Assembly (NCBI GenBank): GCA_963729715.1 | Contig: CAVSPA010000005.1 | Span: forward strand, 576,001 to 640,000 | Length of the DNA: 64,000 nt | Reading direction: 5' to 3' | Source: an uncultured delta proteobacterium | GTDB taxonomy: Bacteria > Desulfobacterota > Syntrophia > Syntrophales > UBA2185 | In this document: one piece after another, positions 1-64,000 of the stretch | How the letters are laid out: each line of letters starts with the position of its first letter | Numbering within the stretch: position 1 is the stretch's first letter | The notes under the pieces: model-generated | Databases searched by the model: none | What the model saw: the letters and a program-made list of their open reading frames with translations, nothing else | Told to the model about the DNA's origin: nothing | Translations under genes and position numbers: made by a program

Positions 1-169
1 CGTGGCCCAGGACCAGCGGCGCCTTGCGAATACGATACCATTCCATGACATCGCTGCCGCATATGCCGCTCGCTATGACCCTTACCAGAATCTCGCCGGG
101 GCCGATTTTCGGCTTCGGCAACTCTTGCAGCCTCACGTCCCTGTTATTGTAGTACATTGCCACGCGCAT
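1..169 (-). CDS. Zinc-dependent medium-chain alcohol/polyol dehydrogenase, N-terminal part (runs off window)
   Basis: Not in ORF track; my translation from ATG 169: MRVAMYYNNRDVRLQELPKPKIGPGEILVRVIASGICGSDVMEWYRIRKAPLVLGH. Contains the GICGSD and GH(E) zinc-ligand motifs of MDR family. Confidence 0.9.
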   Translation of the reverse strand, partial: MRVAMYYNNRDVRLQELPKPKIGPGEILVRVIASGICGSDVMEWYRIRKAPLVLGH

Positions 170-206
170 AGATTTGCAACCCGATCAGGTTATTGCCGTT
201 CGTTAC

Positions 207-992
207 TTATTCTTTTAAACTGTTGAAAAGATCCCATGCTTCCTTGGCCGTGTATTTCTCATGAATGATGGACCGCAATGCCCTTATCATGGCTACCGGG
301 CAGGGATTCTGCCACACGTTTCTTCCGAGGTTGATGCCGATGGCGCCGTTCTGCATGCCGTCATATACAAACTCCATGACTTCGAGTTCCGTTTCACATT
401 TCGGACCGCCCGCCATAACTACCGGGACGGGGCAGCCGCATACGACCCTGTCGAAGTCTTTGCACCAGTAGGTTTTCACCACCCGCGCCCCGAGCTCCGC
501 GGCGATGCGGGAGCTGAGTCCCAGATACCTGGCGTCGCGCTTTTCCAATTCCTTGCCTACGGCCGTGACGGCCATTACAGGGATACCGAAATTCTCGCAT
601 TCGTTGACAAGCCCTGAGAGGTTAGTCAGAGACTCGCGTTCGTAGTCACTCCCTACGAAGATGGAAATTCCCACAGCAGCCGCATTTAGGCGGATAATCT
701 CCTCTATGGATGTGGTAATGCTTTCATTTGCGAGGTCCTTGCCAACGACGCTGGTGCCTCCGGATACCCTGAGGATAACGGGTTTGCTCCCTACGGGATC
801 TACTGCCGCCCGCAATACACCCCTCGTTACAAAGATGGCGTCGCAATAGGGAAGGAGCGGTGCTATGGTTTCTCCGGGCTTTTCCAGGCATGACGTCGGA
901 CCCTGAAAATAACCGTGGTCTATGGGAAGAAAAAAACAATGGCCATCAGCCTGGATGAGCTGTGACATACGGTTCTGCATTCCCCAATCCAT
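207..992 (-). CDS. lsrF: LsrF-like thiolase/class I aldolase (DhnA family)
   Basis: MDWGMQNRM start, IDHGYFQGP, RIAAELGA.VVKTY, AGGPK, GRNVWQ motifs; ATG 992 follows GGAGG RBS. Confidence 0.85.
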   Translation of the reverse strand: MDWGMQNRMSQLIQADGHCFFLPIDHGYFQGPTSCLEKPGETIAPLLPYCDAIFVTRGVLRAAVDPVGSKPVILRVSGGTSVVGKDLANESITTSIEEIIRLNAAAVGISIFVGSDYERESLTNLSGLVNECENFGIPVMAVTAVGKELEKRDARYLGLSSRIAAELGARVVKTYWCKDFDRVVCGCPVPVVMAGGPKCETELEVMEFVYDGMQNGAIGINLGRNVWQNPCPVAMIRALRSIIHEKYTAKEAWDLFNSLKE

Positions 993-1108
993 TTTCAATT
1001 CCTCCAAAAAGTGAAGTTGTATTCTCTTCTAATAAGACATTGTTCTTGACAAATATATTTTAATTATTGATTATTTTCAATATAAAGCTGCTTAAATGAA
1101 GCCCCGTC

Positions 1109-1134
1109 TGCTATTGGTTGATTTGCCAATAGCA
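1109..1134. promoter_or_regulatory. Inverted repeat in divergent intergenic region (possible operator or hairpin)
   Basis: TGCTATTGG-N8-CCAATAGCA, perfect 9-bp arms between divergent lsrF and metallophosphoesterase genes. Confidence 0.35.
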
Positions 1135-1280
1135 AGCGCTAACAATCCTCCGACCTCGGCAGTAACGATGCCTGCACCAGCTAAAGTTCATGCCGGGAGA
1201 GAGCCGCCTTTCGCCGGGCCGACTCGCGGCAATATTAGAAAGAGAAGACGGTAAATCGTGTTTTATCTGTCGAGATATCA

Positions 1281-2435
1281 ATGAGCCTTTTCCTACTTAC
1301 CTTTTTCCTCATCTACGGCGGCGTACATCTTTATCTTTTTGCGAAGATCAAAGGGGCATTTCATTTAGGCGCCGCAGGTAATGTAATCCTCGTCATTATC
1401 CTTATTTTCATGATCCTCGCCCCCATCCTCGTGCGGATGTCCGAGCGGTATGGCTACGAGACCCTCGCTTCCATCATGGCGCACACGGGATATATATGGA
1501 TGGGCGTGTTGTTCCTGTTCTTCATCTCTTCCCTTCTTCTCGACATATACCATCTCCTCGTCCGTGCAGGCGCCCTCGTTTCGCACAGGGATTTATCGCA
1601 TCTCGTCCTTTCACCGGTATATGCATTTCTCTTGCCCCTTATAGTTTCATTGGCCGTCAATGTGTACGGCTATTTTGAGGCGAAGGATATCCGGACGGAA
1701 ATGCTGACCATAGCGTCTCCCAAAATCCCTGAAGCGGCAGGAAGGATACGGATCGTACAGATATCCGACGTCCATATAGGGATCATCGTGAAGGGGGAAC
1801 GCCTGAAGTACATCGTCGAAGAGGTGAAGAAAGCACAGCCGGACATCCTCGTATCGACAGGGGACCTCGTGGATGGACAGATAGACACTCTCACGGAGAA
1901 CGCGGCACTTCTGCGCGACATACAGCCCCGGTACGGCAAATTCGCCATCACGGGCAATCATGAATTCTACGCGGGTCTCGACGAGGCCCTCGATTTCACG
2001 CGGGCCGCAGGATTTGCGGTTCTCCGGGAAGAAGGCGTTGACGCAGCCGGAGTTATTAATATCGCCGGTGTCGATGATCCCACGGTAGACTCTCTCGGCC
2101 TTCCCCAAGAGATTTCGGAGGTGAAATTGCTGTCAGGACTTTCCCGCGAGCGCTTCACGGTGCTTCTCAAACACAGGCCGGTAATAGAAAAAGACAGTAT
2201 CGGGAGATTTGATCTCCAGCTTTCCGGGCACACCCACAACGGCCAGATCTTCCCGTTCAACTTTGTTGTGAGGCGCTTTTATCCACTCATTACGGGATAC
2301 TTCAACCTGCCGAATGATGCGCATCTGTACGTAAACAGGGGAACGGGCACATGGGGGCCGCCGATCCGGTTTCTATCACCCCCGGAAATCACTGTGATCG
2401 ACCTGATACACGGAAGAACCGACAAAACGAAATGA
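1281..2435 (+). CDS. Membrane-bound metallophosphoesterase (YkuE/YaeI-like)
   Basis: N-terminal TM helices; SDVH, TGDLVD, GNHE, LKHRP, SGHTHNGQ calcineurin-like motifs. Confidence 0.92.
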   Translation: MSLFLLTFFLIYGGVHLYLFAKIKGAFHLGAAGNVILVIILIFMILAPILVRMSERYGYETLASIMAHTGYIWMGVLFLFFISSLLLDIYHLLVRAGALVSHRDLSHLVLSPVYAFLLPLIVSLAVNVYGYFEAKDIRTEMLTIASPKIPEAAGRIRIVQISDVHIGIIVKGERLKYIVEEVKKAQPDILVSTGDLVDGQIDTLTENAALLRDIQPRYGKFAITGNHEFYAGLDEALDFTRAAGFAVLREEGVDAAGVINIAGVDDPTVDSLGLPQEISEVKLLSGLSRERFTVLLKHRPVIEKDSIGRFDLQLSGHTHNGQIFPFNFVVRRFYPLITGYFNLPNDAHLYVNRGTGTWGPPIRFLSPPEITVIDLIHGRTDKTK

Positions 2436-2644
2436 TCAATAAAAAGAAAATATTGTTGAACACTTTATGGTTCCTGATAGGCATGGCCGTTGCCGTCTTC
2501 CCTGTGCTGCTGTTCGAGAAGTGCTCGGAAGTAAGGAAACCGGAGACCAGGGAGACCCCTGGCCGGAAACAAGGTGCCGTCGATCATCCCGGCAACAAGC
2601 AAACCATATGCGGGAATCCGATGATCGCCCGTCATGCAGTGTAA
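2432..2644 (+). CDS. Small membrane-anchored hypothetical protein
   Basis: ATGA overlap with upstream stop; MINKKKILLNTLWFLIGMAVAVFPVLLF hydrophobic N-terminus. Confidence 0.45.
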   Translation: MINKKKILLNTLWFLIGMAVAVFPVLLFEKCSEVRKPETRETPGRKQGAVDHPGNKQTICGNPMIARHAV

Positions 2645-2683
2645 GATCAGTTTTAATTCCCGAAAGAAAGGGGGAAACAGACA

Positions 2684-3259
2684 ATGAAAAAGTTTTTCAT
2701 CTTTCTATCCATATTGATCATTTCCTTCAGCATGTCAAAAGGAGCATCGGCAGATCTCATCGATATGGGCGACGGCACGGTTTATGACACGGATACCGAC
2801 ATCACCTGGTATAAGCATCCGAACAATTATCCCATGACCTGGGATGAGGCGATGAAATGGGCCGCGATCCTCAATGTCGCAGGCTTTCGCGATTGGCGGC
2901 TCCCCGTAACTCCGGGGACGGAATACGACTACACAAATGAAGGCGAGATGGGACGGCTTTATTACGATACGTTGGATAATGATGAGGACGGCCCATTGAC
3001 AAATAAGGGGCCGCTTTCAGAACTCCAGCCCTACGATTACTGGTCCGGCACGGAGTTTCAGGACAATACCGCCGACTACGCGTGGGCCTTCGATTTCAGA
3101 ACCGGCAGACAGCGCTCGATGGCAAAGGACAGCACTGCCTACGCAATAGCCGTGCACTCCGGCGGCGGCAGTCCGCCGAGGGTCCCCCCTCGTGAAAAGA
3201 ACTATAAACCTTCGCCGGAGCATTCGCCGGAAGAAGGCGGCGGCAAGTCTTCATACTGA
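2684..3259 (+). CDS. Secreted DUF1566 (Lcl C-terminal-like) protein
   Basis: Signal peptide, GDGTVYDTDTDITW, TWDEA, DWRLP, YWSGT, AWAFDF motifs. Confidence 0.8.
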   Translation: MKKFFIFLSILIISFSMSKGASADLIDMGDGTVYDTDTDITWYKHPNNYPMTWDEAMKWAAILNVAGFRDWRLPVTPGTEYDYTNEGEMGRLYYDTLDNDEDGPLTNKGPLSELQPYDYWSGTEFQDNTADYAWAFDFRTGRQRSMAKDSTAYAIAVHSGGGSPPRVPPREKNYKPSPEHSPEEGGGKSSY

Positions 3260-3316
3260 CTGTTCTAACATGATATGCGGAATCGATACCGCGAAAAAGA
3301 ATCCGCGTATCCCCTG

Positions 3317-3784
3317 CTACTTGCCACTCTCCGGGAGCTGCACCATTACTACTTCGCCTTTCGCGCGAATCTCGCCCTCTGCAGATAGAGTGACGCTCAC
3401 AGTGACCTTCCTGCCCTCGATCTCCTTAACCCTGCCCCTGATTTCCAGGACCGGTCCCATCGGCGTTGGTTTTAGAAAATCAACTTTTATAGATGCTGAA
3501 ACAAAGCGGGAAATCGGCCGGTTATCGAGAGAAAATCCTTCCGCACGCAATTTGGCCGCCGATGCAGTAGCGGCGCCGTGACAATCCATCAATGAAGCGA
3601 TAAACCCGCCATAGACGTATCCGGGAAACCCGCCCGTGTAGAAAGTCTTGGGCGTATAATGACAGACGCTTTCTTCACCGTCCCAGTAACTCTTGATTTG
3701 CAGACCGTCTTTATTGAGCCTGCCGCAGCCGAAGCAATGAGCAAACTCATCAGGATAATAATCTTGAAATGCCCCATGCGTCAT
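3317..3784 (-). CDS. PaaI/hotdog-fold thioesterase
   Basis: HCFGCG, YGGFIASLMDCH, VDFLKPTP. Confidence 0.85.
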   Translation of the reverse strand: MTHGAFQDYYPDEFAHCFGCGRLNKDGLQIKSYWDGEESVCHYTPKTFYTGGFPGYVYGGFIASLMDCHGAATASAAKLRAEGFSLDNRPISRFVSASIKVDFLKPTPMGPVLEIRGRVKEIEGRKVTVSVTLSAEGEIRAKGEVVMVQLPESGK

Positions 3785-3793
3785 AATCTACTC

Positions 3794-4147
3794 CTATGGA
3801 TGGACTTCTTCTTCCTTTACGATCTCTTTTTTAATGATAGACAGAAGTTCCTGAAGAACGGGCATCACATCTGTTCTGAATCTTCCCGCAACGAGAACAT
3901 ACATAATGTCATCTCCTACGTTCAATATACCTTGATTGATCCACACCCTGATGTCTTCAATTCCATCCCGTCTCTTGAATTCGTTTACGCAAGAATCCAG
4001 CTTCTGTTTATCGAAGGACAACATCATGCCTCTTACGGGCTTCCCTCCCTTTGACGACGCCCTCACTATGCCATTATGGACAAGTATCATGCCCAATTGT
4101 TCAGGATCGATTCTTGCTTTTATTTCTCTGATCCAGTCATCTACCAT
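3794..4147 (-). CDS. MoaE-family molybdopterin synthase-like protein
   Basis: GMILVHNGIVR, LNVGDDIMYVLVAGRFR, IKKE; start set at MVDDWI after GGAGG. Confidence 0.8.
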   Translation of the reverse strand: MVDDWIREIKARIDPEQLGMILVHNGIVRASSKGGKPVRGMMLSFDKQKLDSCVNEFKRRDGIEDIRVWINQGILNVGDDIMYVLVAGRFRTDVMPVLQELLSIIKKEIVKEEEVHP

Positions 4148-4231
4148 CTTATCGCCTTCCTCCGGTTGTAAGGAAAACGGTGAACTCCCGTACGGTTCCA
4201 TCGGATAAGTTCTTCACAGCTCTCGCCGACG

Positions 4232-4651
4232 TCATTCCCTCACACAGTCGATCTCAGCAGAGTAGGGCTTGATGTCGAGCACCGGCGTTCCGTCAAAGGC
4301 ATCAAGGCCTCTCACGATGAGCCTGGCGCCGTCACCGCCGAGAAGATCTACTACTGCAAGTCCAACCGGATTCGGGCGGTCGGGCGAGCGCGTGGCAAAT
4401 ACTCCATGTTCTTTTTTTGAATGGGGCGGTGTGGCGCTGAGCGTGCCGCGGTCCGCCTTGTCAAGCCAGTACAGTATGATCAAATGCGGCCGCTCTGCGA
4501 TATCCTTCAGTCCCTCGGCAAATTCCGGAAAGATTTCAATCTCGCTTATTGTGGGAGAAAGCCTGCCCTGGTGCGGCGCATCGCCCTTCACCCGGTAAGG
4601 CGAGTGTATCACGCCAATGGGAACTAGTTCCAACACTCTTGTGGTATTCAT
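4232..4651 (-). CDS. tsaA: tRNA m6t6A37 methyltransferase TrmO/TsaA-family protein
   Basis: PIGVIHSPY, GVFATRSPDRPNPVG, GLDAFDGTPVLDIKPY. Confidence 0.9.
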   Translation of the reverse strand: MNTTRVLELVPIGVIHSPYRVKGDAPHQGRLSPTISEIEIFPEFAEGLKDIAERPHLIILYWLDKADRGTLSATPPHSKKEHGVFATRSPDRPNPVGLAVVDLLGGDGARLIVRGLDAFDGTPVLDIKPYSAEIDCVRE

Positions 4652-4690
4652 CTTGAAATCCTTCGCACCGTTCTTGTTGCAATATTTTCT

Positions 4691-5254
4691 TCACATGCCC
4701 CGCTTTTGCAGAGCACGGCAAAACATGACTATGGCTGTGCAGATGATGAAAATCAATATCCAGTGATAGGGGTAACCCCATCCAAGAGCATCGGGAATCG
4801 TGATCTTGCCCCAGTCGCCCCATTGCAGAAGATTATTCCTTAGGTAACTGTATGCTTCGGCGTAAATAGCTGCACCGACAAGCATCCCGGGTATGGCGCC
4901 CAGAAGGGCATCATACCGGCCTTCGGCGATGGACCCTATGCCGGTTGTGGGACAGTATCCTGCCAGCGCAAAACCGACGCCGAATATCAGGCCGCCGATG
5001 ATATTGGCCCCTACTATCGCCGATTTGGGACTCAATTTCACTATCCCTATATCTTTGAAAAAGTAAATGCCGACCATACCCACGACAATTGCCGAGAGCA
5101 TGACCTTCAACATAGTAAAATCGCGCAGGCGAAGCAGTCCGACAATCGTCTCGTAACGCGTCATCCTGCTCTTGTGGATAGTAAAGCCGAAAACAACACC
5201 AAGCGATAACCCCATCAAGAGCTTCCCGGTTGCCGATGCAATAAAGGGCGCCAT
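4691..5254 (-). CDS. YeeE/YedE-family sulfur-compound transporter half (Cys form)
   Basis: Multi-TM; GGLIFGVGFALAGYCPTT motif. Confidence 0.88.
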   Translation of the reverse strand: MAPFIASATGKLLMGLSLGVVFGFTIHKSRMTRYETIVGLLRLRDFTMLKVMLSAIVVGMVGIYFFKDIGIVKLSPKSAIVGANIIGGLIFGVGFALAGYCPTTGIGSIAEGRYDALLGAIPGMLVGAAIYAEAYSYLRNNLLQWGDWGKITIPDALGWGYPYHWILIFIICTAIVMFCRALQKRGM

Positions 5255-5259
5255 TGGTC

Positions 5260-5772
5260 TTATGTCCTCCTATAAAGGATGAGGGCGGTTATAATGCCGG
5301 AGAGAAACATAAAGGGAACGGTGATCCAACTGCTGACTGCGAGCTGCAGGGTCCCACTGACCCCATGACCCAGCGGTCAGCCGTCCGCCATGCGGGCGCC
5401 AAACATGAGAATCACTCCGCCCACGAAGGCAACTGCCCAGCGCTTCCATGGCCTGCCGCCAAATCTCTCTTTCCACATCACGGGCACAAACCTTCTGTAC
5501 AATGTACCGGAGAGCCATGCCGATATGAAAGCTCCGATGAGGACGCCTGCGACGAACATCCATTGCCAGTCGATCATCGGGACTTCCTTCAGATAATATA
5601 GAAGGCTCTTGACATGCTCGGATGCGAAAAGTTTTTCTATCATTCCGGATGTCCTCACATAGGACGTCGAGGCCCCGAGCGGAGCCACCATCAGAAAGGC
5701 GATCCAGCTCAGGACGCCAATTATGGCCCCGCCAATATATGGTGACCAGCTCTCTCGTTTCAACCAGTCCAT
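5260..5772 (-). CDS. YeeE/YedE-family transporter half, selenoprotein (Sec132)
   Basis: ORF track stops at TGA 5377-5379, but frame continues: FGARMADG-U-PLGHGVSGTLQLAVSSWITVPFMFLSGIITALILYRRT-TAA(5260), 170 aa. TGA is at the Cys of the GARLAGGCTSGHG motif; the extension ends 5 nt before the next ATG. Confidence 0.88.
5348..5364 (-). promoter_or_regulatory. Putative SECIS element for YeeE Sec codon
   Basis: mRNA GGGGUC-AGUGG-GACCCU hairpin; loop begins 18 nt after UGA. Confidence 0.6.
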
Positions 5773-5785
5773 AAGGTTTGCCTCC

Positions 5786-6412
5786 TTATTGTTTCCGTCC
5801 GATTATCAGGAAGACCGTGAATTCCCGCGACCGTCCATCTGCCGTCTCTCTTACAACGCTTGCCGCCGTCACATCCCACACGTCCTGAAACCCGCCCGCA
5901 ATGAGAAGCCGACGCATCTCCGCTCTGTCAAAACCAAAATGGACTACACCTGTCTTGTCTCTGTGAAATTCACCTTCGTCGGAATCCAGGTCGGCAATAC
6001 ATAATTGTCCTCCCGGCAAGAGGCAATTATAGAATTCATGGAAGATGTAGCCGAGATCCTCGACATGATGTAGGGTCATGCTGCAGACAACGAGGTGATA
6101 TTTATTTTTCAGCTCTATGCTCTTTTCCGGATCGATGAATTCGGTTTTGACATTGGCGAGCTTCCGCTCCGCGATCTTGGATTTAAGGACATCGAGCATG
6201 CCGTGAGACGAGTCGGCGCCTGTAATGGTTCTTACAAAAGGTTGAAGCTGCAGCGTAACCAGGCCCGTTCCGCACCCGAAATCAAGGACGTCCATGTCGC
6301 CGTTAGGCTTGATCCCGCTCATTATAGCTTTTGCCACGTCCTGCGCGAGCTTTACCCGCCCGGGCTTCAGATCATAGGATGCAGCGTCCTTGTCGAAATC
6401 CCTCTTTTCCAT
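5786..6412 (-). CDS. Class I SAM-dependent methyltransferase
   Basis: VLDFGCGTG, SMTLHH, LLPGGQLCIAD. Confidence 0.9.
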   Translation of the reverse strand: MEKRDFDKDAASYDLKPGRVKLAQDVAKAIMSGIKPNGDMDVLDFGCGTGLVTLQLQPFVRTITGADSSHGMLDVLKSKIAERKLANVKTEFIDPEKSIELKNKYHLVVCSMTLHHVEDLGYIFHEFYNCLLPGGQLCIADLDSDEGEFHRDKTGVVHFGFDRAEMRRLLIAGGFQDVWDVTAASVVRETADGRSREFTVFLIIGRKQ

Positions 6413-6468
6413 ATCCTTTGATAAATAATATTGATTACTTTTTCAAGGATGGATTTTCTGTCGCGCGA

Positions 6469-8160
6469 CTATTTTAACACTTTTACCTCAAACGGCCATC
6501 CCACGATGCCGCCTTCGATGAACTGCACCCTGTCAAATCCGGCGGCATTCAGAATCCGCTGCGCCTCATAGCCGCGCAGACTGATCTTGCAGAAAGCCAT
6601 GATGTCTTTATCTTTGGGCAGTTCCGCGGCCTTGCCTCTCAGCGCTCCCAGCGGGATGTGGAGAACGTCGTAAGGCAACTGATTGATTTCGAATTCGGCG
6701 GGAGTGCGCACATCGAGCAGAAGGACATCTCCCTTATCGATCCTCTTCTTGGCTTCGAATGCAGAAATGCCCTTGGCAAAACCGTCAAGCTTGTTGGTCA
6801 ACATGTGCGCGCATGCGGCCAGAGGATCAAGCGCCGTGCTGTACGGCGGCGCATAACCGAAGTCCACATCGGCAAGCTGATCCAGTGTGCCTCCCATCAA
6901 TATCATGCCAGCGGCCACGTCCAGACGCTTTGCGCCGTTGCCGGGGCCTGCCACCTGGACACCGATGAGCTTTCTATCCCTTCTCGATGCGATCATCTTT
7001 ATCACCAGAGGTTTATGCTCCCGCATATAGTGAGGCAAATCCGGGCCCGCAAGTGTGAATGTCTCTATGTCCATATTTAATTCCCGGGCCTGTTTTTCCG
7101 TGAGACCGGTTCTTCCAATGGTAAAATCAAAAGCCCGCACGATGGATGTGCACGTGATGCCCTTGAAGGGCGTGGGAACGCCCGCAATATGGTTGGCGAT
7201 GACCCTGCCGTGCTTGTTTGCCGTCGATCCGAGGGGCACGTAAAGAAAAGCGCCAACGCTGCCGTTAACGTAGCTGTTTACCGCGCAATCGCCACCCGCG
7301 TAGATATCTTTATTGCTCGTCTGGCAATACTCGTTGATGACGACTCCACCCTGCTTCGTACACAGAATCCCGGCCTCCCTCGCCAGTTTATCATTGGGCC
7401 GTGTCCCGACGGCAACGATCACGACGTCCGCCGGGATGCTCTGCTTGTCGGTCTTGACGGCAGTTGCCTTCTCCTTGCCTTCAATGCCGTTCACGCATTC
7501 ACCCAAAACAAGCTTTACGCCTTTCTGACGCAGGTGTTTGGCGGCAAACGTGGCGACGTCCTTATCGAGAACGCCCGGCATGATCTGATCTATCATTTCG
7601 ACAACCGTCACATCGAGTCCCTGTTGAACCAGCGCCTCCGCCATCTCGACGCCGATAAATCCGGCCCCCACGAGGACCGCCTTCTTCAGGCCCTGCTCTG
7701 CAATCTCCTTCTTCAGGCTGACGACGTGATCCGGGTGCGAAATAAACCACACATTCTTAAGATCGAGGCCGGGAACGTTCGGACGGCACGGAGACCCGCC
7801 TGTCGCCAAGACCAGTTTGTCGTAGGCCATGTCTTCTTCAGCGCCTGTTTCCAGGTTTTTTACGCGCACGGACTTTTTCGCCGGATCGATTTTCAGCACC
7901 TCCATTTGTATCAGCACCCGCACGCCTTTCGCCTTCTCGAAAAAGGCGGGGGTTCTCAGAACGCCGACCGGCGTCTTGTTCAGTTCACTGACGTCCGAGA
8001 ATAAACCCTCCACATAATAAGGGAGGCCGCAGGCACCGTAAGAAATGATTTTGCCCTTTTCAATTATGGTAATTTCCGCGTCAGGACGGAGACGCTTCAG
8101 CCTTGATGCAGCCTTTGGCCCGCAGGCCACCCCACCGATAACAAGTATTTTAAACGACAT
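6469..8160 (-). CDS. CoA-disulfide/persulfide reductase with C-terminal rhodanese domain (Npsr/CoADR-RHD-like)
   Basis: GGVACG FAD motif, SYGACGLPY active Cys, GAGFIG, YAPPYS, rhodanese LLDVRTPAEF...FCKISLRG. Confidence 0.9.
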   Translation of the reverse strand: MSFKILVIGGVACGPKAASRLKRLRPDAEITIIEKGKIISYGACGLPYYVEGLFSDVSELNKTPVGVLRTPAFFEKAKGVRVLIQMEVLKIDPAKKSVRVKNLETGAEEDMAYDKLVLATGGSPCRPNVPGLDLKNVWFISHPDHVVSLKKEIAEQGLKKAVLVGAGFIGVEMAEALVQQGLDVTVVEMIDQIMPGVLDKDVATFAAKHLRQKGVKLVLGECVNGIEGKEKATAVKTDKQSIPADVVIVAVGTRPNDKLAREAGILCTKQGGVVINEYCQTSNKDIYAGGDCAVNSYVNGSVGAFLYVPLGSTANKHGRVIANHIAGVPTPFKGITCTSIVRAFDFTIGRTGLTEKQARELNMDIETFTLAGPDLPHYMREHKPLVIKMIASRRDRKLIGVQVAGPGNGAKRLDVAAGMILMGGTLDQLADVDFGYAPPYSTALDPLAACAHMLTNKLDGFAKGISAFEAKKRIDKGDVLLLDVRTPAEFEINQLPYDVLHIPLGALRGKAAELPKDKDIMAFCKISLRGYEAQRILNAAGFDRVQFIEGGIVGWPFEVKVLK

Positions 8161-8260
8161 AATTTTTCTCCTTTATTTTGCAGTTTTCTCAAGCAGCCGC
8201 ATCAACGATAAGCACAATAACTCCTTACGGCCTCGCGGCATGGCTTTGGTTCTTTCGGTA

Positions 8261-8698
8261 TCATGGCTGCCCTCTTCTTCTTCCAACAGCGAAGTCCCTC
8301 AATGCTCTATGCAGTGTCGTGGCGGCGAGAAGGGCACAATGCCTGGCTTCTTCCGGCATCCCTCCCAGATGCTCCAGGATGGCATTCTGGTTGATCCTGA
8401 TGCAGTCCTTCGGGGCTTTCCCCTTAGCCATCACTGTGGCAGCCGAGACAGCGGCATGGGATGCCATGCAACCATCTGTGGTATATCGGACGTCTTCAAT
8501 TCTGCCGCTTTTCACCCGTAGAAATATTTCTACCGTATCCCCGCATGGTCCGGTTATCTTTGCATAGCCGTCCGGCTTTTTTATTGTACCGCAATTTCTC
8601 GGGTTAGTCCCGTAATCAATGACTCTTCCGGAAAAAAGATTCTTGGTTTTTTCCAAGAGCAAATCCATCATTTCTTTTTTGATCTCGTCTTCTTCCAC
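8261..8698 (-). CDS. NifU/IscU N-terminal-domain protein
   Basis: NPRNCG, GPCGD, DGC, RHCALLA. Confidence 0.85.
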   Translation of the reverse strand: MEEDEIKKEMMDLLLEKTKNLFSGRVIDYGTNPRNCGTIKKPDGYAKITGPCGDTVEIFLRVKSGRIEDVRYTTDGCMASHAAVSAATVMAKGKAPKDCIRINQNAILEHLGGMPEEARHCALLAATTLHRALRDFAVGRRRGQP

Positions 8699-8734
8699 TT
8701 CCTTAATCCTGCCTGCGATTCCTCTGCGGGGCGC

Positions 8735-8983
8735 TTATTTGTGACATGCCGCCCCCTGCGCACACGGCGCCGTGTCGCACCGCTCCTCTCTGCCGCAGCA
8801 GGTCCTGCCTCCTCGAGAACCCATTATCTGACCTATTCTCGATGTGACCCCCTTCGACAGGATTCTCTTTAAGTCTTCATTTCCGCAGACACGGCACCTC
8901 CTCGCGGTTTGCTCCTCCGTCATACCTTCAAGCAACTCGGAGATTCCGCCGCATGCGGTGCATTCATACTCATAAATCGGCAT
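8735..8983 (-). CDS. FmdB-family zinc-ribbon protein
   Basis: MPIYEYECTACG...CRVCG, Cys-rich tail. Confidence 0.85.
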   Translation of the reverse strand: MPIYEYECTACGGISELLEGMTEEQTARRCRVCGNEDLKRILSKGVTSRIGQIMGSRGGRTCCGREERCDTAPCAQGAACHK

Positions 8984-8999
8984 AGTGCAAAAGACCTCT

Positions 9000-9878
9000 C
9001 TATTTCTTTGTCATTCCTAAAATCGGTTTGACGGCTTTGACAAAGGCCTTGGCCGCAGAGGTTTTCCCGTAATGATAGATAAATGGTTTCCCGTTGTCCG
9101 AAGCCTCCACGATCAGCGGTTCTATGGGAATGCGCCCGAGAAAGGGAACTCCCATTTCGCCTGCCATTTTTTCGCCACCTCCACGCTTAAAGACATCGAC
9201 GCCTTTCCCGCAGTGCGGGCAGACGAGACCGCTCATGTTTTCAATCACCCCCAGGACGGGAACTTTCAACTGTTTACAGAAATCTATGGATTTTCGCACG
9301 TCGATGAGAGACAAATCCTGGGGCGTGGTCACAATAACGGCGCCGTCTGCGTCAGGAATCATTTGAGCCACGGAAAGGGGTTCATCTCCCGTGCCCGGAG
9401 GAAAGTCAATAACGAGGTAATCGAGATGACCCCAATTCACCTCCGTCAAAAGCTGTTTTATGACATTGACCTTCATGGGGCCTCTCCAGATCACGGCCCT
9501 GTTCTGTTCAGGCATAAAGAATCCTATGGACATTACTTTTATTCCTTCCACAAAATCCACAGGGTTAATGCCTTCATCGCCGGTTTTCACCGACTTCCCA
9601 TTGAGATGGAGCAGAGTGGGGATACTGGGACCATGCAAGTCTACATCCAGAATTCCCACCTGTTTTCCTTGCATGGCCAGGGCAACGGCGATATTAACCG
9701 CCACAGTGCTCTTGCCGACGCCGCCCTTCCCGGACAGCACCATGATCTTATGATCGATCTGCGCCATACGATTTGCCAGTGTTACATCTTCGGTACTGTC
9801 ATTTAATCTATTATCAGGTTCCTTGTATTTGCCTTGACAACCCTGGTCTTCACCGGAATTGTTTTTCTTACACTCCAT
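9000..9878 (-). CDS. Mrp/NBP35 Fe-S carrier ATPase
   Basis: SGKGGVGKST, DVDLHGPS, WRGPM, DFPPGTGD, ENMS..CPHC; start moved to ATG 9878 (GAGGAG RBS) to avoid overlap with the upstream gene. Confidence 0.92.
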   Translation of the reverse strand: MECKKNNSGEDQGCQGKYKEPDNRLNDSTEDVTLANRMAQIDHKIMVLSGKGGVGKSTVAVNIAVALAMQGKQVGILDVDLHGPSIPTLLHLNGKSVKTGDEGINPVDFVEGIKVMSIGFFMPEQNRAVIWRGPMKVNVIKQLLTEVNWGHLDYLVIDFPPGTGDEPLSVAQMIPDADGAVIVTTPQDLSLIDVRKSIDFCKQLKVPVLGVIENMSGLVCPHCGKGVDVFKRGGGEKMAGEMGVPFLGRIPIEPLIVEASDNGKPFIYHYGKTSAAKAFVKAVKPILGMTKK

Positions 9879-9987
9879 TATCATTCTCCTCAGTAATTTT
9901 GTCGCTTTGCTTATTAAACCGCACATCATGATCGCATCCGAGTGGCGCCTGCTGCCATATAGTCTGCGGCCCTCGCACGAAGCAGAA

Positions 9988-10365
9988 TCAGTGGGAGCAC
10001 CCGCCGCCCGCATGGCCTGCACAGGTATTTTCTTTCGAAAATTGCGGCAATTTGCCGTCTCGAATGAGATCGATATTCTGTTGGACAGTGCCTTCAGCAC
10101 CACGGTAAACCTGGATCCCCTGGGCTTGCAGCTTCATCAGGGCGCCCATGCCGATGCCTGCAACAACCACGGCATCAACCTTTAATCCTCCCAGAGCCTT
10201 GACAGGCTGGCACATGCCGTGGGCATGATGCAGATCGCTGTTGTTGATTTCTTCCACGCTCATCTCTCCCGTATCCACAATGACAAAGCCGGGCGCAGAC
10301 CCGAAATGTCCGTAAACTCTGCTGTCCAGTCCCTGCAATGTTTCTGTTGGAAAACAAACCTTCAT
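9988..10365 (-). CDS. NifB/NifX-family (Nitro_FeMo-Co) protein
   Basis: MKVCFP, GHFGSAPGF, HHAHGMC, GIGMGA. Confidence 0.88.
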   Translation of the reverse strand: MKVCFPTETLQGLDSRVYGHFGSAPGFVIVDTGEMSVEEINNSDLHHAHGMCQPVKALGGLKVDAVVVAGIGMGALMKLQAQGIQVYRGAEGTVQQNIDLIRDGKLPQFSKENTCAGHAGGGCSH

Positions 10366-10396
10366 TTTAAAATCTCCTTTTTATTTCTTATTGATG

Positions 10397-10430
10397 TCCC
10401 CCTTTAACGAAGGGGAGGTTAGGGGGATTT
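10397..10430. repeat. Short REP-like intergenic hairpin
   Basis: TCCCCCTTT-AACG-AAGGGGA followed by GGTTAGGGGGATTT. Confidence 0.35.
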
Positions 10431-10452
10431 CTCCCAATAATCAGTATCCTGC

Positions 10453-10911
10453 TTAAGACCTGCCGCGCGGGCATGCCTCACCGGGTTTCCTCCGTCCTCT
10501 CCGCCCATCGGCCCTGCATATAGCCGCATCATTGCAAGCCGGGCATTTTACGGGTCTGCCGGTACCAAAAGGCACATCCCACGCATGCCGGCATTTCATG
10601 CACGTAAAAATTCGCCTCTCTGCCATTTGTATTTCACCTCCCTCAATGCGGAGGGCGAGACCCTTTACCAGCGCCTCAGCCACCTTGTGCCTTGCCGCTC
10701 CAATAATCCTGCCGAAGGTCTGACGTGAGACTTTCATCCGTTCCGCCGCCTTGTCGTGGTAAAGCCCTTCAAGGTCGGCCAACCGGATTGCCTCGAACTC
10801 ATCCATGGATAGAACCACATGGTCAAGCGCTGATGCAGGCACACCGGCCGGCTTGAAAATCTGGCACGGCGGTTCTCCTGCCACTCTTCGACAGCATTTT
10901 GGCCTCGCCAT
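10453..10911 (-). CDS. DUF134 HTH protein with C-terminal zinc ribbon
   Basis: MARPKCCRRV, FKPAG, EFEAIRLADLEGL, MKVSRQTFGRI, CMKC/CPAC. Confidence 0.9.
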   Translation of the reverse strand: MARPKCCRRVAGEPPCQIFKPAGVPASALDHVVLSMDEFEAIRLADLEGLYHDKAAERMKVSRQTFGRIIGAARHKVAEALVKGLALRIEGGEIQMAERRIFTCMKCRHAWDVPFGTGRPVKCPACNDAAICRADGRRGRRKPGEACPRGRS

Positions 10912-10932
10912 TCTTCTTTCTCCTTTTTCTAT

Positions 10933-10961
10933 ATTATAAGCATATGCTCATAACCTGTCAA
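10933..10961 (-). promoter_or_regulatory. Consensus sigma70 promoter overlapped by 20-bp palindromic operator
   Basis: Minus strand TTGACA(10961-10956)-17 nt-TATAAT(10938-10933); near-perfect palindrome TTATAAGCATATGCTCATAA at 10934-10953. Confidence 0.8.
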
Positions 10962-11107
10962 GCAAAATTTCCCCGTATCCGGGTGAATGCGCCCTGGGAT
11001 GCGTTTCAGAATAAACCTTCGTTGGTCCTAATGTTTGATATCCGAACTGCGGGCAGGGTTAATCCATGTTATCCATAAAGAAGAATTGAAGCCTTCCTCG
11101 TCTGTCG

Positions 11108-11407
11108 TCAATAACAGCGCCAGCCATCAATTACTAATTTCTTGAACCCCAGGAAGGAGGCCATTCCGATAACCAATTCTTCTTCCGGCAGTCTATAAGG
11201 TATAAAGACGGTCAAGCCGTCTATGGTTTCCTGTCTGTATTGATCCTGCTTGCGGGGCTTGCCGATCCTGACGGCTGGTTCCGGCTGATAGGGTATGCAG
11301 CAGCCGCCCGTTACGGTAACGAGTTCCAGGAACAACGAGCCGCCCTTATCGAGTGCATACTCCTTTGCTTCGGGTGTAATGGTCAACATGTATTTAGCCT
11401 CAAACAT
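11108..11407 (-). CDS. Small HesB-like CC-motif protein (Cys form)
   Basis: ITPEAKEY...GGCCIP..P.V..GKP...IDGLTVFI; start uncertain (11407 or 11389). Confidence 0.7.
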   Translation of the reverse strand: MFEAKYMLTITPEAKEYALDKGGSLFLELVTVTGGCCIPYQPEPAVRIGKPRKQDQYRQETIDGLTVFIPYRLPEEELVIGMASFLGFKKLVIDGWRCY

Positions 11408-11679
11408 AGTATAGCGATCCTGCCCTGAAAAATCAAGGGCAGGGAATCGAACGAGCACTCACGAAGTCCTTCTCTCCATAGCAAAGAAGTGAATGCGATA
11501 TTACAAATCATAATTAGCAACAGCCCTGTGTTCATTTTTTCTTGACATGAAGGTGCATTTTTCTTTAAAGTGAAATTACCGAAAAGATTTTATCAAACGC
11601 TGTCTCTTAATATTCTATGGCAGCACACCGAGGTGATGCGCGGAAAGCACCTTCGGCATCTTCAAGTCACGGAGAGAGA

Positions 11680-12639
11680 ATGGCGCGTAGATATTGCATA
11701 GCGATCCTGGTCATCCTTCTGAGTGTGGGGATGCTGTCGGTCCAGGTCGCCGCAGGAGCCTCAAAATCCTCGAAGTCGTCGAAATCCTCGAAATCCAAAG
11801 TTGTCCAAAAGAAGAAAAAAAAGAAAGCGCGCGTCAAAGCCGTCAGTGCCCCCGGGAAGCTCGTCATCCGTTCAGCCTGCGCATGGGTGGAGGACCAGCA
11901 GACAGGTGAGCTCTTCGTTCAGAAACGGGCGACTGCGGTATTGCCCATCGCTTCCATCACCAAGGTCATGACGGCCATGGTGACGCTCGACGCCCAATTG
12001 GGCCTCCATGAATTGATCACCATTGAACCCGAAGACGTGGATACCATGCGCCACAGCCGCTCGCGCCTGAGGGTGGGAACGCCCATCACGCGCGGAGATG
12101 CGCTGCTGCTCGCCTTGATGGCCTCCGAGAACCGCTGTGCTCACGCGCTCGGGCGTACGTACCCCGGCGGTATCGACGCCTTCATCGCCGCCATGAACAC
12201 CAAGGCCCTATCACTCGGACTCACCGATACGCACTTCCAGGACCCCGTCGGGCTTTCGAGCGGCAACGTGTCCACCGCCCAGGAGCTGGCGAGGATGGTG
12301 GATGCGGCATACCAATATCCCCTTATCCGGGAATTCACTACGCGCGAGGATGCCGCAGTCCAATTAGGCTACCGCACCATGACGTTCCGCAACAGCAATC
12401 GTCTGGTCCGGAGCCCTCGCTGGCAGATCGGCCTTTCCAAGACGGGCTTCATCGATGAGGCAGGGCGATGCCTGGTGATGCAGGCCCAAGTGGCACAGCG
12501 CCCCGTGCTGATTGTGCTCCTCGATGCTCAAGGCAAGCTGACCCGCTTCGCAGACGCCGACCGCATCAAGCGGTGGATGGAAGTAACCACGACAAAAACG
12601 CAGAGGGTGACCCAGTCCAATACCACGCATCCCATCTAA
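11680..12639 (+). CDS. pbpG: D-alanyl-D-alanine endopeptidase (PBP7, peptidase S11)
   Basis: Signal peptide, low-complexity (SKS)n/Lys linker, SITK, SEN, KTG motifs, RFADADRI C-terminus. Confidence 0.85.
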   Translation: MARRYCIAILVILLSVGMLSVQVAAGASKSSKSSKSSKSKVVQKKKKKKARVKAVSAPGKLVIRSACAWVEDQQTGELFVQKRATAVLPIASITKVMTAMVTLDAQLGLHELITIEPEDVDTMRHSRSRLRVGTPITRGDALLLALMASENRCAHALGRTYPGGIDAFIAAMNTKALSLGLTDTHFQDPVGLSSGNVSTAQELARMVDAAYQYPLIREFTTREDAAVQLGYRTMTFRNSNRLVRSPRWQIGLSKTGFIDEAGRCLVMQAQVAQRPVLIVLLDAQGKLTRFADADRIKRWMEVTTTKTQRVTQSNTTHPI

Positions 12640-12855
12640 CACTGTCTCCTCTTCATCTCAGCCTGAACTTCACTTCCTGTTGCATGGCGTTTGTCAACTT
12701 TGCAGATGGCATTTCTTGCAGATTGAAACAGAACGTTGACAACTCTAAATCATTATGCGACATTGCCTTTGACAATCACTGCTAAATAGGAATCTGAACG
12801 TGAGGAAGGAAGATACACGCTTCAAGGCCCGACCCGATTTTCCCTACCGCGACCT

Positions 12856-13686
12856 TTGGATAAACTAAGAAATATATATGGAGTAGCCCGAATTTATATA
12901 AGGTACTCTAAAGTTCATAATAAGAATCAATCTTTTTACGGATTAAGAAAAGAGGATTTGAAACAATTAGAAGGATTTAATTCTGTTATATGTTTGTTAT
13001 GGAATACACAAACGGAACCTGCATTTATTCCTTATCCAGATTTCGAAGATATTTTCAATTCTTTAACACCTGCTTCTGATGGTCAATATAAGGCACAGAT
13101 TTATCATGATGATGAGAATGAATTGTATATTGCTAATGCTGGACGTTTTAACATAGAAGGCTTTATTGGCTGGCACAACCTCGATGATTTAATCGATAGA
13201 AATAAATTAGTTGATTCACCTGAACTTGGCCATTCTCAAATTCAAACTTTAATTGGATCGATTGGCTATCTGAAGGGATATGATCTATGGATACCATCAA
13301 ATGATAGAAACAAACTTGATTGGGATTTAGCCGACAAGTTTCATTGTAGGAATGAGTTGCCCACGAGATATGGAAAAATTTCTAACGTTATTAAAGAAAT
13401 AGATGTGGTATGGTTACAGAAAGGCTCAAGCGAACTGAAAGCCATGTTTGAAGTAGAGCATTCCACGCCGATTTATTCAGGCCTATTGAGGTTCAATGAT
13501 TTGTATTTGGCAGAACCAATTTTAAAGCCAAAATTTAGCATCGTTTCTAATGATATAAGGCGTTCACTTTTTCTTTCACAAATTAATCGGCCTACGTTTA
13601 GGATGAGCGGATTATCTGACATTTGTAACTTCTTAGAGTATAAAGACGTTTATAGCTGGTTTAAGAGGGTGAGAGGACATGGGTAA
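12856..13686 (+). CDS. AT-rich, probably 5'-truncated PD-(D/E)xK/restriction-endonuclease-like protein
   Basis: Visibly AT-rich vs flanks; HSQIQTL, IDVVW, FEVEHSTPIYSGLLRFNDL; TTG start without clear RBS. Confidence 0.6.
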   Translation: MDKLRNIYGVARIYIRYSKVHNKNQSFYGLRKEDLKQLEGFNSVICLLWNTQTEPAFIPYPDFEDIFNSLTPASDGQYKAQIYHDDENELYIANAGRFNIEGFIGWHNLDDLIDRNKLVDSPELGHSQIQTLIGSIGYLKGYDLWIPSNDRNKLDWDLADKFHCRNELPTRYGKISNVIKEIDVVWLQKGSSELKAMFEVEHSTPIYSGLLRFNDLYLAEPILKPKFSIVSNDIRRSLFLSQINRPTFRMSGLSDICNFLEYKDVYSWFKRVRGHG

Positions 13687-13867
13687 AATGAAAAAAATCT
13701 GGATTTTAACGCTTGTTAAAAGAGGATTCATTCAAGAACCTGAAGTCTTTTTTGAAAAAAGCAAAGCTCAAAATAGAAGAAGAGTATTAAGATCCGCTAT
13801 CAATCCTGACTACGACGAAATTGCTATTTTTGAAAAGGAACTCGCTTCGGATAATCCTTTCTTGTAG
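13679..13867 (+). CDS. Small hypothetical protein
   Basis: GAGG RBS, 8-nt overlap with upstream gene, same AT-rich composition. Confidence 0.55.
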   Translation: MGKMKKIWILTLVKRGFIQEPEVFFEKSKAQNRRRVLRSAINPDYDEIAIFEKELASDNPFL

Positions 13868-14010
13868 TCTACGATCTCTTTGTAAAACACCTTGCTTTTT
13901 ACATTGGGAATCACATTGACGTCGGCTTAGAAATCCTTTCATGAGAATTGTTGGAAGACAGACACTAAAAGCACGTCAAAATTAGAAAGGGACAAGGAGC
14001 CCTTCTGCCT

Positions 14011-14757
14011 TTGCCAATTTCCCCTCCCTCTTTACCGCACTGGCTGACCTCCTGGATGAAAGCTCAGAAAATTCCTCTCTGGGGTGTAGCTGACCTTCGC
14101 GGGTTCTCGACACCCGCTGACGCAACGGAGCAGGGGTATCCGTTCGCCATTTCATTTGCCATTCCCATGAACCCCATGATAATGGACGGTATCCAAGACG
14201 GCCCAAATCAGGCTTATGCTGATGAGTACGCCAGAGTGAACGACCACATCAATGATCTTGCGAAAAGGCTGGCGGCCGAGATTAAAGCCCTGGGTTTTCG
14301 GGCACAGCCCTTGGCTGCTTCAAAGCGTACCGATATGGTAAATATCAAGGGAGACTTCCCTCACAAGACCGCGGCCACTCGTGCAGGATTAGGCTGGATT
14401 GGCCGCCACTGCCAGCTTGTTACCCGTAAGTTTGGTCTATGGATTCGCCTCGGGACAGTTTTTACGGACATGACCATTCCCTGCGGGCAGCCGGTGGAGC
14501 GCGACTCCTGCGGCCGCTGCACTCGCTGCGTCGATGCATGCCCTGCCGGCGCACTAACGGGAAATGCCTGGTATCCGGGATTGCCGCGCGAGGATATATT
14601 GGATACCCGCGCCTGCGATAGCTGGAAAATAGAACACTACTTTAAGTACCTCAAGGGGCACACCTGCGGTATCTGCTCCGCAGTGTGTCCTCATGGATTG
14701 AAGGTGTTAAAAAAATCCGATCAGTCCCGGAACTATAAAGCTGAGGACAGCCGCTAA
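14011..14757 (+). CDS. Epoxyqueuosine reductase (QueG)-like cobalamin/2x[4Fe-4S] protein
   Basis: FPHKTAATRAGLGWIG, RLGTVFT, CGRCTRCVDACP, CGICSAVCP. Confidence 0.85.
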   Translation: MPISPPSLPHWLTSWMKAQKIPLWGVADLRGFSTPADATEQGYPFAISFAIPMNPMIMDGIQDGPNQAYADEYARVNDHINDLAKRLAAEIKALGFRAQPLAASKRTDMVNIKGDFPHKTAATRAGLGWIGRHCQLVTRKFGLWIRLGTVFTDMTIPCGQPVERDSCGRCTRCVDACPAGALTGNAWYPGLPREDILDTRACDSWKIEHYFKYLKGHTCGICSAVCPHGLKVLKKSDQSRNYKAEDSR

Positions 14758-14784
14758 TTATTGTTGAAGGACAAAGGAAGAGAT

Positions 14785-15048
14785 ATGCAGGCGTACAGAA
14801 TTCACAAGATGGTCATCGCCGCAGATATTGAGGAAGAGGCCTGTGCTTTCTATCGCGAGGAAACAGGCGGTACCCCGCCCGATGTGATTGAAGAATTACC
14901 ATATCTGATGGACGTGTGCTGTGACGACGGAACCGTAAAGACGGTCAAAGAGCGCATCAACGAGGAAATGGATGCCCGCAATTGCTGGCTGATAATGGGA
15001 ATCCCCTGCGAACTTCACCGGCCCTTTCTCATCGGCATACTGCCCTGA
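14785..15048 (+). CDS. Hypothetical protein
   Basis: GGAAGA RBS before ATG, co-oriented with neighbours. Confidence 0.55.
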   Translation: MQAYRIHKMVIAADIEEEACAFYREETGGTPPDVIEELPYLMDVCCDDGTVKTVKERINEEMDARNCWLIMGIPCELHRPFLIGILP

Positions 15049-15124
15049 CGAGCCCTCGTGGATTCTCACATTAGTAGATGGATGGTAACGTCAAAGACAG
15101 AATAAAGGAAGACGTAGATATTTA

Positions 15125-15763
15125 ATGAGAGATTACTGGGAAGAACGATTCACTGCCGAAGGCAAAATCTGGGGTGATGCGCCAAGCAAAACCGCTCTCC
15201 ACGCCAAGGATTTATTCAAAAATCATCAAGTCCGAAACATCCTTGTTCCAGGCGCCGGTTATGGCCGTAATGCCGGATACCTTGAAGCTGAAGGTTTTGA
15301 GGTCAGCGGAATCGAAATATCTGAAACAGCATTAAGAACTGCAAGGCAAAGCAATCAAAAAATTATCTATTATCAAGGTTCAGTATTGGAAATGCCGTTT
15401 GCTGAGCTTTCTTATGACGCCATCTATTGTTTTAATGTACTGCATCTGTTTAGAGAACGCGAGCGACGGATTTTTGTTGAAAAATGCCTTAATCAGATTA
15501 AAGAGAACGGGGTCGTTTTTTTCACCGTTTTTTCTGAGCAAGAATCGAGTTTCGGAAAGGGCAATTGTGTCGAAGTCAATACTTATGAAAGTAAACCCGG
15601 CCGGCCTGTACATTATTTCACCGAATCCGATTTAAAAGAGCACTTCAAGGAATTTGAAGTTATTGAAACCGGCTTGATGGAAGACCCGGAAAACCATGGT
15701 TCCGAAGGCCCGCATACCCATTTGGTCCGTTACATTTTTGCGCAAAAGAAAGCCGCCTCTTAA
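15125..15763 (+). CDS. Class I SAM-dependent methyltransferase
   Basis: YWEERF, LVPGAGYGRN, GIEIS, YDAIYCFNVLH. Confidence 0.88.
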   Translation: MRDYWEERFTAEGKIWGDAPSKTALHAKDLFKNHQVRNILVPGAGYGRNAGYLEAEGFEVSGIEISETALRTARQSNQKIIYYQGSVLEMPFAELSYDAIYCFNVLHLFRERERRIFVEKCLNQIKENGVVFFTVFSEQESSFGKGNCVEVNTYESKPGRPVHYFTESDLKEHFKEFEVIETGLMEDPENHGSEGPHTHLVRYIFAQKKAAS

Positions 15764-15855
15764 TTTGACGGTAATAAATATAACTGCCGCAAACGATCAT
15801 TTCATCGGACGTGATCTACGAGGAATATTTGCCTGGCGGATCAATCGGAGAATAA

Positions 15856-17019
15856 TCATCCCTTCTTGTAGAGCGGCGACATATTTCTCAAGAAGTCCAC
15901 GCTTTTCCTGAGGGACGCGAATGCCTTGTCGATATCTTCCACCGAAATGTCAATGCCATAGGAAAAGACAAGGGTACCCTGCGCTGTAGCATGATCGGTA
16001 CCGGTTGCGATTAAGACATGGGATGTCCTGAGAGAGCCCGAAGCACATGCGGAACGGGTGGAGATGCTTACTCCTTCCTCGTCAAGCATCATCATCATAG
16101 ACTCACCTTCGATGTACTCCACGGAGAAAGACACGAGACCCGGCATGCTCTTTTCAGGATGCCCGTTGAGAACTATCTTATCAATGGTACCCAAACGGTC
16201 CATGATTGCCTTCTTCAATTTCAACAGGTGTAGAGTCCGCTGGGGCATTTCAACGCGGGCAAGTTCCGCCGCTTTGCCCATCCCGACGACACCAAGCATA
16301 TTGGGGGTTCCTGCCCTGCGGTTACTCTCCTGTATCCCGCCATCGATAAGTGGCAGTATCCTTGTTTTATCTCTTATATAGATGGCTCCGATACCCGCTG
16401 GTCCGTAGAACTGGTTTGCAGCGATGCTCATCAGGTCAACACCCATCTCGTTCACATCTATGGGTATGTTGCCGCAGGACACTACTGCATCCGTATGAAA
16501 GGGCACTTTCTTTGCCTTCGCGATCCTCCCTATTTCGGCGATAGGCTCAATCGTACCGATCTCGTTGTTGGCGTGCATGATTGAAATGAGGATCGTGTCC
16601 TCTCTGATCGCCTCCTCCACATCTGCGGGGTTGACCATGCCATACTTGTCTACTGAGACGGAAGTCACGTTGTAACCCATTTGGGAGAGCATCCGGAGAG
16701 GTCTTGCAACTGACTGATGTTCAATATTCGACGTAATGATGTGCTTCCCTTTTTTGGCCTTTGCAAAGGCCACACCTTTTATGGCGTGGTTATTTGCTTC
16801 TGTTCCGCATGAAGTGAATACGATCTCCTGCGGATCCGCATTGATGAGCTGGGCAACCTTGGCGCGTGCGTCTTCCATGGTCTCCATGGCCGCATCTCCG
16901 ATGCTGTGCTGACTCACGGGATTCCCAAAACCGTCCTTCTGTATATAATCGATGATAGCCTCTTTAACCTGAGGATGGAGCGGATTACCGGAAATATGGT
17001 CCAAATAGATAACCTTCAT
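15856..17019 (-). CDS. IscS/NifS-like cysteine desulfurase homolog lacking the PLP-binding lysine
   Basis: GNP.S.H, FTSCGTEANN, EHQSV, ANNEIGTI, HTDAV, SACAS; SxHKxxGPKG motif reads AANQFYGPAG. Confidence 0.88.
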   Translation of the reverse strand: MKVIYLDHISGNPLHPQVKEAIIDYIQKDGFGNPVSQHSIGDAAMETMEDARAKVAQLINADPQEIVFTSCGTEANNHAIKGVAFAKAKKGKHIITSNIEHQSVARPLRMLSQMGYNVTSVSVDKYGMVNPADVEEAIREDTILISIMHANNEIGTIEPIAEIGRIAKAKKVPFHTDAVVSCGNIPIDVNEMGVDLMSIAANQFYGPAGIGAIYIRDKTRILPLIDGGIQESNRRAGTPNMLGVVGMGKAAELARVEMPQRTLHLLKLKKAIMDRLGTIDKIVLNGHPEKSMPGLVSFSVEYIEGESMMMMLDEEGVSISTRSACASGSLRTSHVLIATGTDHATAQGTLVFSYGIDISVEDIDKAFASLRKSVDFLRNMSPLYKKG

Positions 17020-17564
17020 TCTTTCTTTGCTCCTTTCATGACGGTGAAATCAGAATGCAGCGTGGGCTTCCCACATTTCGTGCAGAGTGGAGCAGGCTCC
17101 GGCAATCCCATATCGCAGTAAGGGCAGTAACATTTTCCTTCCCTTTCACCGATGTGCTCCACTTTTTGGCCTTCTTTTGTCTCCCTGGCTTTGCCCTCTT
17201 TGTGCTCATAGTAATCCATAATGGCTTTATGCAAAGCGTCCGCCCCCAGGTTTGAACAGTGGAGTTTGTTCTTCGGGAGGCCGCCAAGGCTTTTTGCTAC
17301 AGACTCTTTGGTAATCGCCATGGCTTCTTCCAAAGTCTTTCCTTTTGCCATTTCAGTCACCATGCTTGAGACGGCAATAGCCGCCCCACAGCCGAACGTG
17401 TTGAACTTTATGTCATCGATGCGGTCATCCTTGACTTTAATGGTAATCGTCATCATATCACCGCATATCGGGTTCCCTACTTCACCCGTGCCATCAGGGT
17501 TTTCAATCTTGCCGACATTCCGGGGCTTCTTGAAATGGTCCATCACTACATCCGAATATTGCAT
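17016..17564 (-). CDS. nifU: IscU/NifU Fe-S scaffold with C-terminal zinc ribbon
   Basis: YSDVVMDHF, GNPICGD, FGCGAAIA, LPKNKLHCS; tail CPYC...CTKC. Confidence 0.9.
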   Translation of the reverse strand: MQYSDVVMDHFKKPRNVGKIENPDGTGEVGNPICGDMMTITIKVKDDRIDDIKFNTFGCGAAIAVSSMVTEMAKGKTLEEAMAITKESVAKSLGGLPKNKLHCSNLGADALHKAIMDYYEHKEGKARETKEGQKVEHIGEREGKCYCPYCDMGLPEPAPLCTKCGKPTLHSDFTVMKGAKKE

Positions 17565-17736
17565 GACTACCTCCTTTGACTCAGCTTTCTGTATATTAAT
17601 ATAACGTATTTTGTAGGTTTTACAAATAATTTAAATCCCGATACCGTATAAAGCCTATCCGCATCCCGCTCCCCCGCCGCAACCGCATATGCAAAGGTGC
17701 CATACGGCCGACCCGCAACGAGAGTCCTGACAATGT

Positions 17737-19689
17737 TTATGCTGTGATACTCATCGCTGCCCGGTATTCCGGAACGGACAGTGATCGCCACTTCTCCTGC
17801 CCCTGCAGCTCCAGCACACGGTTATGATACTCGAGGATGCTGGTGCGATGCCCGACACTGATATAATGGATATCCAGTTCATTTAATTTCCGGTAGAGGT
17901 TAGACTCATTTTCCAGGTCGAGGGCGCTCGTCGCTTCGTCCATGACGGCATACCTGGGCTGGTTCATCAGGAGCCGGGCAAAGGCCAGTCTCTGCTGTTC
18001 GCCGAGAGAAAGAACATCGGCCCAATCCAATTCCACTTCGAATCCGCCTACCCGCTGCGGCAGATCCTCAAGCCTGACCGTCTCCAGAACGCGTTGCAAA
18101 TCCTCTTCAGAGACCTGCCTTTCCAAGCGCGGGTAAAGCAGCTGATCCCGCAGTGATCCAAGCAGCATGTAAGGTTTTTGCGGGAGAAAAAAGATATCAG
18201 ACAAAGGCGGCCGATCGATCTCGCCTGCACCCTGTGTCCACAATCCTGCAATCGCCCTGAGAAGGGAACTCTTGCCTACGCCGCTCTGACCGACAACGAC
18301 CATGTTGTCACCGCTCTTCAAATCCACGGTCAAGTCATCGATGAGCTTGCGATTAGCATTCGGCGTAAGGAGTGTCAGATTATTCAGGGCAAACCGGTCG
18401 GCTTCGTGAGACTTGATACCGGGGGGCGGCGCCAGGGCGGGCGTGGTTACATCGGCAAAGGCTGACAGACGCTGCACACCTGCGGCAAAATTCGTTATCT
18501 GTTCAATCTGAGAGACGATCAGCGAGAGCGACGCGTACACCTGGGTGAATGCGAAATTGGCCTGAACCATGTCGCCGTATTCGATTTCGCCGCTGAAGTA
18601 CTGGGGAAACAGCACGAGAAACGGCAGGACCACAGGCAGGTAGCTGTACGCCGTAGTGAAAAACGACAGGTTCCGCTGCCAGCCGATGAGAAGACTGAAA
18701 TTTCCCAAGACGTTGCGAAAACGCTCTCCGATATGGGTGATCTCCGGTTTCTCGCCCTGATAAAAGGCAATCGACTCGGCGTTGTCCCGCACATGGACAA
18801 GAGAGTAACGGAAATCCGCCTCGTACCTGAGCTGATTGAAGTTCAAGCGGACAAGACGCCGTCCTATCAAGACAGTGAGGACACTCCCCACTAAAGAGTA
18901 GCCCAAGACCACGGCGACAAGGAGACCCGATTTCGACCAGAGAATCCCGGTAAAAGAAACGAGATCCATCAGAGAGCCCAGCAAAATCAAGAGAAAGACG
19001 AGAGAAGTCCGGGTAAACGAACGAATGTCTTCCATGATACGCTGATCAGGGTTGTCTATCTTCGAGCTTATCTCTATCTCATAATAGTTGCGGTTCTTAA
19101 AATAGTTATTGAGGAACTCTCCGGTCATCCATTCCCGCCACCGCATTCCCAGATAATTCTGCACGTAGCTGTATAACGCCACGATAGGAATTCCTACAAG
19201 GAACCCGCAGAAATACACGGCGACAAACAGATACGCCATGTCCTGATTTTTCTTGACCAGAGCGTTGGTGAAGTAGTTGCCGATATAGCTGAAGGCAACG
19301 TTGATACCCGTCACGGAAAAAGAAAGGAGAAGAACAACGGCAAGGAGAGTCCACGCCCGCTTGCGGGCGCGCAATTGTGGCGCAAAGAGCATGAAACATG
19401 CAGCAGGAATGATCAGGGCACCGGCGATAATCATCCAGGCATTGCTGTGAAAGACTTCCTTAAGCAGGGATAACAGTCCGGATGCTACTTTGGCGGTCAC
19501 GGAAGGTGCGAAGATGCTTCCCGCCATGGTAAGGCCTGCAACAACCATAAATAGAACGCCGAAAAGGAAAACAAGCAGCATCAATAAGAGCAGGAGCATG
19601 TACCAACTTCCGCCTCGAACAGTGGGGAAAAAATAAGGCTGGGCAATAGTGACAAATCGATTCCACAGGGAACGTTTAATCTCGTTCAT
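17737..19689 (-). CDS. ABC transporter fused permease/ATPase (ABCD/YddA-like)
   Basis: DNPDQRI, EADFRY, ESIAFY, GQSGVGKSS, LSLGEQQR, MDEATSALD. Confidence 0.92.
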   Translation of the reverse strand: MNEIKRSLWNRFVTIAQPYFFPTVRGGSWYMLLLLLMLLVFLFGVLFMVVAGLTMAGSIFAPSVTAKVASGLLSLLKEVFHSNAWMIIAGALIIPAACFMLFAPQLRARKRAWTLLAVVLLLSFSVTGINVAFSYIGNYFTNALVKKNQDMAYLFVAVYFCGFLVGIPIVALYSYVQNYLGMRWREWMTGEFLNNYFKNRNYYEIEISSKIDNPDQRIMEDIRSFTRTSLVFLLILLGSLMDLVSFTGILWSKSGLLVAVVLGYSLVGSVLTVLIGRRLVRLNFNQLRYEADFRYSLVHVRDNAESIAFYQGEKPEITHIGERFRNVLGNFSLLIGWQRNLSFFTTAYSYLPVVLPFLVLFPQYFSGEIEYGDMVQANFAFTQVYASLSLIVSQIEQITNFAAGVQRLSAFADVTTPALAPPPGIKSHEADRFALNNLTLLTPNANRKLIDDLTVDLKSGDNMVVVGQSGVGKSSLLRAIAGLWTQGAGEIDRPPLSDIFFLPQKPYMLLGSLRDQLLYPRLERQVSEEDLQRVLETVRLEDLPQRVGGFEVELDWADVLSLGEQQRLAFARLLMNQPRYAVMDEATSALDLENESNLYRKLNELDIHYISVGHRTSILEYHNRVLELQGQEKWRSLSVPEYRAAMSITA

Positions 19690-19989
19690 CGATGGACATT
19701 CCTTTCCGATCAGATTTTTCCTGCATGAAACCAGGTTCCGCTTCTCATCTCCCTAAGAGACGATCACCGGGGGAGAGGCTCTCACGAAGTTATTCGTATT
19801 TTGTCAGCAAGATAACCTCGCGTTATGGTCAGCTATAATATAACCAAATTCATGGTGGAATGGAATCGCAGATTGACGTGGACAACCAATCCTGACCCTT
19901 CCTTTCCTGTAAACCGATAAATTTTATTGTCAATTTGTTCATTCATGTATAAAATTATCATACTATTCCGAAAATGAATTAGAAAAGAT

Positions 19990-20220
19990 ATGAGCAAGGA
20001 ACTTCCTTCCGGAACAGGACAGCAGACTCAAGGGACGGAATTAAACTGTTTTTCCTGTTGCCATTTCTACATCACCTATGAGACGCAATTTCCCTATGGG
20101 TGTCGAAAGGCGGGCTTTAAGTCGCGGCTGATGCCTTCAAAGGTGATGTACGCATACTCCGGAATGGAGTGCCAGTTGTTTCTGGAAAAAGAGAACCCGC
20201 AAAAGACTAAACCCGTTTGA
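19990..20220 (+). CDS. Small Cys-rich protein
   Basis: NCFSCCHFYITY...PYGC...FKS..MPS...SGMEC pattern. Confidence 0.7.
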   Translation: MSKELPSGTGQQTQGTELNCFSCCHFYITYETQFPYGCRKAGFKSRLMPSKVMYAYSGMECQLFLEKENPQKTKPV

Positions 20221-20293
20221 TAGATGGAATTTGCAACCGCGAAAACAAACCTGATGTGATTGCGGAACCGGCCGGCTTAACGATTTAACTATC

Positions 20294-22462
20294 ATGAGAA
20301 ATATGCTTTCAGATAAGCTTGCAAAAGTTCATATCTCTTTCCGCCTGGCAATATCGACAATCCTTACGGTACTGCTTGTCGGCACCGTAGCCGTAACGGG
20401 CATTCTCTCCTACGTGAACCTCACGAGGGATACCAAAGATCTCTCCGCGCAGATTCTCGATCAGACGTCCCAGCGCATCAGTCAGTGGGTGGGGAATCTT
20501 CTTTTCAAAGCCCACGATCAGAGCGAAATAAACAGCTCACTGCTGGGCACAATCAAACTGAATCAGGAAAGTTTCACAAAGCTCGCCCATTACTGGCAGA
20601 AAGTGATGGAGGCACAGCCGTTCTTTACCTTTCTTTCCGTAGACCTTGAGTCTGACGTGCTGCTCTCCATAGAGCGCATGCAGGATAGAAAGCTCACGAT
20701 CCGTGAGGCTCACGTCAATAGAAAAATTCACACTGCCGAATTTTTTGATTTCTGGCCTGCGGATTATCAGAAGCGAAAATTTTATGCCCGCAAAAAGATT
20801 GAGATGGCTTCAACGTCGGGACGGCCACCCTGGTATATTAAGGCCAAAGAAGCGGGCCACCACGTATGGACAGATGCCCGCACAATTCGCCTCGGTGCAG
20901 AAGTGTTTCCGGGCATCACCTATGCCGCACCCATTTATGACAAGGACGGGAAGCTGCGCGGGGTCACGACAATCGATTTTAACATCACTACCATATCGGA
21001 ATTTCTTGCCAAAAACAGGGTTGGTCAGGCGGGGTTTGCATTCATCATTGAGAAACCAGTCGACGGGGAGCCGCACGTGATCGCCTTCCCGAAGCCGGAA
21101 ATCCTGACCCATGCCGTAACTGACAGCCGGGGACGCACTCAATACGAATTCGTTCCAACAAGAAATCTCAGCGATGACAGGGTCGTCAGCTTCATGGAAA
21201 AGTTCTCTCAGAATAGTCTCAAGCATCCCGGCGCCACTCTGCGGACATTCGATTTCACCTCCGACGGCACCGACTATTTTGGAAGTTACCGGCTAATGAC
21301 GGGCAAGGAACTTCCGGGATGGACCGTCGCCCTGGTCATCCCCCGCGATGAGATAATGGGGCCGGTCAAACGCAATAACAGGCAGACGCTCGGAATAGGG
21401 TTGGCGAGCTTTTTCGTGATCTTGATTGTGAGTGTGTGGATTTCCATGCGCATCTCAAAGCCTCTCGGAGAAATCGCGCGTGAAACGGAGGCTATCGGCC
21501 AATTCAAACTGGAAGCGCAGCCCCTCGGGCACTCGATGTTCAAGGAAGTGGATCAGTTGATGGTGGCCACCCAAAATATGAAGACAAGCCTGCGCTCTTT
21601 TCAGAAGTACGTGCCGGCGGATCTTGTGCGTGAGGTCCTGGCTTCCGGCCAGGAAGCGGAGCTCGGCGGCCGCAGGGATACTCTAACAATCTTCTTTTCC
21701 GATATCAAAGGTTTTACGTCCATCTCGGAAGTTCTTTCGCCGGAATCACTCGTAGAGCAAATGGCCGAATATCTGGAGGCGATGAGCAACGAGATCCGGG
21801 AAAATCCGCCGGGCACAGTCGATAAGTTTATCGGGGACAGCATCATGGCCTTCTGGGGTGCTCCCACACCCAACCCGGACCACGCACCGTCAGCGTGCCG
21901 TGCGGCGCTCCTCTGCCAGGAGAGATTGGGACAATTGAGGGAAAAGTGGAAACAGGAAGGGAAACCTCTTTTCTTCCAGCGCATCGGCATATACACAGGA
22001 GAGGTGATTGTAGGCAACATAGGCAGTGAGTCCCGGATGAACTACACGGTTATAGGCGACACCGTGAATATAGCGAGCCGTCTTGAAGGCCTCAACAAGT
22101 ATTACGGCACGCCGATCGTCATCGGGCACAGCACGTGCGAGCTGGTGAAAGAAGATTTCATTGTCCGTCCCCTCGACCTCGTATCGGTCGTGGGCAGCAC
22201 AAAGGGCATCAAGATATATGAACTGTTCGGGGAGAAAAAAAACACGGATGAACAAAAAATCCGGGTTGCGGAACTTTGTGCAACGGCATTGGAACTGTAT
22301 CTGGGCAGGCGCTGGAATGAAGCAATGGACAACTATAAAAAGGTGCTCGAATTAAGTCCTGAAGATCAACCCGCCATTATCATGCTGGAGCGCTGCAGGC
22401 TGTATCTGGAAAATCCGCCGTCCGATGATTGGACAGGCATCCACCGCATTGAAAACAAATAA
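20294..22462 (+). CDS. Membrane adenylate/guanylate cyclase (Cache-HAMP-CYC)
   Basis: Two TM segments around a Cache-like region, HAMP, FSDIKGFT, DKFIGD, YTVIGDTVNIASRLE. Confidence 0.92.
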   Translation: MRNMLSDKLAKVHISFRLAISTILTVLLVGTVAVTGILSYVNLTRDTKDLSAQILDQTSQRISQWVGNLLFKAHDQSEINSSLLGTIKLNQESFTKLAHYWQKVMEAQPFFTFLSVDLESDVLLSIERMQDRKLTIREAHVNRKIHTAEFFDFWPADYQKRKFYARKKIEMASTSGRPPWYIKAKEAGHHVWTDARTIRLGAEVFPGITYAAPIYDKDGKLRGVTTIDFNITTISEFLAKNRVGQAGFAFIIEKPVDGEPHVIAFPKPEILTHAVTDSRGRTQYEFVPTRNLSDDRVVSFMEKFSQNSLKHPGATLRTFDFTSDGTDYFGSYRLMTGKELPGWTVALVIPRDEIMGPVKRNNRQTLGIGLASFFVILIVSVWISMRISKPLGEIARETEAIGQFKLEAQPLGHSMFKEVDQLMVATQNMKTSLRSFQKYVPADLVREVLASGQEAELGGRRDTLTIFFSDIKGFTSISEVLSPESLVEQMAEYLEAMSNEIRENPPGTVDKFIGDSIMAFWGAPTPNPDHAPSACRAALLCQERLGQLREKWKQEGKPLFFQRIGIYTGEVIVGNIGSESRMNYTVIGDTVNIASRLEGLNKYYGTPIVIGHSTCELVKEDFIVRPLDLVSVVGSTKGIKIYELFGEKKNTDEQKIRVAELCATALELYLGRRWNEAMDNYKKVLELSPEDQPAIIMLERCRLYLENPPSDDWTGIHRIENK

Positions 22463-22541
22463 TCAAAACATCATAAATCAACTATTGACGTTTAGACGTT
22501 ATGCTCTTACAGTATTCCCATTACAATCAGGCAGTGATGTT

Positions 22542-22810
22542 ATGGCGACGTTAACGAAGCGAGCCGCCATATACTTTGACACCACCCTGCACAAAGCTCT
22601 GCAGCTTAAATCTGTGGAGACTTCTCGATCTTTTTCCAGGCTTGTAAACGATGCCGTTAAATAAGCCCTTGCTGAGGATGCCGAGAATCTCAAAGTATTT
22701 GAAGAAAAGCTCACGAACCTCTGATCGGCTATGAGAAGATAGTCAAGAGGCTTAAGAAAGATGGCAGGATACAGAGTCTCAAGCGTTCGGTTTGGAAAGA
22801 CTTCAGAGGA
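22542..22810 (+). pseudogene. Decayed CopG/RHH antitoxin plus RelE/ParE toxin remnant
   Basis: MATLTKRAAIYFD..LHKALQLKSVETSRS..LVNDAVK-TAA-ALAEDAENL..FEE, then frameshift to AHEPLIGYEKIVKRLKKDGRI; overlapping ATG 22761 gives MAGYRV../KRSVWKDF, then breaks off. Confidence 0.7.
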
Positions 22811-22887
22811 AGCGTAATAAAATTAGATTAGACAAATATAATACATTAAAGCAGAAAAAGTCTGAAGCTGTAAGGGGGGGCCACGGA

Positions 22888-24574
22888 ATGAAACAGAAGA
22901 CTGATGACCAGAAGGCTGCTGCAAGGCTCAAGAAAGATTTCAAGACGTGGCACACTGATATCTACGGCTCTCAGAAAGAGCGCAAGCCCCATTTTAAGAC
23001 CCTCTCCTGAATTCCCATACAACCGCTTTACACACCTCTCGATACGGCAAATATTGACTATCTCAAAGATCTGGGATTCCCCAGCTGCGAACCGTATATC
23101 CGCGGCGTTCACCCAACCATGTATAGGGGAAGAGTGTGGACGCATCGACAACTCGCGGGTTTTGGTCCGCCTGAAGAGACGAATAACCGCTATAAGTTTC
23201 TTCTTCAACAGGGGGCAACGGGGATCAACGGCGTCTTTGATTACCCGACCCTGCGGGGCTACGACAGCGATGATCGGGAGGTATACGCCGACGTAGGCCG
23301 CGGCGGCGTTGCCATCGACACAATCGAGGACATGCGAATCTTATTTGACGGAATTGCGATCGACAAGGTCAGCGTATCACTGGTCACATGTCAACCTATC
23401 TGTAATATCTCGATTCAGTCGATGTATTTTGCCAATGCAGAGCGGAAAGGATTGTCCCTGAACGTATTATCGGGAACGAGCCAGAACGACTTCCTGATGG
23501 AGACAGCCATTACAACCGCCCCGAGCGTCCTGCCGCCAAAGGTTTCCTTCAAGTTGAGCTGTGATGCCATCGAATTTTGCACACAACATGTACCGCGATG
23601 GAATCCCATCAGCTTTGCCGGATACAATTACCGGGAAGCCGGATGCACGGCGCCCCAGGAAGTTGCTTTTGTCATTTCCTGTGCCATTGCCTGCTGCGAG
23701 GAACTGATCCGGCGCGGCCTCGACATTGATAGCTTCGCTCCTAGGCTCAGCTATTTTCTTTCCGCGCACAATGATCTCTTTGAGGAAATCGCAAAGTACC
23801 GGGCTGCGCGAAGAGTCTATCACAGAATCATGAAGGCGCGGTTCGGCGCAACTGATCCTCGTTCCCTGATGTTCCGGCTCCACGTGCAAACAGCCGGTGT
23901 AGCTCTCACCGCCCAGCAACCTTTGAACAACATTGCCAGGGCTGCCTACCACGCCCTTTCTGCCGTACTGGGTGGAGCCCAGTCTGTACATGTTGATGCT
24001 TACGATGAGGCGCTGTGCACACCCACGGAGCTTTCGTCATTGACGGCGCTGCGCACGCAGCAAATCCTGCAGATGGAAACAGGCGTCACAAATACGGTGG
24101 ATCCATTAGGCGGATCATTCTTTGTGGAATCTCTGACCAATAAAATGGAGGCCGAGGTCGAAAGAATTATCTCGGAGATTGACGGCATGGGCGGTATTGT
24201 CAAGGCGGTCGAAAAGGGATGGATGCATACTGAGATAGCATCGGCTGCTTATCAGTATCAGGTTGACATTGAATCCGGCGAGATGCCCATCGTCGGGGTA
24301 AATTGCTTTAAGATCGAAGATGAAGTTCTTCCCATAGAGCTTTTCAAGGGCCCGGAAACGCTGCTTATCCAGAAAGAGAAACTCAAGAGGAACAGAAAAG
24401 ACCGAAATCCCAGGGAAGCTGCGAAGGCCCTCGATGCTATTACGAGCTGTTGCGAGCGGGACGGAAACCTTATGGAGGTCATTGTAGACGCCGTCAAGAC
24501 GCACGTTACGGAGGGAGAAATATCAAAGACTCTGAAGACATTTTTATGGGATATGGCACCCACCCCTCTCCTGA
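22888..24574 (+). pseudogene. B12-dependent acyl-CoA mutase large subunit, pseudogene
   Basis: FKTLS-TGA(23008)-IPIQPLYTP (conserved Gly position), RGVHPTMYRGR, QNDF, REAG, HVQTAG, DPLGGS; +1 frameshift in T-run at 24541-24545 before the likely original end YGIWHPPLS-TGA(24574). Confidence 0.8.
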
Positions 24575-24600
24575 GAAACTTCACGTCCAATAAGGGTTTC

Positions 24601-26001
24601 CTAAGAACGTACATTGCTAGCGAGAGGTTCCAAAGTAATGGCATAACCTAATTGTTTGGCTTTAGTTTTAATATTTTTAATTACTCGTTCTTTGTATTTT
24701 TGTTCATAATAGTCTACTCCGGGGTCCAGATAGGCTTCTCCGTTTTTCCAAAGACGATAGAATATGCGGGCAAGCTTATGGGCTGTCGCGGTAATCGCTT
24801 TGGGTGCCCCAAGCCTCGCACGCATACGGCGGTAATATGCGCCTAAGGCACTTGCGCTGCTGTGCAAAGATTCAGCGGCCATACGAAAGGCTTCAGCGGC
24901 TCGATTTACCACTTTACGGGTTTTACTGGATTTTACTTTTCCGCCGGTAATGCGATTATCCGGGCATAATCCCAGCCAGGATGCAAAATGCTTCTCCGTA
25001 GGGAAAGATCCAGGATTAAGGCCAACCTCGCTAATGACCGTCTGGACAGTCATTACATCCAACCCGTCAATCCGGGTTAAATCGGCGCCGGTTATCCGGT
25101 ATAAGTGAGTATGCAAATCGATTTTAGGCTCGTTGCGTCTTCGCTTTCTGTTTGCCTTTTTTGAAGGAGGCACCGGGTTAGTGTTTATGTCTAATTTGGA
25201 GTCGAATTGGGCCAAACAATTCTCTATCTGCCGGTCGCAGGCTTCAATCTTCTGGTGATAAAAATCATAAAGTTCAACGGCCTGCTTTAAAGCAAACATA
25301 TGTTCTTCACGATAGTCCCCTTCCAGAGATTTGACGATGTCCTGGACACTGCACATAATACGGCGATCTCTCATGTCGGCCAAAACAAGGGGGTCACGTT
25401 CACCGGCAATGATGGCACGAACAATACGCATGCCGGTAACACCGGTAATGTCCGAGATGACTTTGTGCAACTGGATATTCATCTCCGTAAGCGCCTTCTG
25501 CATATGCAGGATATGAGAGGATGCATAACGAAGAAGATTGTCACGATGGCGCCAATAACTCCTCATAACACAAATCTGGTCTTCCGGTCGAAACGAACCG
25601 CTTAAAAGACCGTAGGCATGGAGATTTTGCAGCCATTGGCAATCCTGAACATCCGATTTACGGCCGGGAACATTCTTCACATGCCGGGCATTAACCAGTT
25701 TGACCTCAAACCCGTAAGTCTCAAGAATTTGAAACACCGGGATCCAATAAACACCCGTTGACTCCATGGCAACACTATCGATTCGGCACTCTTTCAGCCA
25801 CTGGGCCATCGCATGAAGATCGGATGTAAAACAACGGAAGGGACGCACGGGACGCTTATCACGATCTTCGGGGACGGCGACATAATGCTCCTCTGCACCG
25901 ATATCTATGCCGGCGGCATTTAAATTAAGCTTGGATAGCATACCGGAATCCTTAGATTGGACGGATAACTTCTTTTGTTGCCTTTTAAGACTGTTCCCCA
26001 T
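24601..26001 (-). CDS. IS110-family transposase/recombinase
   Basis: AGIDIG, AMESTGVYW, GRKSDVQD, HFASWLGLCP, AITATAHKLARI; ATG 26001 after AGGGGG RBS (466 aa). Confidence 0.95.
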   Translation of the reverse strand: MGNSLKRQQKKLSVQSKDSGMLSKLNLNAAGIDIGAEEHYVAVPEDRDKRPVRPFRCFTSDLHAMAQWLKECRIDSVAMESTGVYWIPVFQILETYGFEVKLVNARHVKNVPGRKSDVQDCQWLQNLHAYGLLSGSFRPEDQICVMRSYWRHRDNLLRYASSHILHMQKALTEMNIQLHKVISDITGVTGMRIVRAIIAGERDPLVLADMRDRRIMCSVQDIVKSLEGDYREEHMFALKQAVELYDFYHQKIEACDRQIENCLAQFDSKLDINTNPVPPSKKANRKRRRNEPKIDLHTHLYRITGADLTRIDGLDVMTVQTVISEVGLNPGSFPTEKHFASWLGLCPDNRITGGKVKSSKTRKVVNRAAEAFRMAAESLHSSASALGAYYRRMRARLGAPKAITATAHKLARIFYRLWKNGEAYLDPGVDYYEQKYKERVIKNIKTKAKQLGYAITLEPLASNVRS

Positions 26002-26009
26002 AAACTTGC

Positions 26010-26285
26010 CCCCTGATTGGTTTTTGGGGCATGCCCCGGCCCGAGTCGGTAAAAAACGGTTAATCTCCTGAACGGGATCTGACATGCCGAAAAGACATGA
26101 TTTGTCACCAATGTAATAACCAAAGAAAACTCGGTACCATGCTTCTAGACGGGTATGAAAACACCAGTGAGGAGTCGATATTGACTGCCGGGGCGCACCC
26201 GCTGCCTACTTTATAAAATTGTATTTAATAAAGCCAGTTTCTTCCATGAATAACACCGTTGCGTAGCACCGGGGTCAATTGCTTC
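26010..26285. ncRNA. Candidate IS110 bridge/seek RNA region
   Basis: Non-coding end with two parallel modules (ACGGG...CACCA(A/G)TG) and segments matching the element end and the target flanks; expression, strand and exact ends unknown. Confidence 0.6.
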
Positions 26286-26319
26286 TAAGTAGTCAGGAAA
26301 CTTTCCAGGAGAACAGACA

Positions 26320-26706
26320 ATGAGCAAAAGAAAAAGGATTCTTGTAGCCCGCCTAGGCATGGATGCCCACTGGAGAGGTAGCGTCGTGGTGGCAAGGGCT
26401 TTGAGGGATGCGGGGATGGAGGTGATTTATATAGGCAATCAGATGCCTGAGGGAATCGTAAAAGCCGCCATTCAGGAGAGCGTGGATATTATCGGATTAA
26501 GTTCTCTCTCAGGCAACCACATGATTCTGGCCCCGGAGGTCGTCCAAATTCTCAAAAGGGCGGGCGCAGACGATATAAAAGTAATCTTCGGAGGAACTGT
26601 ACCGCCCGAAGATATTCCCCTGCTGAAGGAAGCTGGGATCTAGGAAGTGTTCGGCCCAGGGACCTCCGTTAAAAAAATCATCGATTTCGTTAACTCCCTA
26701 GATTGA
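26320..26706 (+). pseudogene. Cobalamin-binding small subunit of acyl-CoA mutase with in-frame amber stop
   Basis: GMDAHWRG (DxHxxG), GLSSLSG, GGTVP; EAGI-TAG(26641)-EVFGPGTSVKKIIDFVNSLD-TGA. Confidence 0.78.
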
Positions 26707-26849
26707 TTGATTTGGACAGCTTTTCTTAAAAAATTTATCCTAGCAGATTTCACCAAATTTTAGTTAGCATTCTGCCATCGATTGTCCCCCGGTACAGACC
26801 TGTACTTTTTATCGCGAGTAAATAGGCGGCACCCTGGTATAAGGTTTTT

Positions 26850-26996
26850 ATGAGTTTCAGAGAATTAAGGTGCTCCATACTCTCTTCAGTGTATGGCACC
26901 GGTTTCGCTATTGAGATTCGGGATGTGTTTCTTGCCATGGTCCGAGGCAATCTTATTATCCGCCTCCATGACCCAGCCGCCGCCCAAGGCTTTGTA
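26850..26996. repeat. Direct repeat copy 1 (OMF 3' end plus downstream UTR)
   Basis: Colinear, gap-free similarity to 32818-32964 (offset 5968). Confidence 0.75.
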
Positions 26997-28403
26997 GAGA
27001 GCTATGAGATCTGTGGCGATACTACGCTCGCTCTGTACCAACGCGTCTTCGGAGGCGTAAAGAGAACGCTGGGCATTGAGCACGTTGAGAAAATCGATCT
27101 GGCCCTCAGTGTAAAGCTGCAATGACAAATCCACAGCCTTGCGGTTGGCGACAACGGCATCATTAAGTGCCTTGCGGTGCTCTTGTTCCTTGGCAAAAGC
27201 AATCAACGCATTCTCGACATCCTGAAACGCTGCCAGGACCGTTTTCTGGTACGTGATGAACGCCTGGTCACGTAGCGCCTCCTGCAAATGTACGTTCGAC
27301 ACAATCGCACCGCCCTGGAAAATCGGCCATGTCACCGCCGGGCCGAAGGAGTATGAACGACTGGCGTCGGTCCACCACGTGCGCAACAAATTGCTGTTCC
27401 AGTTCATCGTACCGGTTAATGAAAACGACGGAAAGAAGTCGGCAATAGCGACACCGATTTGTGCGGTGGAGGCGTGCAACTGAGCCTCAGATGCGCGTAT
27501 GTCTGGCCGGCGGCGCAGCATGTCTGAGGGCAAACCGGCGGGCACTTGCGCCGGCACTCCGGGCAGGTTACACATTGGCGACAACTGCTTCAACAATTCC
27601 GCCGGCAGCCGGGCCAACAGCACACTCAACGCATAGATGGATTGCTGTGCAGCGGTTTCAAAGACCGGGATTTGAGACTCGGTTGTGGCAACGTTAGAGT
27701 CGGCGTTGGCGACGTCAAGCGCACTGGCGAAGCCGACATTCAATAGCCTATGAGTAATCTCGGCGGTGTGCTTCTGGGCTTTCAGATTGTTTTGCGCGAT
27801 CACAATCTCCCGCTGGTAACCGCGGAGCTGGATGTAATTGAGCGCCACTTCAGCGATGACGCTGACCTGCACGTCGCGGATACTTTCAATTGCGGCTTGG
27901 ATATTGGCATCGGCCGATTCCACGTTGCGGCGCTGCCCACCGAAGAGGTCGAGTTCCCACACGGCGTCTAAACCGGCCTGATAAAGATCCTGTTGGTTTA
28001 CGTTATCCGGCGTGATGCCCGCCAAGTGTACTCTCTGGTAACCGCCGGAGGCTGTAACCCCAGGCCATAATCCAGCGACGGCCACGCCCCGTGCGGCGCG
28101 GGCCTGGCGCAAGCGGGCCTCGGCTATTTGGAGATCGAGGTTCATCCTTATCGCTTCCTCGACGAGCGAGCTCAATATCGAATCGTTGAACTGCCGCCAC
28201 CACTGCGTAAGGTCAGCCGCCTGCGCAGTAGCTACTGACTGTTGCGCACTCGGCGTCATCGCCACGCCAACCCACTCGCCGGGAACTGCCAACTGCGGCG
28301 TACGATAATCCGGACCGACCATGCACCCGCTTACCATCAACATGGTTAAACTGACCGCTACAGCCAAGACCGAAACGCAGTGCCATTGATCGTCCATATG
28401 CAT
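26886..28403 (-). CDS. Outer membrane factor lipoprotein (NodT/OprM family)
   Basis: [10 protein letters not shown] lipobox, WELDLFG, RRPDIR, LYKALGGGW; start trimmed to ATG 28403. Confidence 0.9.
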   Translation of the reverse strand: MHMDDQWHCVSVLAVAVSLTMLMVSGCMVGPDYRTPQLAVPGEWVGVAMTPSAQQSVATAQAADLTQWWRQFNDSILSSLVEEAIRMNLDLQIAEARLRQARAARGVAVAGLWPGVTASGGYQRVHLAGITPDNVNQQDLYQAGLDAVWELDLFGGQRRNVESADANIQAAIESIRDVQVSVIAEVALNYIQLRGYQREIVIAQNNLKAQKHTAEITHRLLNVGFASALDVANADSNVATTESQIPVFETAAQQSIYALSVLLARLPAELLKQLSPMCNLPGVPAQVPAGLPSDMLRRRPDIRASEAQLHASTAQIGVAIADFFPSFSLTGTMNWNSNLLRTWWTDASRSYSFGPAVTWPIFQGGAIVSNVHLQEALRDQAFITYQKTVLAAFQDVENALIAFAKEQEHRKALNDAVVANRKAVDLSLQLYTEGQIDFLNVLNAQRSLYASEDALVQSERSIATDLIALYKALGGGWVMEADNKIASDHGKKHIPNLNSETGAIH

Positions 28404-28413
28404 CAATTCCACT

Positions 28414-29783
<1,370 letters not shown>

Positions 29784-29787
<4 letters not shown>

Positions 29788-30494
29788 GCGGCATCTCCGG
29801 CTTTGGGTCGACCCGTTCCGTTTTCGATCAGGCCATCCTTGATGTGAATGACCCGCTGGGCGTGTTTTGCCACGCCGGGATCGTGGGTGACGAGGATGAT
29901 CGTGATGCCGTCGGCGCTGTTTATCTGCTGGAACATCTGGAGGAGTTCCTCGCTGGTGCGTGAATCGAGGTTTCCGGTCGGCTCATCCGCGAGGAGCACC
30001 CGCGGTTGATTGACCAGCGATCGGGCGACAGCCACGCGCTGCTGTTCGCCGCCGGAGAGTTGAGAGGGCTGGTGATCAATGCGATCCGCCAAACCAACTT
30101 TCCGGAGCAATTCGGCGGCGCGCTGTTTCATTTGCTGCTCGCTGAGGTCCTCTCTAGTGTAGGTCAGCGGCATCAGGACGTTCTCCAATGCCGTGGTACG
30201 CGGCAGCAGGTTGAAGCTTTGGAAAACAAACCCGATTATCCGATTTCGCAGCCGGGCCCTTTCCCCGGCGGCGAGCCGGGAAACCTCCCGGCCATCCAGC
30301 CAGTACTCTCCTGAAGTCGGGTGATCCAAACAACCGAGGATGTTCATCAGCGTACTCTTGCCTGAGCCACTGACACCCATCAACGCCACTAGCTCGCCGC
30401 GGGCGACGTTCAGTGACACGCCCTTGAGCACCGGCAGGTCAACCTCACCGAGATAGTAGGTCTTATGTATGTCCCGCAGTTCGATCAATCCCAT
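29784..30494 (-). CDS. MacB/LolD-family ABC ATPase
   Basis: GVSGSGKST, LSGGEQQR, LADEPTGNLD. Confidence 0.94.
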
Positions 30495-30518
30495 AAATCT
30501 GCTACTCTCCCGCTAACT

Positions 30519-31895
30519 TCACCGTTCACCGCCGGGACCGCCCGAGCCCGTCTGGCCTTGGCGCTGGCCCCGCCCCACTTGGGGCGTGAACGGACTGCGT
30601 TCAGCACTCGGACCATCTGCTGTTTCCTTTGTTGCTTCGCCGATGACCACGCGCAGGCCCTCAGTCAGATCGTCGCCTTCAACCTCTGTCAATGTGCCGT
30701 CCGTCAACCCTATTTTCACACGGGCAGGCCGGACGAACTTTCCTTGCTCGACCCATATGGTTCCGCGTGCCTGTGGCGTCGCAACGGTGTCAGAACCGCC
30801 GCTGCTGTCCTGGCCATGTGAGCCGGCGTGTGCATGTGGCGCTTGGCGGGATTCCGGTGCGATCTGTTTGGGCCGCGGCGACCAACGCAGTGCTGCATTC
30901 GGGACCAGCAGCACGCCTTGCCGACGGCCGATAACGAACTGCGCGTTGGCTGTCAGATAAGGAAGCAGCTTGCCGTCGTCGTTGTTCGTGTTGACTTCGA
31001 CGGTGTAAGTGACGACATTCTGCGTCATCGTCGCATTGAGACGAATTTTACCGACTTGCCCTTGAAATACCTGGTTGGGAAGTGCGTCCACGGTGAACGT
31101 CACGGGCTGGTCTTTGGAAATATTGCCTATGTCGGCTTCGTTAACCGACACCCAAACCTGGATGCGCTTGAGGTCTTTCGCAATAAGAAAGAGGCTCGGA
31201 GCACTCAGGCTGGAAACAACCGTCTGCCCGATGTTAACCCGCCGGTCAACAATCACACCCTTGACCGGCGACTTGATGGTACAGTAACTGAGATTGATAC
31301 GCGCGCTCGTGAGACTGGCCTTGGCTTGTGCCACCGCTGCCTTCGTTTGCTCGACGGCGGCCTCTGCCGCCGCCAAGTTGGCCTTGGCTACTTCGTAGTT
31401 GGCTTTGTATTGGTCGTAGACGCTCTGTGCCAGCGCATCGGACGGGCCCAGCTTCTGCGCCCGATCCCAGTCCTGCCGTGCCTGCAGCAATTTCGCTTTC
31501 ATCTGGAGCACGTTGGCGTCGGCGCTGATCTTGTTAGCCTCAGCCTGTTGATATTGGGCCTTGGCAGTATCCACGGCGGCGGCGTAAAGCGAATCTTCAA
31601 TTTTGGCCAGTACCGTGCCCGCATCCACGGCCGAGCCGTAGTCAATGAACTTCCCGTGTTTGTCCTTGCCGAAGGTGCTAATCAACCCCGCAACCTGAGC
31701 ACCAACGTCCACTACTTCCTCCGGTTCGACTGTGCCCGTTGCGCTGATCGTTGCCACCAGATCGCCCCGTTTCACCGCTGCCGTGCGGAACGTAGGCGCT
31801 TTGTTCCCTTTGTACCAGAATGACCACACAGCAAAGCCACTGATCACGGCAAGACCGATAACTACCATGATCGTGATTACAACTTTTCGTCGCAT
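30519..31895 (-). CDS. MacA-like periplasmic adaptor
   Basis: N-terminal TM, ISATGTVEP, IKSPVKG, VNEADIG, LLVPNAAL. Confidence 0.92.
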   Translation of the reverse strand: MRRKVVITIMVVIGLAVISGFAVWSFWYKGNKAPTFRTAAVKRGDLVATISATGTVEPEEVVDVGAQVAGLISTFGKDKHGKFIDYGSAVDAGTVLAKIEDSLYAAAVDTAKAQYQQAEANKISADANVLQMKAKLLQARQDWDRAQKLGPSDALAQSVYDQYKANYEVAKANLAAAEAAVEQTKAAVAQAKASLTSARINLSYCTIKSPVKGVIVDRRVNIGQTVVSSLSAPSLFLIAKDLKRIQVWVSVNEADIGNISKDQPVTFTVDALPNQVFQGQVGKIRLNATMTQNVVTYTVEVNTNNDDGKLLPYLTANAQFVIGRRQGVLLVPNAALRWSPRPKQIAPESRQAPHAHAGSHGQDSSGGSDTVATPQARGTIWVEQGKFVRPARVKIGLTDGTLTEVEGDDLTEGLRVVIGEATKETADGPSAERSPFTPQVGRGQRQGQTGSGGPGGER

Positions 31896-31939
31896 AATTA
31901 TCTCTACAGATTATCAAACAGAAAGGATATCACGCTATA

Positions 31940-32470
31940 TCACAAATTTTGGGGCCGGGGGACCATTTCTTTGGTCTTTCTCAATGACCTTGCCACTTCG
32001 AGCATTTGAGAAGCGCAGGCAGGACAAAGGCTATGCGTAATTGCCGGTGCGCCGCATTCCGTGAGGTACTGCTCAATCGGATGCCACGCGCCATCCACAT
32101 TACGATAGCACTTGCACTTGGAGCATAACGGCAACAGAGACTCCAAGTCATGGATAATCTTCTCCTTTGCACGATGAGATCTAATTGTCTGAATAAATCC
32201 CATAATTAGGAAAAGAACCGCCAAGACATCGGCAAAGTTCCCCGTGATGCTCATTACCAAGTCAAAGGATTGCCTGTTCAAGTTTATGTAATTAGAGATA
32301 TGAAAAGTGGGGTGCTCAGTTAACACTTCACTTATACGCGCCACAAATAAAAAAGTGATGCCCCAGATGATCGGGCGGAGAGACAGGATTCTTCTTTCCT
32401 TCCACAATAAATAAAACGACCACGCTAAGGGGACAAGAACCAGCACATCGAGAAAGAATACTATATTCAT
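31940..32470 (-). CDS. Membrane protein with C-terminal Cys motif (sensor-associated type)
   Basis: 3 TM helices then LPLCSKCK.YR...W..IEQYL...SHSLCPAC. Confidence 0.75.
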   Translation of the reverse strand: MNIVFFLDVLVLVPLAWSFYLLWKERRILSLRPIIWGITFLFVARISEVLTEHPTFHISNYINLNRQSFDLVMSITGNFADVLAVLFLIMGFIQTIRSHRAKEKIIHDLESLLPLCSKCKCYRNVDGAWHPIEQYLTECGAPAITHSLCPACASQMLEVARSLRKTKEMVPRPQNL

Positions 32471-32817
32471 CTTTAGCCTCTACTTATTTTTTGTTGGGGT
32501 TTAGCCTTAGCTCCGGAATCATAATTTATTTCCGGACAATCGCGGTCATTAAAGGGATAAAACTTTCTGCTATCCCGGATAATCCCGCTGTCGGCCTGAA
32601 GTAATAAAGTGCAGAAAGCGTACCAGAAATGGGGAAAAATATAATCGTTTGATATGACGGAATATTTAATGATTGATATGGTAATGGAGCAAATTCGTTC
32701 TTATAAAAATGGATAATATATATCCAATCTGAGGTATCCAGTTGTATAAAAAGTATCCAAGCAGATGAGTTTACGAAAACAGCGGCGATTACCATGATAT
32801 TGACATGGAAAGTTCTG

Positions 32818-32964
32818 ATGGGTTTCAGGGAAGAGAGGTGCTCCAGACTCTTTTCAATGTATGGCGCCGGTTTCTTTATTGAAATTAGATGTGTCTTTCT
32901 TGTCTTGGTCCGAGGCAATTCTCTTGTCCGCCTCTATGACCCAGCCGCCGCCTACCGCCTTGTA
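32818..32964. repeat. Direct repeat copy 2 (OMF 3' end plus downstream UTR)
   Basis: Matches 26850-26996. Confidence 0.75.
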
Positions 32965-34320
32965 AAGGTTCACGAGGGCTTGGAAGAGAACTCCTGCTGT
33001 CCGCGCCCGGGCAAGTTCTGCGTCGAAAAGGCTGCGCTCCGCATCGAGCACCTCGATATAGCTCGTGTAGCCGTTTTCAAATCTCAGACGTGCGAAGCGA
33101 GAATAGGTACGTAGAGATTCTACCTGCCGCGTCTGGATATCAAGTTCTTCCCGTGATCTCCTCTGATCAATAAGGGCGTCTTCGACTTCGCGAAAGGCCG
33201 TCTGGATGGATTGCTGATACTGAATGAGGGCCTGCCGCTGTATCGCCTCGGCTGCTTCGACCTGTCCGGCAATGGCGCCTGCTGTGAAGATCGGTATATT
33301 CAGGGGAACGTTCCAGCTCCAGGCTCTCGATGGACCCTGGAAGAGTGTTGAGAGGTCATTGCTCGCGAATCCATACGTGCCGGTGAGAGAGATCGTAGGA
33401 AAGTAGAGTGCCCGCGCCACACCGATTCTCGCATTGGCCGCAATCAGGGTCTGTTCCGCCTGACGTATGTCCGGCCGTTTGGCGAGGAGCTCTGAAGGCA
33501 GGCCCGCCGGTACGGCGGGAAGGACAAGGTCATCGATCTTTCTTCCACGGGGAATAGGACCCGGATTTCGTCCGAGAAGCACGGAGAGGGCATTTTCTTG
33601 CTGGGCAATGGCCTTTTCGAGAAACGGGATTATCGCTAGGGCCTGTTCATAATTTGATTTAACCTGACTCAGTTCGAGTTCGGAGATGACGCCGCCCCGG
33701 AAGCGCAACTGGAAAAGGTCATAAGTTTCCTTACGGCTCTGTACGGTGCGTTTGGCAATCTCAAGCTGTTTGTCAAGGTCGCTGAGGTTTACATAGGAGC
33801 TTGCCACAGAGGTTATAAGAATCAAGATAACGCCCCTTCGCCCCTCTTCCTGACTCAGGATATCGGCACGGGACGCCTCTTTTGCCCTCCTCAGCTTTCC
33901 CCACAGGTCAATCTCCCAGGTCGCATACAAGGTGGCGGAATAGTTGTCCGCAGGGTTTATAGTGGCTTCTGTGAGGGGAGTTTGGCTGTTATCCGTGGCC
34001 CTGCTTCTGCCCACAGCTGCTCCTGCACCCGCCTGGGGGAAGAGAGAGGCGCGGGTTATGCCGTACCGACCGGCAAACTCTTCAATACGCGCCGTGGCAA
34101 TCATGAGATCCTTATTCTCTTTCAATGCCGTTTGAATCAGTGTGTTCAGGACGGGATCGTTGAATTGCTCCCACCATGCGGCATTGCCGATCTCTCTTGC
34201 CTCTTTTTCTTCAAAGCGCCAGGATGCGGGTGTCTCCACAGCGGGCCTCCGGTAGTCCGGGCCCACCATGCAGCCGGCAAGGATGAGCGCCAGCAAAAAG
34301 GATAAAAGCATCTTACGCAT
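32854..34320 (-). CDS. Outer membrane factor lipoprotein (NodT/OprM family)
   Basis: [10 protein letters not shown] lipobox, [22 protein letters not shown]. Confidence 0.92.
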
Positions 34321-37300
34321 GATCTCCTCCCTCGCTCTCCGGCTTCTCGTTATTCCTGCGTCTTTCCGTCATTTTGGCAACGACATAGAACGTCACCGGA
34401 ATCAGGAAGATAGCAATCAACGATGCGGCTGCAGTGCCGCCCATAACTGTGGTCCCCATGATTTGTCTTGCCACGGCCCCTGATCCTGTAGAGATGGCAA
34501 GGGGAAGCGTGCCGAAGAGAAATGCAAACGACGTCATGAGAATTGGCCGGAGCCTCAATCGGGATCCTTCGAGGGCGGCGTCCTCGAGAGATCTTCCCTG
34601 TTCATGACTGTTTTTTGCAAACTCGACAATCAGAATTGCGTTTTTCGCGGCCAGACCGATCAGCACGATCAGGCCGATCTGTGCATAGACGTTATTCACC
34701 TGGCCGCGGAGCCAGATTGCCGTGAAGGCGCCAAAAACAGCCACTGGCGTGCCGAGAACAACACTGACGGGTAGTGACCAGCTTTCGTACTGGGCCGCAA
34801 GAATGAGAAAAACGCAAAGCAGCGAGAACCCAAAGATGACCGTTGCCGGTATACCCTCTTGTGCTTTCTTCTCCTGGAAACTCATGCCTAGATAATCAAA
34901 ACCCATCTCCCGTGGCATGCTCTGGGCAAAGGCCTCTTGAAGTGCCTTCATGGCCTGGGCCGAACTGTAGCCGGGGTTGGCCATAGCGTTGATCTGTGCC
35001 GAACGGTACATATTGTACCGCATCGTAAATTCGGGTCCCATTCGTGATTCGATCGTCGTGACCGCCGAGAGAGGAACCGGGTCCCCCCGGTCGTTCCGCA
35101 CATAAAACTGTCCGACATCCTCCGCTTTGGTGCGGTAGGCGCCCTCCGCCTGAACGTAGACCTGCCATTGCCTTCCGAATCGGTTGAAGTAATTGATGAA
35201 ATAACCACCCATAAAAGCCTGGAGCGTTTGATACACCTCTTCGACGTCGATACCTTGCTTGAGCACCTTGTCCCGATCGACATTGATGAAAACCTGGGGC
35301 ACCGTCGGGAGGAAGGTCGTTCTCACTGAGGCAAGCTCCGGCCTCTTCTGTGCTACATCGAGGAACTTCTTGACATTCTCCGAGAGAAAATCGATGTCCT
35401 TGCCGGCACGGTCCTCAAGGATCATCGTTACACCACCGGCCGTCCCAATGCCTGGAATTGCGGGTGGAGAAAAGGCGAAGGCGGTGCATTGCGGAAGTTT
35501 GACCAACTCTCTGTTAAGCTGGGTCATAATCGCGTCATATTGCTGTTCCGGTGTTTTCCGATCCTTCCACGGCTTGAGGTTCACAAAGAAAAAAGCGCTG
35601 TAGGTGTTCTGCACAAGGCTGAGCAAGCTGATGCCGACGATAGTTTGATAATACTGAACACCGGGCGTCTTCGCGATGATTTTTTCTATCTCTTTGCAGG
35701 CCTCATCGGTGCGTTGCATTGAGGAGGCATTAGGCAACGATACATTGACAAACATGTACCCTTGATCCTCTTCCGGCAGAAATCCCGTGGGGATGCCTTT
35801 TCCGATCCCGGCGCAAAGAACCGTGATCCCTGCAAGGAATAGAAGACTGAGGGCACTCTTACGGATCAGGAGTCTGCAAAATCCCACATATCCTGTTGTG
35901 GCACGTCCGAACCAGTGGTTGAATAACCCGAAGAAGGAACCCAAGGGGCCCCGTGCCTCTTTCCGGGGCTTGAGGAGAAGAGCGGCAAGGGCGGGACTGA
36001 GACTCAAGGCGTTGAAGGCCGATATGAGGACTGAAATGGCAATGGTTGCCGCAAATTGCTGGTAAAGCCTGCCCGTAATTCCCGGGATGAACACCGTGGG
36101 GATAAAGACCGCCGAGAGCACCAAGGCAATAGCCATGACTGGGCCGGAAACCTCCTGCATGGCCTTGAATGCGGCATCTTTGGGGGGCATACCCTCCTCA
36201 ATATGACGTTCAACGCACTCCACAACGACAATGGCATCGTCAACGACCAGGCCGATGGCGAGCACCAGGCCGAAGAGAGACAGGGTGTTAATTGAGAAGC
36301 CGAGAAGAGGAAAGAAGGCAAAGGTGCCGACGAGGGAAACCGGAACGGCGATGGTCGGAATAAGGGTCGGCCTCCAGCCTTGAAGGAAGATGAAGACGAC
36401 GACAATGACCAGCACCAATGCGATCAAAAGCGTCTTGACAATTTCATGGATACCTTCGGTAATAGCCCGCGTCGTATCAAGACCGACTACATAATCGAGA
36501 CCAGCCGGGAATTGCATCTTAGCCTGTTCCATAACTCTCCTGACACCGTTGGCTGTTTCGATGGCATTCGTACCGGGCAACTGATAGATACCGAGATTGG
36601 CGGCAGGTTTTCCGTTCAGACGCCCCCTGAACGTATAAACCTGCGAGCCCATTTCAATGCGGGCCACATCATTTAGGCGAACAATAGATCCATCGGAATT
36701 GGCCCGCAGAACGATCTGGCCGAATTCTTCCGGCGTGATCAGACGGCCTTGGGCTCTGACGGAATAGGTGAACTCCTGGCCCGGAGGCGCGGGTTCAGAA
36801 CCGATCTGCCCTGCCGGATTAACTGCATTCTGCTTCTGGACGGCATCGATGACCTGGGGAACAGTTATTGCGAGCTTCGCCAGCACATCGGGTTTGACCC
36901 AGATACGGATCGCATACATGCCGGAACCCCAGACTGTGGCCATGCCGACGCCTGGCACGCGCAGCAGTTGATCGACTAGGTTGATGTAGGCATAGTTCGC
37001 CAGAAATTTGGCGTCAAGGGACTCGTTGGGTGAATACACGGAAAGGATCATCAGAGGGGCGGACCGGGCCTTCTGGACCGTGACGCCATAATTACGCACG
37101 TCCTGGGGAAGCTGAGGCTGAGAAAGATTCTGCCGGATCTGGGTGAGCACCAGGTCCGTATTTGGACTGGTCGCAACATCGAAGCTGGTCGTCAGGCGCA
37201 TGGTACCATTATTGGCATTGAGGGAGTACATGTAATTCATGTTATCCACGCCGCTCAGCTGCTGCTCGATGGGGGTCGCCACGGACTGTTCGACAGTCTG

Positions 37301-37462
37301 GGCATCCGCACCTGTATACGTCGTATAGATCTGAATTTCAGGAGGCACGATCTCCGGGAACTGGGCAATGGGCAGACCTACCAGCGCCACTATGCCCACG
37401 ATGATGAACATAATGGAAATTACCATGGCAACAATAGGACGATTGATGAAGAACTTAGACAT
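34313..37462 (-). CDS. HAE1 RND efflux permease (AcrB family)
   Basis: [39 protein letters not shown]; 1049 aa. Confidence 0.96.
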
Positions 37463-37468
37463 AACGGC

Positions 37469-38677
37469 CTACTTTTGCGCCGGCCCGGATTGCACCGATT
37501 TCTGTTGTTCGGCGCTCGAGGCGTTGCCATTGGCGGATGGTACGTAAGGCTGCGGATTGACGATCATGTCCTGCTTTACCTTCTGGAACCCTTCCACGAC
37601 CACTTTATCTCCCTGCTTAAGCCCCTCGTCAATCACCCAGAGGCTGTCGATTCGTTCAGCAGGTTTTACCGATCTTATATCGATTTTATTACCGGGGCCT
37701 ACAACGGCCACCTGATAGCCACCCTGAAGTTCTGTCACTGCTCGCTGGGGTATCAGCAATGCGTTTTCCTTAATTTTACTTCTGGCACGGACCCTGGCAA
37801 ATTGTCCAGGTCGAATAACATTTCCGGGATTGTTGAAAAAGGCCGCGAGCTTTATAGTGCCTGTCTTCACATCCACCTGACGGTCAGCAAGGGCAAAGTA
37901 TCCTTTATATGGATGGACGAGGCCTGACGATAGAATCAATTCCAGGGGCATGTTCTTGAAACTGGGCCCGCCGTTTCCGACAATCTTGAGGTACTCCTGT
38001 TCACCGACGGATACATAGACCTTAATAGGATCAAGGGTTGATACCGTCGTAAGTTCCTCGATCAATCCGGGACCGACGAGATTCCCGATCTGGGTCTTGG
38101 CAATGCCGGCGATGCCATCAACGGGAGAGGTAATCTTCGTAAAGCCGACGTCCAGCGTTGTTTTTTCAACAACTGCTTGTGCCGAAATCACGGCCGCATG
38201 CGCTCCCTGTTCACTGCCCACAGCGTCGTCCAGGTCTTTTTTACTGATGGCATTCTGTTCTGCCAAGGGTGCGATCCTGGCAAGATTCGCCTTGGCAGTT
38301 ACCCAGCGTGCCTGCTGTTCCTCCAGTTGCCCCTTCGCCTGATCCAAGGCGGCCTGGAATGGACGCGGATCAATCTCAAAGAGTATCTGTCCCTTCCTGA
38401 CAAAATCGCCTTCACGGTAATGCTGCTTGATCAAATAGCCCTGTACCTGGGCCCGAATTGTGGCATTGACCTTACCATCCGTTATGCCGATCCATTCTGT
38501 ATATGCGGGGACGTTCTGCCGACCAACCTGTGCTACTTGCACCATGGGCGGAGAGGAATCCCTCTCCTTTTCTCCTTTACCGCAACCAACCATGAGGAAA
38601 AAGACCAGACTCATGGCAGCGATGGAAACCGATACGGCCAGTCGTAGAAATATCACACCGTTGTCCTTTCTTGTCAT
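37469..38677 (-). CDS. RND periplasmic adaptor (AcrA family)
   Basis: IRAQVQG, LFEIDPRPF, ITSPVDG, PGQFARV, IPQRAV. Confidence 0.93.
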   Translation of the reverse strand: MTRKDNGVIFLRLAVSVSIAAMSLVFFLMVGCGKGEKERDSSPPMVQVAQVGRQNVPAYTEWIGITDGKVNATIRAQVQGYLIKQHYREGDFVRKGQILFEIDPRPFQAALDQAKGQLEEQQARWVTAKANLARIAPLAEQNAISKKDLDDAVGSEQGAHAAVISAQAVVEKTTLDVGFTKITSPVDGIAGIAKTQIGNLVGPGLIEELTTVSTLDPIKVYVSVGEQEYLKIVGNGGPSFKNMPLELILSSGLVHPYKGYFALADRQVDVKTGTIKLAAFFNNPGNVIRPGQFARVRARSKIKENALLIPQRAVTELQGGYQVAVVGPGNKIDIRSVKPAERIDSLWVIDEGLKQGDKVVVEGFQKVKQDMIVNPQPYVPSANGNASSAEQQKSVQSGPAQK

Positions 38678-38823
38678 AGAAATACCCCTTTGCTCTTGCC
38701 TCAGTGTCGCGGAGAACAGATGAATACATGATCTCCAGCATCAAACCATCTGCGGATTTGTATGGATCAACGACTCCCCCGAGAGATTTCCTTCCGGAAT
38801 AGTCAAGGAAAGACGCCAATCGT

Positions 38824-39447
38824 TCATTCCGTCAACTCCAGTCCCACCCCTTTGAGAAAGATGTCCGAGACAAAGCCCACCTTACCACTCAAAGGTGCAT
38901 CCTGATTTGTAAGCATCCAGTAATAAAAGAATGACCGGATGATGCCCAAGAGTGTATAAGCCATCATGCGCGAATCCCCGGCCTTCAACGTTCTTGTCTC
39001 CATCCCGAAGCGCATGATGCTTTCCACAAAAGAGACGTGGTTAAAATAGTCCGCTATAAGTTTGTCCCTCAAAATTGTCCCCTTATCCGAGAGTGTCAAA
39101 CCTTCTCCGCGTATAAGAAGGTCGCAGAAAGCGACATTGTTTTCTACGAAATGAAAATGTGATCCCACCAGCTTCTCGATCTTACCCGTCAGTTCTTCTT
39201 CCACGTTTACGGCGTCTCTGATTTCGGAATACATCCTATCAATCTTCTCGCTCACCATGACATTGTACAGGCTTTCCTTGCCCTCAAAGAACTGATACAG
39301 AGTGCCCGTGGCAAAGCCTGATGCGCTGGCAATCTCTGCCATAGTCGTATTATGGAACCCTTTTGCAGCAAATATCTTTTCTGCCTGACTGAGAATCTCC
39401 GTCCTCCGGAGTTGAAATTCCATCTCTTTTCTTTTTGATTTTTCCAT
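38824..39447 (-). CDS. TetR/AcrR-family regulator
   Basis: FAAKGFHNTTMAEIA..SGFATGTLYQFF..KE HTH; directly upstream of RND operon. Confidence 0.92.
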   Translation of the reverse strand: MEKSKRKEMEFQLRRTEILSQAEKIFAAKGFHNTTMAEIASASGFATGTLYQFFEGKESLYNVMVSEKIDRMYSEIRDAVNVEEELTGKIEKLVGSHFHFVENNVAFCDLLIRGEGLTLSDKGTILRDKLIADYFNHVSFVESIMRFGMETRTLKAGDSRMMAYTLLGIIRSFFYYWMLTNQDAPLSGKVGFVSDIFLKGVGLELTE

Positions 39448-39457
39448 AACAGAACTT

Positions 39458-39503
39458 TTATTCAAATATTATAATATGCGTTCAAATAGTGAATTGGCGT
39501 TCA
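39458..39503. promoter_or_regulatory. Candidate TetR operator array
   Basis: TGAA-N6-TTCA palindrome at 39490-39503; GCGTTCA at 39478 and 39497, TTATTCA at 39458 (~20-nt spacing). Confidence 0.45.
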
Positions 39504-39802
39504 GTAATTATATAATTTGTATTATTTGTCAAGAAAAAAGCCTATATCTGTTGAGATTGTAATTTGAAGCCACCATGCCGATCAGTCGGCAAAAAAAGAA
39601 TGAAAATTATGGTTGAATCCTGCAGTGGGTACTGATGTCAGATTTTGTAATTACGGCAGTCAATGATTGACCGATTTTGAGAATTATGAAAGATTGCAAA
39701 CGGTAAAGCTCCCGCTGGGAAGCTAAGCTGTAAAAGGAGAAGACAAACTTCAACCTGTCGTATCGGCGGAAACATATCTACCCGACCCAGAATAAAAAAG
39801 CT

Positions 39803-40666
39803 ATGAGCGCTCAAGCACTGTTCTTAGTCATATCCGCTGCATTGTTGCATGCTGTATGGAATCTCATCTTTAAAAAAACGAACGGCAGACTTCCTTTTGT
39901 TTGGTTGGTTTCTTTAGCTTCCGCAGTCATCTATCTTCCGTTTGTCATTTGGCAACTTGTACAAAGTCAAGCACCGTTGACAGGCGTCACGTATGGCCTC
40001 GCATTGGCAAGCGCCGTACTCCATTTGTTATATTTTATAGTCCTGCAAGTCGGTTACAGAAAAGCGGACATTTCCGTTATATATCCGATGGCACGGGGAA
40101 CCGGCCCATTGCTTTCCGCAATGGGCGCCGTGTTATTTTTTGGAGAAAGACCGGGATGGATGGCTATTTCCGGCATGGTATTGATCGTGACCGGTGTTTT
40201 TATAATGACCGGACTGAGATTGAGCTTATCCGCTGATGAAAGATTGAAAACCGGGACCATTTACGGGACTGTCACAGGTTTGTTTATTGCCGCGTACACG
40301 TTATGGGATAAAACAGCCGTAACGGACTATAACGTTTCCGCATTGATTCTCACTTTTGCATCAATGCTGTTGCCGTTGTTGGTGTTGCTTCCCAAGGCAG
40401 TAAAAGAAACCCAGGAAATACGGCATGAGATACGACAACACTGGAAACATATTGTAGCCATAGCAGTGCTTGCGCCGCTTTCCTTTATTCTCGTCCTGAT
40501 GGCGCTAAAAACATCTCCCGTAAGCTATGTGGCGCCGGCACGCGAACTTAGTATTGTCTTTGGCGTATTTTTCGGAACCGGTCTTTTGAAAGAAGCAGAT
40601 GCAAAAAGGAGAATCATTGCCGCAATCATAATGCTGATCGGCATATCATTCTTAGCGATCGGATGA
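39803..40666 (+). CDS. EamA/DMT-family transporter
   Basis: SAALLHAVWN, YRKADISVIYPMARG, SYVAPARELS; ~10 TM. Confidence 0.9.
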   Translation: MSAQALFLVISAALLHAVWNLIFKKTNGRLPFVWLVSLASAVIYLPFVIWQLVQSQAPLTGVTYGLALASAVLHLLYFIVLQVGYRKADISVIYPMARGTGPLLSAMGAVLFFGERPGWMAISGMVLIVTGVFIMTGLRLSLSADERLKTGTIYGTVTGLFIAAYTLWDKTAVTDYNVSALILTFASMLLPLLVLLPKAVKETQEIRHEIRQHWKHIVAIAVLAPLSFILVLMALKTSPVSYVAPARELSIVFGVFFGTGLLKEADAKRRIIAAIIMLIGISFLAIG

Positions 40667-40880
40667 GCAGCGGAAGCGGAGTTCTTGTTTACTCCTTACT
40701 GCAATGTCATGTTTTCATTTCGGCCGCTCCCTACGGTTTATCTGAAGCCTTTGTTACGCATACTCTCCATCAGTAATTATCGACACCGCACACCAAATTG
40801 TGCGGCCATTATTACATTGACACACAAGACCGCTTATCCTATATTTTCTCCACATAAAAAGAAGTTCTTATCAAGAGACT

Positions 40881-41651
40881 ATGAGCTTACCGCTGCGCAG
40901 AACAGGACTGAACAGAGAGACGCCTTTTTTCTTCTCATGCTCTCAGTGTCTTCGTTGCTGCCACCACAAGAAAATCCAGGTCAACCCCTACGAAATCGCG
41001 CGCCTTGCTGCGAACCGGCGCCTGTCCACTGCCGAATTCATCGAACGCTACACACACGAAAGCGGAACCATTCTGAATTGGGAAGAAGACGGCGCCTGCG
41101 TCTTCCTCGATTCCCAGGGTTGCGGGGTCCATCCTGACCGTCCTCTTGTCTGTCGTCTTTACCCTCTCGGCCGCCATGTCCTTCCCTCGGGAGAGGAGAG
41201 TTTCTCCGAGATCGAGCCGAATGAGGACTGCAAGGGCGTCTATGGCGATGACGGCATGATCACGGCGTATCTCGACTCGCAGGGCGCCCGCCCTTTCATG
41301 GAAGCCGCCGACAGGTATCTCGATCTCTTCTGGAGGCTTTGCCTGATACTGGAAGAAGAGGCGGCTGAGCCCGAGAAACAAAGCGCCATCATGAGCGTGT
41401 TTAAGAAGTTTGCCGGCGGTGAACGCAACGGTGACATCGGGTTTGCCGATGTGGATGCCATAGTAGCCGCCTTCTGCGAAAAACTATGTATATCGGTACC
41501 GGAGAGTACTGACGACAAAATGTCGATCCACATACAGGCTGTTGAAGCCTGGGCAAATAACTCAGGGAGGAGACAAAAACATGAAGCAAAAAAAAAGAAA
41601 CGAACCGCCACAAAAGGATCCGGGAAAAAGCCCCTTAAGGCAAGCCATTAG
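40881..41651 (+). CDS. YkgJ-family CxxCxxCC Fe-S/Zn cluster protein (PF03692/FliB-like)
   Basis: FSCSQCLRCC, GACVFL...GCGVHPDRPLVCRLYP. Confidence 0.88.
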   Translation: MSLPLRRTGLNRETPFFFSCSQCLRCCHHKKIQVNPYEIARLAANRRLSTAEFIERYTHESGTILNWEEDGACVFLDSQGCGVHPDRPLVCRLYPLGRHVLPSGEESFSEIEPNEDCKGVYGDDGMITAYLDSQGARPFMEAADRYLDLFWRLCLILEEEAAEPEKQSAIMSVFKKFAGGERNGDIGFADVDAIVAAFCEKLCISVPESTDDKMSIHIQAVEAWANNSGRRQKHEAKKKKRTATKGSGKKPLKASH

Positions 41652-42162
41652 TGTCGCCACCGTTGTTGCCTCACTTGGAGCTTCCCTCGGCGTCAGCGTT
41701 ACTGACTTGATTGCCGCAGACCAGAAGGGCCCCATTCGCAATGAAGCGGTACAGCATAAAGATGCGGCGTCATGGGATTGGGGAAATATAAACGCAAACC
41801 AGTGGAAGCTCTCCGACCAGATCAAAACGCTCGAGGCATCTCAGTTCAAATTTTGGAACCAGGTCAAAGGGGAGTCACGGCAGGGAAAGATCAACATAAG
41901 GCAGTACAAGGAACTACAGGCAAACGAATACAAACTTGCAGACCAGATCAAGGATTTGCGGGCAAGCGATTACAATCTGTCGAACCAGTTTAAGTTCTGG
42001 CGGTCGAACATGCATAAGGGTGATCAGGCAGACCAGCTCAAAATCGACGGCCTCGAATCAAACGAACTGAAGATCGCAAACCAGCTCAAGATCCTGGAAG
42101 CCAACCAGCTCAAGATCTCAGAGCAGATGAAGATACTTCAGTCGAATCAGGATAAGCGCTGA
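41581..42162 (+). CDS. QxK-repeat protein with hydrophobic N-terminal leader/signal (possible RiPP-like precursor)
   Basis: ATG 41581 after GGAGG; AISVATVVASLGASLGVSV leader, then 14 Q-x-K units; followed by terminator. Confidence 0.75.
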   Translation: MKQKKRNEPPQKDPGKSPLRQAISVATVVASLGASLGVSVTDLIAADQKGPIRNEAVQHKDAASWDWGNINANQWKLSDQIKTLEASQFKFWNQVKGESRQGKINIRQYKELQANEYKLADQIKDLRASDYNLSNQFKFWRSNMHKGDQADQLKIDGLESNELKIANQLKILEANQLKISEQMKILQSNQDKR

Positions 42163-42194
42163 GTATAGATGAGGATACGTATCGGTAAGAAACA

Positions 42195-42225
42195 AAACCC
42201 CGCCCATCAAAAGTGGGCGGGGTTT
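42195..42225. terminator. Bidirectional intrinsic terminator
   Basis: AAACCCCGCCCA-TCAAAAG-TGGGCGGGGTTT between convergent genes. Confidence 0.85.
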
Positions 42226-42259
42226 CTAAAATTAATTTCTGTTGCGGCGTAAGGACCCA

Positions 42260-42964
42260 TCACTTCGGCTTCTTCCAGAATGGGCCGGTCTTACCGATTT
42301 CTTTCATGCCTTGAACCATCTCACGGGCGTATTCATGTATGTGTGACAGATAGTCCTTATCCATCCGCCGCCTGAAGAAAGGCCCGGAGAATAGTTTGCG
42401 TAATTGCTCCAGTGACAGGATGCCCTCGTCGGTGCCTTGGACAAAGGACTTCCAGTTGCGGACATGCTCTTCCGACCGGAAGAGATTCATCGTGCTTCAG
42501 GCATAGCCCGGATCTTCAAACCATTTCCAGAAGGGCACGGCTACATAGGCCGTGTATCCTGAGGCTTCGGCATTCAAAATGACCCCGTCCCGGATGACCA
42601 CACGGAGCGGCGCGCCGCAGTCCAAACAGGGGAAATCCACCGTCACCGCCTTGCCAGGGAATAGCCAGCAGACCGCCAGCGATTCGAATGCTCACTGGCC
42701 GAACCATTTCTGCTGACCGTCGATGGTGATCCGGTATTGGGTTGGAAGATTGTTGAAGGGAGCGAAGGAGACGATGTGGTCCGTGCGGGGATACAGCCAC
42801 GAAGGGATTCCCGAGGAGAACAGGTCGTGCATGACCTTCCGGCCTTCCTCAACGGGAAGCCCGAATTCTTGGGCAAGTTCCGTGTAAAAGGGCGCCTGCC
42901 CGGTTTCTACCATGCGTTTCATGATGATGTGAAACGCCTTCTCCAGCATTGGGGGTGCGCTCAT
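42260..42964 (-). CDS. MerB (organomercurial lyase)-fold protein with two selenocysteines (Sec91, Sec156)
   Basis: Three pieces join in one frame across TGA 42692-42694 and TGA 42497-42499 (234 aa): HTH-like N-term, PTQYRITIDGQQKWFGQ-U-AFESLAV, FPCLDCGAPLRV, PGYA-U-STMNLFRSEEH. Confidence 0.88.
42467..42484 (-). promoter_or_regulatory. SECIS for MerB-like Sec156
   Basis: CUCUUCC-GGUC-GGAAGAG perfect 7-bp stem; loop 19 nt after UGA. Confidence 0.8.
42659..42685 (-). promoter_or_regulatory. SECIS for MerB-like Sec91
   Basis: GAAU-C-GCUGGCG-GUC-UGCUGGC-U-AUUC; GGUC 17 nt after UGA, resembling the fdhF GCA-GGUC-UGC apex. Confidence 0.7.
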
Positions 42965-43021
42965 GGTATTTCCTCCTTTATAATTCTGTTTTTCAAATTC
43001 CCTATTCAGATGAAAGTCTAT

Positions 43022-43579
43022 CTACACGTCCTTCATAAACTCAATTGACGTCATACTTTTGAAAAGAGGATAAAGCGGGTTGTTGCGGTACAGGTTCAAT
43101 GTCGTTTCATGAATTTCCCTGGTGAAGGCGGCGCAGCAGTCTTCGAGGATATAGGCCTGGAAATCGTTAGACAAGGCGTCAAGGGCGGTTACGAGGACAC
43201 ACCAGTGCGTGCTTATGCCGCAGATTGCAACCGTGTCCACTCCGTGCAGTCTGAGAATCTGATCCATGTCCGTCTTGTAGAAGGCGCTGAACCTGCGCTT
43301 GGGACTGTAAATATCCGTCGGAGCCTGAATCAAGAGCTCCGTTACCTCCGCATCTGTTGTCCCGCGAATGGAGCGCTCTTTCATCTTTCCACCGAAGATG
43401 AAGTCTCCTTTCAAAAAACTGTCCATGGAAAAAATCACCGGGATGGACTTGCGGCGGGCAAATTCGGTAAGACGGTTGATATTTGGGCAGACGGCACGGG
43501 CAAGTGGGGTAATCGGAAAGCCCGGTTCAACTTCCAATGAGTCTTTAAGCATGTCGACGATAACAATTGCAGGTTTCAT
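43022..43579 (-). CDS. Isochorismatase/nicotinamidase-family cysteine hydrolase
   Basis: IVIVDM (Asp), KRRFSAFY (Lys), GISTHWCV (Cys) triad. Confidence 0.9.
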   Translation of the reverse strand: MKPAIVIVDMLKDSLEVEPGFPITPLARAVCPNINRLTEFARRKSIPVIFSMDSFLKGDFIFGGKMKERSIRGTTDAEVTELLIQAPTDIYSPKRRFSAFYKTDMDQILRLHGVDTVAICGISTHWCVLVTALDALSNDFQAYILEDCCAAFTREIHETTLNLYRNNPLYPLFKSMTSIEFMKDV

Positions 43580-43599
43580 TCACATCTCCGCCAAAATAA

Positions 43600-43630
43600 A
43601 AAGAGGCAAGTAATAACGCCTTGCCTCTTT
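43600..43630 (-). terminator. Intrinsic terminator/stem-loop after AbfD paralog
   Basis: AAAGAGGCAAG-N9-CTTGCCTCTTT followed by U-tract on minus strand. Confidence 0.7.
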
Positions 43631-43652
43631 CTTCTTCGTTTGATCTCCTTGA

Positions 43653-45104
43653 TTATTCTTCCTTCATGCCCATGAGCTTCTTGGCCATCTTCTTCTTAGC
43701 GTCAAAGTCCGTGAGCACGGAGATCATGAACCGCTGTGTCTGAGGGGCGCCGGCGCCGTGCCAGGTTCCCGTGCCATGCAGACCGGCTGACCAGTGCTGG
43801 AGGAACTTTGCGACCTTAAGGCGCTTGTCCGCCGGGGCTGCAGCCGCGAAAGCCTTTTTCAGCATGGGCCCGACCTCCGGGTCTTCCAGGTCCTTTTGCC
43901 TCGGCATGGTTACCACCAGGCCGCCACCGATATCTCCGGCGTTCTTGATGATTTCCCAGAATCCGTGGGCGATGTTCAGCTTGGCGGCATTGCCGAAGAG
44001 ATCGTCCGGAAGGAAGACGCCGGATCCCCTGGGTTCTTCCCTTCCCCGCATGGCTGCCGCGATAGCGCAGGCGTGGGACGTCTCGCTGAAGCGTACCATA
44101 TCAATGATCTTCTCCTGGATGTGAGGGACCTTGTCCACACCGGTGTATTCGGCGGCAAGCACGGTGCCTCCGATAACCAGGTCGGCGAATCCCACCTTGC
44201 AGGCGCCGCCGCAATTCATGCGGTGGGCCTTGGCGAACCGGGTAACCATTTTCCCGCAGAACTTGGTCTCGCCGCAGAGGAAAACTCGCTCCCAGGGAAT
44301 GAAGACATTGTCAAAAACCATCGTCGACGTTTCCCTCTGTCCGAAGACGGGATTCCCAATCTCGGCTTCGTCTTCACAAAATTCACGCTCCGCCGAGTAG
44401 GCATTGTATTGGCAGATGTATGTAAGCCCCGGTACGCTGTTTTGTACCGCAAAGGCCAGGGCAAAGGCCTCTTCGCCTTCTCTCAGGGCGCCTCCCGGCA
44501 GAACAAGTGTTTCATGCGAGCCTATGGCGCCGCTCTGGCTCACCTTGATCCCGCGTACTACGATTCCATCGTCACGTTTTTCAACAAGGTGAACGAATGT
44601 ATCGGGTTCGTCCTGCTGGGAAGGCCTCTTTTTCCTGTCTCCTTTTGCATCGGTTATCGCGCCGGAGACTGCGAGGTCGTTGGCCTGGGCGAATGCAAGC
44701 CATTTGTTAAATCTTTCATTATATTTCGTTTTCAAATCCCGGTCCATCTCCCACGTCGTAGAGGCGAGGCTGTTGAGTGCATCGCAACCCACGCAGCGGT
44801 AATTGCAGGTACCCACCGTCTGGCTCGTCAAGAGGGCCATCTCCTGCCGCATGTCGAGGTCGTGGATATTGCGTGCCACGTTAAGGTTGCGGTTGATCGC
44901 TTCCCCCGTCAGGTGCGATGTAGCGACCATGATTCCCTTGTATTTCGGGTCTTCAGCGAGCTCGTAAATCGCCGCGTTGGCCATAACCATGGAACGCGTA
45001 ATTTTGTTGTTGAGCAGATTCTTCACCCATTTACCCCCGCAATAGACGCGGGGCGACAGCTTCTTCATACTGTCCAGATATTCCTTTGCAGTCTTTAAAG
45101 CCAT
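43653..45104 (-). CDS. Divergent 4-hydroxybutyryl-CoA dehydratase/HpaB-family [4Fe-4S]-FAD protein
   Basis: GTCNYRCVG, TDAKGDR, VFDNVFIPWERVF, HRMNCGGACK, HGAGAP; same length as the canonical paralog at 53471. Confidence 0.85.
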   Translation of the reverse strand: MALKTAKEYLDSMKKLSPRVYCGGKWVKNLLNNKITRSMVMANAAIYELAEDPKYKGIMVATSHLTGEAINRNLNVARNIHDLDMRQEMALLTSQTVGTCNYRCVGCDALNSLASTTWEMDRDLKTKYNERFNKWLAFAQANDLAVSGAITDAKGDRKKRPSQQDEPDTFVHLVEKRDDGIVVRGIKVSQSGAIGSHETLVLPGGALREGEEAFALAFAVQNSVPGLTYICQYNAYSAEREFCEDEAEIGNPVFGQRETSTMVFDNVFIPWERVFLCGETKFCGKMVTRFAKAHRMNCGGACKVGFADLVIGGTVLAAEYTGVDKVPHIQEKIIDMVRFSETSHACAIAAAMRGREEPRGSGVFLPDDLFGNAAKLNIAHGFWEIIKNAGDIGGGLVVTMPRQKDLEDPEVGPMLKKAFAAAAPADKRLKVAKFLQHWSAGLHGTGTWHGAGAPQTQRFMISVLTDFDAKKKMAKKLMGMKEE

Positions 45105-45122
45105 AATATCCTCCGGATTAGT

Positions 45123-45443
45123 TTATTCTTTAGACTTGATGTCTATTATATATTTCGCCTTTCCGGTACCGGGAAAGGCCCCTATATTCTCTAAGGCAAT
45201 GTCCATGATTTCCATCAATTCGGTCTCGCTTCTCTTTCCGGATAATACGAGCAGCATGCCTTTTTCCTTCAGTCGAGCTTCAGCAATGAGACCCTTTTCC
45301 TGAAAACCCGGTATGAACTTCTTGTCAAGACAGCAATACATAAAACTCGCGAATGTGCCGCCCAGACCACTGTAGCTTCCCTGCATCTCGCGTCCGATCT
45401 TGACAGCTATCACTTCCAATCCCGCATCGTTCTCTAACGCCAA
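45123..45443 (-). CDS. Hypothetical protein
   Basis: 106-aa ORF filling the gap in a co-oriented cluster; GAGGG RBS, TTG start; YCC motif. Confidence 0.6.
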   Translation of the reverse strand: MALENDAGLEVIAVKIGREMQGSYSGLGGTFASFMYCCLDKKFIPGFQEKGLIAEARLKEKGMLLVLSGKRSETELMEIMDIALENIGAFPGTGKAKYIIDIKSKE

Positions 45444-45509
45444 CTTTGATCCCTCTCACCACTATTGAGACTTATTCGTTCTGGAAATTTCTTCCAAGGC
45501 CTTCCCGAT

Positions 45510-46844
45510 TTACATCTTTCCCCTGAGAGACTGGGCCGCGATGTGGATGGCGTCCCAGGCGCCTCCGAAGGGCGGCGCGTATGGAAGATCAAGGTAGCCG
45601 ACCTCATCCACGGAGAGTCCTGCCCATAGGGCGACAGAAAGGCTGCTGATTCGTTGAACGGCCCCTTTCTCACCGATGCACTGCCCGCCGAGAAGTTTTC
45701 CCGTCTTCTTGTCTCCGACAAGTTTCACGCCCATCTTCTCCCCTTTAGCCATGGGACGGCCAACGGGAAGACCCCAGATCATGGTGCTCACCGGCTGGAA
45801 TCCATATTTTGCGGCTTCCTCCTCCGTAAGTCCGGTGGCAGCCACCTCCAGTTTGAATACCTTGAAGGCCTGAGCACCCACGACACCCGGAAACTCCGCC
45901 GGGTAACCGCCGATGTTTTGACCGGCAACACGGCCCTGCTTGTTGGCAACATCGCCGAGGGGAAAATAGACCCACCGGCCGGCGACTTTGTGAAATACCT
46001 CACAGCAGTCTCCCACTGCGTAAACCCCTTCCCGGGATGTCTTCTGCCGGAGATCCACCGTGATGGCGCCACTTTCCCCTAAGGCAATTCCCATGGATTC
46101 GGCAAGCGCGGCATTCCGCTTTGTTCCCACTCCCATCAGCACGAGATCGGCATCCAGCTCGCCGCCGCTGGTATGAAGATTCAACCTGTATTCCTTCCCT
46201 TTTTCAATCGATAGAGGCTTCGTCTCCGGAAGGAATTCCACCTGGTTCTTGGCCAGCTCTTCCACTATCATCTTCGTGAATTCGGCATCCCACCGTACGG
46301 CCGGCCGGGGCAGGATGTCCATGACCTTCACTTCAATTCCCAGGCTTCGGAGCGCCTCACACATCTCCATACCGATATAGCCCGCACCGATCAGAACCGC
46401 TTTCCTGCAGCTCTTTTCGTTCAGGTAGGATTTCATCTTCAAGGCGTCGCTCAAGTCTCTGAAGACATAGACGCCGTCCATGTCTTTGCCCGGAATATCC
46501 AGGCGGATCGCTTCGGCCCCTGTCGCCATGACCAGGAAGTCGTAAGGAAGACTCGTGCCGTCTGATAACGAGAGAGATCCCTTTTGAGGATCGACACTGT
46601 CCACGCGCGTCTTGATTTTTACGTCGATGCCCGTTTTCTTGAATTCTTCCGGCGTACGGATGACGAGCCTCTTTGACTCTTTGATTACATCACCGATGTA
46701 ATAAGGCATCGGTCAGGCCGCATAGGAAACAAAGTCACCCTTCTCAATCATCGTCACTTCCAGAGAAGGGTTTCTTCTTTTGGCCTCGGCAGCCGAAGAC
46801 GGGCCTGCCGCCCCGCCTCCCACTATAACCAGTTTTTGACCCAT
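45510..46844 (-). CDS. CoA-disulfide reductase/NADH oxidase-like flavoprotein, selenoprotein (Sec44)
   Basis: True start ATG 46844 (GGAGG RBS): MGQKLVIVGGGAAG...FVSYAA-U(TGA 46713-46715)-PMPYYIG; 444 aa. The ORF track version lacks the FAD-binding N-terminus. Confidence 0.92.
46684..46702 (-). promoter_or_regulatory. SECIS for flavoprotein Sec44
   Basis: AUUACAUC-GGU-GAUGUAAU perfect 8-bp stem; loop 18 nt after UGA. Confidence 0.8.
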
Positions 46845-46909
46845 TTAATGTCCTCCACAGTTATCAATTTAATTGTATACTGTCCGTTTCAAGCCTTCTC
46901 CTGATTACA

Positions 46910-47452
46910 TCAATCCTTGAGGTTTTCCACGTTTTCACTGAAGGGCTTCGACGCCAGTTCATCCTTGTCGGATAGTACTAGGTCCGCCGCAATCCCGGCT
47001 GCATCAGTAATGACCTCACGGCAGTACAGCGCGTGTTCCCTGCACAGCCAGGTGCTCTGCCATGGCACCGTCAATTCCCTGCACAGGGTCTTTCCGTATT
47101 TCGCCTTGAAGCGGTTGGGGACCACATTGAATATCCTGTAAACACCGGGCTTCCCGTACAACTGGGCCTTCGACTTCATCGCCACATCCTTTTGATCCGC
47201 TCCTTCAGGGAGTGATGCCCTGCCGTGGACGGCGCTCACGGCCATTACCGCCCCTGCCAGGGCGCCGCAGGTGTCTCCGAAAAGCCCTATGCCGCCGCCA
47301 AACCCGGTTGCGACCTTTTTGACTGCCGGAGGCAATCCTGTATCCACCAGGGTTAGAACCGCTTCAGTGACGCATTCCGCACAATTATACCCTAAAGAAA
47401 AATTCTTGCGGGCACGCTGACGGATTTCCTCGATTTTCTCCTCTTTTGTCAT
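46910..47452 (-). CDS. C_GCAxxG_C_C family putative redox protein
   Basis: YNCAE, GFGGGIG..GDTCGALAG, TLCREL, YCREV. Confidence 0.9.
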   Translation of the reverse strand: MTKEEKIEEIRQRARKNFSLGYNCAECVTEAVLTLVDTGLPPAVKKVATGFGGGIGLFGDTCGALAGAVMAVSAVHGRASLPEGADQKDVAMKSKAQLYGKPGVYRIFNVVPNRFKAKYGKTLCRELTVPWQSTWLCREHALYCREVITDAAGIAADLVLSDKDELASKPFSENVENLKD

Positions 47453-47630
47453 TGATCCTTCCTCCTTTTTTAAGAAATCTTTCTAAGACTTTTGTCTCAG
47501 CACATTACCGCGTTAGTCGTCTCCCCTTAGAGGCTGTCTACGCGTCTCAACGCGAAATATCAATACTGAAAAACTGCGCATAGTATACGTATTTTTTCTA
47601 AGTAGTCAATCGGATCGCAATAGGATAAAA

Positions 47631-48911
47631 CTATAAAGACAAAAGATGGGATCTCAAGTTTGCCTTCTTCTTATTAAGCCTCAACTTTCTTCTAATATGA
47701 TTGCGATGAACCTCCACTGTCCTCACTGACGCATTCAACAGCTTTGCCATTTCTTTTGTCGTGCGTCCTTCTTTTATCAAATTAATGACCTTGATTTCCG
47801 TTGGCGTGAGATCGGGATATTTCGAAGAGAGGGTACGGAGGAAGGGGGAAACGATTTCATTGAGATTTCTCTCGAGTATTTTTAATTGATTCAATTGACG
47901 GCTATCAACTTGGGTCATTTTCAAATTCTCGATGTACGGGAGAATCAATTCCTTCATGTTGCAGGTAACCTTTTCCTCAAGCTCCGCTTTGTCTTCCTCT
48001 CTGCGCTTGAGCAGGACTTTCATGGCTGTATTGGCATCTTCAAGATTGCGCGAATTTTCTTCCAGCTCGCGCTCCCTCTTCTTCAACGCCTCTTCCATTT
48101 TTTTTCGTTCCGTAATGTTACGGGCAATGCCATGGATCGATACCCGTCTGCCGTTTTCTTCCATGCTCCGGGCGTTCACCTCCACCCATACGGCTTCACC
48201 GTCTTTTGTATACGTGAGAAACTCCTGTGGGTTCTGAACATCCACATCATCGAGCCTGTTTCGAATGAGCTTTCGCACTACAGGTAGATAATCCGCATCC
48301 AGAAGATTCTCTATGTTCAGCCCCAACAGCTGCGCCTGTTCATAGCCGTATGTCTTGGATGCGGCGGCATTGCAGGATAAGATCTTACCGTCGAAATCAA
48401 GTATCAATATCATGTCATTGGCATTTTCGAAGAGTTCCCTGTACTTCTGTTCCGATTGCCTCATTGCCTCTTGGGCCTTTCTCCGCTCGGTTATATCCGT
48501 AACTATCTCCACGATACCGATTGGGGAGCCTCTTCCGTCCCGCACGGGATAGCTGCGTAGAACCCAATTCTTCTTGTAAGATGAAAAATCGACTACTTCC
48601 TGGGGGTCACCCGTCTTAAGAGTTTTTACAGCCGGGCAAATTCGGCATGCCCTGCTTCTATTATGAAGCGCCTCATAGCAGTGTTTCTTATTCAATTTGC
48701 CGGGCGCCAGATTAAATGCATCAAGCATGGCCTTATTAGCCCAGATCACCCTCAGATCCTTATCAAGGTACAAGACGAGCTCGGTCATGGCATCGAGAAT
48801 GACCGATTTTTCCTGCTCTGATTTTCTCAGTTTTTCAAAGAGAGGAAGATATTTTTTTTCGGTTTGGTGGGTCGACAAACTTGATTTGTCAGGCTCCCTC
48901 ATTTTTTTCAT
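47631..48911 (-). CDS. PAS-PAS-LuxR transcriptional regulator
   Basis: Two PAS/PAC domains (DITERR/NITERK), LTPTE..V...IKEG.TTKE..HR..IRRKL HTH. Confidence 0.9.
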   Translation of the reverse strand: MKKMREPDKSSLSTHQTEKKYLPLFEKLRKSEQEKSVILDAMTELVLYLDKDLRVIWANKAMLDAFNLAPGKLNKKHCYEALHNRSRACRICPAVKTLKTGDPQEVVDFSSYKKNWVLRSYPVRDGRGSPIGIVEIVTDITERRKAQEAMRQSEQKYRELFENANDMILILDFDGKILSCNAAASKTYGYEQAQLLGLNIENLLDADYLPVVRKLIRNRLDDVDVQNPQEFLTYTKDGEAVWVEVNARSMEENGRRVSIHGIARNITERKKMEEALKKRERELEENSRNLEDANTAMKVLLKRREEDKAELEEKVTCNMKELILPYIENLKMTQVDSRQLNQLKILERNLNEIVSPFLRTLSSKYPDLTPTEIKVINLIKEGRTTKEMAKLLNASVRTVEVHRNHIRRKLRLNKKKANLRSHLLSL

Positions 48912-48954
48912 CTTTGCCTCTAATTACAATTGGGTTCGTCTTGTAATATTTTGA

Positions 48955-49980
48955 TTAATCCGGTTTTTCTTCCGGCAGTTTTTCTCCCAAAGCTAATCGG
49001 CAGATGTCGCTGATCATGAAATTCTTCATGCCCTCGTCACGCACCTTTTTATTAAGGGTTGCGAAGCACATGGCGCAGAGATAGACCATCGCCTCGGCGC
49101 CGTGATCCTTCGCATCCTTGATGTTCTTCTCCCGAAATGGCTCGAAGTTCTTTCCCCTTGGGAAGAGCTTCAGCCCCGGGCCTGCCACCTCCACACCGCA
49201 GCATATGGCATCGATACCGTCGTACTGCCGTTTTACCCGCTCCACCCCGACGAGGTCGAAGACTTCGTCCACCAGGTAATCCTTCTCAGGCGTATACCGG
49301 GAGGCGCAGGGACGCTGGTAGGCAACCTTCATGTTCAGGTTCCTCACTTTGCTTTTATTCTCCTTGAGATGGTCCCTTAGATATTCAAACAGGTGAACCG
49401 GCCGGAAGGGAAGCTTGATGCCGTATTCGGGCGCAACACCCTTAAGGACGGCATAGCAGTCGTCATGCACGAAGACGATTTCCTTTGCCCCGGACTTGGC
49501 CAAGTTGTCCACCATGGCTTGCAAGCGATTACTCATGATCGATTCGTCCCCCATGTGGGCGAAGAGGACATTGCAGAAGTAGTGTTTCCCTTTGAGGAGC
49601 GGCATCGTCTCGAAGAGCTGTCCCTGAATCGCCCAGGGCATGTTGCCCTGCATAACGCAGATGGACATTGCCCGCTCTTTGGGCGCTACCGGTTTCGGTT
49701 CACCTTCCGGCTTGAATCTTTCAGCCATCTGGACCTTCAGAGCCGGGTCGGTGAAGCTGCCGTCTTCTTCCAGTCGCTTCAGAATCAAATCGAAGGGACG
49801 GGCTCCCTTTGAGCAGTATTCATTACAGGCGATGCATGTCACACAGTCCGTGAGCCAAGCAACCTTTTCACCCAGCGCCAGTTTCTTAAATTCTCTGCCC
49901 CCGCTTTCCCTGTCGAAATCAAGGTAGCGGCATAGATTTAGACACTCACCACAATAATCGCATTTATCTTCGTGAAACAT
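48955..49980 (-). CDS. Fe-S protein with ferredoxin-like and CCG-like domains (HdrB/GlpC-like)
   Basis: CDYCGECLNLC, CVTCIACNEYC, YQRPC, ICCG, YLCAMC. Confidence 0.85.
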   Translation of the reverse strand: MFHEDKCDYCGECLNLCRYLDFDRESGGREFKKLALGEKVAWLTDCVTCIACNEYCSKGARPFDLILKRLEEDGSFTDPALKVQMAERFKPEGEPKPVAPKERAMSICVMQGNMPWAIQGQLFETMPLLKGKHYFCNVLFAHMGDESIMSNRLQAMVDNLAKSGAKEIVFVHDDCYAVLKGVAPEYGIKLPFRPVHLFEYLRDHLKENKSKVRNLNMKVAYQRPCASRYTPEKDYLVDEVFDLVGVERVKRQYDGIDAICCGVEVAGPGLKLFPRGKNFEPFREKNIKDAKDHGAEAMVYLCAMCFATLNKKVRDEGMKNFMISDICRLALGEKLPEEKPD

Positions 49981-50126
49981 AAATTCTCCTCAATAAATAT
50001 TACTTGTGCTCCAATCCGTCACAAGTTCTTACGTCCTGAGGATGCCGTGCTGTCGAGTTATTACCTATCAGAAAAAGGTCTCTGTCAATAGCATTTTTAT
50101 CCCTCCGTATAGTTCTGTCTCCACAG

Positions 50127-50603
50127 CTACTTTTCATTTTTCTTAGTCTTGCATTTGCTGCATAACCCGTAAAATTGTATGAGATGGTTAATGATTGTGA
50201 AATCATATTTCTTGGATAATCCGGCTTCCGTCTTTTTTAAGAGGGCCAACTCCTCATCGATAAAGTCCGCATAATCAATGACACGACGACAGCCCGTACA
50301 TACCAGATGATGATGGTGCGCCTCTCCCCGGCGCCCTTCGGCTATCTCGTATCTGGCCCTCCCGTCGCCAAAATCAAACTTATACACCAGACCGGTACTC
50401 ACAAGAACCTCCAGTGTTCTGTAAACGGACGTCAAGCCAATGGCAGGATAGGCGGTGTAAGCCTTTAAATAGATGTCCTCCGCGCTCAGATGCTCCTTCG
50501 CATCCGCCAGAACATTCATGATGGCCGCACGGCCCTGGGTTATCCGGTAGCCGTATCCCCTAAGTTGCCCATGCATGAGCGGCGGCTCCTGTCTATTCTT
50601 CAC
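50127..50603 (-). CDS. fur: Fur-family transcriptional regulator
   Basis: RITQGR, HLSAEDIY, SVYRTL, HHHHLVCTGC, GLCSKC. Confidence 0.9.
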   Translation of the reverse strand: MKNRQEPPLMHGQLRGYGYRITQGRAAIMNVLADAKEHLSAEDIYLKAYTAYPAIGLTSVYRTLEVLVSTGLVYKFDFGDGRARYEIAEGRRGEAHHHHLVCTGCRRVIDYADFIDEELALLKKTEAGLSKKYDFTIINHLIQFYGLCSKCKTKKNEK

Positions 50604-50622
50604 GAATTTTCCTCCTATTGTT

Positions 50623-50641
50623 AATGAAATTCATTTCCATT
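50623..50641. promoter_or_regulatory. Putative Fur-family box (autoregulation)
   Basis: AATGAAATT-C-ATTTCCATT 9-1-9 imperfect palindrome just upstream of the fur RBS. Confidence 0.6.
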
Positions 50642-51005
50642 TACTTCTTGCAAAAGCGTCTGTCAAGGATTAATATCCGACCGTGAGACTAACCTCGGCG
50701 TTCGCTTTCCACTCATCACCGGAAATTAATCAGATTTCATTGGATAAGGGCGCTATCCGAAATTTGAATTATATTTATTTCACGTATCGTGACCCGGAGA
50801 TTACGCTTGCATTATTATTTTTTCTATGGTGAGCTGAAAACCCATGTCAGTCTCAAGCTGCAACATCCAGTTTCCGTTTTGTTTTTCTTTTTGTGTTCCT
50901 TTATCCTCGTTGCAGATGACCGGCATTAGGGCATCCGTGGGTTTGTAAAGGAAGCCCGCTCTATAATGATCGCGGGTGAATATATTTTTCGAGAGGAGTG
51001 ACGCC

Positions 51006-52178
51006 ATGCAAAATTTCATATTCGATAATCCCACGAGGATCATCTTCGGGAAAGGAACGATTGCCCGCATAGGGAATGAAGTTAAACGATTCGGCACCAA
51101 TGTACTGCTCGTCTACGGTCAGGGAAGCATCAAGAAACATGGAATTTATGACCAGGTCATCTCGTCTCTTAAAGAAGCAAACCTTTCAATCGTGGAATTT
51201 CCCGGCGTCAAGGCAAATCCTGTTTTCTCCCATGTCCTTAAGGGAATAGAGCTTGCCCGCAGTCAAAACATCGACGTTGTCCTCGCCGTGGGTGGCGGAA
51301 GCGTGATCGATACGGCAAAGACAATAGCGGCAGGCGTAAAGGCAGAGCCGGGTGACGATATATGGGATTTTTTTACATTCAAGAAGAAGATACGAAATGC
51401 CCTTCCTGTCCTTACGGTGCTTACCGTGTCTGCCAGCGCCTCGGAAATGAATCCTACAGCGGTGATTACAAAGGAGGATGGGGCGCAAAAATTCAGTATC
51501 AGCTCTCCCTTGATACAGCCCAGAGCTTCAGCCCTGGATCCAACCGTGCTGTTTTCACTCACAGCCGAGTGCAGCGCTTACAGCGCCGTAGACGTAATCA
51601 CGCATCTGCTGGAAGGATATTTTAACAACACAGAGCCGAAAAGCCCGCTTCAGGACAGGCTGGTCGAAGGCATTATGAAAACAGTCATGGAAAGTACGGA
51701 GGTTATCCTCAAAGATCCTCAAAATTACAACGCCAGGGCCAACATGATGTGGTCGGCAACCTTGGCCTTTAACGGCTTGACGTCGGCAGGCATGGGATTG
51801 ATAAGCCTGCCTGCTCACATGATCGAACACTCGCTCAGCGCCCTCTACGACATTGCACACGGGGCCGGGCTGAGTATAATATTTCCCGGTTGGATGAAAT
51901 ATGCCGTGCACAAAAGGCCCGCGAAATTTGCCCGGCTGGGAAGGGAGATTTTTAATATCAGAGAAACCGATGACCTGAAGGCGGCAGTGGAAGGGATCAA
52001 TCGTTTAGAGCGATGGTTTTCATCCATCGGCAGCCCCACATCATTGAAAGAGGCCGGCATACCCGGATCTGATATAGACCGAATAGCAGAAAACTCAGCG
52101 GCGCTGGCCAAACTGTGGGTATTGAAAGACTACACCCGCGAAATCATCGTAGAAATATTGCATCTCTGCAAGGCGTAA
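51006..52178 (+). CDS. Iron-containing NAD(P)H-dependent alcohol dehydrogenase (BdhA/YqhD-like)
   Basis: NPTRIIFGKG, GGGSVID, DVITH, HMIEHSLSA.YDIAHGAGL. Confidence 0.92.
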   Translation: MQNFIFDNPTRIIFGKGTIARIGNEVKRFGTNVLLVYGQGSIKKHGIYDQVISSLKEANLSIVEFPGVKANPVFSHVLKGIELARSQNIDVVLAVGGGSVIDTAKTIAAGVKAEPGDDIWDFFTFKKKIRNALPVLTVLTVSASASEMNPTAVITKEDGAQKFSISSPLIQPRASALDPTVLFSLTAECSAYSAVDVITHLLEGYFNNTEPKSPLQDRLVEGIMKTVMESTEVILKDPQNYNARANMMWSATLAFNGLTSAGMGLISLPAHMIEHSLSALYDIAHGAGLSIIFPGWMKYAVHKRPAKFARLGREIFNIRETDDLKAAVEGINRLERWFSSIGSPTSLKEAGIPGSDIDRIAENSAALAKLWVLKDYTREIIVEILHLCKA

Positions 52179-52223
52179 GGAACAGCCGACAGCAGATGTT
52201 TTTGACATAAGGAGGGAGTCTGT

Positions 52224-53444
52224 ATGAAGCGGTATGGAGATTTTATCGCGTCCGAGGAAGATCTTGCTTTCCTCACCGTAATCCGGAAATACGTTGACAA
52301 CGAAATGATGCCGGTTCGTCTCAAGTTGGATGAAGATTATTCCGTCTTCGAAAAAGTATATGAGGGCCTGGTGAAGCTTGGTATCCAGAAGCGGGGATTT
52401 TCTCCCGAATACGGAGGTCTGGGAATCCGGTCCGCAACCACGGTCTGCGCCATCACTGAAGAATTATCCCGAGGGGACAGCGGCGTATCCCTTCATTCGC
52501 TTATCATACCTTGGTGTCTGGCGGGAGCGATGGGCGCGCGCAATAAAGTCCTCATGGATAAGTTCATTCCCATGTTCTGCGGGGATACACCACGCTGCGG
52601 CTGTCTTGCTATTACCGAACCCGCCGGGGGCTGCAATATCGAAGATGCGGCCGAACATGGCCTTACCATTCGAACCAGGGCCAGACTGGACGGGAACGAA
52701 TGGGTGATTAACGGCGAAAAAATGTGGCCCAGCGGCGCCAGCATTGCGGACATCTACTGTGTCATCTGCACGACCGATCCCACTCAGAAGGAAGATGGTA
52801 TGGCGCTCATCTACGTCCCCAAGGATGCCCCCGGGCTTTCCTTTGGCAAAGCGGAAGAAAAAATGGGCATGAAGGTGACGGACGTGAATACGGCCATCTA
52901 CTTCGACAACGTGAGGGTACCCAAAGAATATAGAGCCGGCGGAGCTGGCGTTGACTGGCAGCTTTTCCGGGCCAACATCGGCTGGGGACGACTGACGAGC
53001 GCTCCCATGACGCTGGGAAACGCCCAGGCCGTTTTGGAGATCGTGATAGAGTATACCAAGAATAGATTCTATGGAGGGAAGCCCGTCCGCAACCATTCCC
53101 TGCAGGCTGCCATGATTGCAGATATGGCGATCGGCATCGAATCAGCGCGCGCCCTTTATCTCTCCGTGGCAGCCATGTTCAACAACAGAAAGAAATACGG
53201 AAATCCCGGTGAGGATTATCTGATGGCTCGCGCCAGTGCCGCAAAGGTGTACGCCTGTGATGTCACCGAGACTGTATGCGACAGGGCTATGGAGCTCATG
53301 GGTTCATACGGGTATGCCCGCGATTACCATGTGGAGAAATATCTCAGGGACAGCAAGATTATCCAGATCTGGCTCGGCGGCGGACAATTGGGAAGGCTGG
53401 ACGTGGTCCAGAGCTACTACCCTTACGTAGAGAATCATAAGTAA
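52224..53444 (+). CDS. Acyl-CoA dehydrogenase-family protein (atypical active site)
   Basis: AITEP, NGEKMW, KMG, GSYGY...VEKYLRD; QIWLGG in place of QIYEGT. Confidence 0.88.
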   Translation: MKRYGDFIASEEDLAFLTVIRKYVDNEMMPVRLKLDEDYSVFEKVYEGLVKLGIQKRGFSPEYGGLGIRSATTVCAITEELSRGDSGVSLHSLIIPWCLAGAMGARNKVLMDKFIPMFCGDTPRCGCLAITEPAGGCNIEDAAEHGLTIRTRARLDGNEWVINGEKMWPSGASIADIYCVICTTDPTQKEDGMALIYVPKDAPGLSFGKAEEKMGMKVTDVNTAIYFDNVRVPKEYRAGGAGVDWQLFRANIGWGRLTSAPMTLGNAQAVLEIVIEYTKNRFYGGKPVRNHSLQAAMIADMAIGIESARALYLSVAAMFNNRKKYGNPGEDYLMARASAAKVYACDVTETVCDRAMELMGSYGYARDYHVEKYLRDSKIIQIWLGGGQLGRLDVVQSYYPYVENHK

Positions 53445-53470
53445 CACATCTTATATGAGGAGTAACTGAT

Positions 53471-54922
53471 ATGGCACTAAAGACACCTGAACAATATGAA
53501 GAGAGTCTGCGCAAGATGAATTTTAAGATCTACCTGATGGGTGAGCGGGTGGAAAATCCCGTGGACCATCCGATCATCAGGCCTTCGATGAATTCGGTAA
53601 AGATGACATACGCCCTGGCCCAGAATCCCGAGCATGAAGATTTGATGACGGCGACATCTCACCTCTCAGGAAAGAAGATCAACCGTTTCTGCCACTTGCA
53701 CCGGAACACCGAGGATCTGATAAAGAAGGTGAAGATGCAGAGGCTTTTGGGGCAGAAAACGGGGGCCTGTTTTCAGCGCTGCGTGGGCATGGATGCGATC
53801 AATGCCGTGGACAGCGTCACCTTCGAGATGGATATGAAGCTCGGCACCAAATACCACGAGCGATTCATCAAGTTCCTCTCGATGATGCAGGAAGAAGACC
53901 TCACTGTGGATGGCGCCATGACGGACCCCAAGGGTGACCGTAGCCTGACGCCCGGCAAACAGGCAGACCCTGATCTATATACGCGCGTGGTGGAAAGAAG
54001 AAAAGACGGCATTGTCGTCCGGGGCGCGAAGGCCCACCAGACGGGGGCAATCAATTCCCACTGGATTCTTGTCATGCCGACGATGACCATGGCAAAGGAG
54101 GACAGCGATTATGCCCTTTCCTTTGTGGCGCCTGCCGACGCGAAGGGCATATTTTACATTTACGGCCGCCAGTCCTGTGACACGCGGAAACTCGAAGGCG
54201 GTGAAATCGACGTGGGGAATAAAGAATTCGGTGGGCACGAGGCCTTGATGGTCTTTGACAATCTCTTTGTCCCCTGGGAAAATGTCTTCATGTGCGGCGA
54301 ATACGAATACAGCGGCGCCCTGGTGGAAAGGTTTGCCGGGTATCATCGTCAGAGTTACGGCGGCTGCAAGGTCGGCGTGGGCGACGTGCTCATTGGCGCG
54401 GCGGCACTGGCTGCAGATTACAACGGCGCGGCCAAGGCATCCCACGTCAAGGACAAGCTGATCGAAATGATGCACCTCAATGAGACCCTTTACGCCTGCG
54501 GGATCGCGTGTTCGGCGGAAGGACACGAGACGGCATCCGGAAACTATCTGATCGATCTCCTCCTTGCCAATGTCTGCAAACAGAATGTTACGCGTCTCCC
54601 CTACGAGATCGCGCGGCTTGCAGAGGATATAGCGGGTGGGTTGATGGTCACCATGGCCTCGGAGCAGGACCTGCGGCACCCTGAAATCGGCAAGGTAGTG
54701 GAAAAATATTTCAAAGGTGTTGCGTCGGTACCTACCGAGCATCGCTGCCGCGTGCTCCGATTGATTGAAAACGTCACGCTCGGGACGGCGGCGGTGGGAT
54801 ACCGCACCGAATCCATGCATGGCGCCGGCTCACCGCAGGCGCAAAGGATTATGATCTCACGGCAGGGCAATCTCGATTACAAAAAGAGGCTGGCTAAAGA
54901 AATCGCCGGAATCAAAGATTGA
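53471..54922 (+). CDS. abfD: 4-hydroxybutyryl-CoA dehydratase/vinylacetyl-CoA isomerase
   Basis: CFQRCVGMD, KAHQTG, GHEAL, HRQSYGGCK, TESMHGAGSPQAQ all canonical. Confidence 0.9.
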   Translation: MALKTPEQYEESLRKMNFKIYLMGERVENPVDHPIIRPSMNSVKMTYALAQNPEHEDLMTATSHLSGKKINRFCHLHRNTEDLIKKVKMQRLLGQKTGACFQRCVGMDAINAVDSVTFEMDMKLGTKYHERFIKFLSMMQEEDLTVDGAMTDPKGDRSLTPGKQADPDLYTRVVERRKDGIVVRGAKAHQTGAINSHWILVMPTMTMAKEDSDYALSFVAPADAKGIFYIYGRQSCDTRKLEGGEIDVGNKEFGGHEALMVFDNLFVPWENVFMCGEYEYSGALVERFAGYHRQSYGGCKVGVGDVLIGAAALAADYNGAAKASHVKDKLIEMMHLNETLYACGIACSAEGHETASGNYLIDLLLANVCKQNVTRLPYEIARLAEDIAGGLMVTMASEQDLRHPEIGKVVEKYFKGVASVPTEHRCRVLRLIENVTLGTAAVGYRTESMHGAGSPQAQRIMISRQGNLDYKKRLAKEIAGIKD

Positions 54923-54955
54923 CCCGGGATGTAAGATGAAAAGAAAGAGAAGAAG

Positions 54956-55429
54956 ATGCCAAACGAAGATAAAGACTTATTGGAAGAGTCCCTGACCGGC
55001 TACAAGGAAAAAATAGTACCAATCACAAAAACTACCCTGACCTGGGATAGGGAACTCATCTTTACAGGCACGACCCAGCAGGGATATGAGATAGCATTCG
55101 ATGCCCATGCCCAATGGGGCTGCAAGCCAACGGAGGCTCTGCTTCTGAGCCTCGCCGGTTGCATGGGGATCGACGTGGTAATGTTTTTACAGAAGATGAG
55201 GGTCCAACTGACAAGTTTCAAGATGGAGCTTGTGGGAGAGCGAAATCCGACACCGCCGCAGTATTTCAAGGCCATCGAGATCGTCTTGCATATAGGAGGG
55301 AAGAACCTTAATGCCCAGAAGGTCGATCGTGCCGTTTCCTTATCCCATGACAAGTATTGTTCTGTCTATAACACCCTCCGCAAAGATTTGGAAATGAATG
55401 TCCGCTACGTACTCGAAGAATCAAAATAG
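54956..55429 (+). CDS. OsmC/YhfA-family protein
   Basis: PTEALLLSLAGCMGIDV, KYCSV. Confidence 0.88.
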   Translation: MPNEDKDLLEESLTGYKEKIVPITKTTLTWDRELIFTGTTQQGYEIAFDAHAQWGCKPTEALLLSLAGCMGIDVVMFLQKMRVQLTSFKMELVGERNPTPPQYFKAIEIVLHIGGKNLNAQKVDRAVSLSHDKYCSVYNTLRKDLEMNVRYVLEESK

Positions 55430-55608
55430 CCGATCTCATATAGCCCCAAGTACGGTGCCCCGATTCTACTGGGCACCATGGTTATTTATAAGCTAACTAC
55501 GTCTATAAACAACTACTCCCCTTTCATTTCTTGTGTATCCTTTTTCACACGCTTCTAGTCTAAAGAGTTAAGGCGAGAGAAAAAAAGAATTTGTCAAGGA
55601 GGAATGAA

Positions 55609-55782
55609 ATGGAAAAGATGTTTGGTTCAATGATGCAAGGATTCATGAGCAGTATGTCGAAGGACGATAAGAACAAGATGACGGCGATGGGCCCATCTTG
55701 TAATATGAAAGCTATGCCTGAAGAGGATAAGAAGGCAATGATGGAAAAGATGAATGCATGTTGTGGAAGCAAGATGGACTGA
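55609..55782 (+). CDS. Small Met-rich hypothetical protein
   Basis: AGGAGG RBS; 57 aa with 14 Met and a CCG near the C-terminus. Confidence 0.6.
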   Translation: MEKMFGSMMQGFMSSMSKDDKNKMTAMGPSCNMKAMPEEDKKAMMEKMNACCGSKMD

Positions 55783-55865
55783 CATCATCTATTGAGGATA
55801 AGGAGAAAAGCAAAATATTTACTGGTGTTATGGAAATGAATCGTGGCTGAGGCTTGCGGGAGAAT

Positions 55866-57413
55866 CTATGGAAGCAGAAGCTGATTGTCTCGGGATCTTG
55901 ATTCCCCGACACTGGTTACATAGATGGCGGGCTGTCCAAGAACGGGGCATTTTGCCTCGCAGAGCCCGCAGCCGATGCAGAGCTCCAGGTCGACCCTAGG
56001 CAGCTTTAATATCCGTTCCTTTCCTTCTCTGTTTTTTACGTGTACCTGTTCAAACCAGATGGCCTTTTTCGGGGTGGGACAGACCTCCTCACAGACGATA
56101 CACGGCGTGGCATGGGCATGGGGCAGGCATCTCCCCTTGTCGATCATGGCGAGTCCTATCTTCACCTTGTTCTTCTCACGAAGCTCCAGTCTCTTAATCG
56201 CCTCCGTAGGACAGACCTGACCACAGAGGGTGCACCGGTATTCACAATAGCCGATGCGCGGAACAAGGACGGGTGACCATATCCCCTCAAGGCCCGCCTC
56301 AAAGAGCGTCGGCTGGAGACCGTTTGTAATACAGACCTTCATACACTCGCCGCATTTTACGCATCTCCTGAGAAATTCCTTTTCTTCGAGGGAGCCCGGC
56401 GGCCTGATTAATCTGGGATCGGACACGCCTGCCCTGGCAATGGGTGTGATTCTCATCAACGGCACGGCGATAAGACCCGTCAGGATTGAACCGATGACCC
56501 GCCTTTTGCCGAGGTCCATGCCGGCAACAGGCTGCTTTTTCAGGAAACCGAAATCAACGGCATTCCGAGGACAGAGATCATCGCAGTCCATGCAATAGAG
56601 ACACTCCGTGTTTTTCCAGCTCTCCTTCTCATCGGGGGTTGCGCCCCCCTGACATGCATACGCACAAGCCCCGCAGTCATTGCAGTCTTCGCTAACAGAC
56701 CTTCTCAGGAGGGCATACCTCGAAAGAATCCCGAGGAGCCCGCCTAAGGGGCAGAGATACTTGCACCAAAAGCGTCTCTCCACAAGATTCATTCCGAGAA
56801 TGAGGAGAAACAGAAACCCCACGAGGGCACTCTGGAGGTAGAAGGGCTGCTGGAAGGGGAGAAATATCTTTTTCAGAACGGAGTAAATAAATTCGGAGAC
56901 ATTGACCAGAAAAGGTATGTTTGCATTATAGAAGGCGTCAAAAGTGGCGCTCGTAGCGTAGCTCACCAATGGGTAAACAGCCAACGAAAACGACCTGATC
57001 AAGAGCGAAATCGGGTCCGCTATTCCTGTGAGCTGTAAAGAGAATAGGGACGACACTAGAAGAAAGATCAGGATATAATACTTGAACCGATACCAGTCCA
57101 CTGTCGCTGTCTTGGGGCGCCCTTTCTTTATGGAACCCACCATGTTATTCAAGGTTCCGAGCGGGCAAACCCAGCCGCAGAAGACCCTCCCCAGGAGAAC
57201 TGTCGCAACAATAACTAAAACGGCGAGGTAAAATGTTTGATACCACTCACGGCTGGACAGTATCGTTGTGATGAAGATCAGAGGGTCCGCATCGAGGAAT
57301 ATCTTTACGGGGTAGCCGAGGTCATTGGCCCCTTTCGATTCGGTCTGCAAAAAGAGCCACAGGAAGAGCAGTAAGAAAAGCCCCTGCGTAACTATACGGA
57401 TTTTTTTTGTCAT
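55866..57413 (-). CDS. Membrane polyferredoxin (NapH/MauN fused to NapG/MauM-like)
   Basis: RVFCGWVCPLG, RFWCKYLCPLG, IRPPG, multiple CxxCxxCxxxCP. Confidence 0.9.
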   Translation of the reverse strand: MTKKIRIVTQGLFLLLFLWLFLQTESKGANDLGYPVKIFLDADPLIFITTILSSREWYQTFYLAVLVIVATVLLGRVFCGWVCPLGTLNNMVGSIKKGRPKTATVDWYRFKYYILIFLLVSSLFSLQLTGIADPISLLIRSFSLAVYPLVSYATSATFDAFYNANIPFLVNVSEFIYSVLKKIFLPFQQPFYLQSALVGFLFLLILGMNLVERRFWCKYLCPLGGLLGILSRYALLRRSVSEDCNDCGACAYACQGGATPDEKESWKNTECLYCMDCDDLCPRNAVDFGFLKKQPVAGMDLGKRRVIGSILTGLIAVPLMRITPIARAGVSDPRLIRPPGSLEEKEFLRRCVKCGECMKVCITNGLQPTLFEAGLEGIWSPVLVPRIGYCEYRCTLCGQVCPTEAIKRLELREKNKVKIGLAMIDKGRCLPHAHATPCIVCEEVCPTPKKAIWFEQVHVKNREGKERILKLPRVDLELCIGCGLCEAKCPVLGQPAIYVTSVGESRSRDNQLLLP

Positions 57414-58321
57414 TAAATATTGACTCTTTTGATTTTCAATTTCGATAGATCCATAGTACCGAGTCCTGCCTTGTGTCCTGCCATAACGTAGCCGAGATCC
57501 GCCCCTTTCAAGCCGAAGAGTGTGGCTCCATAGGCGTCAACGGCCACCTGATCCGTTCCCGCGATAACGGTGTTGAGCTGCTTCACATCTGAAAGGCTTC
57601 CTCCCTGCGGGCCATTGGCGGTCAGAATGCGAACCGCATCGAGTATGACAAGAGAGGGTTTGACGAACATGGCAACATCGACAAGGCTTCCATCCATCTT
57701 CTGGTGTATCCTGCCTCGCGATCCGCCCATGATGCCCATCAAGTTCTTCATGCCGAGGGTAAGGGTGGAAAGTCCGTGCGTCTTCGCGATAGGTATATTG
57801 ATGACCTTGTCCGCTTCTATGGCCTCCGTATATAAGGGCCAAGATTTCAGCGCCACGCCTGGAAGTTTTACCTCCCTGAATTTCCTGTCATCCACGAAGC
57901 TCACGACGCCGCCCACGGCGGAGGCTGCGTCGACAATGCCGCTCTGCTTATAACACCGTCTCGGGTCTACAACGGCACGGTCAAAAACCTTTACCTGTTT
58001 TGCTCCCGCCTCATAGCACATCCTGATAACTGTCGAGACGACTTCAGGATTGGTAGTTGCCGCATATTCAGGCATCCTATCCCATCCGATGTTCGGTTTA
58101 ACAACTACGACATCGCCCCTCGATATGAATCTCTTTATTCCGCCTAAAGCATCAATGGCCGCTTTCGTTATCCCTGCAGGTGAAACGCCATGGGCGATCG
58201 CAAGGTCAACCTTATCGGCGGCTTCCAGGGAACTGAGGATCATGCCCGTATTACCCGGGAAGGTTAAAGTCACGCCTGCCGCAATAGCAGCTTTAATAAA
58301 ATCCCTTCTCTTCATCGCCAC
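57413..58321 (-). CDS. Tat-exported DUF362 protein
   Basis: KRRDFIK twin-arginine signal, VKPNIGWDR, TTNPEVV, KTHG...LGMKNLMG. Confidence 0.9.
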   Translation of the reverse strand: MAMKRRDFIKAAIAAGVTLTFPGNTGMILSSLEAADKVDLAIAHGVSPAGITKAAIDALGGIKRFISRGDVVVVKPNIGWDRMPEYAATTNPEVVSTVIRMCYEAGAKQVKVFDRAVVDPRRCYKQSGIVDAASAVGGVVSFVDDRKFREVKLPGVALKSWPLYTEAIEADKVINIPIAKTHGLSTLTLGMKNLMGIMGGSRGRIHQKMDGSLVDVAMFVKPSLVILDAVRILTANGPQGGSLSDVKQLNTVIAGTDQVAVDAYGATLFGLKGADLGYVMAGHKAGLGTMDLSKLKIKRVNI

Positions 58322-58683
58322 TCCTTTATGTGTGCCTTAATACCCGCCTTCCAATCAGAGACTGTTTCCAACGAGCTTGGGAATCAAAAACAATATCCAC
58401 GTTAAATAATATATACACTAATACTTTATTGTCCACCCTTTTACGAAACACCAGAACTTACCGTGAGTATGAATCAAATTCATAGCTTTCTTTTAGCACC
58501 ACGGAAGTTGGACGTCAAGCATCCCCGGTTCCGCTTCCTCATCATTCAACAGTTACGGGACAAAAAAGTGTGGTAAAAACGCTATTTCACATCTATACTT
58601 ACATAAGACCCTTGGTTCCGAGATGGCCGTTAAGAAGTAGCGGCTAAGGAACTTCGTAGAGAGATGAACGATGGGAGAAACGC

Positions 58684-60486
58684 ATGGAAAAACGTCATAG
58701 ATTTTCTATCTGGTATGTCCTCTTAGGCGTATGGGCAGTCCTGATTATCCAGGGTTATATCGCATCCATGTTTGCCGCCCAGATGATACCGTACAGCCAG
58801 TTCCTTAACCTTCTCAAGGCGGGAAAGATCGTTGAGGTGGCGGTAACAGCCAATCAGATTCAGGGCAAGATGAAAGGGGAAGGTGGTGCTCCCGATGAAA
58901 CAAAGACCTTTAAAACCATACGGGTTGACCCCGAATTGTCCACCTTACTTGAACAGTACAGAGTCATTTTCAAAGGGGAAATCGAATCGACTTTTCTGCG
59001 CGACCTATTTTCATGGATTTTCCCTATAATACTCTTTGTCGGCATCTGGTACTTCTTTATGAAGAAGATGGGCTCCCAGCAGGCAGGTTTCATGACTATC
59101 GGCAAGAACAAGGCAAAGATATATGTGGAAAATGAATTGAATGTTACCTTTAAGGACGTTGCCGGTGTTGACGAAGCCAAGCAGGAGCTGATCGAAGTTG
59201 TGGAATTCTTGAAGAACCCGGGGAAATTTACCGAACTCGGAGGCAGGATACCCAAGGGCATACTCCTGGTGGGCCCACCGGGGACAGGGAAAACGCTTCT
59301 GGCCAAGGCCGTCGCCGGTGAAAGCGGCGTGCCCTTCTTCAGCCTCTCGGGATCGGAATTTGTGGAGATGTTCGTGGGACTGGGAGCGGCGCGGGTGCGT
59401 GACCTTTTTGTTCAAGCCAAGGAGAAGGCACCCTGTATCATCTTTATCGATGAACTCGACGCCCTGGGAAAAGCCCGCGGCATCGGAACCTTCGGGGGAC
59501 ACGATGAACGAGAGCAAACACTAAATCAGCTTCTCGCGGAAATGGACGGTTTCGATCCGAAGGTAGGGGTTATTCTCATGGCCGCAACGAACAGGCCGGA
59601 GATTCTGGACCCCGCACTCCTCAGGCCCGGCCGGTTTGATCGTCACATCCTTGTGGACCGCCCCGATAAGACCGGACGGATGGAGATTCTGAAGGTTCAC
59701 CTGAGAAATATAAAAGCAGCGACAGACCTTGACCTGGAGAAGCTGGCAAACATGACCCCTGGTATGGCGGGTGCGGACCTCGCCAACCTGGTTAATGAAG
59801 CGGCGCTCCTCGCCGTCAGAAGAGACAAGAAAGAGGTGGGGATGCCCGAATTCGAGGAGGCTGTCGAAAGGATTGTGGCCGGACTCGAAAAGAAGAACCG
59901 TCTTATAAACCCCGAGGAGAGAAAAATCGTGGCCTATCACGAGATGGGTCATGCCATTGTGGCCTTATCTCTCCCTGGAACCGATCCGGTCCAAAAGATC
60001 TCCATAATACCACGCGGCATCGCCGCCTTGGGTTACACCATGCAAGTTCCTACAGGGGATCGTTTCCTCATGAGGAGGACTGAGCTCCTCAACAAGGTCG
60101 CATCCCTTCTGGGAGGCAGGGCGGCAGAAGAGATCATATTCGGAGATATATCCACTGGCGCCCATAACGATCTCGCGAGGGCTACGGATATTACGAAGAG
60201 TATGATCAAGGAATACGGCATGAGCAACAGATTGGGTCAAGTATACTTTGCTCACGAGAAGCGGCAGCAGTTCCTTGACATGGGCCTGCAGGAGACTGGT
60301 GACTACAGCAACGCCACGGCAGAAGCCATCGACAAAGAAATACAGACGATTATCAGCACGGAATATGCCAAAGCACTCGAGATTCTTAAAAGCAAGAAAG
60401 ACATCCTGCAAAAAGGCACCGAATTGCTGCTGGAAAAGGAAAAGATAGAAGGAGCGGAGCTGAAGGAGCTGCTGGAAAGCAAATAA
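58684..60486 (+). CDS. ftsH: ATP-dependent zinc metalloprotease FtsH
   Basis: 2 [22 protein letters not shown]...[12 protein letters not shown]. Confidence 0.96.
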
Positions 60487-60509
60487 GTGTAATACGAAAG
60501 GATTTTAAA

Positions 60510-60845
60510 GTGACCAAGAAAAAAGCAAAAGACAAAGTTGTTACCGGCAGTGGCATCAAGACATCGGCAGGCGCAGTTCTCCTCTCCTGTACATTGCACT
60601 GCCGCGTATGCGGGAGTTCCGAGCTCTTCGAATGGCATGATAAAGAGATAGCCCCGGAAGATGTAGAGGGTATCGACACAATGGGCCTCATAATGGCAGT
60701 TGCGCACAGCCAGAACTGGATCGCCCAGCGCGTTCACAATATCAATGAGGGGGAAAATTGCCTTTTTGTGCTTTGCCCAACCTGCTTGGCCCTCTTCTTC
60801 TCCGCCACGACAGGACCTGATACAAGCAGCAAAGGACCTTCCTGA
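60510..60845 (+). CDS. Hypothetical Cys-motif protein
   Basis: CRVC and CPTC pairs; 3' end uncertain. Confidence 0.45.
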   Translation: MTKKKAKDKVVTGSGIKTSAGAVLLSCTLHCRVCGSSELFEWHDKEIAPEDVEGIDTMGLIMAVAHSQNWIAQRVHNINEGENCLFVLCPTCLALFFSATTGPDTSSKGPS

Positions 60846-61054
60846 CAGCCATGTCATGGACATTCTTCTCACAAAGTTCCCAAAGGAATATTCCCAAATT
60901 CTTCATCGCCTGACAGCAGGCACTTGTCCCCGCGTGGCCAATCACCCCCGTTAAAGAACCCCTTTCTTTCCCGCATCTAAAGATGGCTGAACGATGGTGG
61001 TATTGACTTTTTACATGCAAATGATGATAATATTGAAAATGATTGAGGATGAAT

Positions 61055-61615
61055 ATGGCACAGGACCACATGATAATTAGGTGCCTCAACTGTGGAACGA
61101 GGAATCGTATAAAGAGAGAGCGGATTCACAACCGGCCTACGTGCGGCAGATGCCATGCTCATCTTGACGATATGATTATCAGATGTCTCAGTTGCGGAAC
61201 GAAAAACCGGATGCCTGAGAATCGCCTGAACGAACGCCCACTGTGCGGGAAGTGCGGCGTACCTCTCGTCATTAGGGGAGGTGAGGGATATCCTATAGAT
61301 ATAACGGATGAAACATTCTCAAGAGAAGTCCTCTCCCATGCCGGTTCCGTTCTGATGGATCTCTGGGCGCCATGGTGTACCCCCTGCCGCACGATAGGTC
61401 CTATTCTGGAAGAACTTGCAGCCAAGTATGCCGGCGGCGTCAAGATTGTCAAACTGAATGTAGATGAAAGTCCCCTTACGGCATCGAAATATGACGTTCG
61501 CAACATTCCGACAATGCTGTTGTTTAAAGACGGAGAGCTCGCAAACAGATTGGTCGGTGCCCTGCCTAAAGAAGAAATCGAACGACATCTCCTCGCCATC
61601 ATGAAGACAAACTAA
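61055..61615 (+). CDS. trxC: Thioredoxin 2-like protein with duplicated N-terminal zinc ribbon
   Basis: Two CxxCGTxNR...PxCGxC units, then WAPWCTPC thioredoxin domain. Confidence 0.88.
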   Translation: MAQDHMIIRCLNCGTRNRIKRERIHNRPTCGRCHAHLDDMIIRCLSCGTKNRMPENRLNERPLCGKCGVPLVIRGGEGYPIDITDETFSREVLSHAGSVLMDLWAPWCTPCRTIGPILEELAAKYAGGVKIVKLNVDESPLTASKYDVRNIPTMLLFKDGELANRLVGALPKEEIERHLLAIMKTN

Positions 61616-61666
61616 TTTCAAGAATTTTAGATCGGCTTTCCGGCGCCATAGCTTCTCGCCACGGCG

Positions 61667-62650
61667 TTATTTGAAAAGCAGAACGAACTGCTCGAAGAGG
61701 TCTCTGTGGAAGTGATGAATCATCTCCTCTTTCATCAATTGAAGGGCGCCAAAGGGGTCGAGTTTCTGTCTGTAGGAACGCTCCGATGTCAGTGCATCAA
61801 ACACATCGGCGATTGAGCATATCCTCCCATAGAGATGGATGTCGTCTCCTTCAAGCCCATCAGGATATCCCTTGCCGTCGAACCTCTCGTGGTGTTGTAG
61901 CACTATCTTCTTGCATTCATGGGTCAATTGATTCGTCTCATAGAGAAGCTTGTATCCCATGTGGGGATGCTGCTTCATCTGGGCCATTTCCTCTTCCGTC
62001 AACTTGCCGGGCTTATTGATGATGGACGCGTCCACCTCCACCTTGCCCAGGTCATGAAGAAAAAAGCCGGCTCCCAGTTCGTGCATGTTATGAGCCGCCG
62101 ATTTCTTGAAGAGGGACTTGGAAAGGGAAACCGCCAGAAACCCAACATTGACCGAATGCGTATAGGTATAGAAATCATGGGATGTAATGTTAAGCAGGTA
62201 CAGGGATGTATCATCATCAGTAAGAATCAGATCGACAACTTCCGCAATACCTTTTTTAACATCCTGAATATTTTCAGCAGTAGGATTTTCAAGCAGGTTG
62301 CTTATCATGGTGAGGGAATGGGCTCTGACTGCTTTTGCCTTTTCTTGAGGAGCTAACTTTACATCATGGATTGCCTCCCGGAGTCCATCCGGTACGACGG
62401 TTCTGGATACGGGTGGTCTTGTGGTCAGTTCACATTCGGTTTGAGGTGCGCTACTCTTTTGCTCTCCGTTAAAATTGCTTTTCTTGGTATCAAGGATAAC
62501 TTCTGTTATGCCGCTTTCAGAGATCTTTTCTATCTGTTCTCTTGATCTAATAAGAAATTCGTTCTTTACAAACGGGTGCTGATACCACGACACCGGCAAA
62601 ATAACATACATGCCGATTTTCAGATTGTCCGTGTTAATCGTTTTTTGCAT
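61667..62650 (-). CDS. HD-GYP phosphodiesterase with DUF3391-like N-terminus
   Basis: LKIGMYV, YTHSVNV, LHDLGK, HHERFDGKGYP. Confidence 0.9.
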   Translation of the reverse strand: MQKTINTDNLKIGMYVILPVSWYQHPFVKNEFLIRSREQIEKISESGITEVILDTKKSNFNGEQKSSAPQTECELTTRPPVSRTVVPDGLREAIHDVKLAPQEKAKAVRAHSLTMISNLLENPTAENIQDVKKGIAEVVDLILTDDDTSLYLLNITSHDFYTYTHSVNVGFLAVSLSKSLFKKSAAHNMHELGAGFFLHDLGKVEVDASIINKPGKLTEEEMAQMKQHPHMGYKLLYETNQLTHECKKIVLQHHERFDGKGYPDGLEGDDIHLYGRICSIADVFDALTSERSYRQKLDPFGALQLMKEEMIHHFHRDLFEQFVLLFK

Positions 62651-62727
62651 ACCTTGGCCGAATATAATGATCTCGAAATTGTGTGAAACCTGTTCTCTCA
62701 CATTCTAATATCGGCAGGTCTGCAAAT

Positions 62728-63261
62728 TTACCTGAGCATTTTTTCCCTTTTTTCCAGTTGTACTTCCAGGCTTTTCAAGAGCTGAATATCCTTTTTGAGC
62801 TGCTCATTTTCCTGAATCAATTTCGCCGTTTCCTCAAGCATACGATGGTTGTCTTTCTTCACTTGTTCGTTTTCCTTAAGGAGTCTCGTGTTTTCTCCCT
62901 TTGCCCTCTCGATGAACTGCAGGTCAGTGCGGCACTGTTCCTCATATAACTGCTCTATATCGATGAGACGGATGAATGTCTCTGAGAGGCCCCGCCACTT
63001 GCTCTTGGGATATGTCTTCAGCACTTCTGCGAATGCCGCTTTTGCTTTGGCATATTCCGCCGACTTCTCGTTATCTCCCAGATATGATATCCCCTGATAA
63101 AAGATAACTTCATCCGCAGGCGATCTCTTGAACCAACTCTTTTCATTCGCCCGCGGGGGAGTCCCAGGGGGTGAGGGCAGAGAAGAGCAGGCCCCCAGCA
63201 AGGCGATGAGCAAAAGAACCAAATATTTACGATAATTTTTCAAAATACTCCTGTTTAACAT
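62728..63261 (-). CDS. Lipoprotein with TPR-like and coiled-coil region
   Basis: LLGAC lipobox, YPKSKW, C-terminal coiled coil. Confidence 0.75.
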   Translation of the reverse strand: MLNRSILKNYRKYLVLLLIALLGACSSLPSPPGTPPRANEKSWFKRSPADEVIFYQGISYLGDNEKSAEYAKAKAAFAEVLKTYPKSKWRGLSETFIRLIDIEQLYEEQCRTDLQFIERAKGENTRLLKENEQVKKDNHRMLEETAKLIQENEQLKKDIQLLKSLEVQLEKREKMLR

Positions 63262-64000
63262 AATTGCTTCCCGGCAATGTCTTTGCATATTCCTTCAATT
63301 CTGCAGCCTTCTTCGCCATGTCCAGGGGGCCCTGAAACTTGGACCCGTCATCCGTTACTACAGCAATAGTCATGGTTACGAGAGGAAAGTCTTGCTGTTT
63401 CCCCTGTCTGTCTTTCCCTGTGATAAATCCTTTCTGCCTGTCTTTCTCGCTGTAAAACCTCATGCTGCGGCGGTCAAACTCTTCCACGACTTTCTTACAT
63501 ACCTGCTCCGCACGCTCAGCGCCCGTAATGACAATAAAATCATCACCGCCCACATGGCCGACAAAGTCGCCGTCAAGATCAGTGGTATGCACAGTTTCAG
63601 TCAGGATCTTCGCCACCTCCTTGATGACCTCACTTCCCCATGCATAACCATATTTATCGGCGAAAGGCTTGAAATTATCAAGATCGACATGGCAAAGGGA
63701 AAACTGTTTTCTTTCTGAAAGCCGCTTTTGAATCTCCATCTCAATCGCCATATTGCCGGGCAAACCCGTCAAAGGACTCGCATCAAGGAGGAGACTTTCC
63801 AGGACCTTGAGTCGCTCCATCATAAAGCTGAAAGCATCCGCGAGACTGCCTATCTCATCAGGGCGGTTGATATTCAGATTATATTCGAACTTTCCCTCGG
63901 CGATATGTTCTGTGGCCTTTTTCAGTTCCTTAAGAGGTCTGGAGATATTATAAGTAATTAAGAGCGCCAAGGCCAATCCTACAATCAATCCTATGGCGCT
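63227..64000 (-). CDS. HAMP-GGDEF diguanylate cyclase (5' end beyond window)
   Basis: TM-HAMP, PLTGLPGN, DLDNFK, GHVGGDDF. Confidence 0.9.
   Translation of the reverse strand, partial: SAIGLIVGLALALLITYNISRPLKELKKATEHIAEGKFEYNLNINRPDEIGSLADAFSFMMERLKVLESLLLDASPLTGLPGNMAIEMEIQKRLSERKQFSLCHVDLDNFKPFADKYGYAWGSEVIKEVAKILTETVHTTDLDGDFVGHVGGDDFIVITGAERAEQVCKKVVEEFDRRSMRFYSEKDRQKGFITGKDRQGKQQDFPLVTMTIAVVTDDGSKFQGPLDMAKKAAELKEYAKTLPGSNYVKQEYFEKLS

Follow-up and report, generated by a model that had tools for sequence, protein, structure and literature searches.

A conserved pair of a YkgJ-type cysteine-cluster protein and a QxK-repeat protein, with a predicted grip on the signal-like head of the latter, points to an undescribed protein-modification system

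In an uncultured bacterium of the Syntrophales, a gene for a YkgJ-type cysteine-cluster protein runs into a gene for a small repeat protein with a signal-peptide-like head, and this locus raises the question of whether and how the first protein acts on the second. The window analysed is a stretch of 64,000 nucleotides (contig CAVSPA010000005.1, positions 576,001 to 640,000 of the forward strand), within which positions are counted here. Gene A (40881..41651, plus strand) encodes P0001, a YkgJ-subfamily protein of 256 aa with a PF03692 domain, and gene B (41581..42162, plus strand) encodes P0002, a QxK-repeat protein of 193 aa, the most likely start of which is the ATG at 41581. The genes overlap by 71 nt, with B in the +1 frame relative to A, and both ORFs are present as described in an earlier note, which had proposed a two-gene unit with this overlap. 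A Shine-Dalgarno sequence, GGGAGGAG (41565..41572, plus strand), precedes the ATG of B, and an AGGAGG-like site is found at this position in all of nine related loci. A promoter-like site, TTGACA-17-TATATT (40817..40845, plus strand; 11 of 12 consensus matches), lies 35 nt before A, although it is a consensus match alone, two such sites being present in the 2-kb region against 1.6 expected. A G+C-rich hairpin after B (42194..42226; 13 pairs, eight of them G-C) is likely a terminator shared with the convergent neighbour; the scan assigned it to the minus strand, and the plus-strand T run is short. A programmed frameshift fusing A to B at a run of nine A (41588–41596) was considered and rejected: the run is not constant (7–9 A at the equivalent position in seven of nine Syntrophales-type loci, 4–5 in the other two), a strong ribosome-binding site serves B separately, and the overlap is absent from most lineages.

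The pair extends far beyond this genome. Twenty-eight homologues of B were found, and in all four loci of strong relatives (order scan) B is directly preceded, on the same strand and mostly with an overlap, by a YkgJ homologue. The same arrangement is seen in all 12 public genome loci, down to 30–35% identity of B, and the genes flanking the pair vary from locus to locus. From the side of A, linkage was followed in the 80 best metagenome loci (A identity 40–88%). In 60 of these, an HMM of the leader of B matches an ORF at the 3' end of A, these 60 being its sole matches among 5716 ORFs (410 kb), and the partner was recognized by eye in eleven more; seven of the remaining loci have 53 nt or less downstream, and two have room yet no partner. 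That is, a B-like gene follows YkgJ in 71 of the 73 metagenome loci with room for one. More distant YkgJ relatives (L022–L029, 38–51% identity) have no partner within their 1.5-kb flanks. PF03692 matches occur in 10 of 14 control genomes; the genome studied here has three PF03692 genes, and only gene A has the partner beside it. Many anaerobic bacteria share A and B as a tightly conserved two-gene unit, and a linkage that is strict in both directions bears out the earlier suggestion that the two genes are functionally coupled.

A reading of B as an ordinary coiled-coil protein for secretion, Lpp- or FtsB-like, without any functional link to a housekeeping YkgJ whose operon it happens to share, is disfavoured and in our judgement very improbable. 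One homologue of B is named 'cell division protein FtsB' in a JGI record, and B has a weak leucine-zipper match (PF10473, 18.6 bits against a cut-off of 34.5). In a length-unrestricted search of representatives, which returned no YkgJ–B fusion, the only long match to B is a giant eukaryotic coiled-coil protein of 3829 aa; it matches via the 14-residue repeat and was set aside as compositional. Pfam gives no Lpp or FtsB match for B. Mere sharing of an operon is at odds with strict two-way linkage across lineages with different flanks, with the restriction of the partner to one of the three PF03692 genes, with a complex prediction that scores 0.81 against 0.01 for the best control, and with a QxK periodicity that is not heptad-based in many relatives.

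The surroundings of the pair offer no further common component. Pfam searches of the flanks of 35 loci revealed no third gene conserved overall, and of the radical SAM, sulfotransferase or peptidase genes, for which the earlier note had proposed a search, none accompanies the pair as a rule; a class I methyltransferase (L048) and a B12/radical SAM gene (L101) occur once each and are read as chance neighbours. The pair lies between hcp and vgrG in four loci, and a CsgG-like gene adjoins it in two of the 35 loci examined (L016 and L059), confined to one subclade. The latter recalls curli (CsgA, CsgG), since B too has a Sec-type signal and short repeats rich in Gln/Asn; unlike in CsgA, the repeat is QxK, this copy is predicted to be helical rather than beta, and no curlin-repeat match for B was found in Pfam at E up to 1. 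A weak match in one further genome (G120, L006; E 1.7e-4), limited to 30 aa and lacking a YkgJ gene in its vicinity, was treated as noise. No description of a YkgJ–peptide pair was found in the literature on YkgJ/PF03692/CxxCxxCC, DUF3109 or FliB-like proteins, nor was a curated family for the pair.

PF03692 matches P0001 over residues 20–97 (40938..41171, plus strand; E 1.2e-13, 51.9 bits against a cut-off of 23), and this CxxCxxCC metal-binding domain holds the most conserved motif of the protein, VHPDRPLVCRLYPLGR. Nine cysteines (C20, C23, C26, C27, C73, C81, C91, C117 and C199) are invariant among 17 relatives, as are H84 and H217, and the roughly eight conserved metal-ligand cysteines by which PF03692 is recognized, CxxCxxCC included, are all represented. 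C199, H217, D190 and D192 are subfamily-specific invariants outside this domain. The AF2 model of A (pLDDT 79.5, pTM 0.74) has helices at residues 137–161, 164–178, 191–202 and 210–245; the helical C-terminal domain (residues 127–228; 41259..41564, plus strand) provides the predicted leader-binding surface, and a Lys-rich tail (residues 229–256; 41565..41648, plus strand), predicted to be disordered (pLDDT 50 or less), is encoded by the overlap with B. Relatives of about 227 aa are without this tail and end in '...AWAA'. A is best explained as a cytoplasmic cysteine-cluster protein, with Fe-S or metal bound, that belongs to a distinct YkgJ subfamily and has a core of about 227 aa. NCBIfam has no family for three YkgJ forms of about 227 aa that were tested. 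Foldseek with the model of A found nothing in the PDB at E ≤ 0.001, a wide VIA-align search gave a best Z of 4.0 with helical fragments only, and a PDB sequence profile search found nothing below E 0.5. No SAM-binding element was identified in A, Pfam gives no radical SAM (PF04055) match, and the cysteine spacing differs from CX3CX2C.

FliB and DpdM are, to our knowledge, the only members of the YkgJ/CxxCxxCC superfamily with known activities. FliB is reported to be a SAM-dependent and [4Fe-4S]-dependent lysine N-methylase with an oxygen-sensitive cluster, which works in the cytosol on many lysines of flagellin before this protein is exported, and FliB of Salmonella is described as having eight conserved cysteines with CX4CX3CC spacing (PMC8598068). 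FliB and A are both cysteine-cluster proteins related to PF03692, but the cluster motif of A is CX2CX2CC, its core is about 227 aa as against the 373-position FliB model, and its presumed substrate is not flagellin but a small protein of apparent Sec type, with repeats and a candidate recognition leader. P0001 was rejected as a FliB equivalog, as NF038110 scores 15.4 bits against a cut-off of 85 (E 0.01) and its alignment (P0001 residues 18–83, model positions 7–83 of 373) covers the N-terminal Cys motif only; NF038110 has no match in the genome of this locus, which carries no weight because the 14 control genomes gave none either. DpdM, a phage YkgJ homologue (DUF3109), is reported to N-methylate the aminomethyl group of dPreQ1 and to have a CxxxCxxCC motif and two predicted four-Cys metal sites (bioRxiv 10.1101/2023.04.13.536721). 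It belongs to the same superfamily as A, and its cysteine spacing, as reported, resembles that of C27/C73/C81/C91 of A; its substrate is a modified base in DNA, in which a primary alkyl amine is methylated. Pfam gives no DUF3109 match to P0001 (only PF03692 at E up to 1), and the only phage match to P0001 is weak (30.9% identity over residues 20–119, E 6e-5).

The repeat region of B (residues 56–192; 41746..42156, plus strand) contains 14 QxK and two ExK motifs, which are the 14 QxK motifs and the ANEYK and SNELK variants listed earlier, and the QxK motifs are spaced by 6, 7, 8, 14 or 16 residues. After residue 46, these 14 motifs compare with 2.19 ± 1.32 expected from 5000 composition-preserving shuffles, none of which reached 14 and the richest of which had 7. 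Pooled over 57 mature regions of the family, QxK occurs 354 times against 76.0 expected (4.7x), QxR 11 times against 15.0 (0.73x), and KxQ is depleted (0.17x), with 56% of all Lys and 62% of all Gln lying inside QxK. The conserved motif is thus specific for Lys, and its logo reads [SA] (81%)-[N/D]-Q-x-K-hydrophobic. Enrichment is weak in 12 of the 57 full-length partners, in which the observed count is reached by 7 to 350 of 500 shuffles, and some repeat positions drift to E or R within the Syntrophales group (P0026–P0029). Neither Pfam nor NCBIfam has a family that matches B or any of six other partners, and an ESM Atlas search with P0002 gave no usable match.

According to lineage, QxK recurs every 6, 7, 8–9 or 14 residues, and it is therefore not a by-product of a coiled coil. 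A coiled coil had been offered earlier as the alternative to modification; it stands for the mature domain of this copy, where three long helices are predicted (residues 67–192, pLDDT 85–95), and fails as an explanation of the motif, given relatives with 6-residue periods. Heptad periodicity is not a property of the family, which includes relatives with QxK periods of 6 and of 8–9 residues. Enrichment, logo and lineage-varying periods instead agree with the earlier view of QxK as a motif in its own right.

That Gln and Lys are both specifically conserved, in fixed order and spacing as the depletion of KxQ indicates, is what would be expected if A were an enzyme of Gln–Lys transamidation, making lactam staples (i,i+2) or isopeptide links between molecules with a loss of 17 Da per site, and C199, H217, D190 and D192 could in principle form a Cys-His-Asp triad. 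We nevertheless consider this chemistry, the second suggestion of the earlier note, improbable. Glu, which is not an acyl donor without ATP, stands fairly often at the Gln position (82 ExK where 34 are expected, or roughly every fifth motif), Pfam gives no transglutaminase-like domain, and we know of no YkgJ-family relative that carries out Gln–Lys transamidation.

The best conserved part of B is its head. Residues 1–46 (41581..41718, plus strand) form a signal-peptide-like leader with a basic n-region, the h-region AISVATVVASLGASLGVSV, which includes the hydrophobic ASLGxSLGV segment, and then TDLIAA; nine of the 11 invariant columns of the B family (V29, L32, G33, S35, L36, G37, L43, A45 and A46) lie in it. 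Read directly from the sequences, an n-h-c layout with an AxA-type end is found in 59 distinct partners, and B has the basic n-region, the h-region of 15–20 residues and the small residues at −3/−1 of a Sec-type signal peptide with a putative cleavage site. The h-region is, however, unusually conserved for a cleaved signal peptide and has small-xxx-small spacing (G33 and G37; S31, S35 and S39), which could also fit B as an N-in membrane anchor, the glycine-zipper-like SLGxSLG helix of which would remain membrane-embedded and tether or regulate A, with the QxK region as a periplasmic coiled-coil stalk. The long helical bundle predicted for the mature domain of this copy and the reported membrane association of FliB are in line with such an anchor, whereas nearly all of the 59 partners have an AxA-type site after the h-region, short partners with 6-residue repeats cannot build a coiled-coil stalk, and the predicted complex buries the segment in the soluble helical domain of A, which is incompatible with spanning the membrane. 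We see little chance that B is such an anchor.

When modelled alone, residues 1–64 of B are predicted to be disordered (pLDDT about 40), as expected of a segment that orders only on its partner. Complex prediction of A and B gave ipSAE values of 0.84, 0.81 and 0.77 (median 0.81, against 0.01 for the best of three controls), with runs sharing at least 69% of contacts and a pLDDT of the partner of at least 70. The ipSAE mark is reached by 116 of 157 solved complexes and two of 215 mismatched pairs, counts that are rough here because own alignments were used. No similar complex has been solved, and thus the passing score is unlikely to reflect memorized structures; as controls, unrelated proteins rather than other signal peptides were used, so that generic binding of a hydrophobic helix is possible. 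The predicted interface on B comprises residues 18–44, 51 and 53–63 and includes seven of the 11 invariant columns, and 19 of the 55 interface residues of A are invariant. The contacts of lowest error join B residues 23–36 to A residues 143–173 and 221. The first QxK motif (Q58-H59-K60), inside a low-confidence linker, falls within interface residues 53–63; its proximity to the Cys cluster is inferred from residue lists, pairings being reported for the leader–helix contacts only. The earlier idea that the N-terminal segment behaves like a recognition leader gains from its conservation and from its being the predicted docking element on YkgJ; recognition of the leader by A is a prediction of the model.

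Cytosolic proteins that are encoded beside a client and bind its hydrophobic N-terminal targeting segment include the Tat REMPs TorD and DmsD and the T6SS Eag chaperones. A is likewise encoded next to B and predicted to bind its hydrophobic N-terminal segment, and the main rival of an enzymatic role is that of a purely dedicated chaperone or escort, which shields this segment until export without modifying B; the metal cluster might then be a redox gate, and QxK might have a structural or binding role outside the cytoplasm. All lowest-error contacts indeed join the leader to the helical domain of A, A shows no recognizable SAM-binding motif, and the surroundings with hcp/vgrG (four loci) or the CsgG-like gene (two loci) are where cargo chaperones occur. 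As far as it could be tested, the fold of A is unrelated to such chaperones (no PDB relative, best Z 4.0), and unlike TorD, DmsD and Eag, A has an invariant metal-Cys site typical of an enzyme family. A chaperone role leaves the nine invariant cysteines and the VHPDRPLVCRLYP motif unexplained and gives no reason for Lys, not Arg, two residues past Gln in every lineage, and both characterized relatives, FliB and DpdM, are reported to be enzymes. We regard a pure chaperone as unlikely.

A modifying A would make the pair resemble RiPP systems, in that a small precursor gene adjoins an enzyme gene, and B has a conserved N-terminal leader predicted to dock on the enzyme and a variable C-terminal region with many copies of a short motif. 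Unlike in RiPP systems, no RRE/PqqD domain, radical SAM enzyme, dedicated protease or ABC exporter was found with the pair, the leader resembles a Sec signal peptide, and the products have 50–150 residues and, in this copy, are predicted to fold as a helical bundle.

The explanation that we put forward, with about even chances of being right, is that A is a leader-dependent Fe-S enzyme which modifies the repeat lysines of B before Sec export, the signal peptide doubling as the leader. A and B would then be a self-contained enzyme–substrate module. The helical C-terminal domain of A would bind the signal-peptide-like segment of B (ASLGxSLGV...LA|A), and this docking would hold the unfolded repeat region against the conserved Cys-rich domain, where residues of the repeated [SA]-N-Q-x-K motifs may be modified. 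The most likely target is the Lys epsilon-amine and the most likely reaction N-methylation, by analogy with FliB and DpdM, since Lys is not replaced by Arg in the motif and both of these proteins are reported to be N-methylases of primary amines. Modified B would pass to the Sec pathway and lose its leader by cleavage at the AxA-type site, leaving the QxK-repeat product to act outside the cytoplasm. A broader proposal, which we hold more tentatively, is that a widespread and undescribed ribosomal protein maturation exists in anaerobes, in which a Sec-type signal peptide is the leader for a non-radical-SAM CxxCxxCC Fe-S enzyme and [SA]NQxK lysines are modified many times (poly-N-methylation or Gln–Lys stapling) before export, in some lineages linked to CsgG-like channels or Hcp/VgrG machines.

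The YkgJ/CxxCxxCC superfamily is very large. If the explanation is true, B would be a second tractable protein substrate for it, with a clear recognition element and target motif, and an unusual, non-canonical Fe-S methyl-transfer chemistry would be open to direct tests. There would also be one more instance of a modifying enzyme that reads an export signal. Anaerobes of sediment and peat, among them syntrophs and organisms related to sulfate and metal reducers, would possess a new family of secreted Gln/Lys-repeat proteins, with surface layer, adhesion or matrix as candidate extracellular roles.

Gene A (40881-41651, + strand) of the window encodes a 256-aa YkgJ-type cysteine-cluster protein, P0001, which matches PF03692 (CxxCxxCC; E 1.2e-13) over aa 20-97. 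Gene B (41581-42162, +) encodes the 193-aa QxK-repeat protein, with its best-read start at the ATG at 41581 and its stop at 42160-42162, and matches no Pfam or NCBIfam family. The two genes overlap by 71 nt, B being in the +1 frame relative to A, and GGGAGGAG (41565-41572, +) lies ahead of the start codon of B. A promoter-like site with 11/12 consensus matches is located at 40817-40845 (+) and a G+C-rich hairpin of 13 bp at 42194-42226. Within the overlap there is a run of nine A at 41588-41596, where loss of one base would join A and B in frame; runs in the same place have 7-9 A in 7/9 Syntrophales-type loci and 4-5 A in two, and the run in the window also simply codes for Lys in both frames.

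The A-B pair is a conserved module. A search with P0001 gives 992 matches at E <= 0.001, many of them ~227-aa proteins of ~50% identity, whose source records carry the names Geobacteraceae, Chlorobiales, Thermodesulfovibrionales, Betaproteobacteria, Syntrophobacteraceae, Syntrophorhabdaceae and Desulfobacterales. Metagenomes were scanned with an alignment of 17 P0001 relatives, and the best 80 of 483 confirmed loci were retained. An HMM of the B leader matches 60 of the 5716 ORFs in the 410 kb of these loci, one per locus, and 60/60 lie at the 3' end of YkgJ on the same strand, bearing out the co-occurrence of leader and YkgJ raised in an earlier note. In the other 20 loci, a partner, that is, a B-like product next to a YkgJ gene, is recognised by eye in 11, and <=53 nt is left downstream of YkgJ in 7; L057 and L108 have room downstream, yet no partner. 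Thus, the pair is present in 71/73 loci with downstream room among the best 80 of 483, including L062, in which the leader is present and the ORF ends after 50 aa. No partner is found in the 1.5-kb flanks of distant YkgJ relatives (L022-L029; 38-51% identity), two of these contigs being cut. Three PF03692 genes occur in the genome of the window, against a single B-like gene.

Searches with B give 28 homologues (word-indexed) and 23 cluster representatives (exhaustive), nearly all of 100-200 aa. B is matched in 6/201 genomes of the taxonomic order, that of the window included, and is thus patchily distributed; one of the six matches, a 30-aa fragment, was treated as noise. In the four strong foreign loci of the order, a YkgJ homologue is directly upstream of B on the same strand, with differing flanks. 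The same arrangement is found in 12/12 loci in genome_contigs, from MAGs labelled Syntrophaceae, Smithella, Smithellaceae, Syntrophales, Desulfuromonadales, Desulfobacterales or 'delta proteobacterium', with B identity down to 30-35%. In two of these loci, L010/L005 and L017, both from long-read MAGs, the YkgJ gene is split across two frames, and the partner in L010/L005 has an internal TAA; this may reflect decay or (homopolymer) assembly error.

The partner begins with a basic stretch, followed by a hydrophobic segment, (L/I)A(V/I)A(A/T)xxASLGxSLGV, conserved across lineages, and, after ~eight residues, by an AxA-type site (e.g., ...DVLA/A, ...AHA/A or ...ALA/A). In the Syntrophales group this leader holds 9/11 invariant columns of the whole of B. 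Judged by its sequence, it has the layout of a Sec signal peptide, but is conserved to a degree unlike one. A membrane-anchor role is a lesser rival to enzymatic modification of B. Directly after the partner in L104 (2487-2804), L085, L094, L099 and L107 comes either a second small ORF, again with a similar signal-like AAAVAALGASVG segment, or another ORF for a secreted Pro/Ala-rich product; these may be tandem partners.

Across 35 loci with scanned flanks, no third gene is common to all. In the subclade of L090, L098, L102 and L106 (about 3400-7300), the pair lies between hcp (upstream) and vgrG (downstream; Phage_GPD + Phage_base_V) on the same strand, and L089 has hcp before the contig ends. 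A CsgG-like outer-membrane channel gene is beside the pair in L016 (1555-2283) and L059 (2007-2732), whose partners are of the same divergent subtype, and a subtilase is upstream in L094, L099 and L104. All three settings, each belonging to a subclade of its own, are consistent with an exported product. Partners of the hcp/vgrG subclade share a conserved P-x-x-P-P-R-like C-terminal tail; in L102, genes for a papain-family protease and a chagasin-type inhibitor separate hcp from the pair, and L016 and L059 also have a ~400-aa gene without family assignment beside it. The flanks in the window, an EamA transporter upstream and a convergent MerB-like gene and isochorismatase downstream, are not common to other lineages. 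The MerB-like gene (42263-42964, -) is broken by two in-frame TGA (positions 91 and 156 if read as Sec), and its matches to NF040728 (SaoL; 30 bits) and NF009710 (MerB; 29 bits) are weak and below cut-offs. Two ordinary metabolic neighbours, not common to other loci of the pair, are a 4-hydroxyphenylacetate-hydroxylase/4-hydroxybutyryl-CoA-dehydratase-like gene (43653-45104, -), whose orthologue in the L007 locus has HpaB_N + HpaB, and the gene of a pyridine-nucleotide disulfide oxidoreductase (45510-46709, -).

B carries every one of the 14 QxK motifs, and the two ExK variants, listed in the earlier note; shuffles of its mature part give 2.19 +/- 1.32 QxK, and 0/5000 reach 14. The logo of 354 motifs in 59 distinct partners reads [S/A] (81%)-[N>D]-Q-x-K-[L/I/F/V]. 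The period is 6 residues in L109 and L105, 7 in L021 and L095, 8-9 in L046 and L047, and 14 in the window copy; because the motif is kept while the period changes among lineages, QxK as a side-effect of heptad packing was ruled out. When gapped pairs are pooled over 57 mature regions, QxK is enriched 4.7x (354 observed, 76.0 expected) and ExK 2.4x (82, 34.2), whereas QxR (11, 15.0; 0.73x) is not; the Lys is thus specifically required, and Glu can partly stand in for Gln. KxQ stands at 0.17x (13, 76.0). More than half of the Lys (56%) and of the Gln (62%) in these regions belong to a QxK, and the regions have no Cys. Gln-Lys stapling, the cross-linking that the earlier note had offered beside Lys modification, is a lesser rival here. 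Per protein, the observed QxK count is reached by 0/500 shuffles in 36/59 partners and by <=5/500 in 45/59; of the remaining 14, two are truncated and twelve have weak enrichment, so the strength of the motif is uneven across the family.

In its AF2 model (pLDDT 79.5, pTM 0.74), A starts with a Cys-rich beta domain, continues with a helical domain (127-228) and ends in a disordered, Lys-rich tail, which is present only where A overlaps B. Among the invariant residues of A are nine Cys, H84 and H217, together with the motif VHPDRPLVCRLYPLGR; no solved relative is found by sequence, Foldseek or VIA-align (best Z 4.0). B modelled alone is disordered at residues 1-64 (pLDDT ~40) and forms three long helices (67-101, 106-143 and 149-192; pLDDT 85-95). 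Prediction of the A-B complex gives ipSAE values of 0.84, 0.81 and 0.77 (median 0.81), the best-scoring of three controls reaching 0.01; that mark is reached by 116/157 solved complexes and 2/215 mismatched pairs, counts that apply only approximately, since own alignments were used. Contact agreement among runs is at least 69%, with partner pLDDT of at least 70. On B, the predicted interface comprises residues 18-44 (leader), 51 and 53-63 (including Q58-H59-K60); on A, it involves the helical domain at 143-189 and 221-228 and the Cys-rich domain at 26, 29-36, 60-64, 89-102, 109 and 111. This would put the first QxK at the Cys site. In all of the lowest-error pairs, the leader contacts either N35 or the helices of A. 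The interface takes in 7/11 invariant columns of B, and invariant positions make up 19/55 of its residues on A. The model thus supports A-B binding, short of demonstration. In the main rival to the enzyme reading, A would be a non-catalytic escort of B.

Two characterised YkgJ relatives bear on how A may work, by analogy and not on its family membership. As described in PMC8598068, the flagellin lysine N-methyltransferase FliB is SAM-dependent, requires an oxygen-sensitive [4Fe-4S] cluster on a CX4CX3CC motif, methylates flagellin lysines in the cytosol ahead of export, and yields SAH and MTA without 5'-deoxyadenosine. The phage protein DpdM belongs to DUF3109 and is described in bioRxiv 10.1101/2023.04.13.536721 as homologous to YkgJ of E. 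coli; it carries a CxxxCxxCC motif, has two four-Cys sites by prediction, and N-methylates dPreQ1 in vivo. Both proteins thus N-methylate a primary alkyl amine as their known activity. P0001 is an equivalog of neither, scoring 15.4 bits against the NF038110 (FliB) cut-off of 85 and lacking a DUF3109 match. No description of the A-B pair was found in full-text literature searches or in curated family libraries (Pfam, NCBIfam). A specific physical and functional partnership of A and B is likely, and covalent modification of the repeats has about an even chance; methylation in particular is a tentative proposal. An enzyme-substrate module is the most economical reading of the pair: A would bind the signal-like leader of B and modify the QxK lysines, with methylation as the likeliest chemistry, ahead of Sec export.

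Follow-up and report, generated by a model that had tools for sequence, protein, structure and literature searches.

Among anaerobic radical enzymes, AbfD is a textbook case that also serves as a pathway marker. Two of its residues, Y296 and E455, are reported to be important for dehydratase activity (10.1101/2020.02.05.935528). BbuA, the gamma-butyrobetainyl-CoA TMA-lyase, offers a precedent for an acyl-CoA-dehydrogenase-fold flavoenzyme that eliminates a non-hydroxyl C4 group, though at about 10% identity to AbfD it serves as an analogy only (PMC8364193). FAD-dependent oxidoreductases of the CoADR/Nox type with selenocysteine (Sec) are a catalogued selenoprotein family. Among MerB-like proteins, SaoL of the SAO system (NF040728) is described as a selenoprotein of anaerobes that gene callers cut, with one Sec in a CU motif alongside Cys99/Asp102 (Haft and Gwadz, 10.1101/2022.07.06.499078).

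The window analysed here is a 64,000-nucleotide stretch of DNA from an uncultured member of the Syntrophales. Between 42260 and 49980 it carries eight minus-strand genes, all co-oriented, as the initial annotation had reported. Seven of these were named in the title of that annotation; the eighth (45123-45443), which belongs to no family, proved central. The features are as follows.

48955..49980, minus strand: ferredoxin and CCG-domain Fe-S protein (PF02754, PF13183), a variable module member
47631..48911, minus strand: PAS-PAS-LuxR regulator from domain and family matches, the putative activator of the module
47555..47603, minus strand: operator array of four TACGTA-like repeats at 11-bp spacing, ending in a TTG -35 element
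46910..47452, minus strand: C-GCAxxG-C-C protein (cgc; TIGR01909), split-Soret-cytochrome-like fold, predicted Fe-S, no Sec here
45510..46844, minus strand: Sec flavoprotein of the CoA-disulfide-reductase/NADH-oxidase type, U44 (TGA 46713-46715)
46684..46702, minus strand: SECIS-like hairpin after U44, stem with GGT/GGC loop conserved in 36 loci
45123..45443, minus strand: orf106, 106-aa alpha/beta protein without annotation, predicted to be an accessory subunit to the AbfD variant
43653..45104, minus strand: FAD/[4Fe-4S] enzyme of the AbfD family, distinct subfamily (alignment to 1u8v, residue tallies, tree)
43598..43632, minus strand: intrinsic-terminator-like hairpin closing the core module (13-bp stem, -18.7 kcal/mol, then a T run)
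43022..43579, minus strand: isochorismatase-family cysteine hydrolase (PF00857), a lineage-specific neighbour
42260..42964, minus strand: MerB-fold protein, both catalytic Cys positions taken by Sec, a lineage-specific neighbour
42659..42685, minus strand: SECIS-like hairpin after U91, GCTGGC-GGTCT-GCTGGC conserved in 51 loci
42467..42484, minus strand: SECIS-like hairpin after U156, CTCTTCC-GGTC-GGAAGAG conserved in 52 loci
42194..42226, minus strand: terminator-like hairpin 3' of the MerB gene (13 pairs, 8 G-C, T tail)

The locus is two joined units, not one conserved pathway. Unit A is an operon from 47603 to 43598 with cgc, the Sec flavoreductase, orf106 and the AbfD variant; together with the upstream PAS-LuxR these form the core module, which is conserved and probably co-regulated. 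Unit B, the cysteine hydrolase and the double-Sec MerB, is a lineage-specific addition past the terminator-like hairpin and would be expressed by read-through from unit A at most. These two units, with unit A as a non-canonical acyl-CoA enzyme module, make the best explanation overall, and we rate its chances as about even.

All co-occurrence counts come from related genomes and loci. The core module recurs across Syntrophales with shuffled gene orders, which bears out the conserved cluster claimed earlier for this part of the locus; its 20 arrangements keep the genes co-located, with orf106 always directly before AbfD. In an order-wide sample of 151 genomes, thirty-seven hold the AbfD variant. 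Of these, 36 have orf106 (adjacent in 35), 36 have a cgc orthologue (within 12 kb in 27) and 30 have the close reductase clade (within 12 kb in 25). A PAS-LuxR orthologue is present at 43/76 AbfD-variant loci and at 33 of the 35 core loci, defined as related loci with cgc, reductase and orf106, while the CCG Fe-S protein occurs at 19/76, in several positions. The module has no conserved neighbour that is a CoA ligase, CoA transferase or transporter, and the lack of conserved CoA transferases distinguishes it from BbuA. Searches for prior descriptions found none of the Cys-AbfD subfamily, its orf106 partner or the operon.

The initial annotation had instead placed all eight genes in a single selenium-dependent catabolic or detoxifying pathway, with the Sec reductase holding the double-Sec lyase in its reduced state. 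MerB accompanies the module in 12/12 closest loci, even where the genes are reordered (L067, L073), and 14 of 18 Sec-MerB genomes also hold the AbfD variant (kin, not independent). In two other lineages (L017/L022/L050; L043) a relative of the CCG Fe-S gene follows MerB, and the gap from the hairpin to the start of the hydrolase leaves scant room for a promoter. We nevertheless consider a single pathway unlikely. MerB is absent from 25 of the 35 core loci, and Sec-MerB from 23 of the 37 AbfD-variant genomes; the two are adjacent in eight cases, all from one family. Cluster orthologues are found at only 11 of 48 full-length MerB loci, all in one clade, and the other 37 share no common neighbours. 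The hydrolase is at 10/76 AbfD-variant loci and in 51/151 genomes, mostly elsewhere. At L064, AbfD and the hydrolase-MerB pair lie apart, with about 8 kb of other genes in between. Co-occurrence of homologues holds for the core module; MerB and hydrolase join it in one clade only. A stem-loop that the initial annotation had placed at 43600-43630, and suspected of uncoupling the last two genes, is real (43598-43632), with hydrolase and MerB beyond it. A hairpin lies 3' of AbfD in 19 of the 20 loci that were folded, some of which lack hydrolase or MerB, and the one here, between AbfD and hydrolase, also argues against one pathway.

Judged from conservation across related loci, the three UGA-selenocysteine codons are real, and the two recoded selenoproteins proposed earlier stand. 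Among 56 related MerB loci, TGA is found at U91 (42692-42694) in 51/52 that cover the site and at U156 (42497-42499) in 52/53, the sole exception having Cys at both positions. The U44 codon is TGA in 34/34 orthologues whose best alignment covers it, with 6 more uncovered. Downstream of every UGA lies a conserved hairpin whose loop is G-rich and whose sequence hardly varies. The genome has selA, selB and selD over cut-off as well as tRNA-Sec (selC), so the full set named for checking by the initial annotation is present.

The AbfD variant shows full-length homology to 1u8v (E 7e-114). It shares C99, C103, H292, C299 and E257 with the AbfDs of Clostridium aminobutyricum (1u8v) and Nitrosopumilus maritimus (6vjr); the [4Fe-4S] ligands are retained as C100, C104, H294 and C302, the last two in 74/74 sequences each. 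It differs from both in having Cys at Y296 with a one-residue insertion, no E455 segment, Ser at T190, an extra C107, a predicted small subunit and a regulated operon with a Sec reductase. The Y296 position is Cys298 (codon 44211-44213) in 72/74, with Tyr and Gln in one sequence each. Around E455, RTESMHGAG becomes GTWHGAG with a four-residue gap. Of the E257/T190 dyad, E258 is kept in 73/74 and T190 is Ser191 in 76/76, and H443 and W448 are found in 73/73. The "altered AbfD" of the initial annotation is thus an apt description, with Y296 replaced, E455 missing and the cluster ligands retained. Because a low-pKa Cys without a base replaces Tyr296/Glu455, the variant is likely not to dehydrate 4-hydroxybutyryl-CoA, a reaction that the canonical paralogue at 53471-54922 would cover. 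The Cys-AbfD subfamily has clade support of 100/99 and spans several phyla.

The "aromatic ring hydroxylase" label was followed up and rejected: HpaB flavin monooxygenase models score below cut-off (TIGR02309 170.7 vs 480.2, TIGR02310 78.7 vs 885.2), and the variant is much nearer to 1u8v than to structures of HpaB.

A more ordinary reading makes the variant either a dehydratase in which other residues stand in (His443 for Glu455) or a vinylacetyl-CoA isomerase, with the remaining genes as a general redox-stress set sharing a promoter by accretion. The genome does hold about ten paralogues of AbfD whose active sites vary, the reductase family is found almost throughout the order, and in some variant-less genomes the neighbours of cgc orthologues include Fur/PerR-type and Suf-like genes (unannotated ORFs). 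We doubt this account all the same, as it leaves unexplained the dedicated, always adjacent, predicted binding partner, the set's retention through many reorderings, and the long-stem Cys-AbfD clade with its own invariant residues.

That partner, orf106, has no Pfam, NCBIfam or Atlas match. We found 190 homologues, and it lies directly upstream of AbfD in 50/50 loci. A structure search gave a best Z of 4.6 (rmsd 5.2, 82 aligned) and no Foldseek E under 0.001. The AbfD-orf106 complex model scored 0.83 against 0.00 for the best control; the mark for this score was reached by 116/157 solved and 2/215 mismatched pairs, counts that are only rough (own alignments). Model runs share at least 98% of contacts with partner pLDDT of at least 86, and the interface uses the invariant or nearly invariant orf106 residues G26, G29, T30, A32, P45, G46 and N86. 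No solved complex of the pair was found, because orf106 has no PDB match. From the modelling, we predict that orf106 likely binds Cys-AbfD as its own small subunit. Outside Syntrophales, Cys-AbfD is mostly alone, and orf106 was found in only 3/28 other Cys-AbfD genomes searched, so subunit and reductase are not required subfamily-wide. In the one case where Cys298 is Tyr (L074), cgc carries a frameshift, and both the broken reductase and orf106 show decay.

In the flavoreductase, U44 aligns with the catalytic-Cys position of CoADR 6ruz (E 8.7e-97), and the YAPPF tail is shared. Sec codon, SECIS-like hairpin and machinery place it with the catalogued Sec family, though it has UPMP where the listed family motif is UGxP. 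RPMAKG replaces the HYYPG segment of 6ruz, which we take to be a feature of CoA-disulfide reductases, and CoADR equivalog cut-offs are not reached (NF007123 381 vs 458, TIGR03385 359.5 vs 578.8). Since that segment is missing from its sequence, CoA-disulfide may not be the substrate. The C-GCAxxG-C-C protein passes TIGR01909 (57.1 vs 47.4), and its model matches split-Soret cytochrome c (1h21; Z 12.3, rmsd 3.8, 152 aligned). It differs from 1h21 in having no haem-binding CxxCH motif; C24, C27, C62, C124, C137 and C144 are invariant in 21 sequences. The wider reductase family (116/151 genomes) and cgc (63/151) often occur without the AbfD variant and so have roles of their own.

Alternatively, C298 could be an extra cluster ligand that frees His294 as a base. 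The enzyme would then be an acyl-CoA dehydrogenase or enoyl-CoA reductase with Fe-S wiring, and orf106, cgc, the CCG protein and the Sec flavoprotein would pass electrons between it and NAD(H). With the insertion a second CxxxC arises (C298-x3-C302), a mirror of C100-x3-C104; the partners are all Fe-S or flavin redox proteins, and in two distant loci (L173 and L310) Cys-AbfD is flanked by cgc-type genes. Most hosts of Cys-AbfD are also syntrophs and sulfate reducers, among them Pelotomaculum thermopropionicum SI and records of Desulfosporosinus and Syntrophomonas. However, His294 never varies, which would fit a residue that still ligates iron. Catalytic Sec is typical of disulfide or peroxide chemistry, not of a plain electron relay, and we regard this reading as rather improbable.

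In the two-unit explanation, unit A would encode a non-canonical FAD/[4Fe-4S] acyl-CoA enzyme made of Cys-AbfD and orf106, and our best guess for the module is thiol-redox-coupled acyl-CoA chemistry. Tentatively, the reaction could be an elimination or a rearrangement of a substituted acyl-CoA that probably carries sulfur, with Cys298 as the redox-active residue between FAD and the cluster. Using NADH, and via cgc and optionally the CCG protein, the Sec flavoreductase would keep the Cys298 thiol or cluster reduced, or recycle a CoA-(per)sulfide product. A bolder version seems unlikely to us: cysteine-thiyl-started flavin radical catalysis cleaving acyl-CoA C-S bonds in an orf106 complex, reset by the Sec flavoenzyme via an Fe-S carrier, with the same chain in one lineage servicing a di-Sec organometal lyase in a mercury-methylating syntroph.

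Control of unit A by the upstream PAS-LuxR, bound to the repeat array at the -35 box, appears likely. The array aligns in 34/37 loci, is unique in the genome (best site scores 61.9, next 22.5) and stays behind luxR whichever module gene comes first. A -10-like element is present in 31/34 loci and missing in the window, where about 37 nt are deleted between 47553 and 47552, removing the -10 box (vs 7/7 close relatives). With this box lost, the operon promoter here may be weak or silent.

In unit B, the MerB-fold protein shares PF03243 (66 bits vs 27 cut-off) and aligned catalytic positions with MerB (1s6l, 3f0o) and MerB2 (5c17). It differs in that both catalytic Cys are Sec (U91, U156) and the Asp position is Glu94, giving Sec91/Glu94/Sec156 for the Cys/Asp/Cys triad, and in an extra C113xxC116; equivalog NF009710 scores 29.1 vs 193. 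The earlier statement that this is not a mer operon extends to the genome (rated 100% complete), with no MerA over cut-off (best 344.5 vs 454.45) and no match to MerT or MerR. In the hydrolase the triad is D9/K94/C127, and the two His of 3eef are F55 and R69. The genome has HgcA, which is found in 15/18 Sec-MerB genomes vs 71/151 overall, an association that weakens to 7/10 outside the home family. That the MerB relative binds or cleaves organometals such as methylmercury, independently of unit A, is a possibility we put slightly below even.

Identity with SaoL was rejected (NF040728 30.3 vs 140; AUS and QUA contexts, not a single CU motif). No SAO genes are at the locus; SaoB and SaoC have no match in the genome, but none in control genomes either.

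Double-Sec MerB in hgcA-bearing anaerobes without merA is a candidate for anaerobic methylmercury handling, and the C-GCAxxG-C-C family gains a concrete context from the module. The module is testable: it supplies a partner subunit together with a regulator, the likely operator of that regulator and a reductant chain, and cultured hosts of Cys-AbfD include P. thermopropionicum SI (P0282) and Desulfosporosinus orientis DSM 765 (P0290). Database labels of Cys-AbfD as dehydratase or "aromatic ring hydroxylase" point to mis-annotation. A multi-phylum AbfD subfamily with its catalytic Tyr swapped for Cys suggests unassigned acyl-CoA reactions among syntrophs and sulfate reducers.

All eight co-oriented minus-strand genes listed in the initial annotation were found as described. 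With TGA read as selenocysteine (Sec), 42260-42964 encodes a MerB-fold protein of 234 aa (U91 and U156; PF03243 at 66 bits) and 45510-46844 a flavoprotein of 444 aa (U44). The proposed recoding is supported by a conserved hairpin of near-frozen sequence after each of the three UGAs, and by selA, selB and selD above cut-offs in the genome together with a tRNA-Sec; an Rfam search of 40000-56000 returned zero matches. Among 56 MerB-related loci, TGA occupies position 91 in 51 of the 52 that cover it and position 156 in 52/53, and Glu94 is retained in 51/52. In the one exception, L058, both positions are Cys. Breaks in the database MerB-related proteins (678 proteins) fall at residues 90, 155 and 159, the pattern that gene callers stopping at UGA would produce. 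The nearest named relatives are Syntrophales/Syntrophaceae MAGs.

The eight genes had been read as one candidate selenium-dependent catabolic or detoxification cluster. The core of that cluster stands: thirty-five loci carry the C-GCAxxG-C-C protein gene (cgc), the Sec reductase and orf106, an unannotated 106-aa gene, and thirty-three of these also carry the PAS-LuxR gene (luxR). Membership of the MerB gene does not, as it is present at only 10 of the 35 core loci and cluster orthologues accompany only 11 of 48 full-length MerB genes. We therefore reject an eight-gene conserved pathway, and a single pathway using all eight products is quite improbable. In the MerB tree, these eleven loci form one clade that includes the window (SH-aLRT 82). 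Across 76 AbfD-variant loci, including some short contigs, we found orf106 at 50, luxR at 43, the reductase at 40, cgc at 39, the ferredoxin + CCG-domain Fe-S gene (ccg) at 19, MerB at 12 and the cysteine hydrolase at 10, in twenty gene arrangements. The orf106 gene lies immediately upstream of the AbfD variant in 50/50 loci (49 by script, L133 by coordinates).

Counts across 151 genomes of the order, which are taken among kin and are not independent, were made with identity cut-offs of 84% for AbfD and 61% for the reductase; one MerB hit without TGA was excluded. The AbfD variant is present in 37 genomes and orf106 in 39, with both in 36 and adjacent in 35. The cgc gene occurs in 63 (36 with the AbfD variant, 27 within 12 kb), the close reductase clade in 38 (30 and 25) and Sec-MerB in 18 (14 and 8, the latter all from the home family). 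Recurrent neighbours near the AbfD variant were rejected as a guide to its substrate: MtnA-like (16/76), methylmalonyl-CoA mutase (13/76) and TrmJ (19/76) genes recur in subsets of related genomes, partly on the opposite strand or past the hairpin, and are taken as synteny. Elsewhere in the window, a methylmalonyl-CoA-mutase-like large-subunit gene and a B12-binding gene were read from the sequence at 23119-26643, with an opposite-strand transposase-like ORF between them. A plus-strand ORF of 206 aa (41542-42162) may carry a signal segment, and helical units rich in Q/K/E recur along it; it matched no family above cut-off and has an orthologue in one relative (L045, 86%).

Aligned with C. aminobutyricum AbfD (1u8v), the AbfD variant conserves the cluster ligands and E257, has Ser for T190 and Cys for Y296 with a one-residue insertion (HRMNCGGACK), and lacks the E455 segment. 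The primary AbfD mutagenesis paper reportedly proposed a tyrosyl-radical mechanism, with Tyr296 as the radical source and Glu455 as its base. Both residues are reported to be important for dehydratase activity (10.1101/2020.02.05.935528), and a flavin-semiquinone mechanism is described in PMC13101534. C298 is found in 72/74 loci, and H443 and W448 in 73/73. The only Tyr-298 locus (L074:7120-10446) has an intact AbfD with this canonical residue in a decaying module (cgc frameshifted, reductase broken, orf106 eroded).

In a tree of 38 representatives (from 156 sequences, reduced at 82% identity), the Cys-motif variants make up 31/38 rows and form a long-stem clade with support of 100/99. Among the matches listed, this Cys-AbfD clade extends to Desulfobacterota, Chloroflexota, Bacillota, Aquificota and one Bathyarchaeia MAG; the pattern scan selects the Cys motif and so shows range, not conservation, with full flanking DNA in 80 of 119 listed stretches. 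Cultured records come from Pelotomaculum, Desulfosporosinus, Desulfofundulus and Desulfovirgula. Database labels include dehydratase, aromatic ring hydroxylase and 4-hydroxyphenylacetate 3-hydroxylase domain protein; HpaB membership of the AbfD variant was rejected or unsupported. Outside Syntrophales, Cys-AbfD genes mostly lack the module neighbours, and no functional neighbour shared by the distant loci was found. That the AbfD variant is an ordinary isomerase around which redox genes have accreted seems quite unlikely. Two or three unannotated genes recur beside distant Cys-AbfD genes, at L212:8776-10325 and a further six to eight loci; one is presumably PHP-phosphoesterase-like.

The orf106 product had no match in Pfam, NCBIfam or Atlas, and a search of 300 genomes from across the phylum did not find its gene. 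It has 190 homologues, and all of the 120 listed are unnamed or hypothetical. Its structure model (pLDDT 91.8) gave no clear fold match in structure comparison. Modelled as a complex, the AbfD variant and orf106 scored 0.83 vs 0.00 for the best control; the score mark is met by 116/157 solved and 2/215 mismatched pairs, a rough guide here, where our own alignments were used. At least 98% of contacts agree between runs, with partner pLDDT of at least 86, and conserved orf106 residues make up the modelled interface. The modelling supports a predicted binding of orf106 to the AbfD variant. Only 3/28 other Cys-AbfD genomes searched carry orf106, each directly upstream of the enzyme, which makes it an accessory rather than universal subunit. 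At AbfD position 138, variants with orf106 have an aromatic residue or Met; among those lacking it, the close group mostly has Gly/Ser and the distant group Tyr. The interface residues do not clearly separate orf106-bearing from orf106-free variants.

Behind luxR, four TACGTA-like repeats with 11-bp spacing end in a TTG -35 element (34/37 loci align), and this operator array is kept whichever gene comes next. Its matrix scores the window site at 61.9 vs 22.5 for the next genomic site, near-identical relatives being among the training sites. In 31/34 loci the array is followed by a -10-like element, which is absent from the window: at 47552-47553, a deletion of ~37 nt relative to 7/7 close relatives has removed the conserved -10 box from the operon promoter. 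The core module may be weakly expressed in this genome, or the deletion may be an assembly error. A TTGACT-16-TATACT consensus overlapping the array persists. At the other end of the module, 19/20 folded loci have a strong hairpin after the AbfD stop, with or without hydrolase/MerB downstream:

43598-43632, minus strand: hairpin after the AbfD variant

We infer that LuxR activates the operon promoter, which would place core-module expression under its control, and that this hairpin is the terminator at which transcription would end. Sigma-70 and terminator scans found no more sites than in shuffles, so only conserved sites were used. Upstream of MerB (49 loci), there was no conserved motif apart from the ribosome site. 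A Fur/PerR-family regulator lies upstream of ccg (50127-50603, minus strand), and Fur-type genes lie downstream of cgc orthologues at loci L285 and L286.

The Sec reductase belongs to a known, catalogued selenoprotein family (PMC13188914, PMC9312934), with relatives in 116/151 genomes of the order. Its nearest structure is 6ruz, whose HYYPG segment it lacks. A second CoADR-type flavoprotein, in Cys form (563 aa; 6469-8160, minus strand), adjoins YeeE/YedE-like membrane genes at 4691-5772, as read from sequence. For the cgc product, which has six invariant Cys and probably carries an Fe-S centre, the structure model resembles split-Soret cytochrome c (Z 12.3, rmsd 3.8, 152 aligned). The Sec flavoprotein would supply reductant, by way of this Fe-S protein, to the AbfD variant, where Cys298 may be redox-active and act on a substituted acyl-CoA, for which BbuA is a precedent (PMC8364193). 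The same partners could serve an AbfD variant that is an Fe-S-wired acyl-CoA oxidoreductase, which we consider unlikely. Past the hairpin, the isochorismatase-family hydrolase retains the D9/K94/C127 triad, and the two His of 3eef are absent.

The double-Sec MerB scored below both the MerB equivalog and SaoL cut-offs; SaoL carries a single Sec, placed in a CU motif (10.1101/2022.07.06.499078), whereas the window protein has two, and SaoL/SAO membership was likewise rejected or unsupported. In line with the earlier statement that this is not a mer operon, the genome has no MerA above cut-off and no MerT or MerR match. It does encode HgcA above cut-off (C5:493625-494614, L264), with a ferredoxin after and a small regulator-like gene before, and is likely that of a mercury methylator. 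HgcA is found in 15/18 Sec-MerB genomes vs 71/151 overall, and in 7/10 outside the home family. Because HgcA is present here and frequent in Sec-MerB genomes, a putative role of the protein in organometal binding or cleavage is plausible. MerB loci outside the window's clade have no neighbours in common, save that in two lineages MerB is followed by a distant CCG gene; this Fe-S relative (33-37%), directly after the double-Sec gene at L017:2572-3603, L022:8807-9838, L050:3345-4418 and L043:1584-2243, is a candidate reductant for MerB. The all-Cys family member from an actinobacterial MAG (L058:8001-8666) would be easier to express for assays.

A double-Sec MerB was not evident in the available portions of PMC13188914, PMC9312934 or the SAO preprint, whose supplements may list such proteins. 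Nor were the Cys-AbfD subfamily, orf106 or the operon evident in a search of largely open-access literature; supplements may list them. What is new appears to be a variant within known enzyme families, joined by a predicted subunit, orf106, that is itself new. Adjoining the module is a divergent plus-strand operon (50976-54922) of Fe-alcohol dehydrogenase, acyl-CoA dehydrogenase and canonical AbfD (motifs HRQSYGGCK and RTESMHGAG). This canonical enzyme (53471-54922) is one of ~ten AbfD paralogues in the genome. Those on contigs C3, C4, C6, C7, C9, C17 and C18 have differing active-site motifs, with some C4/C9 duplicates, and the paralogues represent an unexplored enzyme radiation.

Follow-up and report, generated by a model that had tools for sequence, protein, structure and literature searches.

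A single reading frame of 234 codons plus a TGA stop was found on the minus strand of the window (the whole 64,000-nucleotide stretch of DNA that was analysed), running from an ATG at 42964-42962 to the stop at 42262-42260 (frame 42964..42260). The frame was fully open when TGA was translated as selenocysteine (Sec, U), and a plus-strand reading of the same coordinates contained many stops. A first-pass annotation of this DNA had described a 234-codon frame in which codons 91 and 156 are TGA and had given no strand; the frame and both codons were recovered, and the strand is the minus strand. The gene's own stop codon is a TGA without a SECIS-like hairpin 3' of it. A T-run and a G+C-rich hairpin lie 3' of this stop, and the terminator-like repeat sits between the gene and a convergent gene at 41542-42162 (Table 1). 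An Rfam search of 42100-43100 returned nothing meaningful: there were only sub-threshold chance matches, on the terminator-like repeat, and no match for the SECIS hairpins.

Table 1. Features of the MerB-like selenoprotein gene and its flanks, in window positions
Feature	Position	Strand	Basis
CDS, MerB-like selenoprotein	42260..42964	-	Open with TGA read as U; Pfam MerB match; homologs conserved from first to last residue
Shine-Dalgarno AAAGGAGGA	42971..42979	-	6 nt 5' of the ATG; read from sequence
UGA-1 (Sec91, codon 91)	42692..42694	-	Equivalent of MerB Cys96 by HMMER alignment to PDB chains
Glu94 codon	42683..42685	-	Aligned with Asp99, the proton donor of MerB (HMMER alignment)
SECIS-1, GAAU-C-GCUGGC / GGUCU / GCUGGC-U-AUUC	42659..42685	-	Covariation, loop GU, low synonymous entropy
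C-L-D-C, codons 113-116	42617..42628	-	C113 is the equivalent of MerB Cys117 (HMMER alignment)
UGA-2 (Sec156, codon 156)	42497..42499	-	Equivalent of MerB Cys159 by HMMER alignment
SECIS-2, CUCUUCC / GGUC / GGAAGAG, 7-bp stem	42467..42484	-	Covariation, low synonymous entropy
Terminator-like G+C-rich inverted repeat with flanking A/T runs	42194..42228	both sides usable	Read from sequence

Both in-frame TGAs were conserved well beyond this genome. Homologs at 41% identity or more (41-99%) numbered 44 matches in 39 of the 401 genomes of the phylum; codon 91 was TGA in all 44 and codon 156 in 43, so that 43 kept both, and other stops were absent in 41 of them. Both TGAs were also present in all 20 matches in relatives that spanned both sites, including paralogs at 43-56% identity. 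Among metagenome loci, codon 91 was TGA in 23 of 23 and codon 156 in 24 of 24, and the 21 loci that spanned both sites were all TGA/TGA, with TGG in none. Tryptophan stood at both sites in 12 of the 14 full-length database proteins fetched; since every one of the 21 spanning loci carries TGA and none TGG, these W/W proteins are mistranslations of TGA as Trp. The coding sequence was conserved on both sides of each UGA: in alignment A1 protein conservation ran across both TGAs, with a mean column identity of 69%, and Glu94 as well as C113, L114, D115 and C116 were invariant.

Homologs with cysteine exist for both Sec positions. Codon 91 was TGC or TGT in all 80 loci of relatives from other lineages (76 distinct), and the 78 of these loci that covered site 156 all had TGA there; two database proteins (P0036 and P0050) had Cys at both sites. 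The double-Sec (U/U) form is one of the states that a broader Cys91/Sec156 family takes, and Cys91/Sec156 forms were found in Actinomycetota, Chloroflexota, Nitrospinota, Methylomirabilota/Rokubacteria, Myxococcota-labelled MAGs and Tectomicrobia. On the tree, site 91 switched between Sec and Cys at least 4 times, and across the family Sec156 and the carboxylate at site 94 were nearly universal. Glu was present at site 94 in 80 of 80 Cys91 loci, and 1 of the 23 metagenome loci (L175) had Asp. C113 was likewise kept in 80 of 80 Cys91 loci, and residue 116 varied there (C, S or G). The first-pass annotation, which had taken both catalytic Cys positions to be encoded by UGA, had held that non-Cys residues at these positions, or stops typical of a pseudogene, would speak against its reading. 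Homologs instead showed TGA or Cys at these positions, the classic selenoprotein pattern, and the departures were few: Val at site 156 together with a TAA in 1 of the 44 phylum homologs (G360), Ser at site 91 in 1 of the 8 truncated database proteins fetched (P0031), and three matches with an extra TAG or TAA (G350, G015:C160 and G006, the last a frameshift/TAG). The family was not found in two selenoprotein catalogues (PMC9312934, PMC13188914) as far as their accessible text goes, supplements apart, and may bear another name there or in the published version of Haft & Gwadz.

Each TGA is followed by its own GGUC-capped hairpin, as the first-pass annotation had proposed, and covariation supports both; each forms a stem-loop shortly 3' of its UGA and has G/U in its apical loop. 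SECIS-1 is made up of a 4-bp lower stem, one mismatch, a 6-bp upper stem and a GGUCU loop, with the upper stem beginning 11 nt 3' of UGA-1, and the stem of SECIS-2 begins 12 nt 3' of UGA-2. The E. coli fdhF element has an 11-nt spacing and a GGUC-type loop. By single-sequence thermodynamics the two hairpins are weak: minimum-free-energy folds of 61 nt missed both (z -0.69 and -0.71), and folding in isolation gave -10.5 kcal/mol for hairpin 1 (z -0.66) and -9.6 kcal/mol for hairpin 2 (z -2.53). The comparative data nevertheless lift both beyond chance. For hairpin 2, 98.1% of 784 cells from 112 distinct sequences were paired, against 44-59% in slid controls; both sides changed in 4 of its 7 pairs, the observed values were reached by none of 500 shuffles, and two loci (L126 and L131) carried three compensatory pairs each. 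For hairpin 1, 94.8% of 420 cells from 42 distinct sequences were paired, against 23-63% in slid controls, with changes on both sides in 2 of 10 pairs, and the loop GU was fixed in all 42 U/U sequences compared with 20 of 76 Cys91 sequences. Synonymous-site variation dipped directly 3' of each TGA, and synonymous codon entropy was 0.66-0.68 bits at SECIS-1 and 0.27-0.39 bits at SECIS-2, compared with 1.22 bits gene-wide. The Cys91 relatives were considered as a negative control for hairpin 1 and proved only partly clean, as 82% of stem cells (88% in the upper stem) still paired in them; two of these loci, L054 and L056, kept the full GGUCU hairpin 3' of a TGC codon. Because pairing is mostly kept when site 91 is Cys, part of the stem potential of hairpin 1 derives from the protein sequence itself.

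The genome encodes tRNA-Sec (anticodon TCA), SelB and SelA. SelB was found in 38 of the 39 carrier genomes, the exception (G143) being 85% complete; co-occurrence with SelB was rejected as a test of Sec use, since its presence in 375 of the 401 phylum genomes means that it cannot discriminate. With a probability of about 0.93, then, the locus is a single gene of the expressed type whose product is a cytosolic selenoprotein with 234 residues and the MerB fold (PF03243), and each of the two UGAs is read as Sec through its own SelB-type SECIS. That the gene is instead a pseudogene or untranslated remnant, a decaying MerB homolog in which both TGAs are ordinary stops, is effectively refuted by the comparative data. 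Gene calling with table 11 does give two in-frame pieces, a 90-aa and a 76-aa ORF, the split that the first-pass annotation had anticipated; public records of the gene are fragments labelled 'hypothetical protein' or 'Alkylmercury lyase', and the few homologs with extra stops or a frameshift point the same way. Against decay stand the retention of the same two TGA codons down to 41% identity, protein conservation that persists 3' of each TGA, the compensatory changes in the hairpins, and the relatives with Cys at both sites. A general code change in which UGA is read as Trp, Gly or Cys is more remote still: the Trp residues in database translations stem from TGA codons, the gene itself ends in TGA, table 11 yields normal full-length neighbours, and the genome has the Sec machinery together with SECIS-type hairpins correctly spaced from each UGA.

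The MerB fold proposed in the first-pass annotation was recovered by profile and by structure prediction. The protein matched Pfam PF03243 at 66 bits (cutoff 27, E 4e-18), with residues 72-190 aligned to 3-119 of the 126 profile positions, and a six-frame search of the genome gave it as the sole PF03243 match, passing at 49.4 bits. An AlphaFold2 model (mean pLDDT 92.7, pTM 0.88) predicted the MerB three-dimensional fold: all 11 Foldseek hits in the PDB at E ≤ 0.001 were MerB or MerB2 (E 3e-10 to 5e-7, TM 0.49-0.71), and at ranks 12-47 the N-terminal part weakly resembled winged-helix regulators, with E above 0.1. HMMER alignment to PDB chains placed U91 at Cys96, E94 at Asp99, C113 at Cys117 and U156 at Cys159, reproducing an alignment made earlier by eye, including the Glu at the Asp position and the PCLDCG motif in the Cys117 region. 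The Sec/Glu/Sec site is chemically analogous, not identical, to the canonical Cys96/Asp99/Cys159 triad. The residues flanking the ligands are unlike those of MerB (Gln90 for Trp95, Ala155 for Phe158), and the substrate may therefore differ. The first-pass annotation had put forward, as possibilities, a chemistry other than Hg-C protonolysis or a greater activity towards methylmercury.

Compared with named systems, the protein is neither canonical MerB nor SaoL. MerB of plasmid R831b (PDB 3F0P, 3F0O, 1S6L) has the same fold (Foldseek E ~1e-9, TM up to 0.71), a similar length and an N-terminal helical domain, and at ~20% identity its ligand, acid, ligand and structural-Cys positions match one for one. 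However, Sec replaces both Cys and Glu replaces Asp, the equivalent of Cys160 is absent (Ser157), the C-terminus is ~30 residues longer, the mer operon and MerA context of canonical MerB (EC 4.99.1.2) is missing, and the score against the MerB equivalog NF009710 was 29.1 bits, far below the cutoff of 193. SaoL, a selenoprotein of anaerobes for which an organometallic substrate has been proposed (Haft & Gwadz, bioRxiv 10.1101/2022.07.06.499078), also has the MerB (PF03243) fold, a Sec aligned to MerB Cys159 and database records truncated at TGA. As far as the accessible text of that preprint goes, the single Sec of SaoL directly follows a Cys (C-U), and the residues aligned with Cys96 and Asp99 are still Cys and Asp (bioRxiv 10.1101/2022.07.06.499078). 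The present protein instead has a Y-A-U-S-T motif, not C-U or C-C, with U and E at sites 91 and 94, and the nine-gene SAO locus (ABC transporter SaoX/B/P, SaoE, SaoC, SaoT and others) is absent around it; its score against the SaoL equivalog NF040728 was 30.3 bits (cutoff 140). The distinction from SaoL drawn in the first-pass annotation therefore stands.

The best PDB match by sequence (E 3.7e-6) and by Foldseek (E 3.1e-10) was MerB2 of Bacillus megaterium (PDB 5C17), in which the Asp99 position also varies naturally; unlike the present protein, it has Cys rather than Sec and a mer context. In MerB2 this position is Ser, with no carboxylate, and activity is much reduced (PMC10114901, in the part available). 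Six MerB-like proteins of the same phylum (L155-L160) have Cys/Glu/Cys, with Glu at site 94 in 6 of 6, and share the Glu triad variant as well as the core of MerB, with 25-35% identity to the present protein. They differ in having no TGA and longer open frames (245-406 aa), and they are set apart from the Sec family by a long branch with support (98/95, length 1.05).

The surroundings of the gene vary and name no substrate. Its neighbours in the window include an isochorismatase-type hydrolase, an HpaB-like protein, a Sec-containing CoA-disulfide-reductase (CoADR)-like gene and a C_GCAxxG_C_C protein, among others. When 20 window proteins were compared by tblastn with 20 U/U loci and 80 Cys91 loci, these neighbours were conserved only in two same-genus loci, and the window operon was rejected as a functional guide because its members are genus-restricted. 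Context was also examined de novo, using 144 crude ORFs from the surroundings of 19 U/U loci (the same-genus L151 left out) and 50 nearest-neighbour ORFs at 26 Cys91 loci (two ORFs of great length and probably spurious, L062:3484-7011 and L087:235-6783, dropped). No partner recurred across lineages in these 19 and 26 loci, no mer genes were found near them or in the window, and an ABC transporter locus lay beside none of the 19. An amidase adjoined the gene in 4 of the 19 U/U loci and an Amidohydro_2 protein was nearby in 3, a Redoxin gene lay directly upstream in L139, and two homologs adjoined Acr3-type transporters, one of them within an ars-like cluster. MerA above cutoff was absent from the genome (best 344.5 bits, cutoff 454.45).

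The genome carries an hgcA/hgcB-like pair. In an exact-pattern scan, the HgcA motif was present in 18 of the 39 carrier genomes and 91 of the 362 non-carriers, an odds ratio of ~2.5 among related genomes that are not independent; this modest association is a lead rather than a statistic. RNA libraries from wetland, peat, soil and sediment gave small word shares only (≤ 0.10). Short RNA-library contigs of relatives, at 85% likeness or more, covered 42243-42955; some bridged UGA-1 (X2 record 17, X1 record 6, X10 record 11) and others UGA-2 (X3 records 20 and 21, X10 record 9), with no change at the TGAs among the differences listed. These contigs are a hint of transcription, coming as they do from relatives and from libraries that may contain DNA.

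By analogy, the most likely function is that of a MerB-type protonolytic lyase for a carbon-metal or carbon-metalloid bond, to which we give about even odds; catalysis, substrate and the proton-donor role of Glu94 are what we infer from the MerB mechanism as outlined in PMC10114901, in the part available. The selenolates of Sec91 and Sec156 would bind the metal of an R-metal substrate in turn and so weaken the carbon-metal bond, after which the Glu94 carboxylate would donate a proton and free R-H. Sec91, Sec156 and Glu94 would then keep the metal until it was taken off by thiols or a partner. Selenolates are already deprotonated at neutral pH, and as ligands they are softer than thiolates and exchange faster; in anoxic cells that are sulfidic and rich in thiols, this would help the protein to capture traces of methylmercury and other organomercurials. 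Protonolysis depends on a carboxylate, which neither plain metal binding nor a redox pair requires. The acidic residue at site 94 in every member examined (Glu, once Asp), together with the Cys/Glu/Cys outgroup, thus favours a lyase. C-Hg bonds are cleaved by selones that mimic the MerB site, and selones react more rapidly than the corresponding sulfur compounds, according to the accessible text of two reports (PMC10114901, PMC11639659). The hgcA/hgcB-like pair, the modest HgcA association and the two homologs beside Acr3-type transporters also fit a lyase on ecological grounds. Counting against a lyase are the lack of mer genes nearby and of MerA, the differing pocket flanks, and a context that names no substrate. 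Release of Hg(II) from MerB without MerA is a recognised problem (PMC8261052, in the part available), and a bis-selenolate would grip Hg tighter still, which makes lyase turnover doubtful.

The protein might alternatively be a redox enzyme for a non-metal substrate, which is unlikely though the better surviving of the alternatives. Here the MerB fold would have been re-used, and a Sec91-Sec156 diselenide (a selenenylsulfide in the Cys91 forms) would reduce or cleave an organic S or Se compound or an amide-linked metabolite. Redox enzymes make up the majority of selenoproteins in prokaryotes (PMC9312934, in the part available), site 91 swaps freely between Cys and Sec, and the pocket residues are unlike those of MerB. 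The CoADR-like selenoprotein gene and the C_GCAxxG_C_C protein in the window fit a redox role, as do the Redoxin gene of L139 and the hydrolases that adjoin the gene in several lineages (the amidase, Amidohydro_2 and, in the genus, the isochorismatase-type protein). However, the redox neighbours in the window are conserved within the genus only and no reductase partner recurs. A redox role also leaves the invariant carboxylate and the exact predicted MerB ligand geometry unexplained, and we know of no MerB-fold protein that acts as a redox enzyme.

Stoichiometric capture of Hg(II), Cu(I), As(III) or similar soft ions by Sec/Glu/Sec, as a buffer, chaperone or sensor domain that cleaves no carbon-metal bond, is ranked next and is likewise improbable. 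The MerB site takes other metals, and D99S gives a Cu-binding protein (accessible text of PMC10114901 and of the Haft & Gwadz preprint). Two selenolates would hold soft metals very tightly, with no MerA and no conserved partner to remove them; the two loci beside Acr3-type efflux genes and the weak N-terminal likeness to winged-helix regulators are also what a binder or sensor might show. On the other hand, proton delivery would account for the strict carboxylate at site 94 across the family and outgroup, a mere buffer would seldom warrant the cost of two Sec residues, and the predicted model retains the full MerB core with high confidence.

To our knowledge, MerB is the sole enzyme known to split the mercury-carbon bond. 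It occurs chiefly in aerobes with mer operons, and the makers of methylmercury are anaerobes. Anaerobic degradation of methylmercury is described as poorly understood (PMC10114901, in the part available). As a putative lyase, the MerB-like selenoprotein is by analogy a candidate for degrading organometals in habitats without oxygen. A more specific and quite tentative proposal, rated unlikely, is that the family supplies the missing enzyme by which anaerobes degrade methylmercury independently of mer, a selenium-dependent reductive demethylase in the same cells as HgcAB for which MerA would not be needed; the second Sec, at site 91, would then be an adaptation of Thermodesulfobacteriota to a sulfidic, thiol-rich cytoplasm.

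A widespread MerB-fold family with selenium at its metal-binding site is now defined. Since annotation either splits the gene or inserts Trp, surveys of merB and of selenoproteomes miss it. It offers a rare case in which both catalytic residues of one enzyme are Sec, each with its own SECIS, and the switching of site 91 between Sec and Cys while site 156 stays Sec is a natural experiment on the benefit of selenium to an enzyme. Together with the co-resident hgcAB-like pair, the family yields a concrete and directly testable hypothesis. If the methylmercury-demethylase proposal is true, the family would help to set net methylmercury in wetlands, sediments and paddy soils, and selenium supply would directly control microbial methylmercury turnover.

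The MerB-like gene is very probably (roughly 0.93) a genuine selenoprotein of the MerB fold with two selenocysteines. As the first-pass annotation had read it, a single 234-codon frame carries in-frame TGA at codons 91 and 156, and it proved to lie on the minus strand; the plus strand of 42260..42964 is interrupted by many stops. Genetic code table 11 reduces the gene, as had been predicted, to two short ORFs of 90 and 76 amino acids. A G+C-rich hairpin with T-runs was found 3' of the gene stop. The genome (3.76 Mb in 19 contigs, 48.7% G+C) contains a tRNA-Sec with anticodon TCA, SelA (522 bits), and SelB in a 643-aa frame (62 bits, SelB-wing_3 model).

Coordinates of the MerB-like gene, its recoding elements, and other genes discussed
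Feature	Position	Strand	Remark
MerB-like gene	ATG at 42964, stop TGA 42262-42260	-	single open frame, 234 codons with TGA read through
Shine-Dalgarno sequence AAAGGAGGA	6 nt 5' of ATG	-	sequence reading
UGA-1, codon 91	42694-42692	-	in-frame TGA in sequence
Hairpin 1, GAAU-C-GCUGGC/GGUCU/GCUGGC-U-AUUC	42685-42659	-	candidate SECIS after UGA-1
UGA-2, codon 156	42499-42497	-	in-frame TGA in sequence
Hairpin 2, CUCUUCC/GGUC/GGAAGAG	42484-42467	-	candidate SECIS after UGA-2
Isochorismatase-type hydrolase	43022-43579	-	same-strand gene upstream of MerB-like gene
HpaB-like protein	43653-45104	-	483 aa; HpaB / 4-hydroxybutyryl-CoA-dehydratase family
Pyridine-nucleotide-disulfide oxidoreductase, selenoprotein candidate	45510-46844, TGA 46713-46715	-	444 residues; four genes upstream
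Second HpaB / 4-hydroxybutyryl-CoA-dehydratase-family gene	53471-54922	+	483 aa; within Fe-ADH / acyl-CoA dehydrogenase / OsmC cluster
Convergent 206-aa ORF	41542-42162	+	Q-L-K-I-type heptad repeats; looks like coiled coil
hgcA-like gene, then hgcB-like ferredoxin	own genome, G000:C5 ~493.4-495.0 kb (L154 1090-2605)		~82 kb from window

Homologs were sought with six-frame searches that read through stops, in 41 related genomes and in 401 genomes sampled from the phylum. Matches were found in 14 of the 41 related genomes, among them each of the 10 further members of the genus, and TGA was present at both sites in all 20 matches spanning both, paralogs at 43-56% identity among them; two of the 20 had an extra TAG or TAA. 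The phylum set yielded 44 matches of at least 41% identity in 39 of 401 genomes, 41 of them with exactly two TGAs. One match had a third TGA that reads as its own stop, one an additional TAG, and one (G360) had lost the second TGA to Val and contained a TAA. Stops typical of a pseudogene, raised earlier as a possible objection, were thus confined to a few extra TAG or TAA codons beside 41 clean matches. Residues other than Cys or Sec at the two sites, another objection, did not form a pattern, with Val156 in G360 and Ser91 in one database protein. SelB was present in 375 of the 401 phylum genomes and so cannot discriminate carriers. In an alignment of 39 full-length sequences, from 96% down to 43% identical to the query, mean column identity was 69% and conservation ran on after each TGA; invariant columns included U91, E94, C113, L114, D115, C116, G117, U156, and S157.

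Several genomes of the same genus or family had more than one match: three in G001, four in G007, and three each in G010 and G015. The extra copies in G001, G007, and G015 included diverged ones at 43-56% identity with both TGAs kept, suggesting substrate diversification inside one genome. The matches in G010 were all about 90% identical, and some were contig-end fragments.

Public protein records were sampled as 22 of 120 listed. Twelve were full-length with Trp at both sites, two were full-length with Cys at both, and eight were about 155 aa long, ending at site 156, with Cys at site 91 in seven and Ser in one. In metagenome DNA, relatives of one Trp/Trp record read TGA/TGA in 21 of 21 loci spanning both sites, and TGG was found at neither site in these loci, which indicates that the Trp/Trp records are mistranslations. 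The expectation that homologs would have Cys or TGA at these positions was therefore borne out in both states, as TGA/TGA, as Cys91, and as Cys/Cys (P0036 and P0050). The only source names on these records were 'hypothetical protein' and 'Alkylmercury lyase'. In RNA libraries of wetland, peat, soil, and sediment samples, contigs from relatives extend over most of the gene and cross both UGA codons, a weak hint of transcription in those relatives.

Each TGA had been reported to have its own GGUC-type hairpin 3' of it; both are present and show covariation in homologs. The upper stems begin 11 nt (hairpin 1) and 12 nt (hairpin 2) past the UGA, as in the E. coli fdhF element. No Rfam family matched the hairpins. 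Single-sequence thermodynamics was unremarkable for both: 61-nt minimum free energy folds of the gene's own sequence picked other pairings (z about -0.7), and the hairpins folded alone gave -10.5 kcal/mol (hairpin 1, z -0.66) and -9.6 kcal/mol (hairpin 2, z -2.53). Among 29 homologs, no two of which share 90% identity or more, synonymous codon entropy was 0.66-0.68 bits at codons 89-101 and 0.27-0.39 bits at codons 157-169, against a gene mean of 1.22 bits.

For hairpin 2, 98.1% of 784 cells were paired in 112 distinct sequences, which included Cys91 (Cys91/Sec156) relatives of other phyla, and four of the seven pairs had changes on both sides; none of 500 shuffles reached any observed measure, and slid controls were 44-59% paired. 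Loci L126 and L131 have UUGUUCA/GGUC/UGAACAA, with three compensatory pairs, two of them via synonymous codons (Arg CGG to AGG, Ser UCG to UCU). For hairpin 1, 94.8% of 420 cells were paired in 42 distinct sequences with TGA at both sites (U/U), slid controls were 23-63% paired, and no shuffle of 500 reached the covariation score; both-side changes occurred in two of ten pairs, a count that 56 of 500 shuffles reached. The conserved Leu-Ala...Trp-Leu codons account for part of this stem. In 76 distinct sequences with TGC or TGT at codon 91, only 82% of cells were paired and the loop was variable. The loop GU, belonging to the Val98 codon, was found in 42 of 42 U/U sequences; of the 76 Cys91 sequences, whose residue 98 may be C, V, I, M, A, T, or L, only 20 had it. 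The hairpin 1 loop is therefore constrained only when the UGA needs recoding. Two Cys91 loci from Nitrospinota and Tectomicrobia MAGs (L054 and L056) have a complete GCUGGC/GGUCU/GCUGGC hairpin after the TGC codon, which could reflect recent Sec-to-Cys replacement or a hairpin pre-existing in the coding sequence.

Translated with U, the protein matched Pfam MerB over residues 72-190 (66 bits, cutoff 27), in agreement with the proposed fold. Searches of PDB sequences with phmmer retrieved MerB2 (5C17, E 3.7e-6) and MerB (3F2G, 1S6L, and others) and reproduced the by-eye alignment, with Glu at the Asp99 position and a match in the Cys117 region: U91 aligned with Cys96, E94 with Asp99, C113 with Cys117, and U156 with Cys159, whereas MerB Trp95, Phe158, and Cys160 correspond to Gln90, Ala155, and Ser157. 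An AlphaFold2 model from the 39-sequence alignment had mean pLDDT 92.7 and pTM 0.88. All 11 Foldseek matches in the PDB at E≤0.001 were MerB or MerB2 (E 3e-10 to 5e-7, TM 0.49-0.71); the next, at E>0.1, were winged-helix regulators aligned to the N-terminal part. From the MerB equivalences, residues 91, 94, and 156 are predicted to cluster.

The protein failed the NCBIfam MerB equivalog cutoff (29.1 bits versus 193), and no model of NCBIfam release 20 claims it. The Haft & Gwadz preprint describes SaoL as a MerB-like selenoprotein whose single Sec belongs to a C-U motif aligned at Cys159; Cys and Asp are kept at the other two sites, and the gene lies in a nine-gene SAO locus. The wording 'two selenocysteine' there refers to the permease SaoP. 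The present protein has Sec91/Glu94/Sec156 and no such locus. The earlier contrast with SaoL in gene context is upheld, and these residues and a score of 30.3 bits against the SaoL equivalog cutoff of 140 also set the protein apart. SaoL, with one Sec, is the only MerB entry found by term in the available text of two catalogues (PMC9312934, 2022; PMC13188914, 2026, 119 families), and full-text literature searches covering main texts and the Haft & Gwadz preprint found no two-Sec or Glu-type MerB selenoprotein. As no NCBIfam model and none of the texts searched matched, we class this as a separate MerB-fold selenoprotein family, Cys-or-Sec91/Glu94/Sec156, with the present gene in the double-Sec state; a MerB-like selenoprotein as such was already known in SaoL.

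One genome from each GTDB species was scanned with patterns that had Cys at the Sec sites and so favored Cys forms; this gave 89 relatives, of which 80 were kept. By record title these came from delta-proteobacterial MAGs, Desulfomonilia, Nitrospinota, Tectomicrobia, Dehalococcoidia/Chloroflexota, Rokubacteria/Methylomirabilota, a spirochaete, and Acidimicrobiia, including sponge-associated Poriferisodalis. Cys91/Glu94/Sec156 was present in 78 of 78 loci covering both sites, the other two being cut short; C113 was kept throughout and residue 116 varied. Distant stop-free MerB-like proteins of the phylum (25-35% identity) were Cys/Glu/Cys in six of six. A maximum-likelihood tree of 67 rows, thinned to below 80% identity with sites 91 and 156 masked, separated the Sec family from the Cys/Glu/Cys proteins (support 98/95, branch length 1.05). 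U/U and Cys91 rows were interleaved: the U/U label needed seven changes, at least four forced by well-supported branches, with L052 and L053 (Cys91) nested in a U/U clade (100/97) and L017 (U/U) in a Cys91 clade. Site 156 was Sec throughout, save the two Cys/Cys rows. Rooting was by midpoint or outgroup alone, and no direction of change is claimed.

The same-strand run upstream of the gene comprises, in order, the isochorismatase-type hydrolase, the HpaB-like protein, a small ORF, the disulfide oxidoreductase, a C_GCAxxG_C_C protein, and a PAS-LuxR regulator. In the oxidoreductase, U takes the place of the active-site Cys of Nox/CoADR (VSYAA-U-PMPYY), and a hairpin lies 3' of the UGA (z -2.61); the best NCBIfam match, CoADR (CoA-disulfide reductase) NF007123, reached 381 bits where the cutoff is 458, and table 11 gives a 399-aa call without the FAD-binding N-terminus. 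The convergent ORF had no match in Pfam or NCBIfam and is 86% identical in a genus-mate. The same-strand arrangement upstream was kept only within the genus. Context was examined de novo at 19 U/U loci of other genera, and nearest neighbors at 26 Cys91 loci. An amidase (PF01425, 477-478 aa) was directly adjacent on the same strand at four U/U loci (L134, L136, L137, L140), upstream in two and downstream in two, with gaps of 27-76 nt; Amidohydro_2 was nearby at three (L138, L139, L142), and a Redoxin gene directly upstream at one. Together with the isochorismatase-type gene of the genus, this recurring amide-hydrolase theme may be a substrate hint. At L149 (G408:C29, 7489-11941), a U/U homolog (49% identical) lies in an ars-like cluster of DsrE-like, MerB-like, ArsR, Acr3-type SBF, SAM methyltransferase, and LMWPc/ArsC-type genes, and an Acr3-type gene directly follows the Cys91 gene at L057 (8081-9229), which may tie one sub-branch to organoarsenicals. 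Apart from this second Acr3-type case, no nearest neighbor recurred among the 26 Cys91 loci, and no mer genes were seen in the window or at the 19 U/U and 26 Cys91 loci.

According to PMC10114901, MerB binds R-Hg+ via Cys96 first and Cys159 second, Asp99 protonates the carbon, and the two thiolates together with Asp99 retain Hg(II) until its transfer to MerA or thiols. The MerB-like selenoprotein keeps this constellation with selenolates and a carboxylate one carbon longer. Selone mimics of the MerB site are described as breaking C-Hg bonds, and selones as faster to react than their sulfur counterparts (PMC10114901 and PMC11639659). By analogy with MerB, there is about an even chance that the protein is a C-metal(loid) lyase, the most favored substrate being an organomercurial. 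Several points speak against a simple methylmercury lyase: it would operate without MerA or any other recurring partner, its two selenolates would be expected to hold Hg(II) very tightly, its pocket residues are altered relative to MerB, and its neighbors are mixed, with hydrolases in some lineages and ars genes at two loci; PMC8261052 already points to difficulty with product release where a genome has MerB alone. A redox enzyme working through a diselenide is a rather unlikely alternative. Stoichiometric metal binding is improbable to a similar degree, and the carboxylate at position 94, the most conserved feature of all, favors catalysis over mere binding. The sole metagenome locus with Asp there is L175 (U/U), which has the canonical MerB residue in a family otherwise of Glu type.

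The genome has one PF03243 match, and no MerA above cutoff was found in it. The hgcA-like protein has 391 aa, with GINVWCAAGKGTF and a hydrophobic, membrane-like C-terminal half, and the hgcB-like ferredoxin has two clusters and ends in SSCC. Upstream of the hgcA-like gene is a small ORF (592-1071 of L154). The HgcA motif, applied as an exact-match pattern, was present in 109 of 401 phylum genomes. It was modestly enriched among carriers of the U/U gene (18 of 39, versus 91 of 362 others, in counts uncorrected for relatedness). This organism, which lacks MerA, probably methylates mercury.
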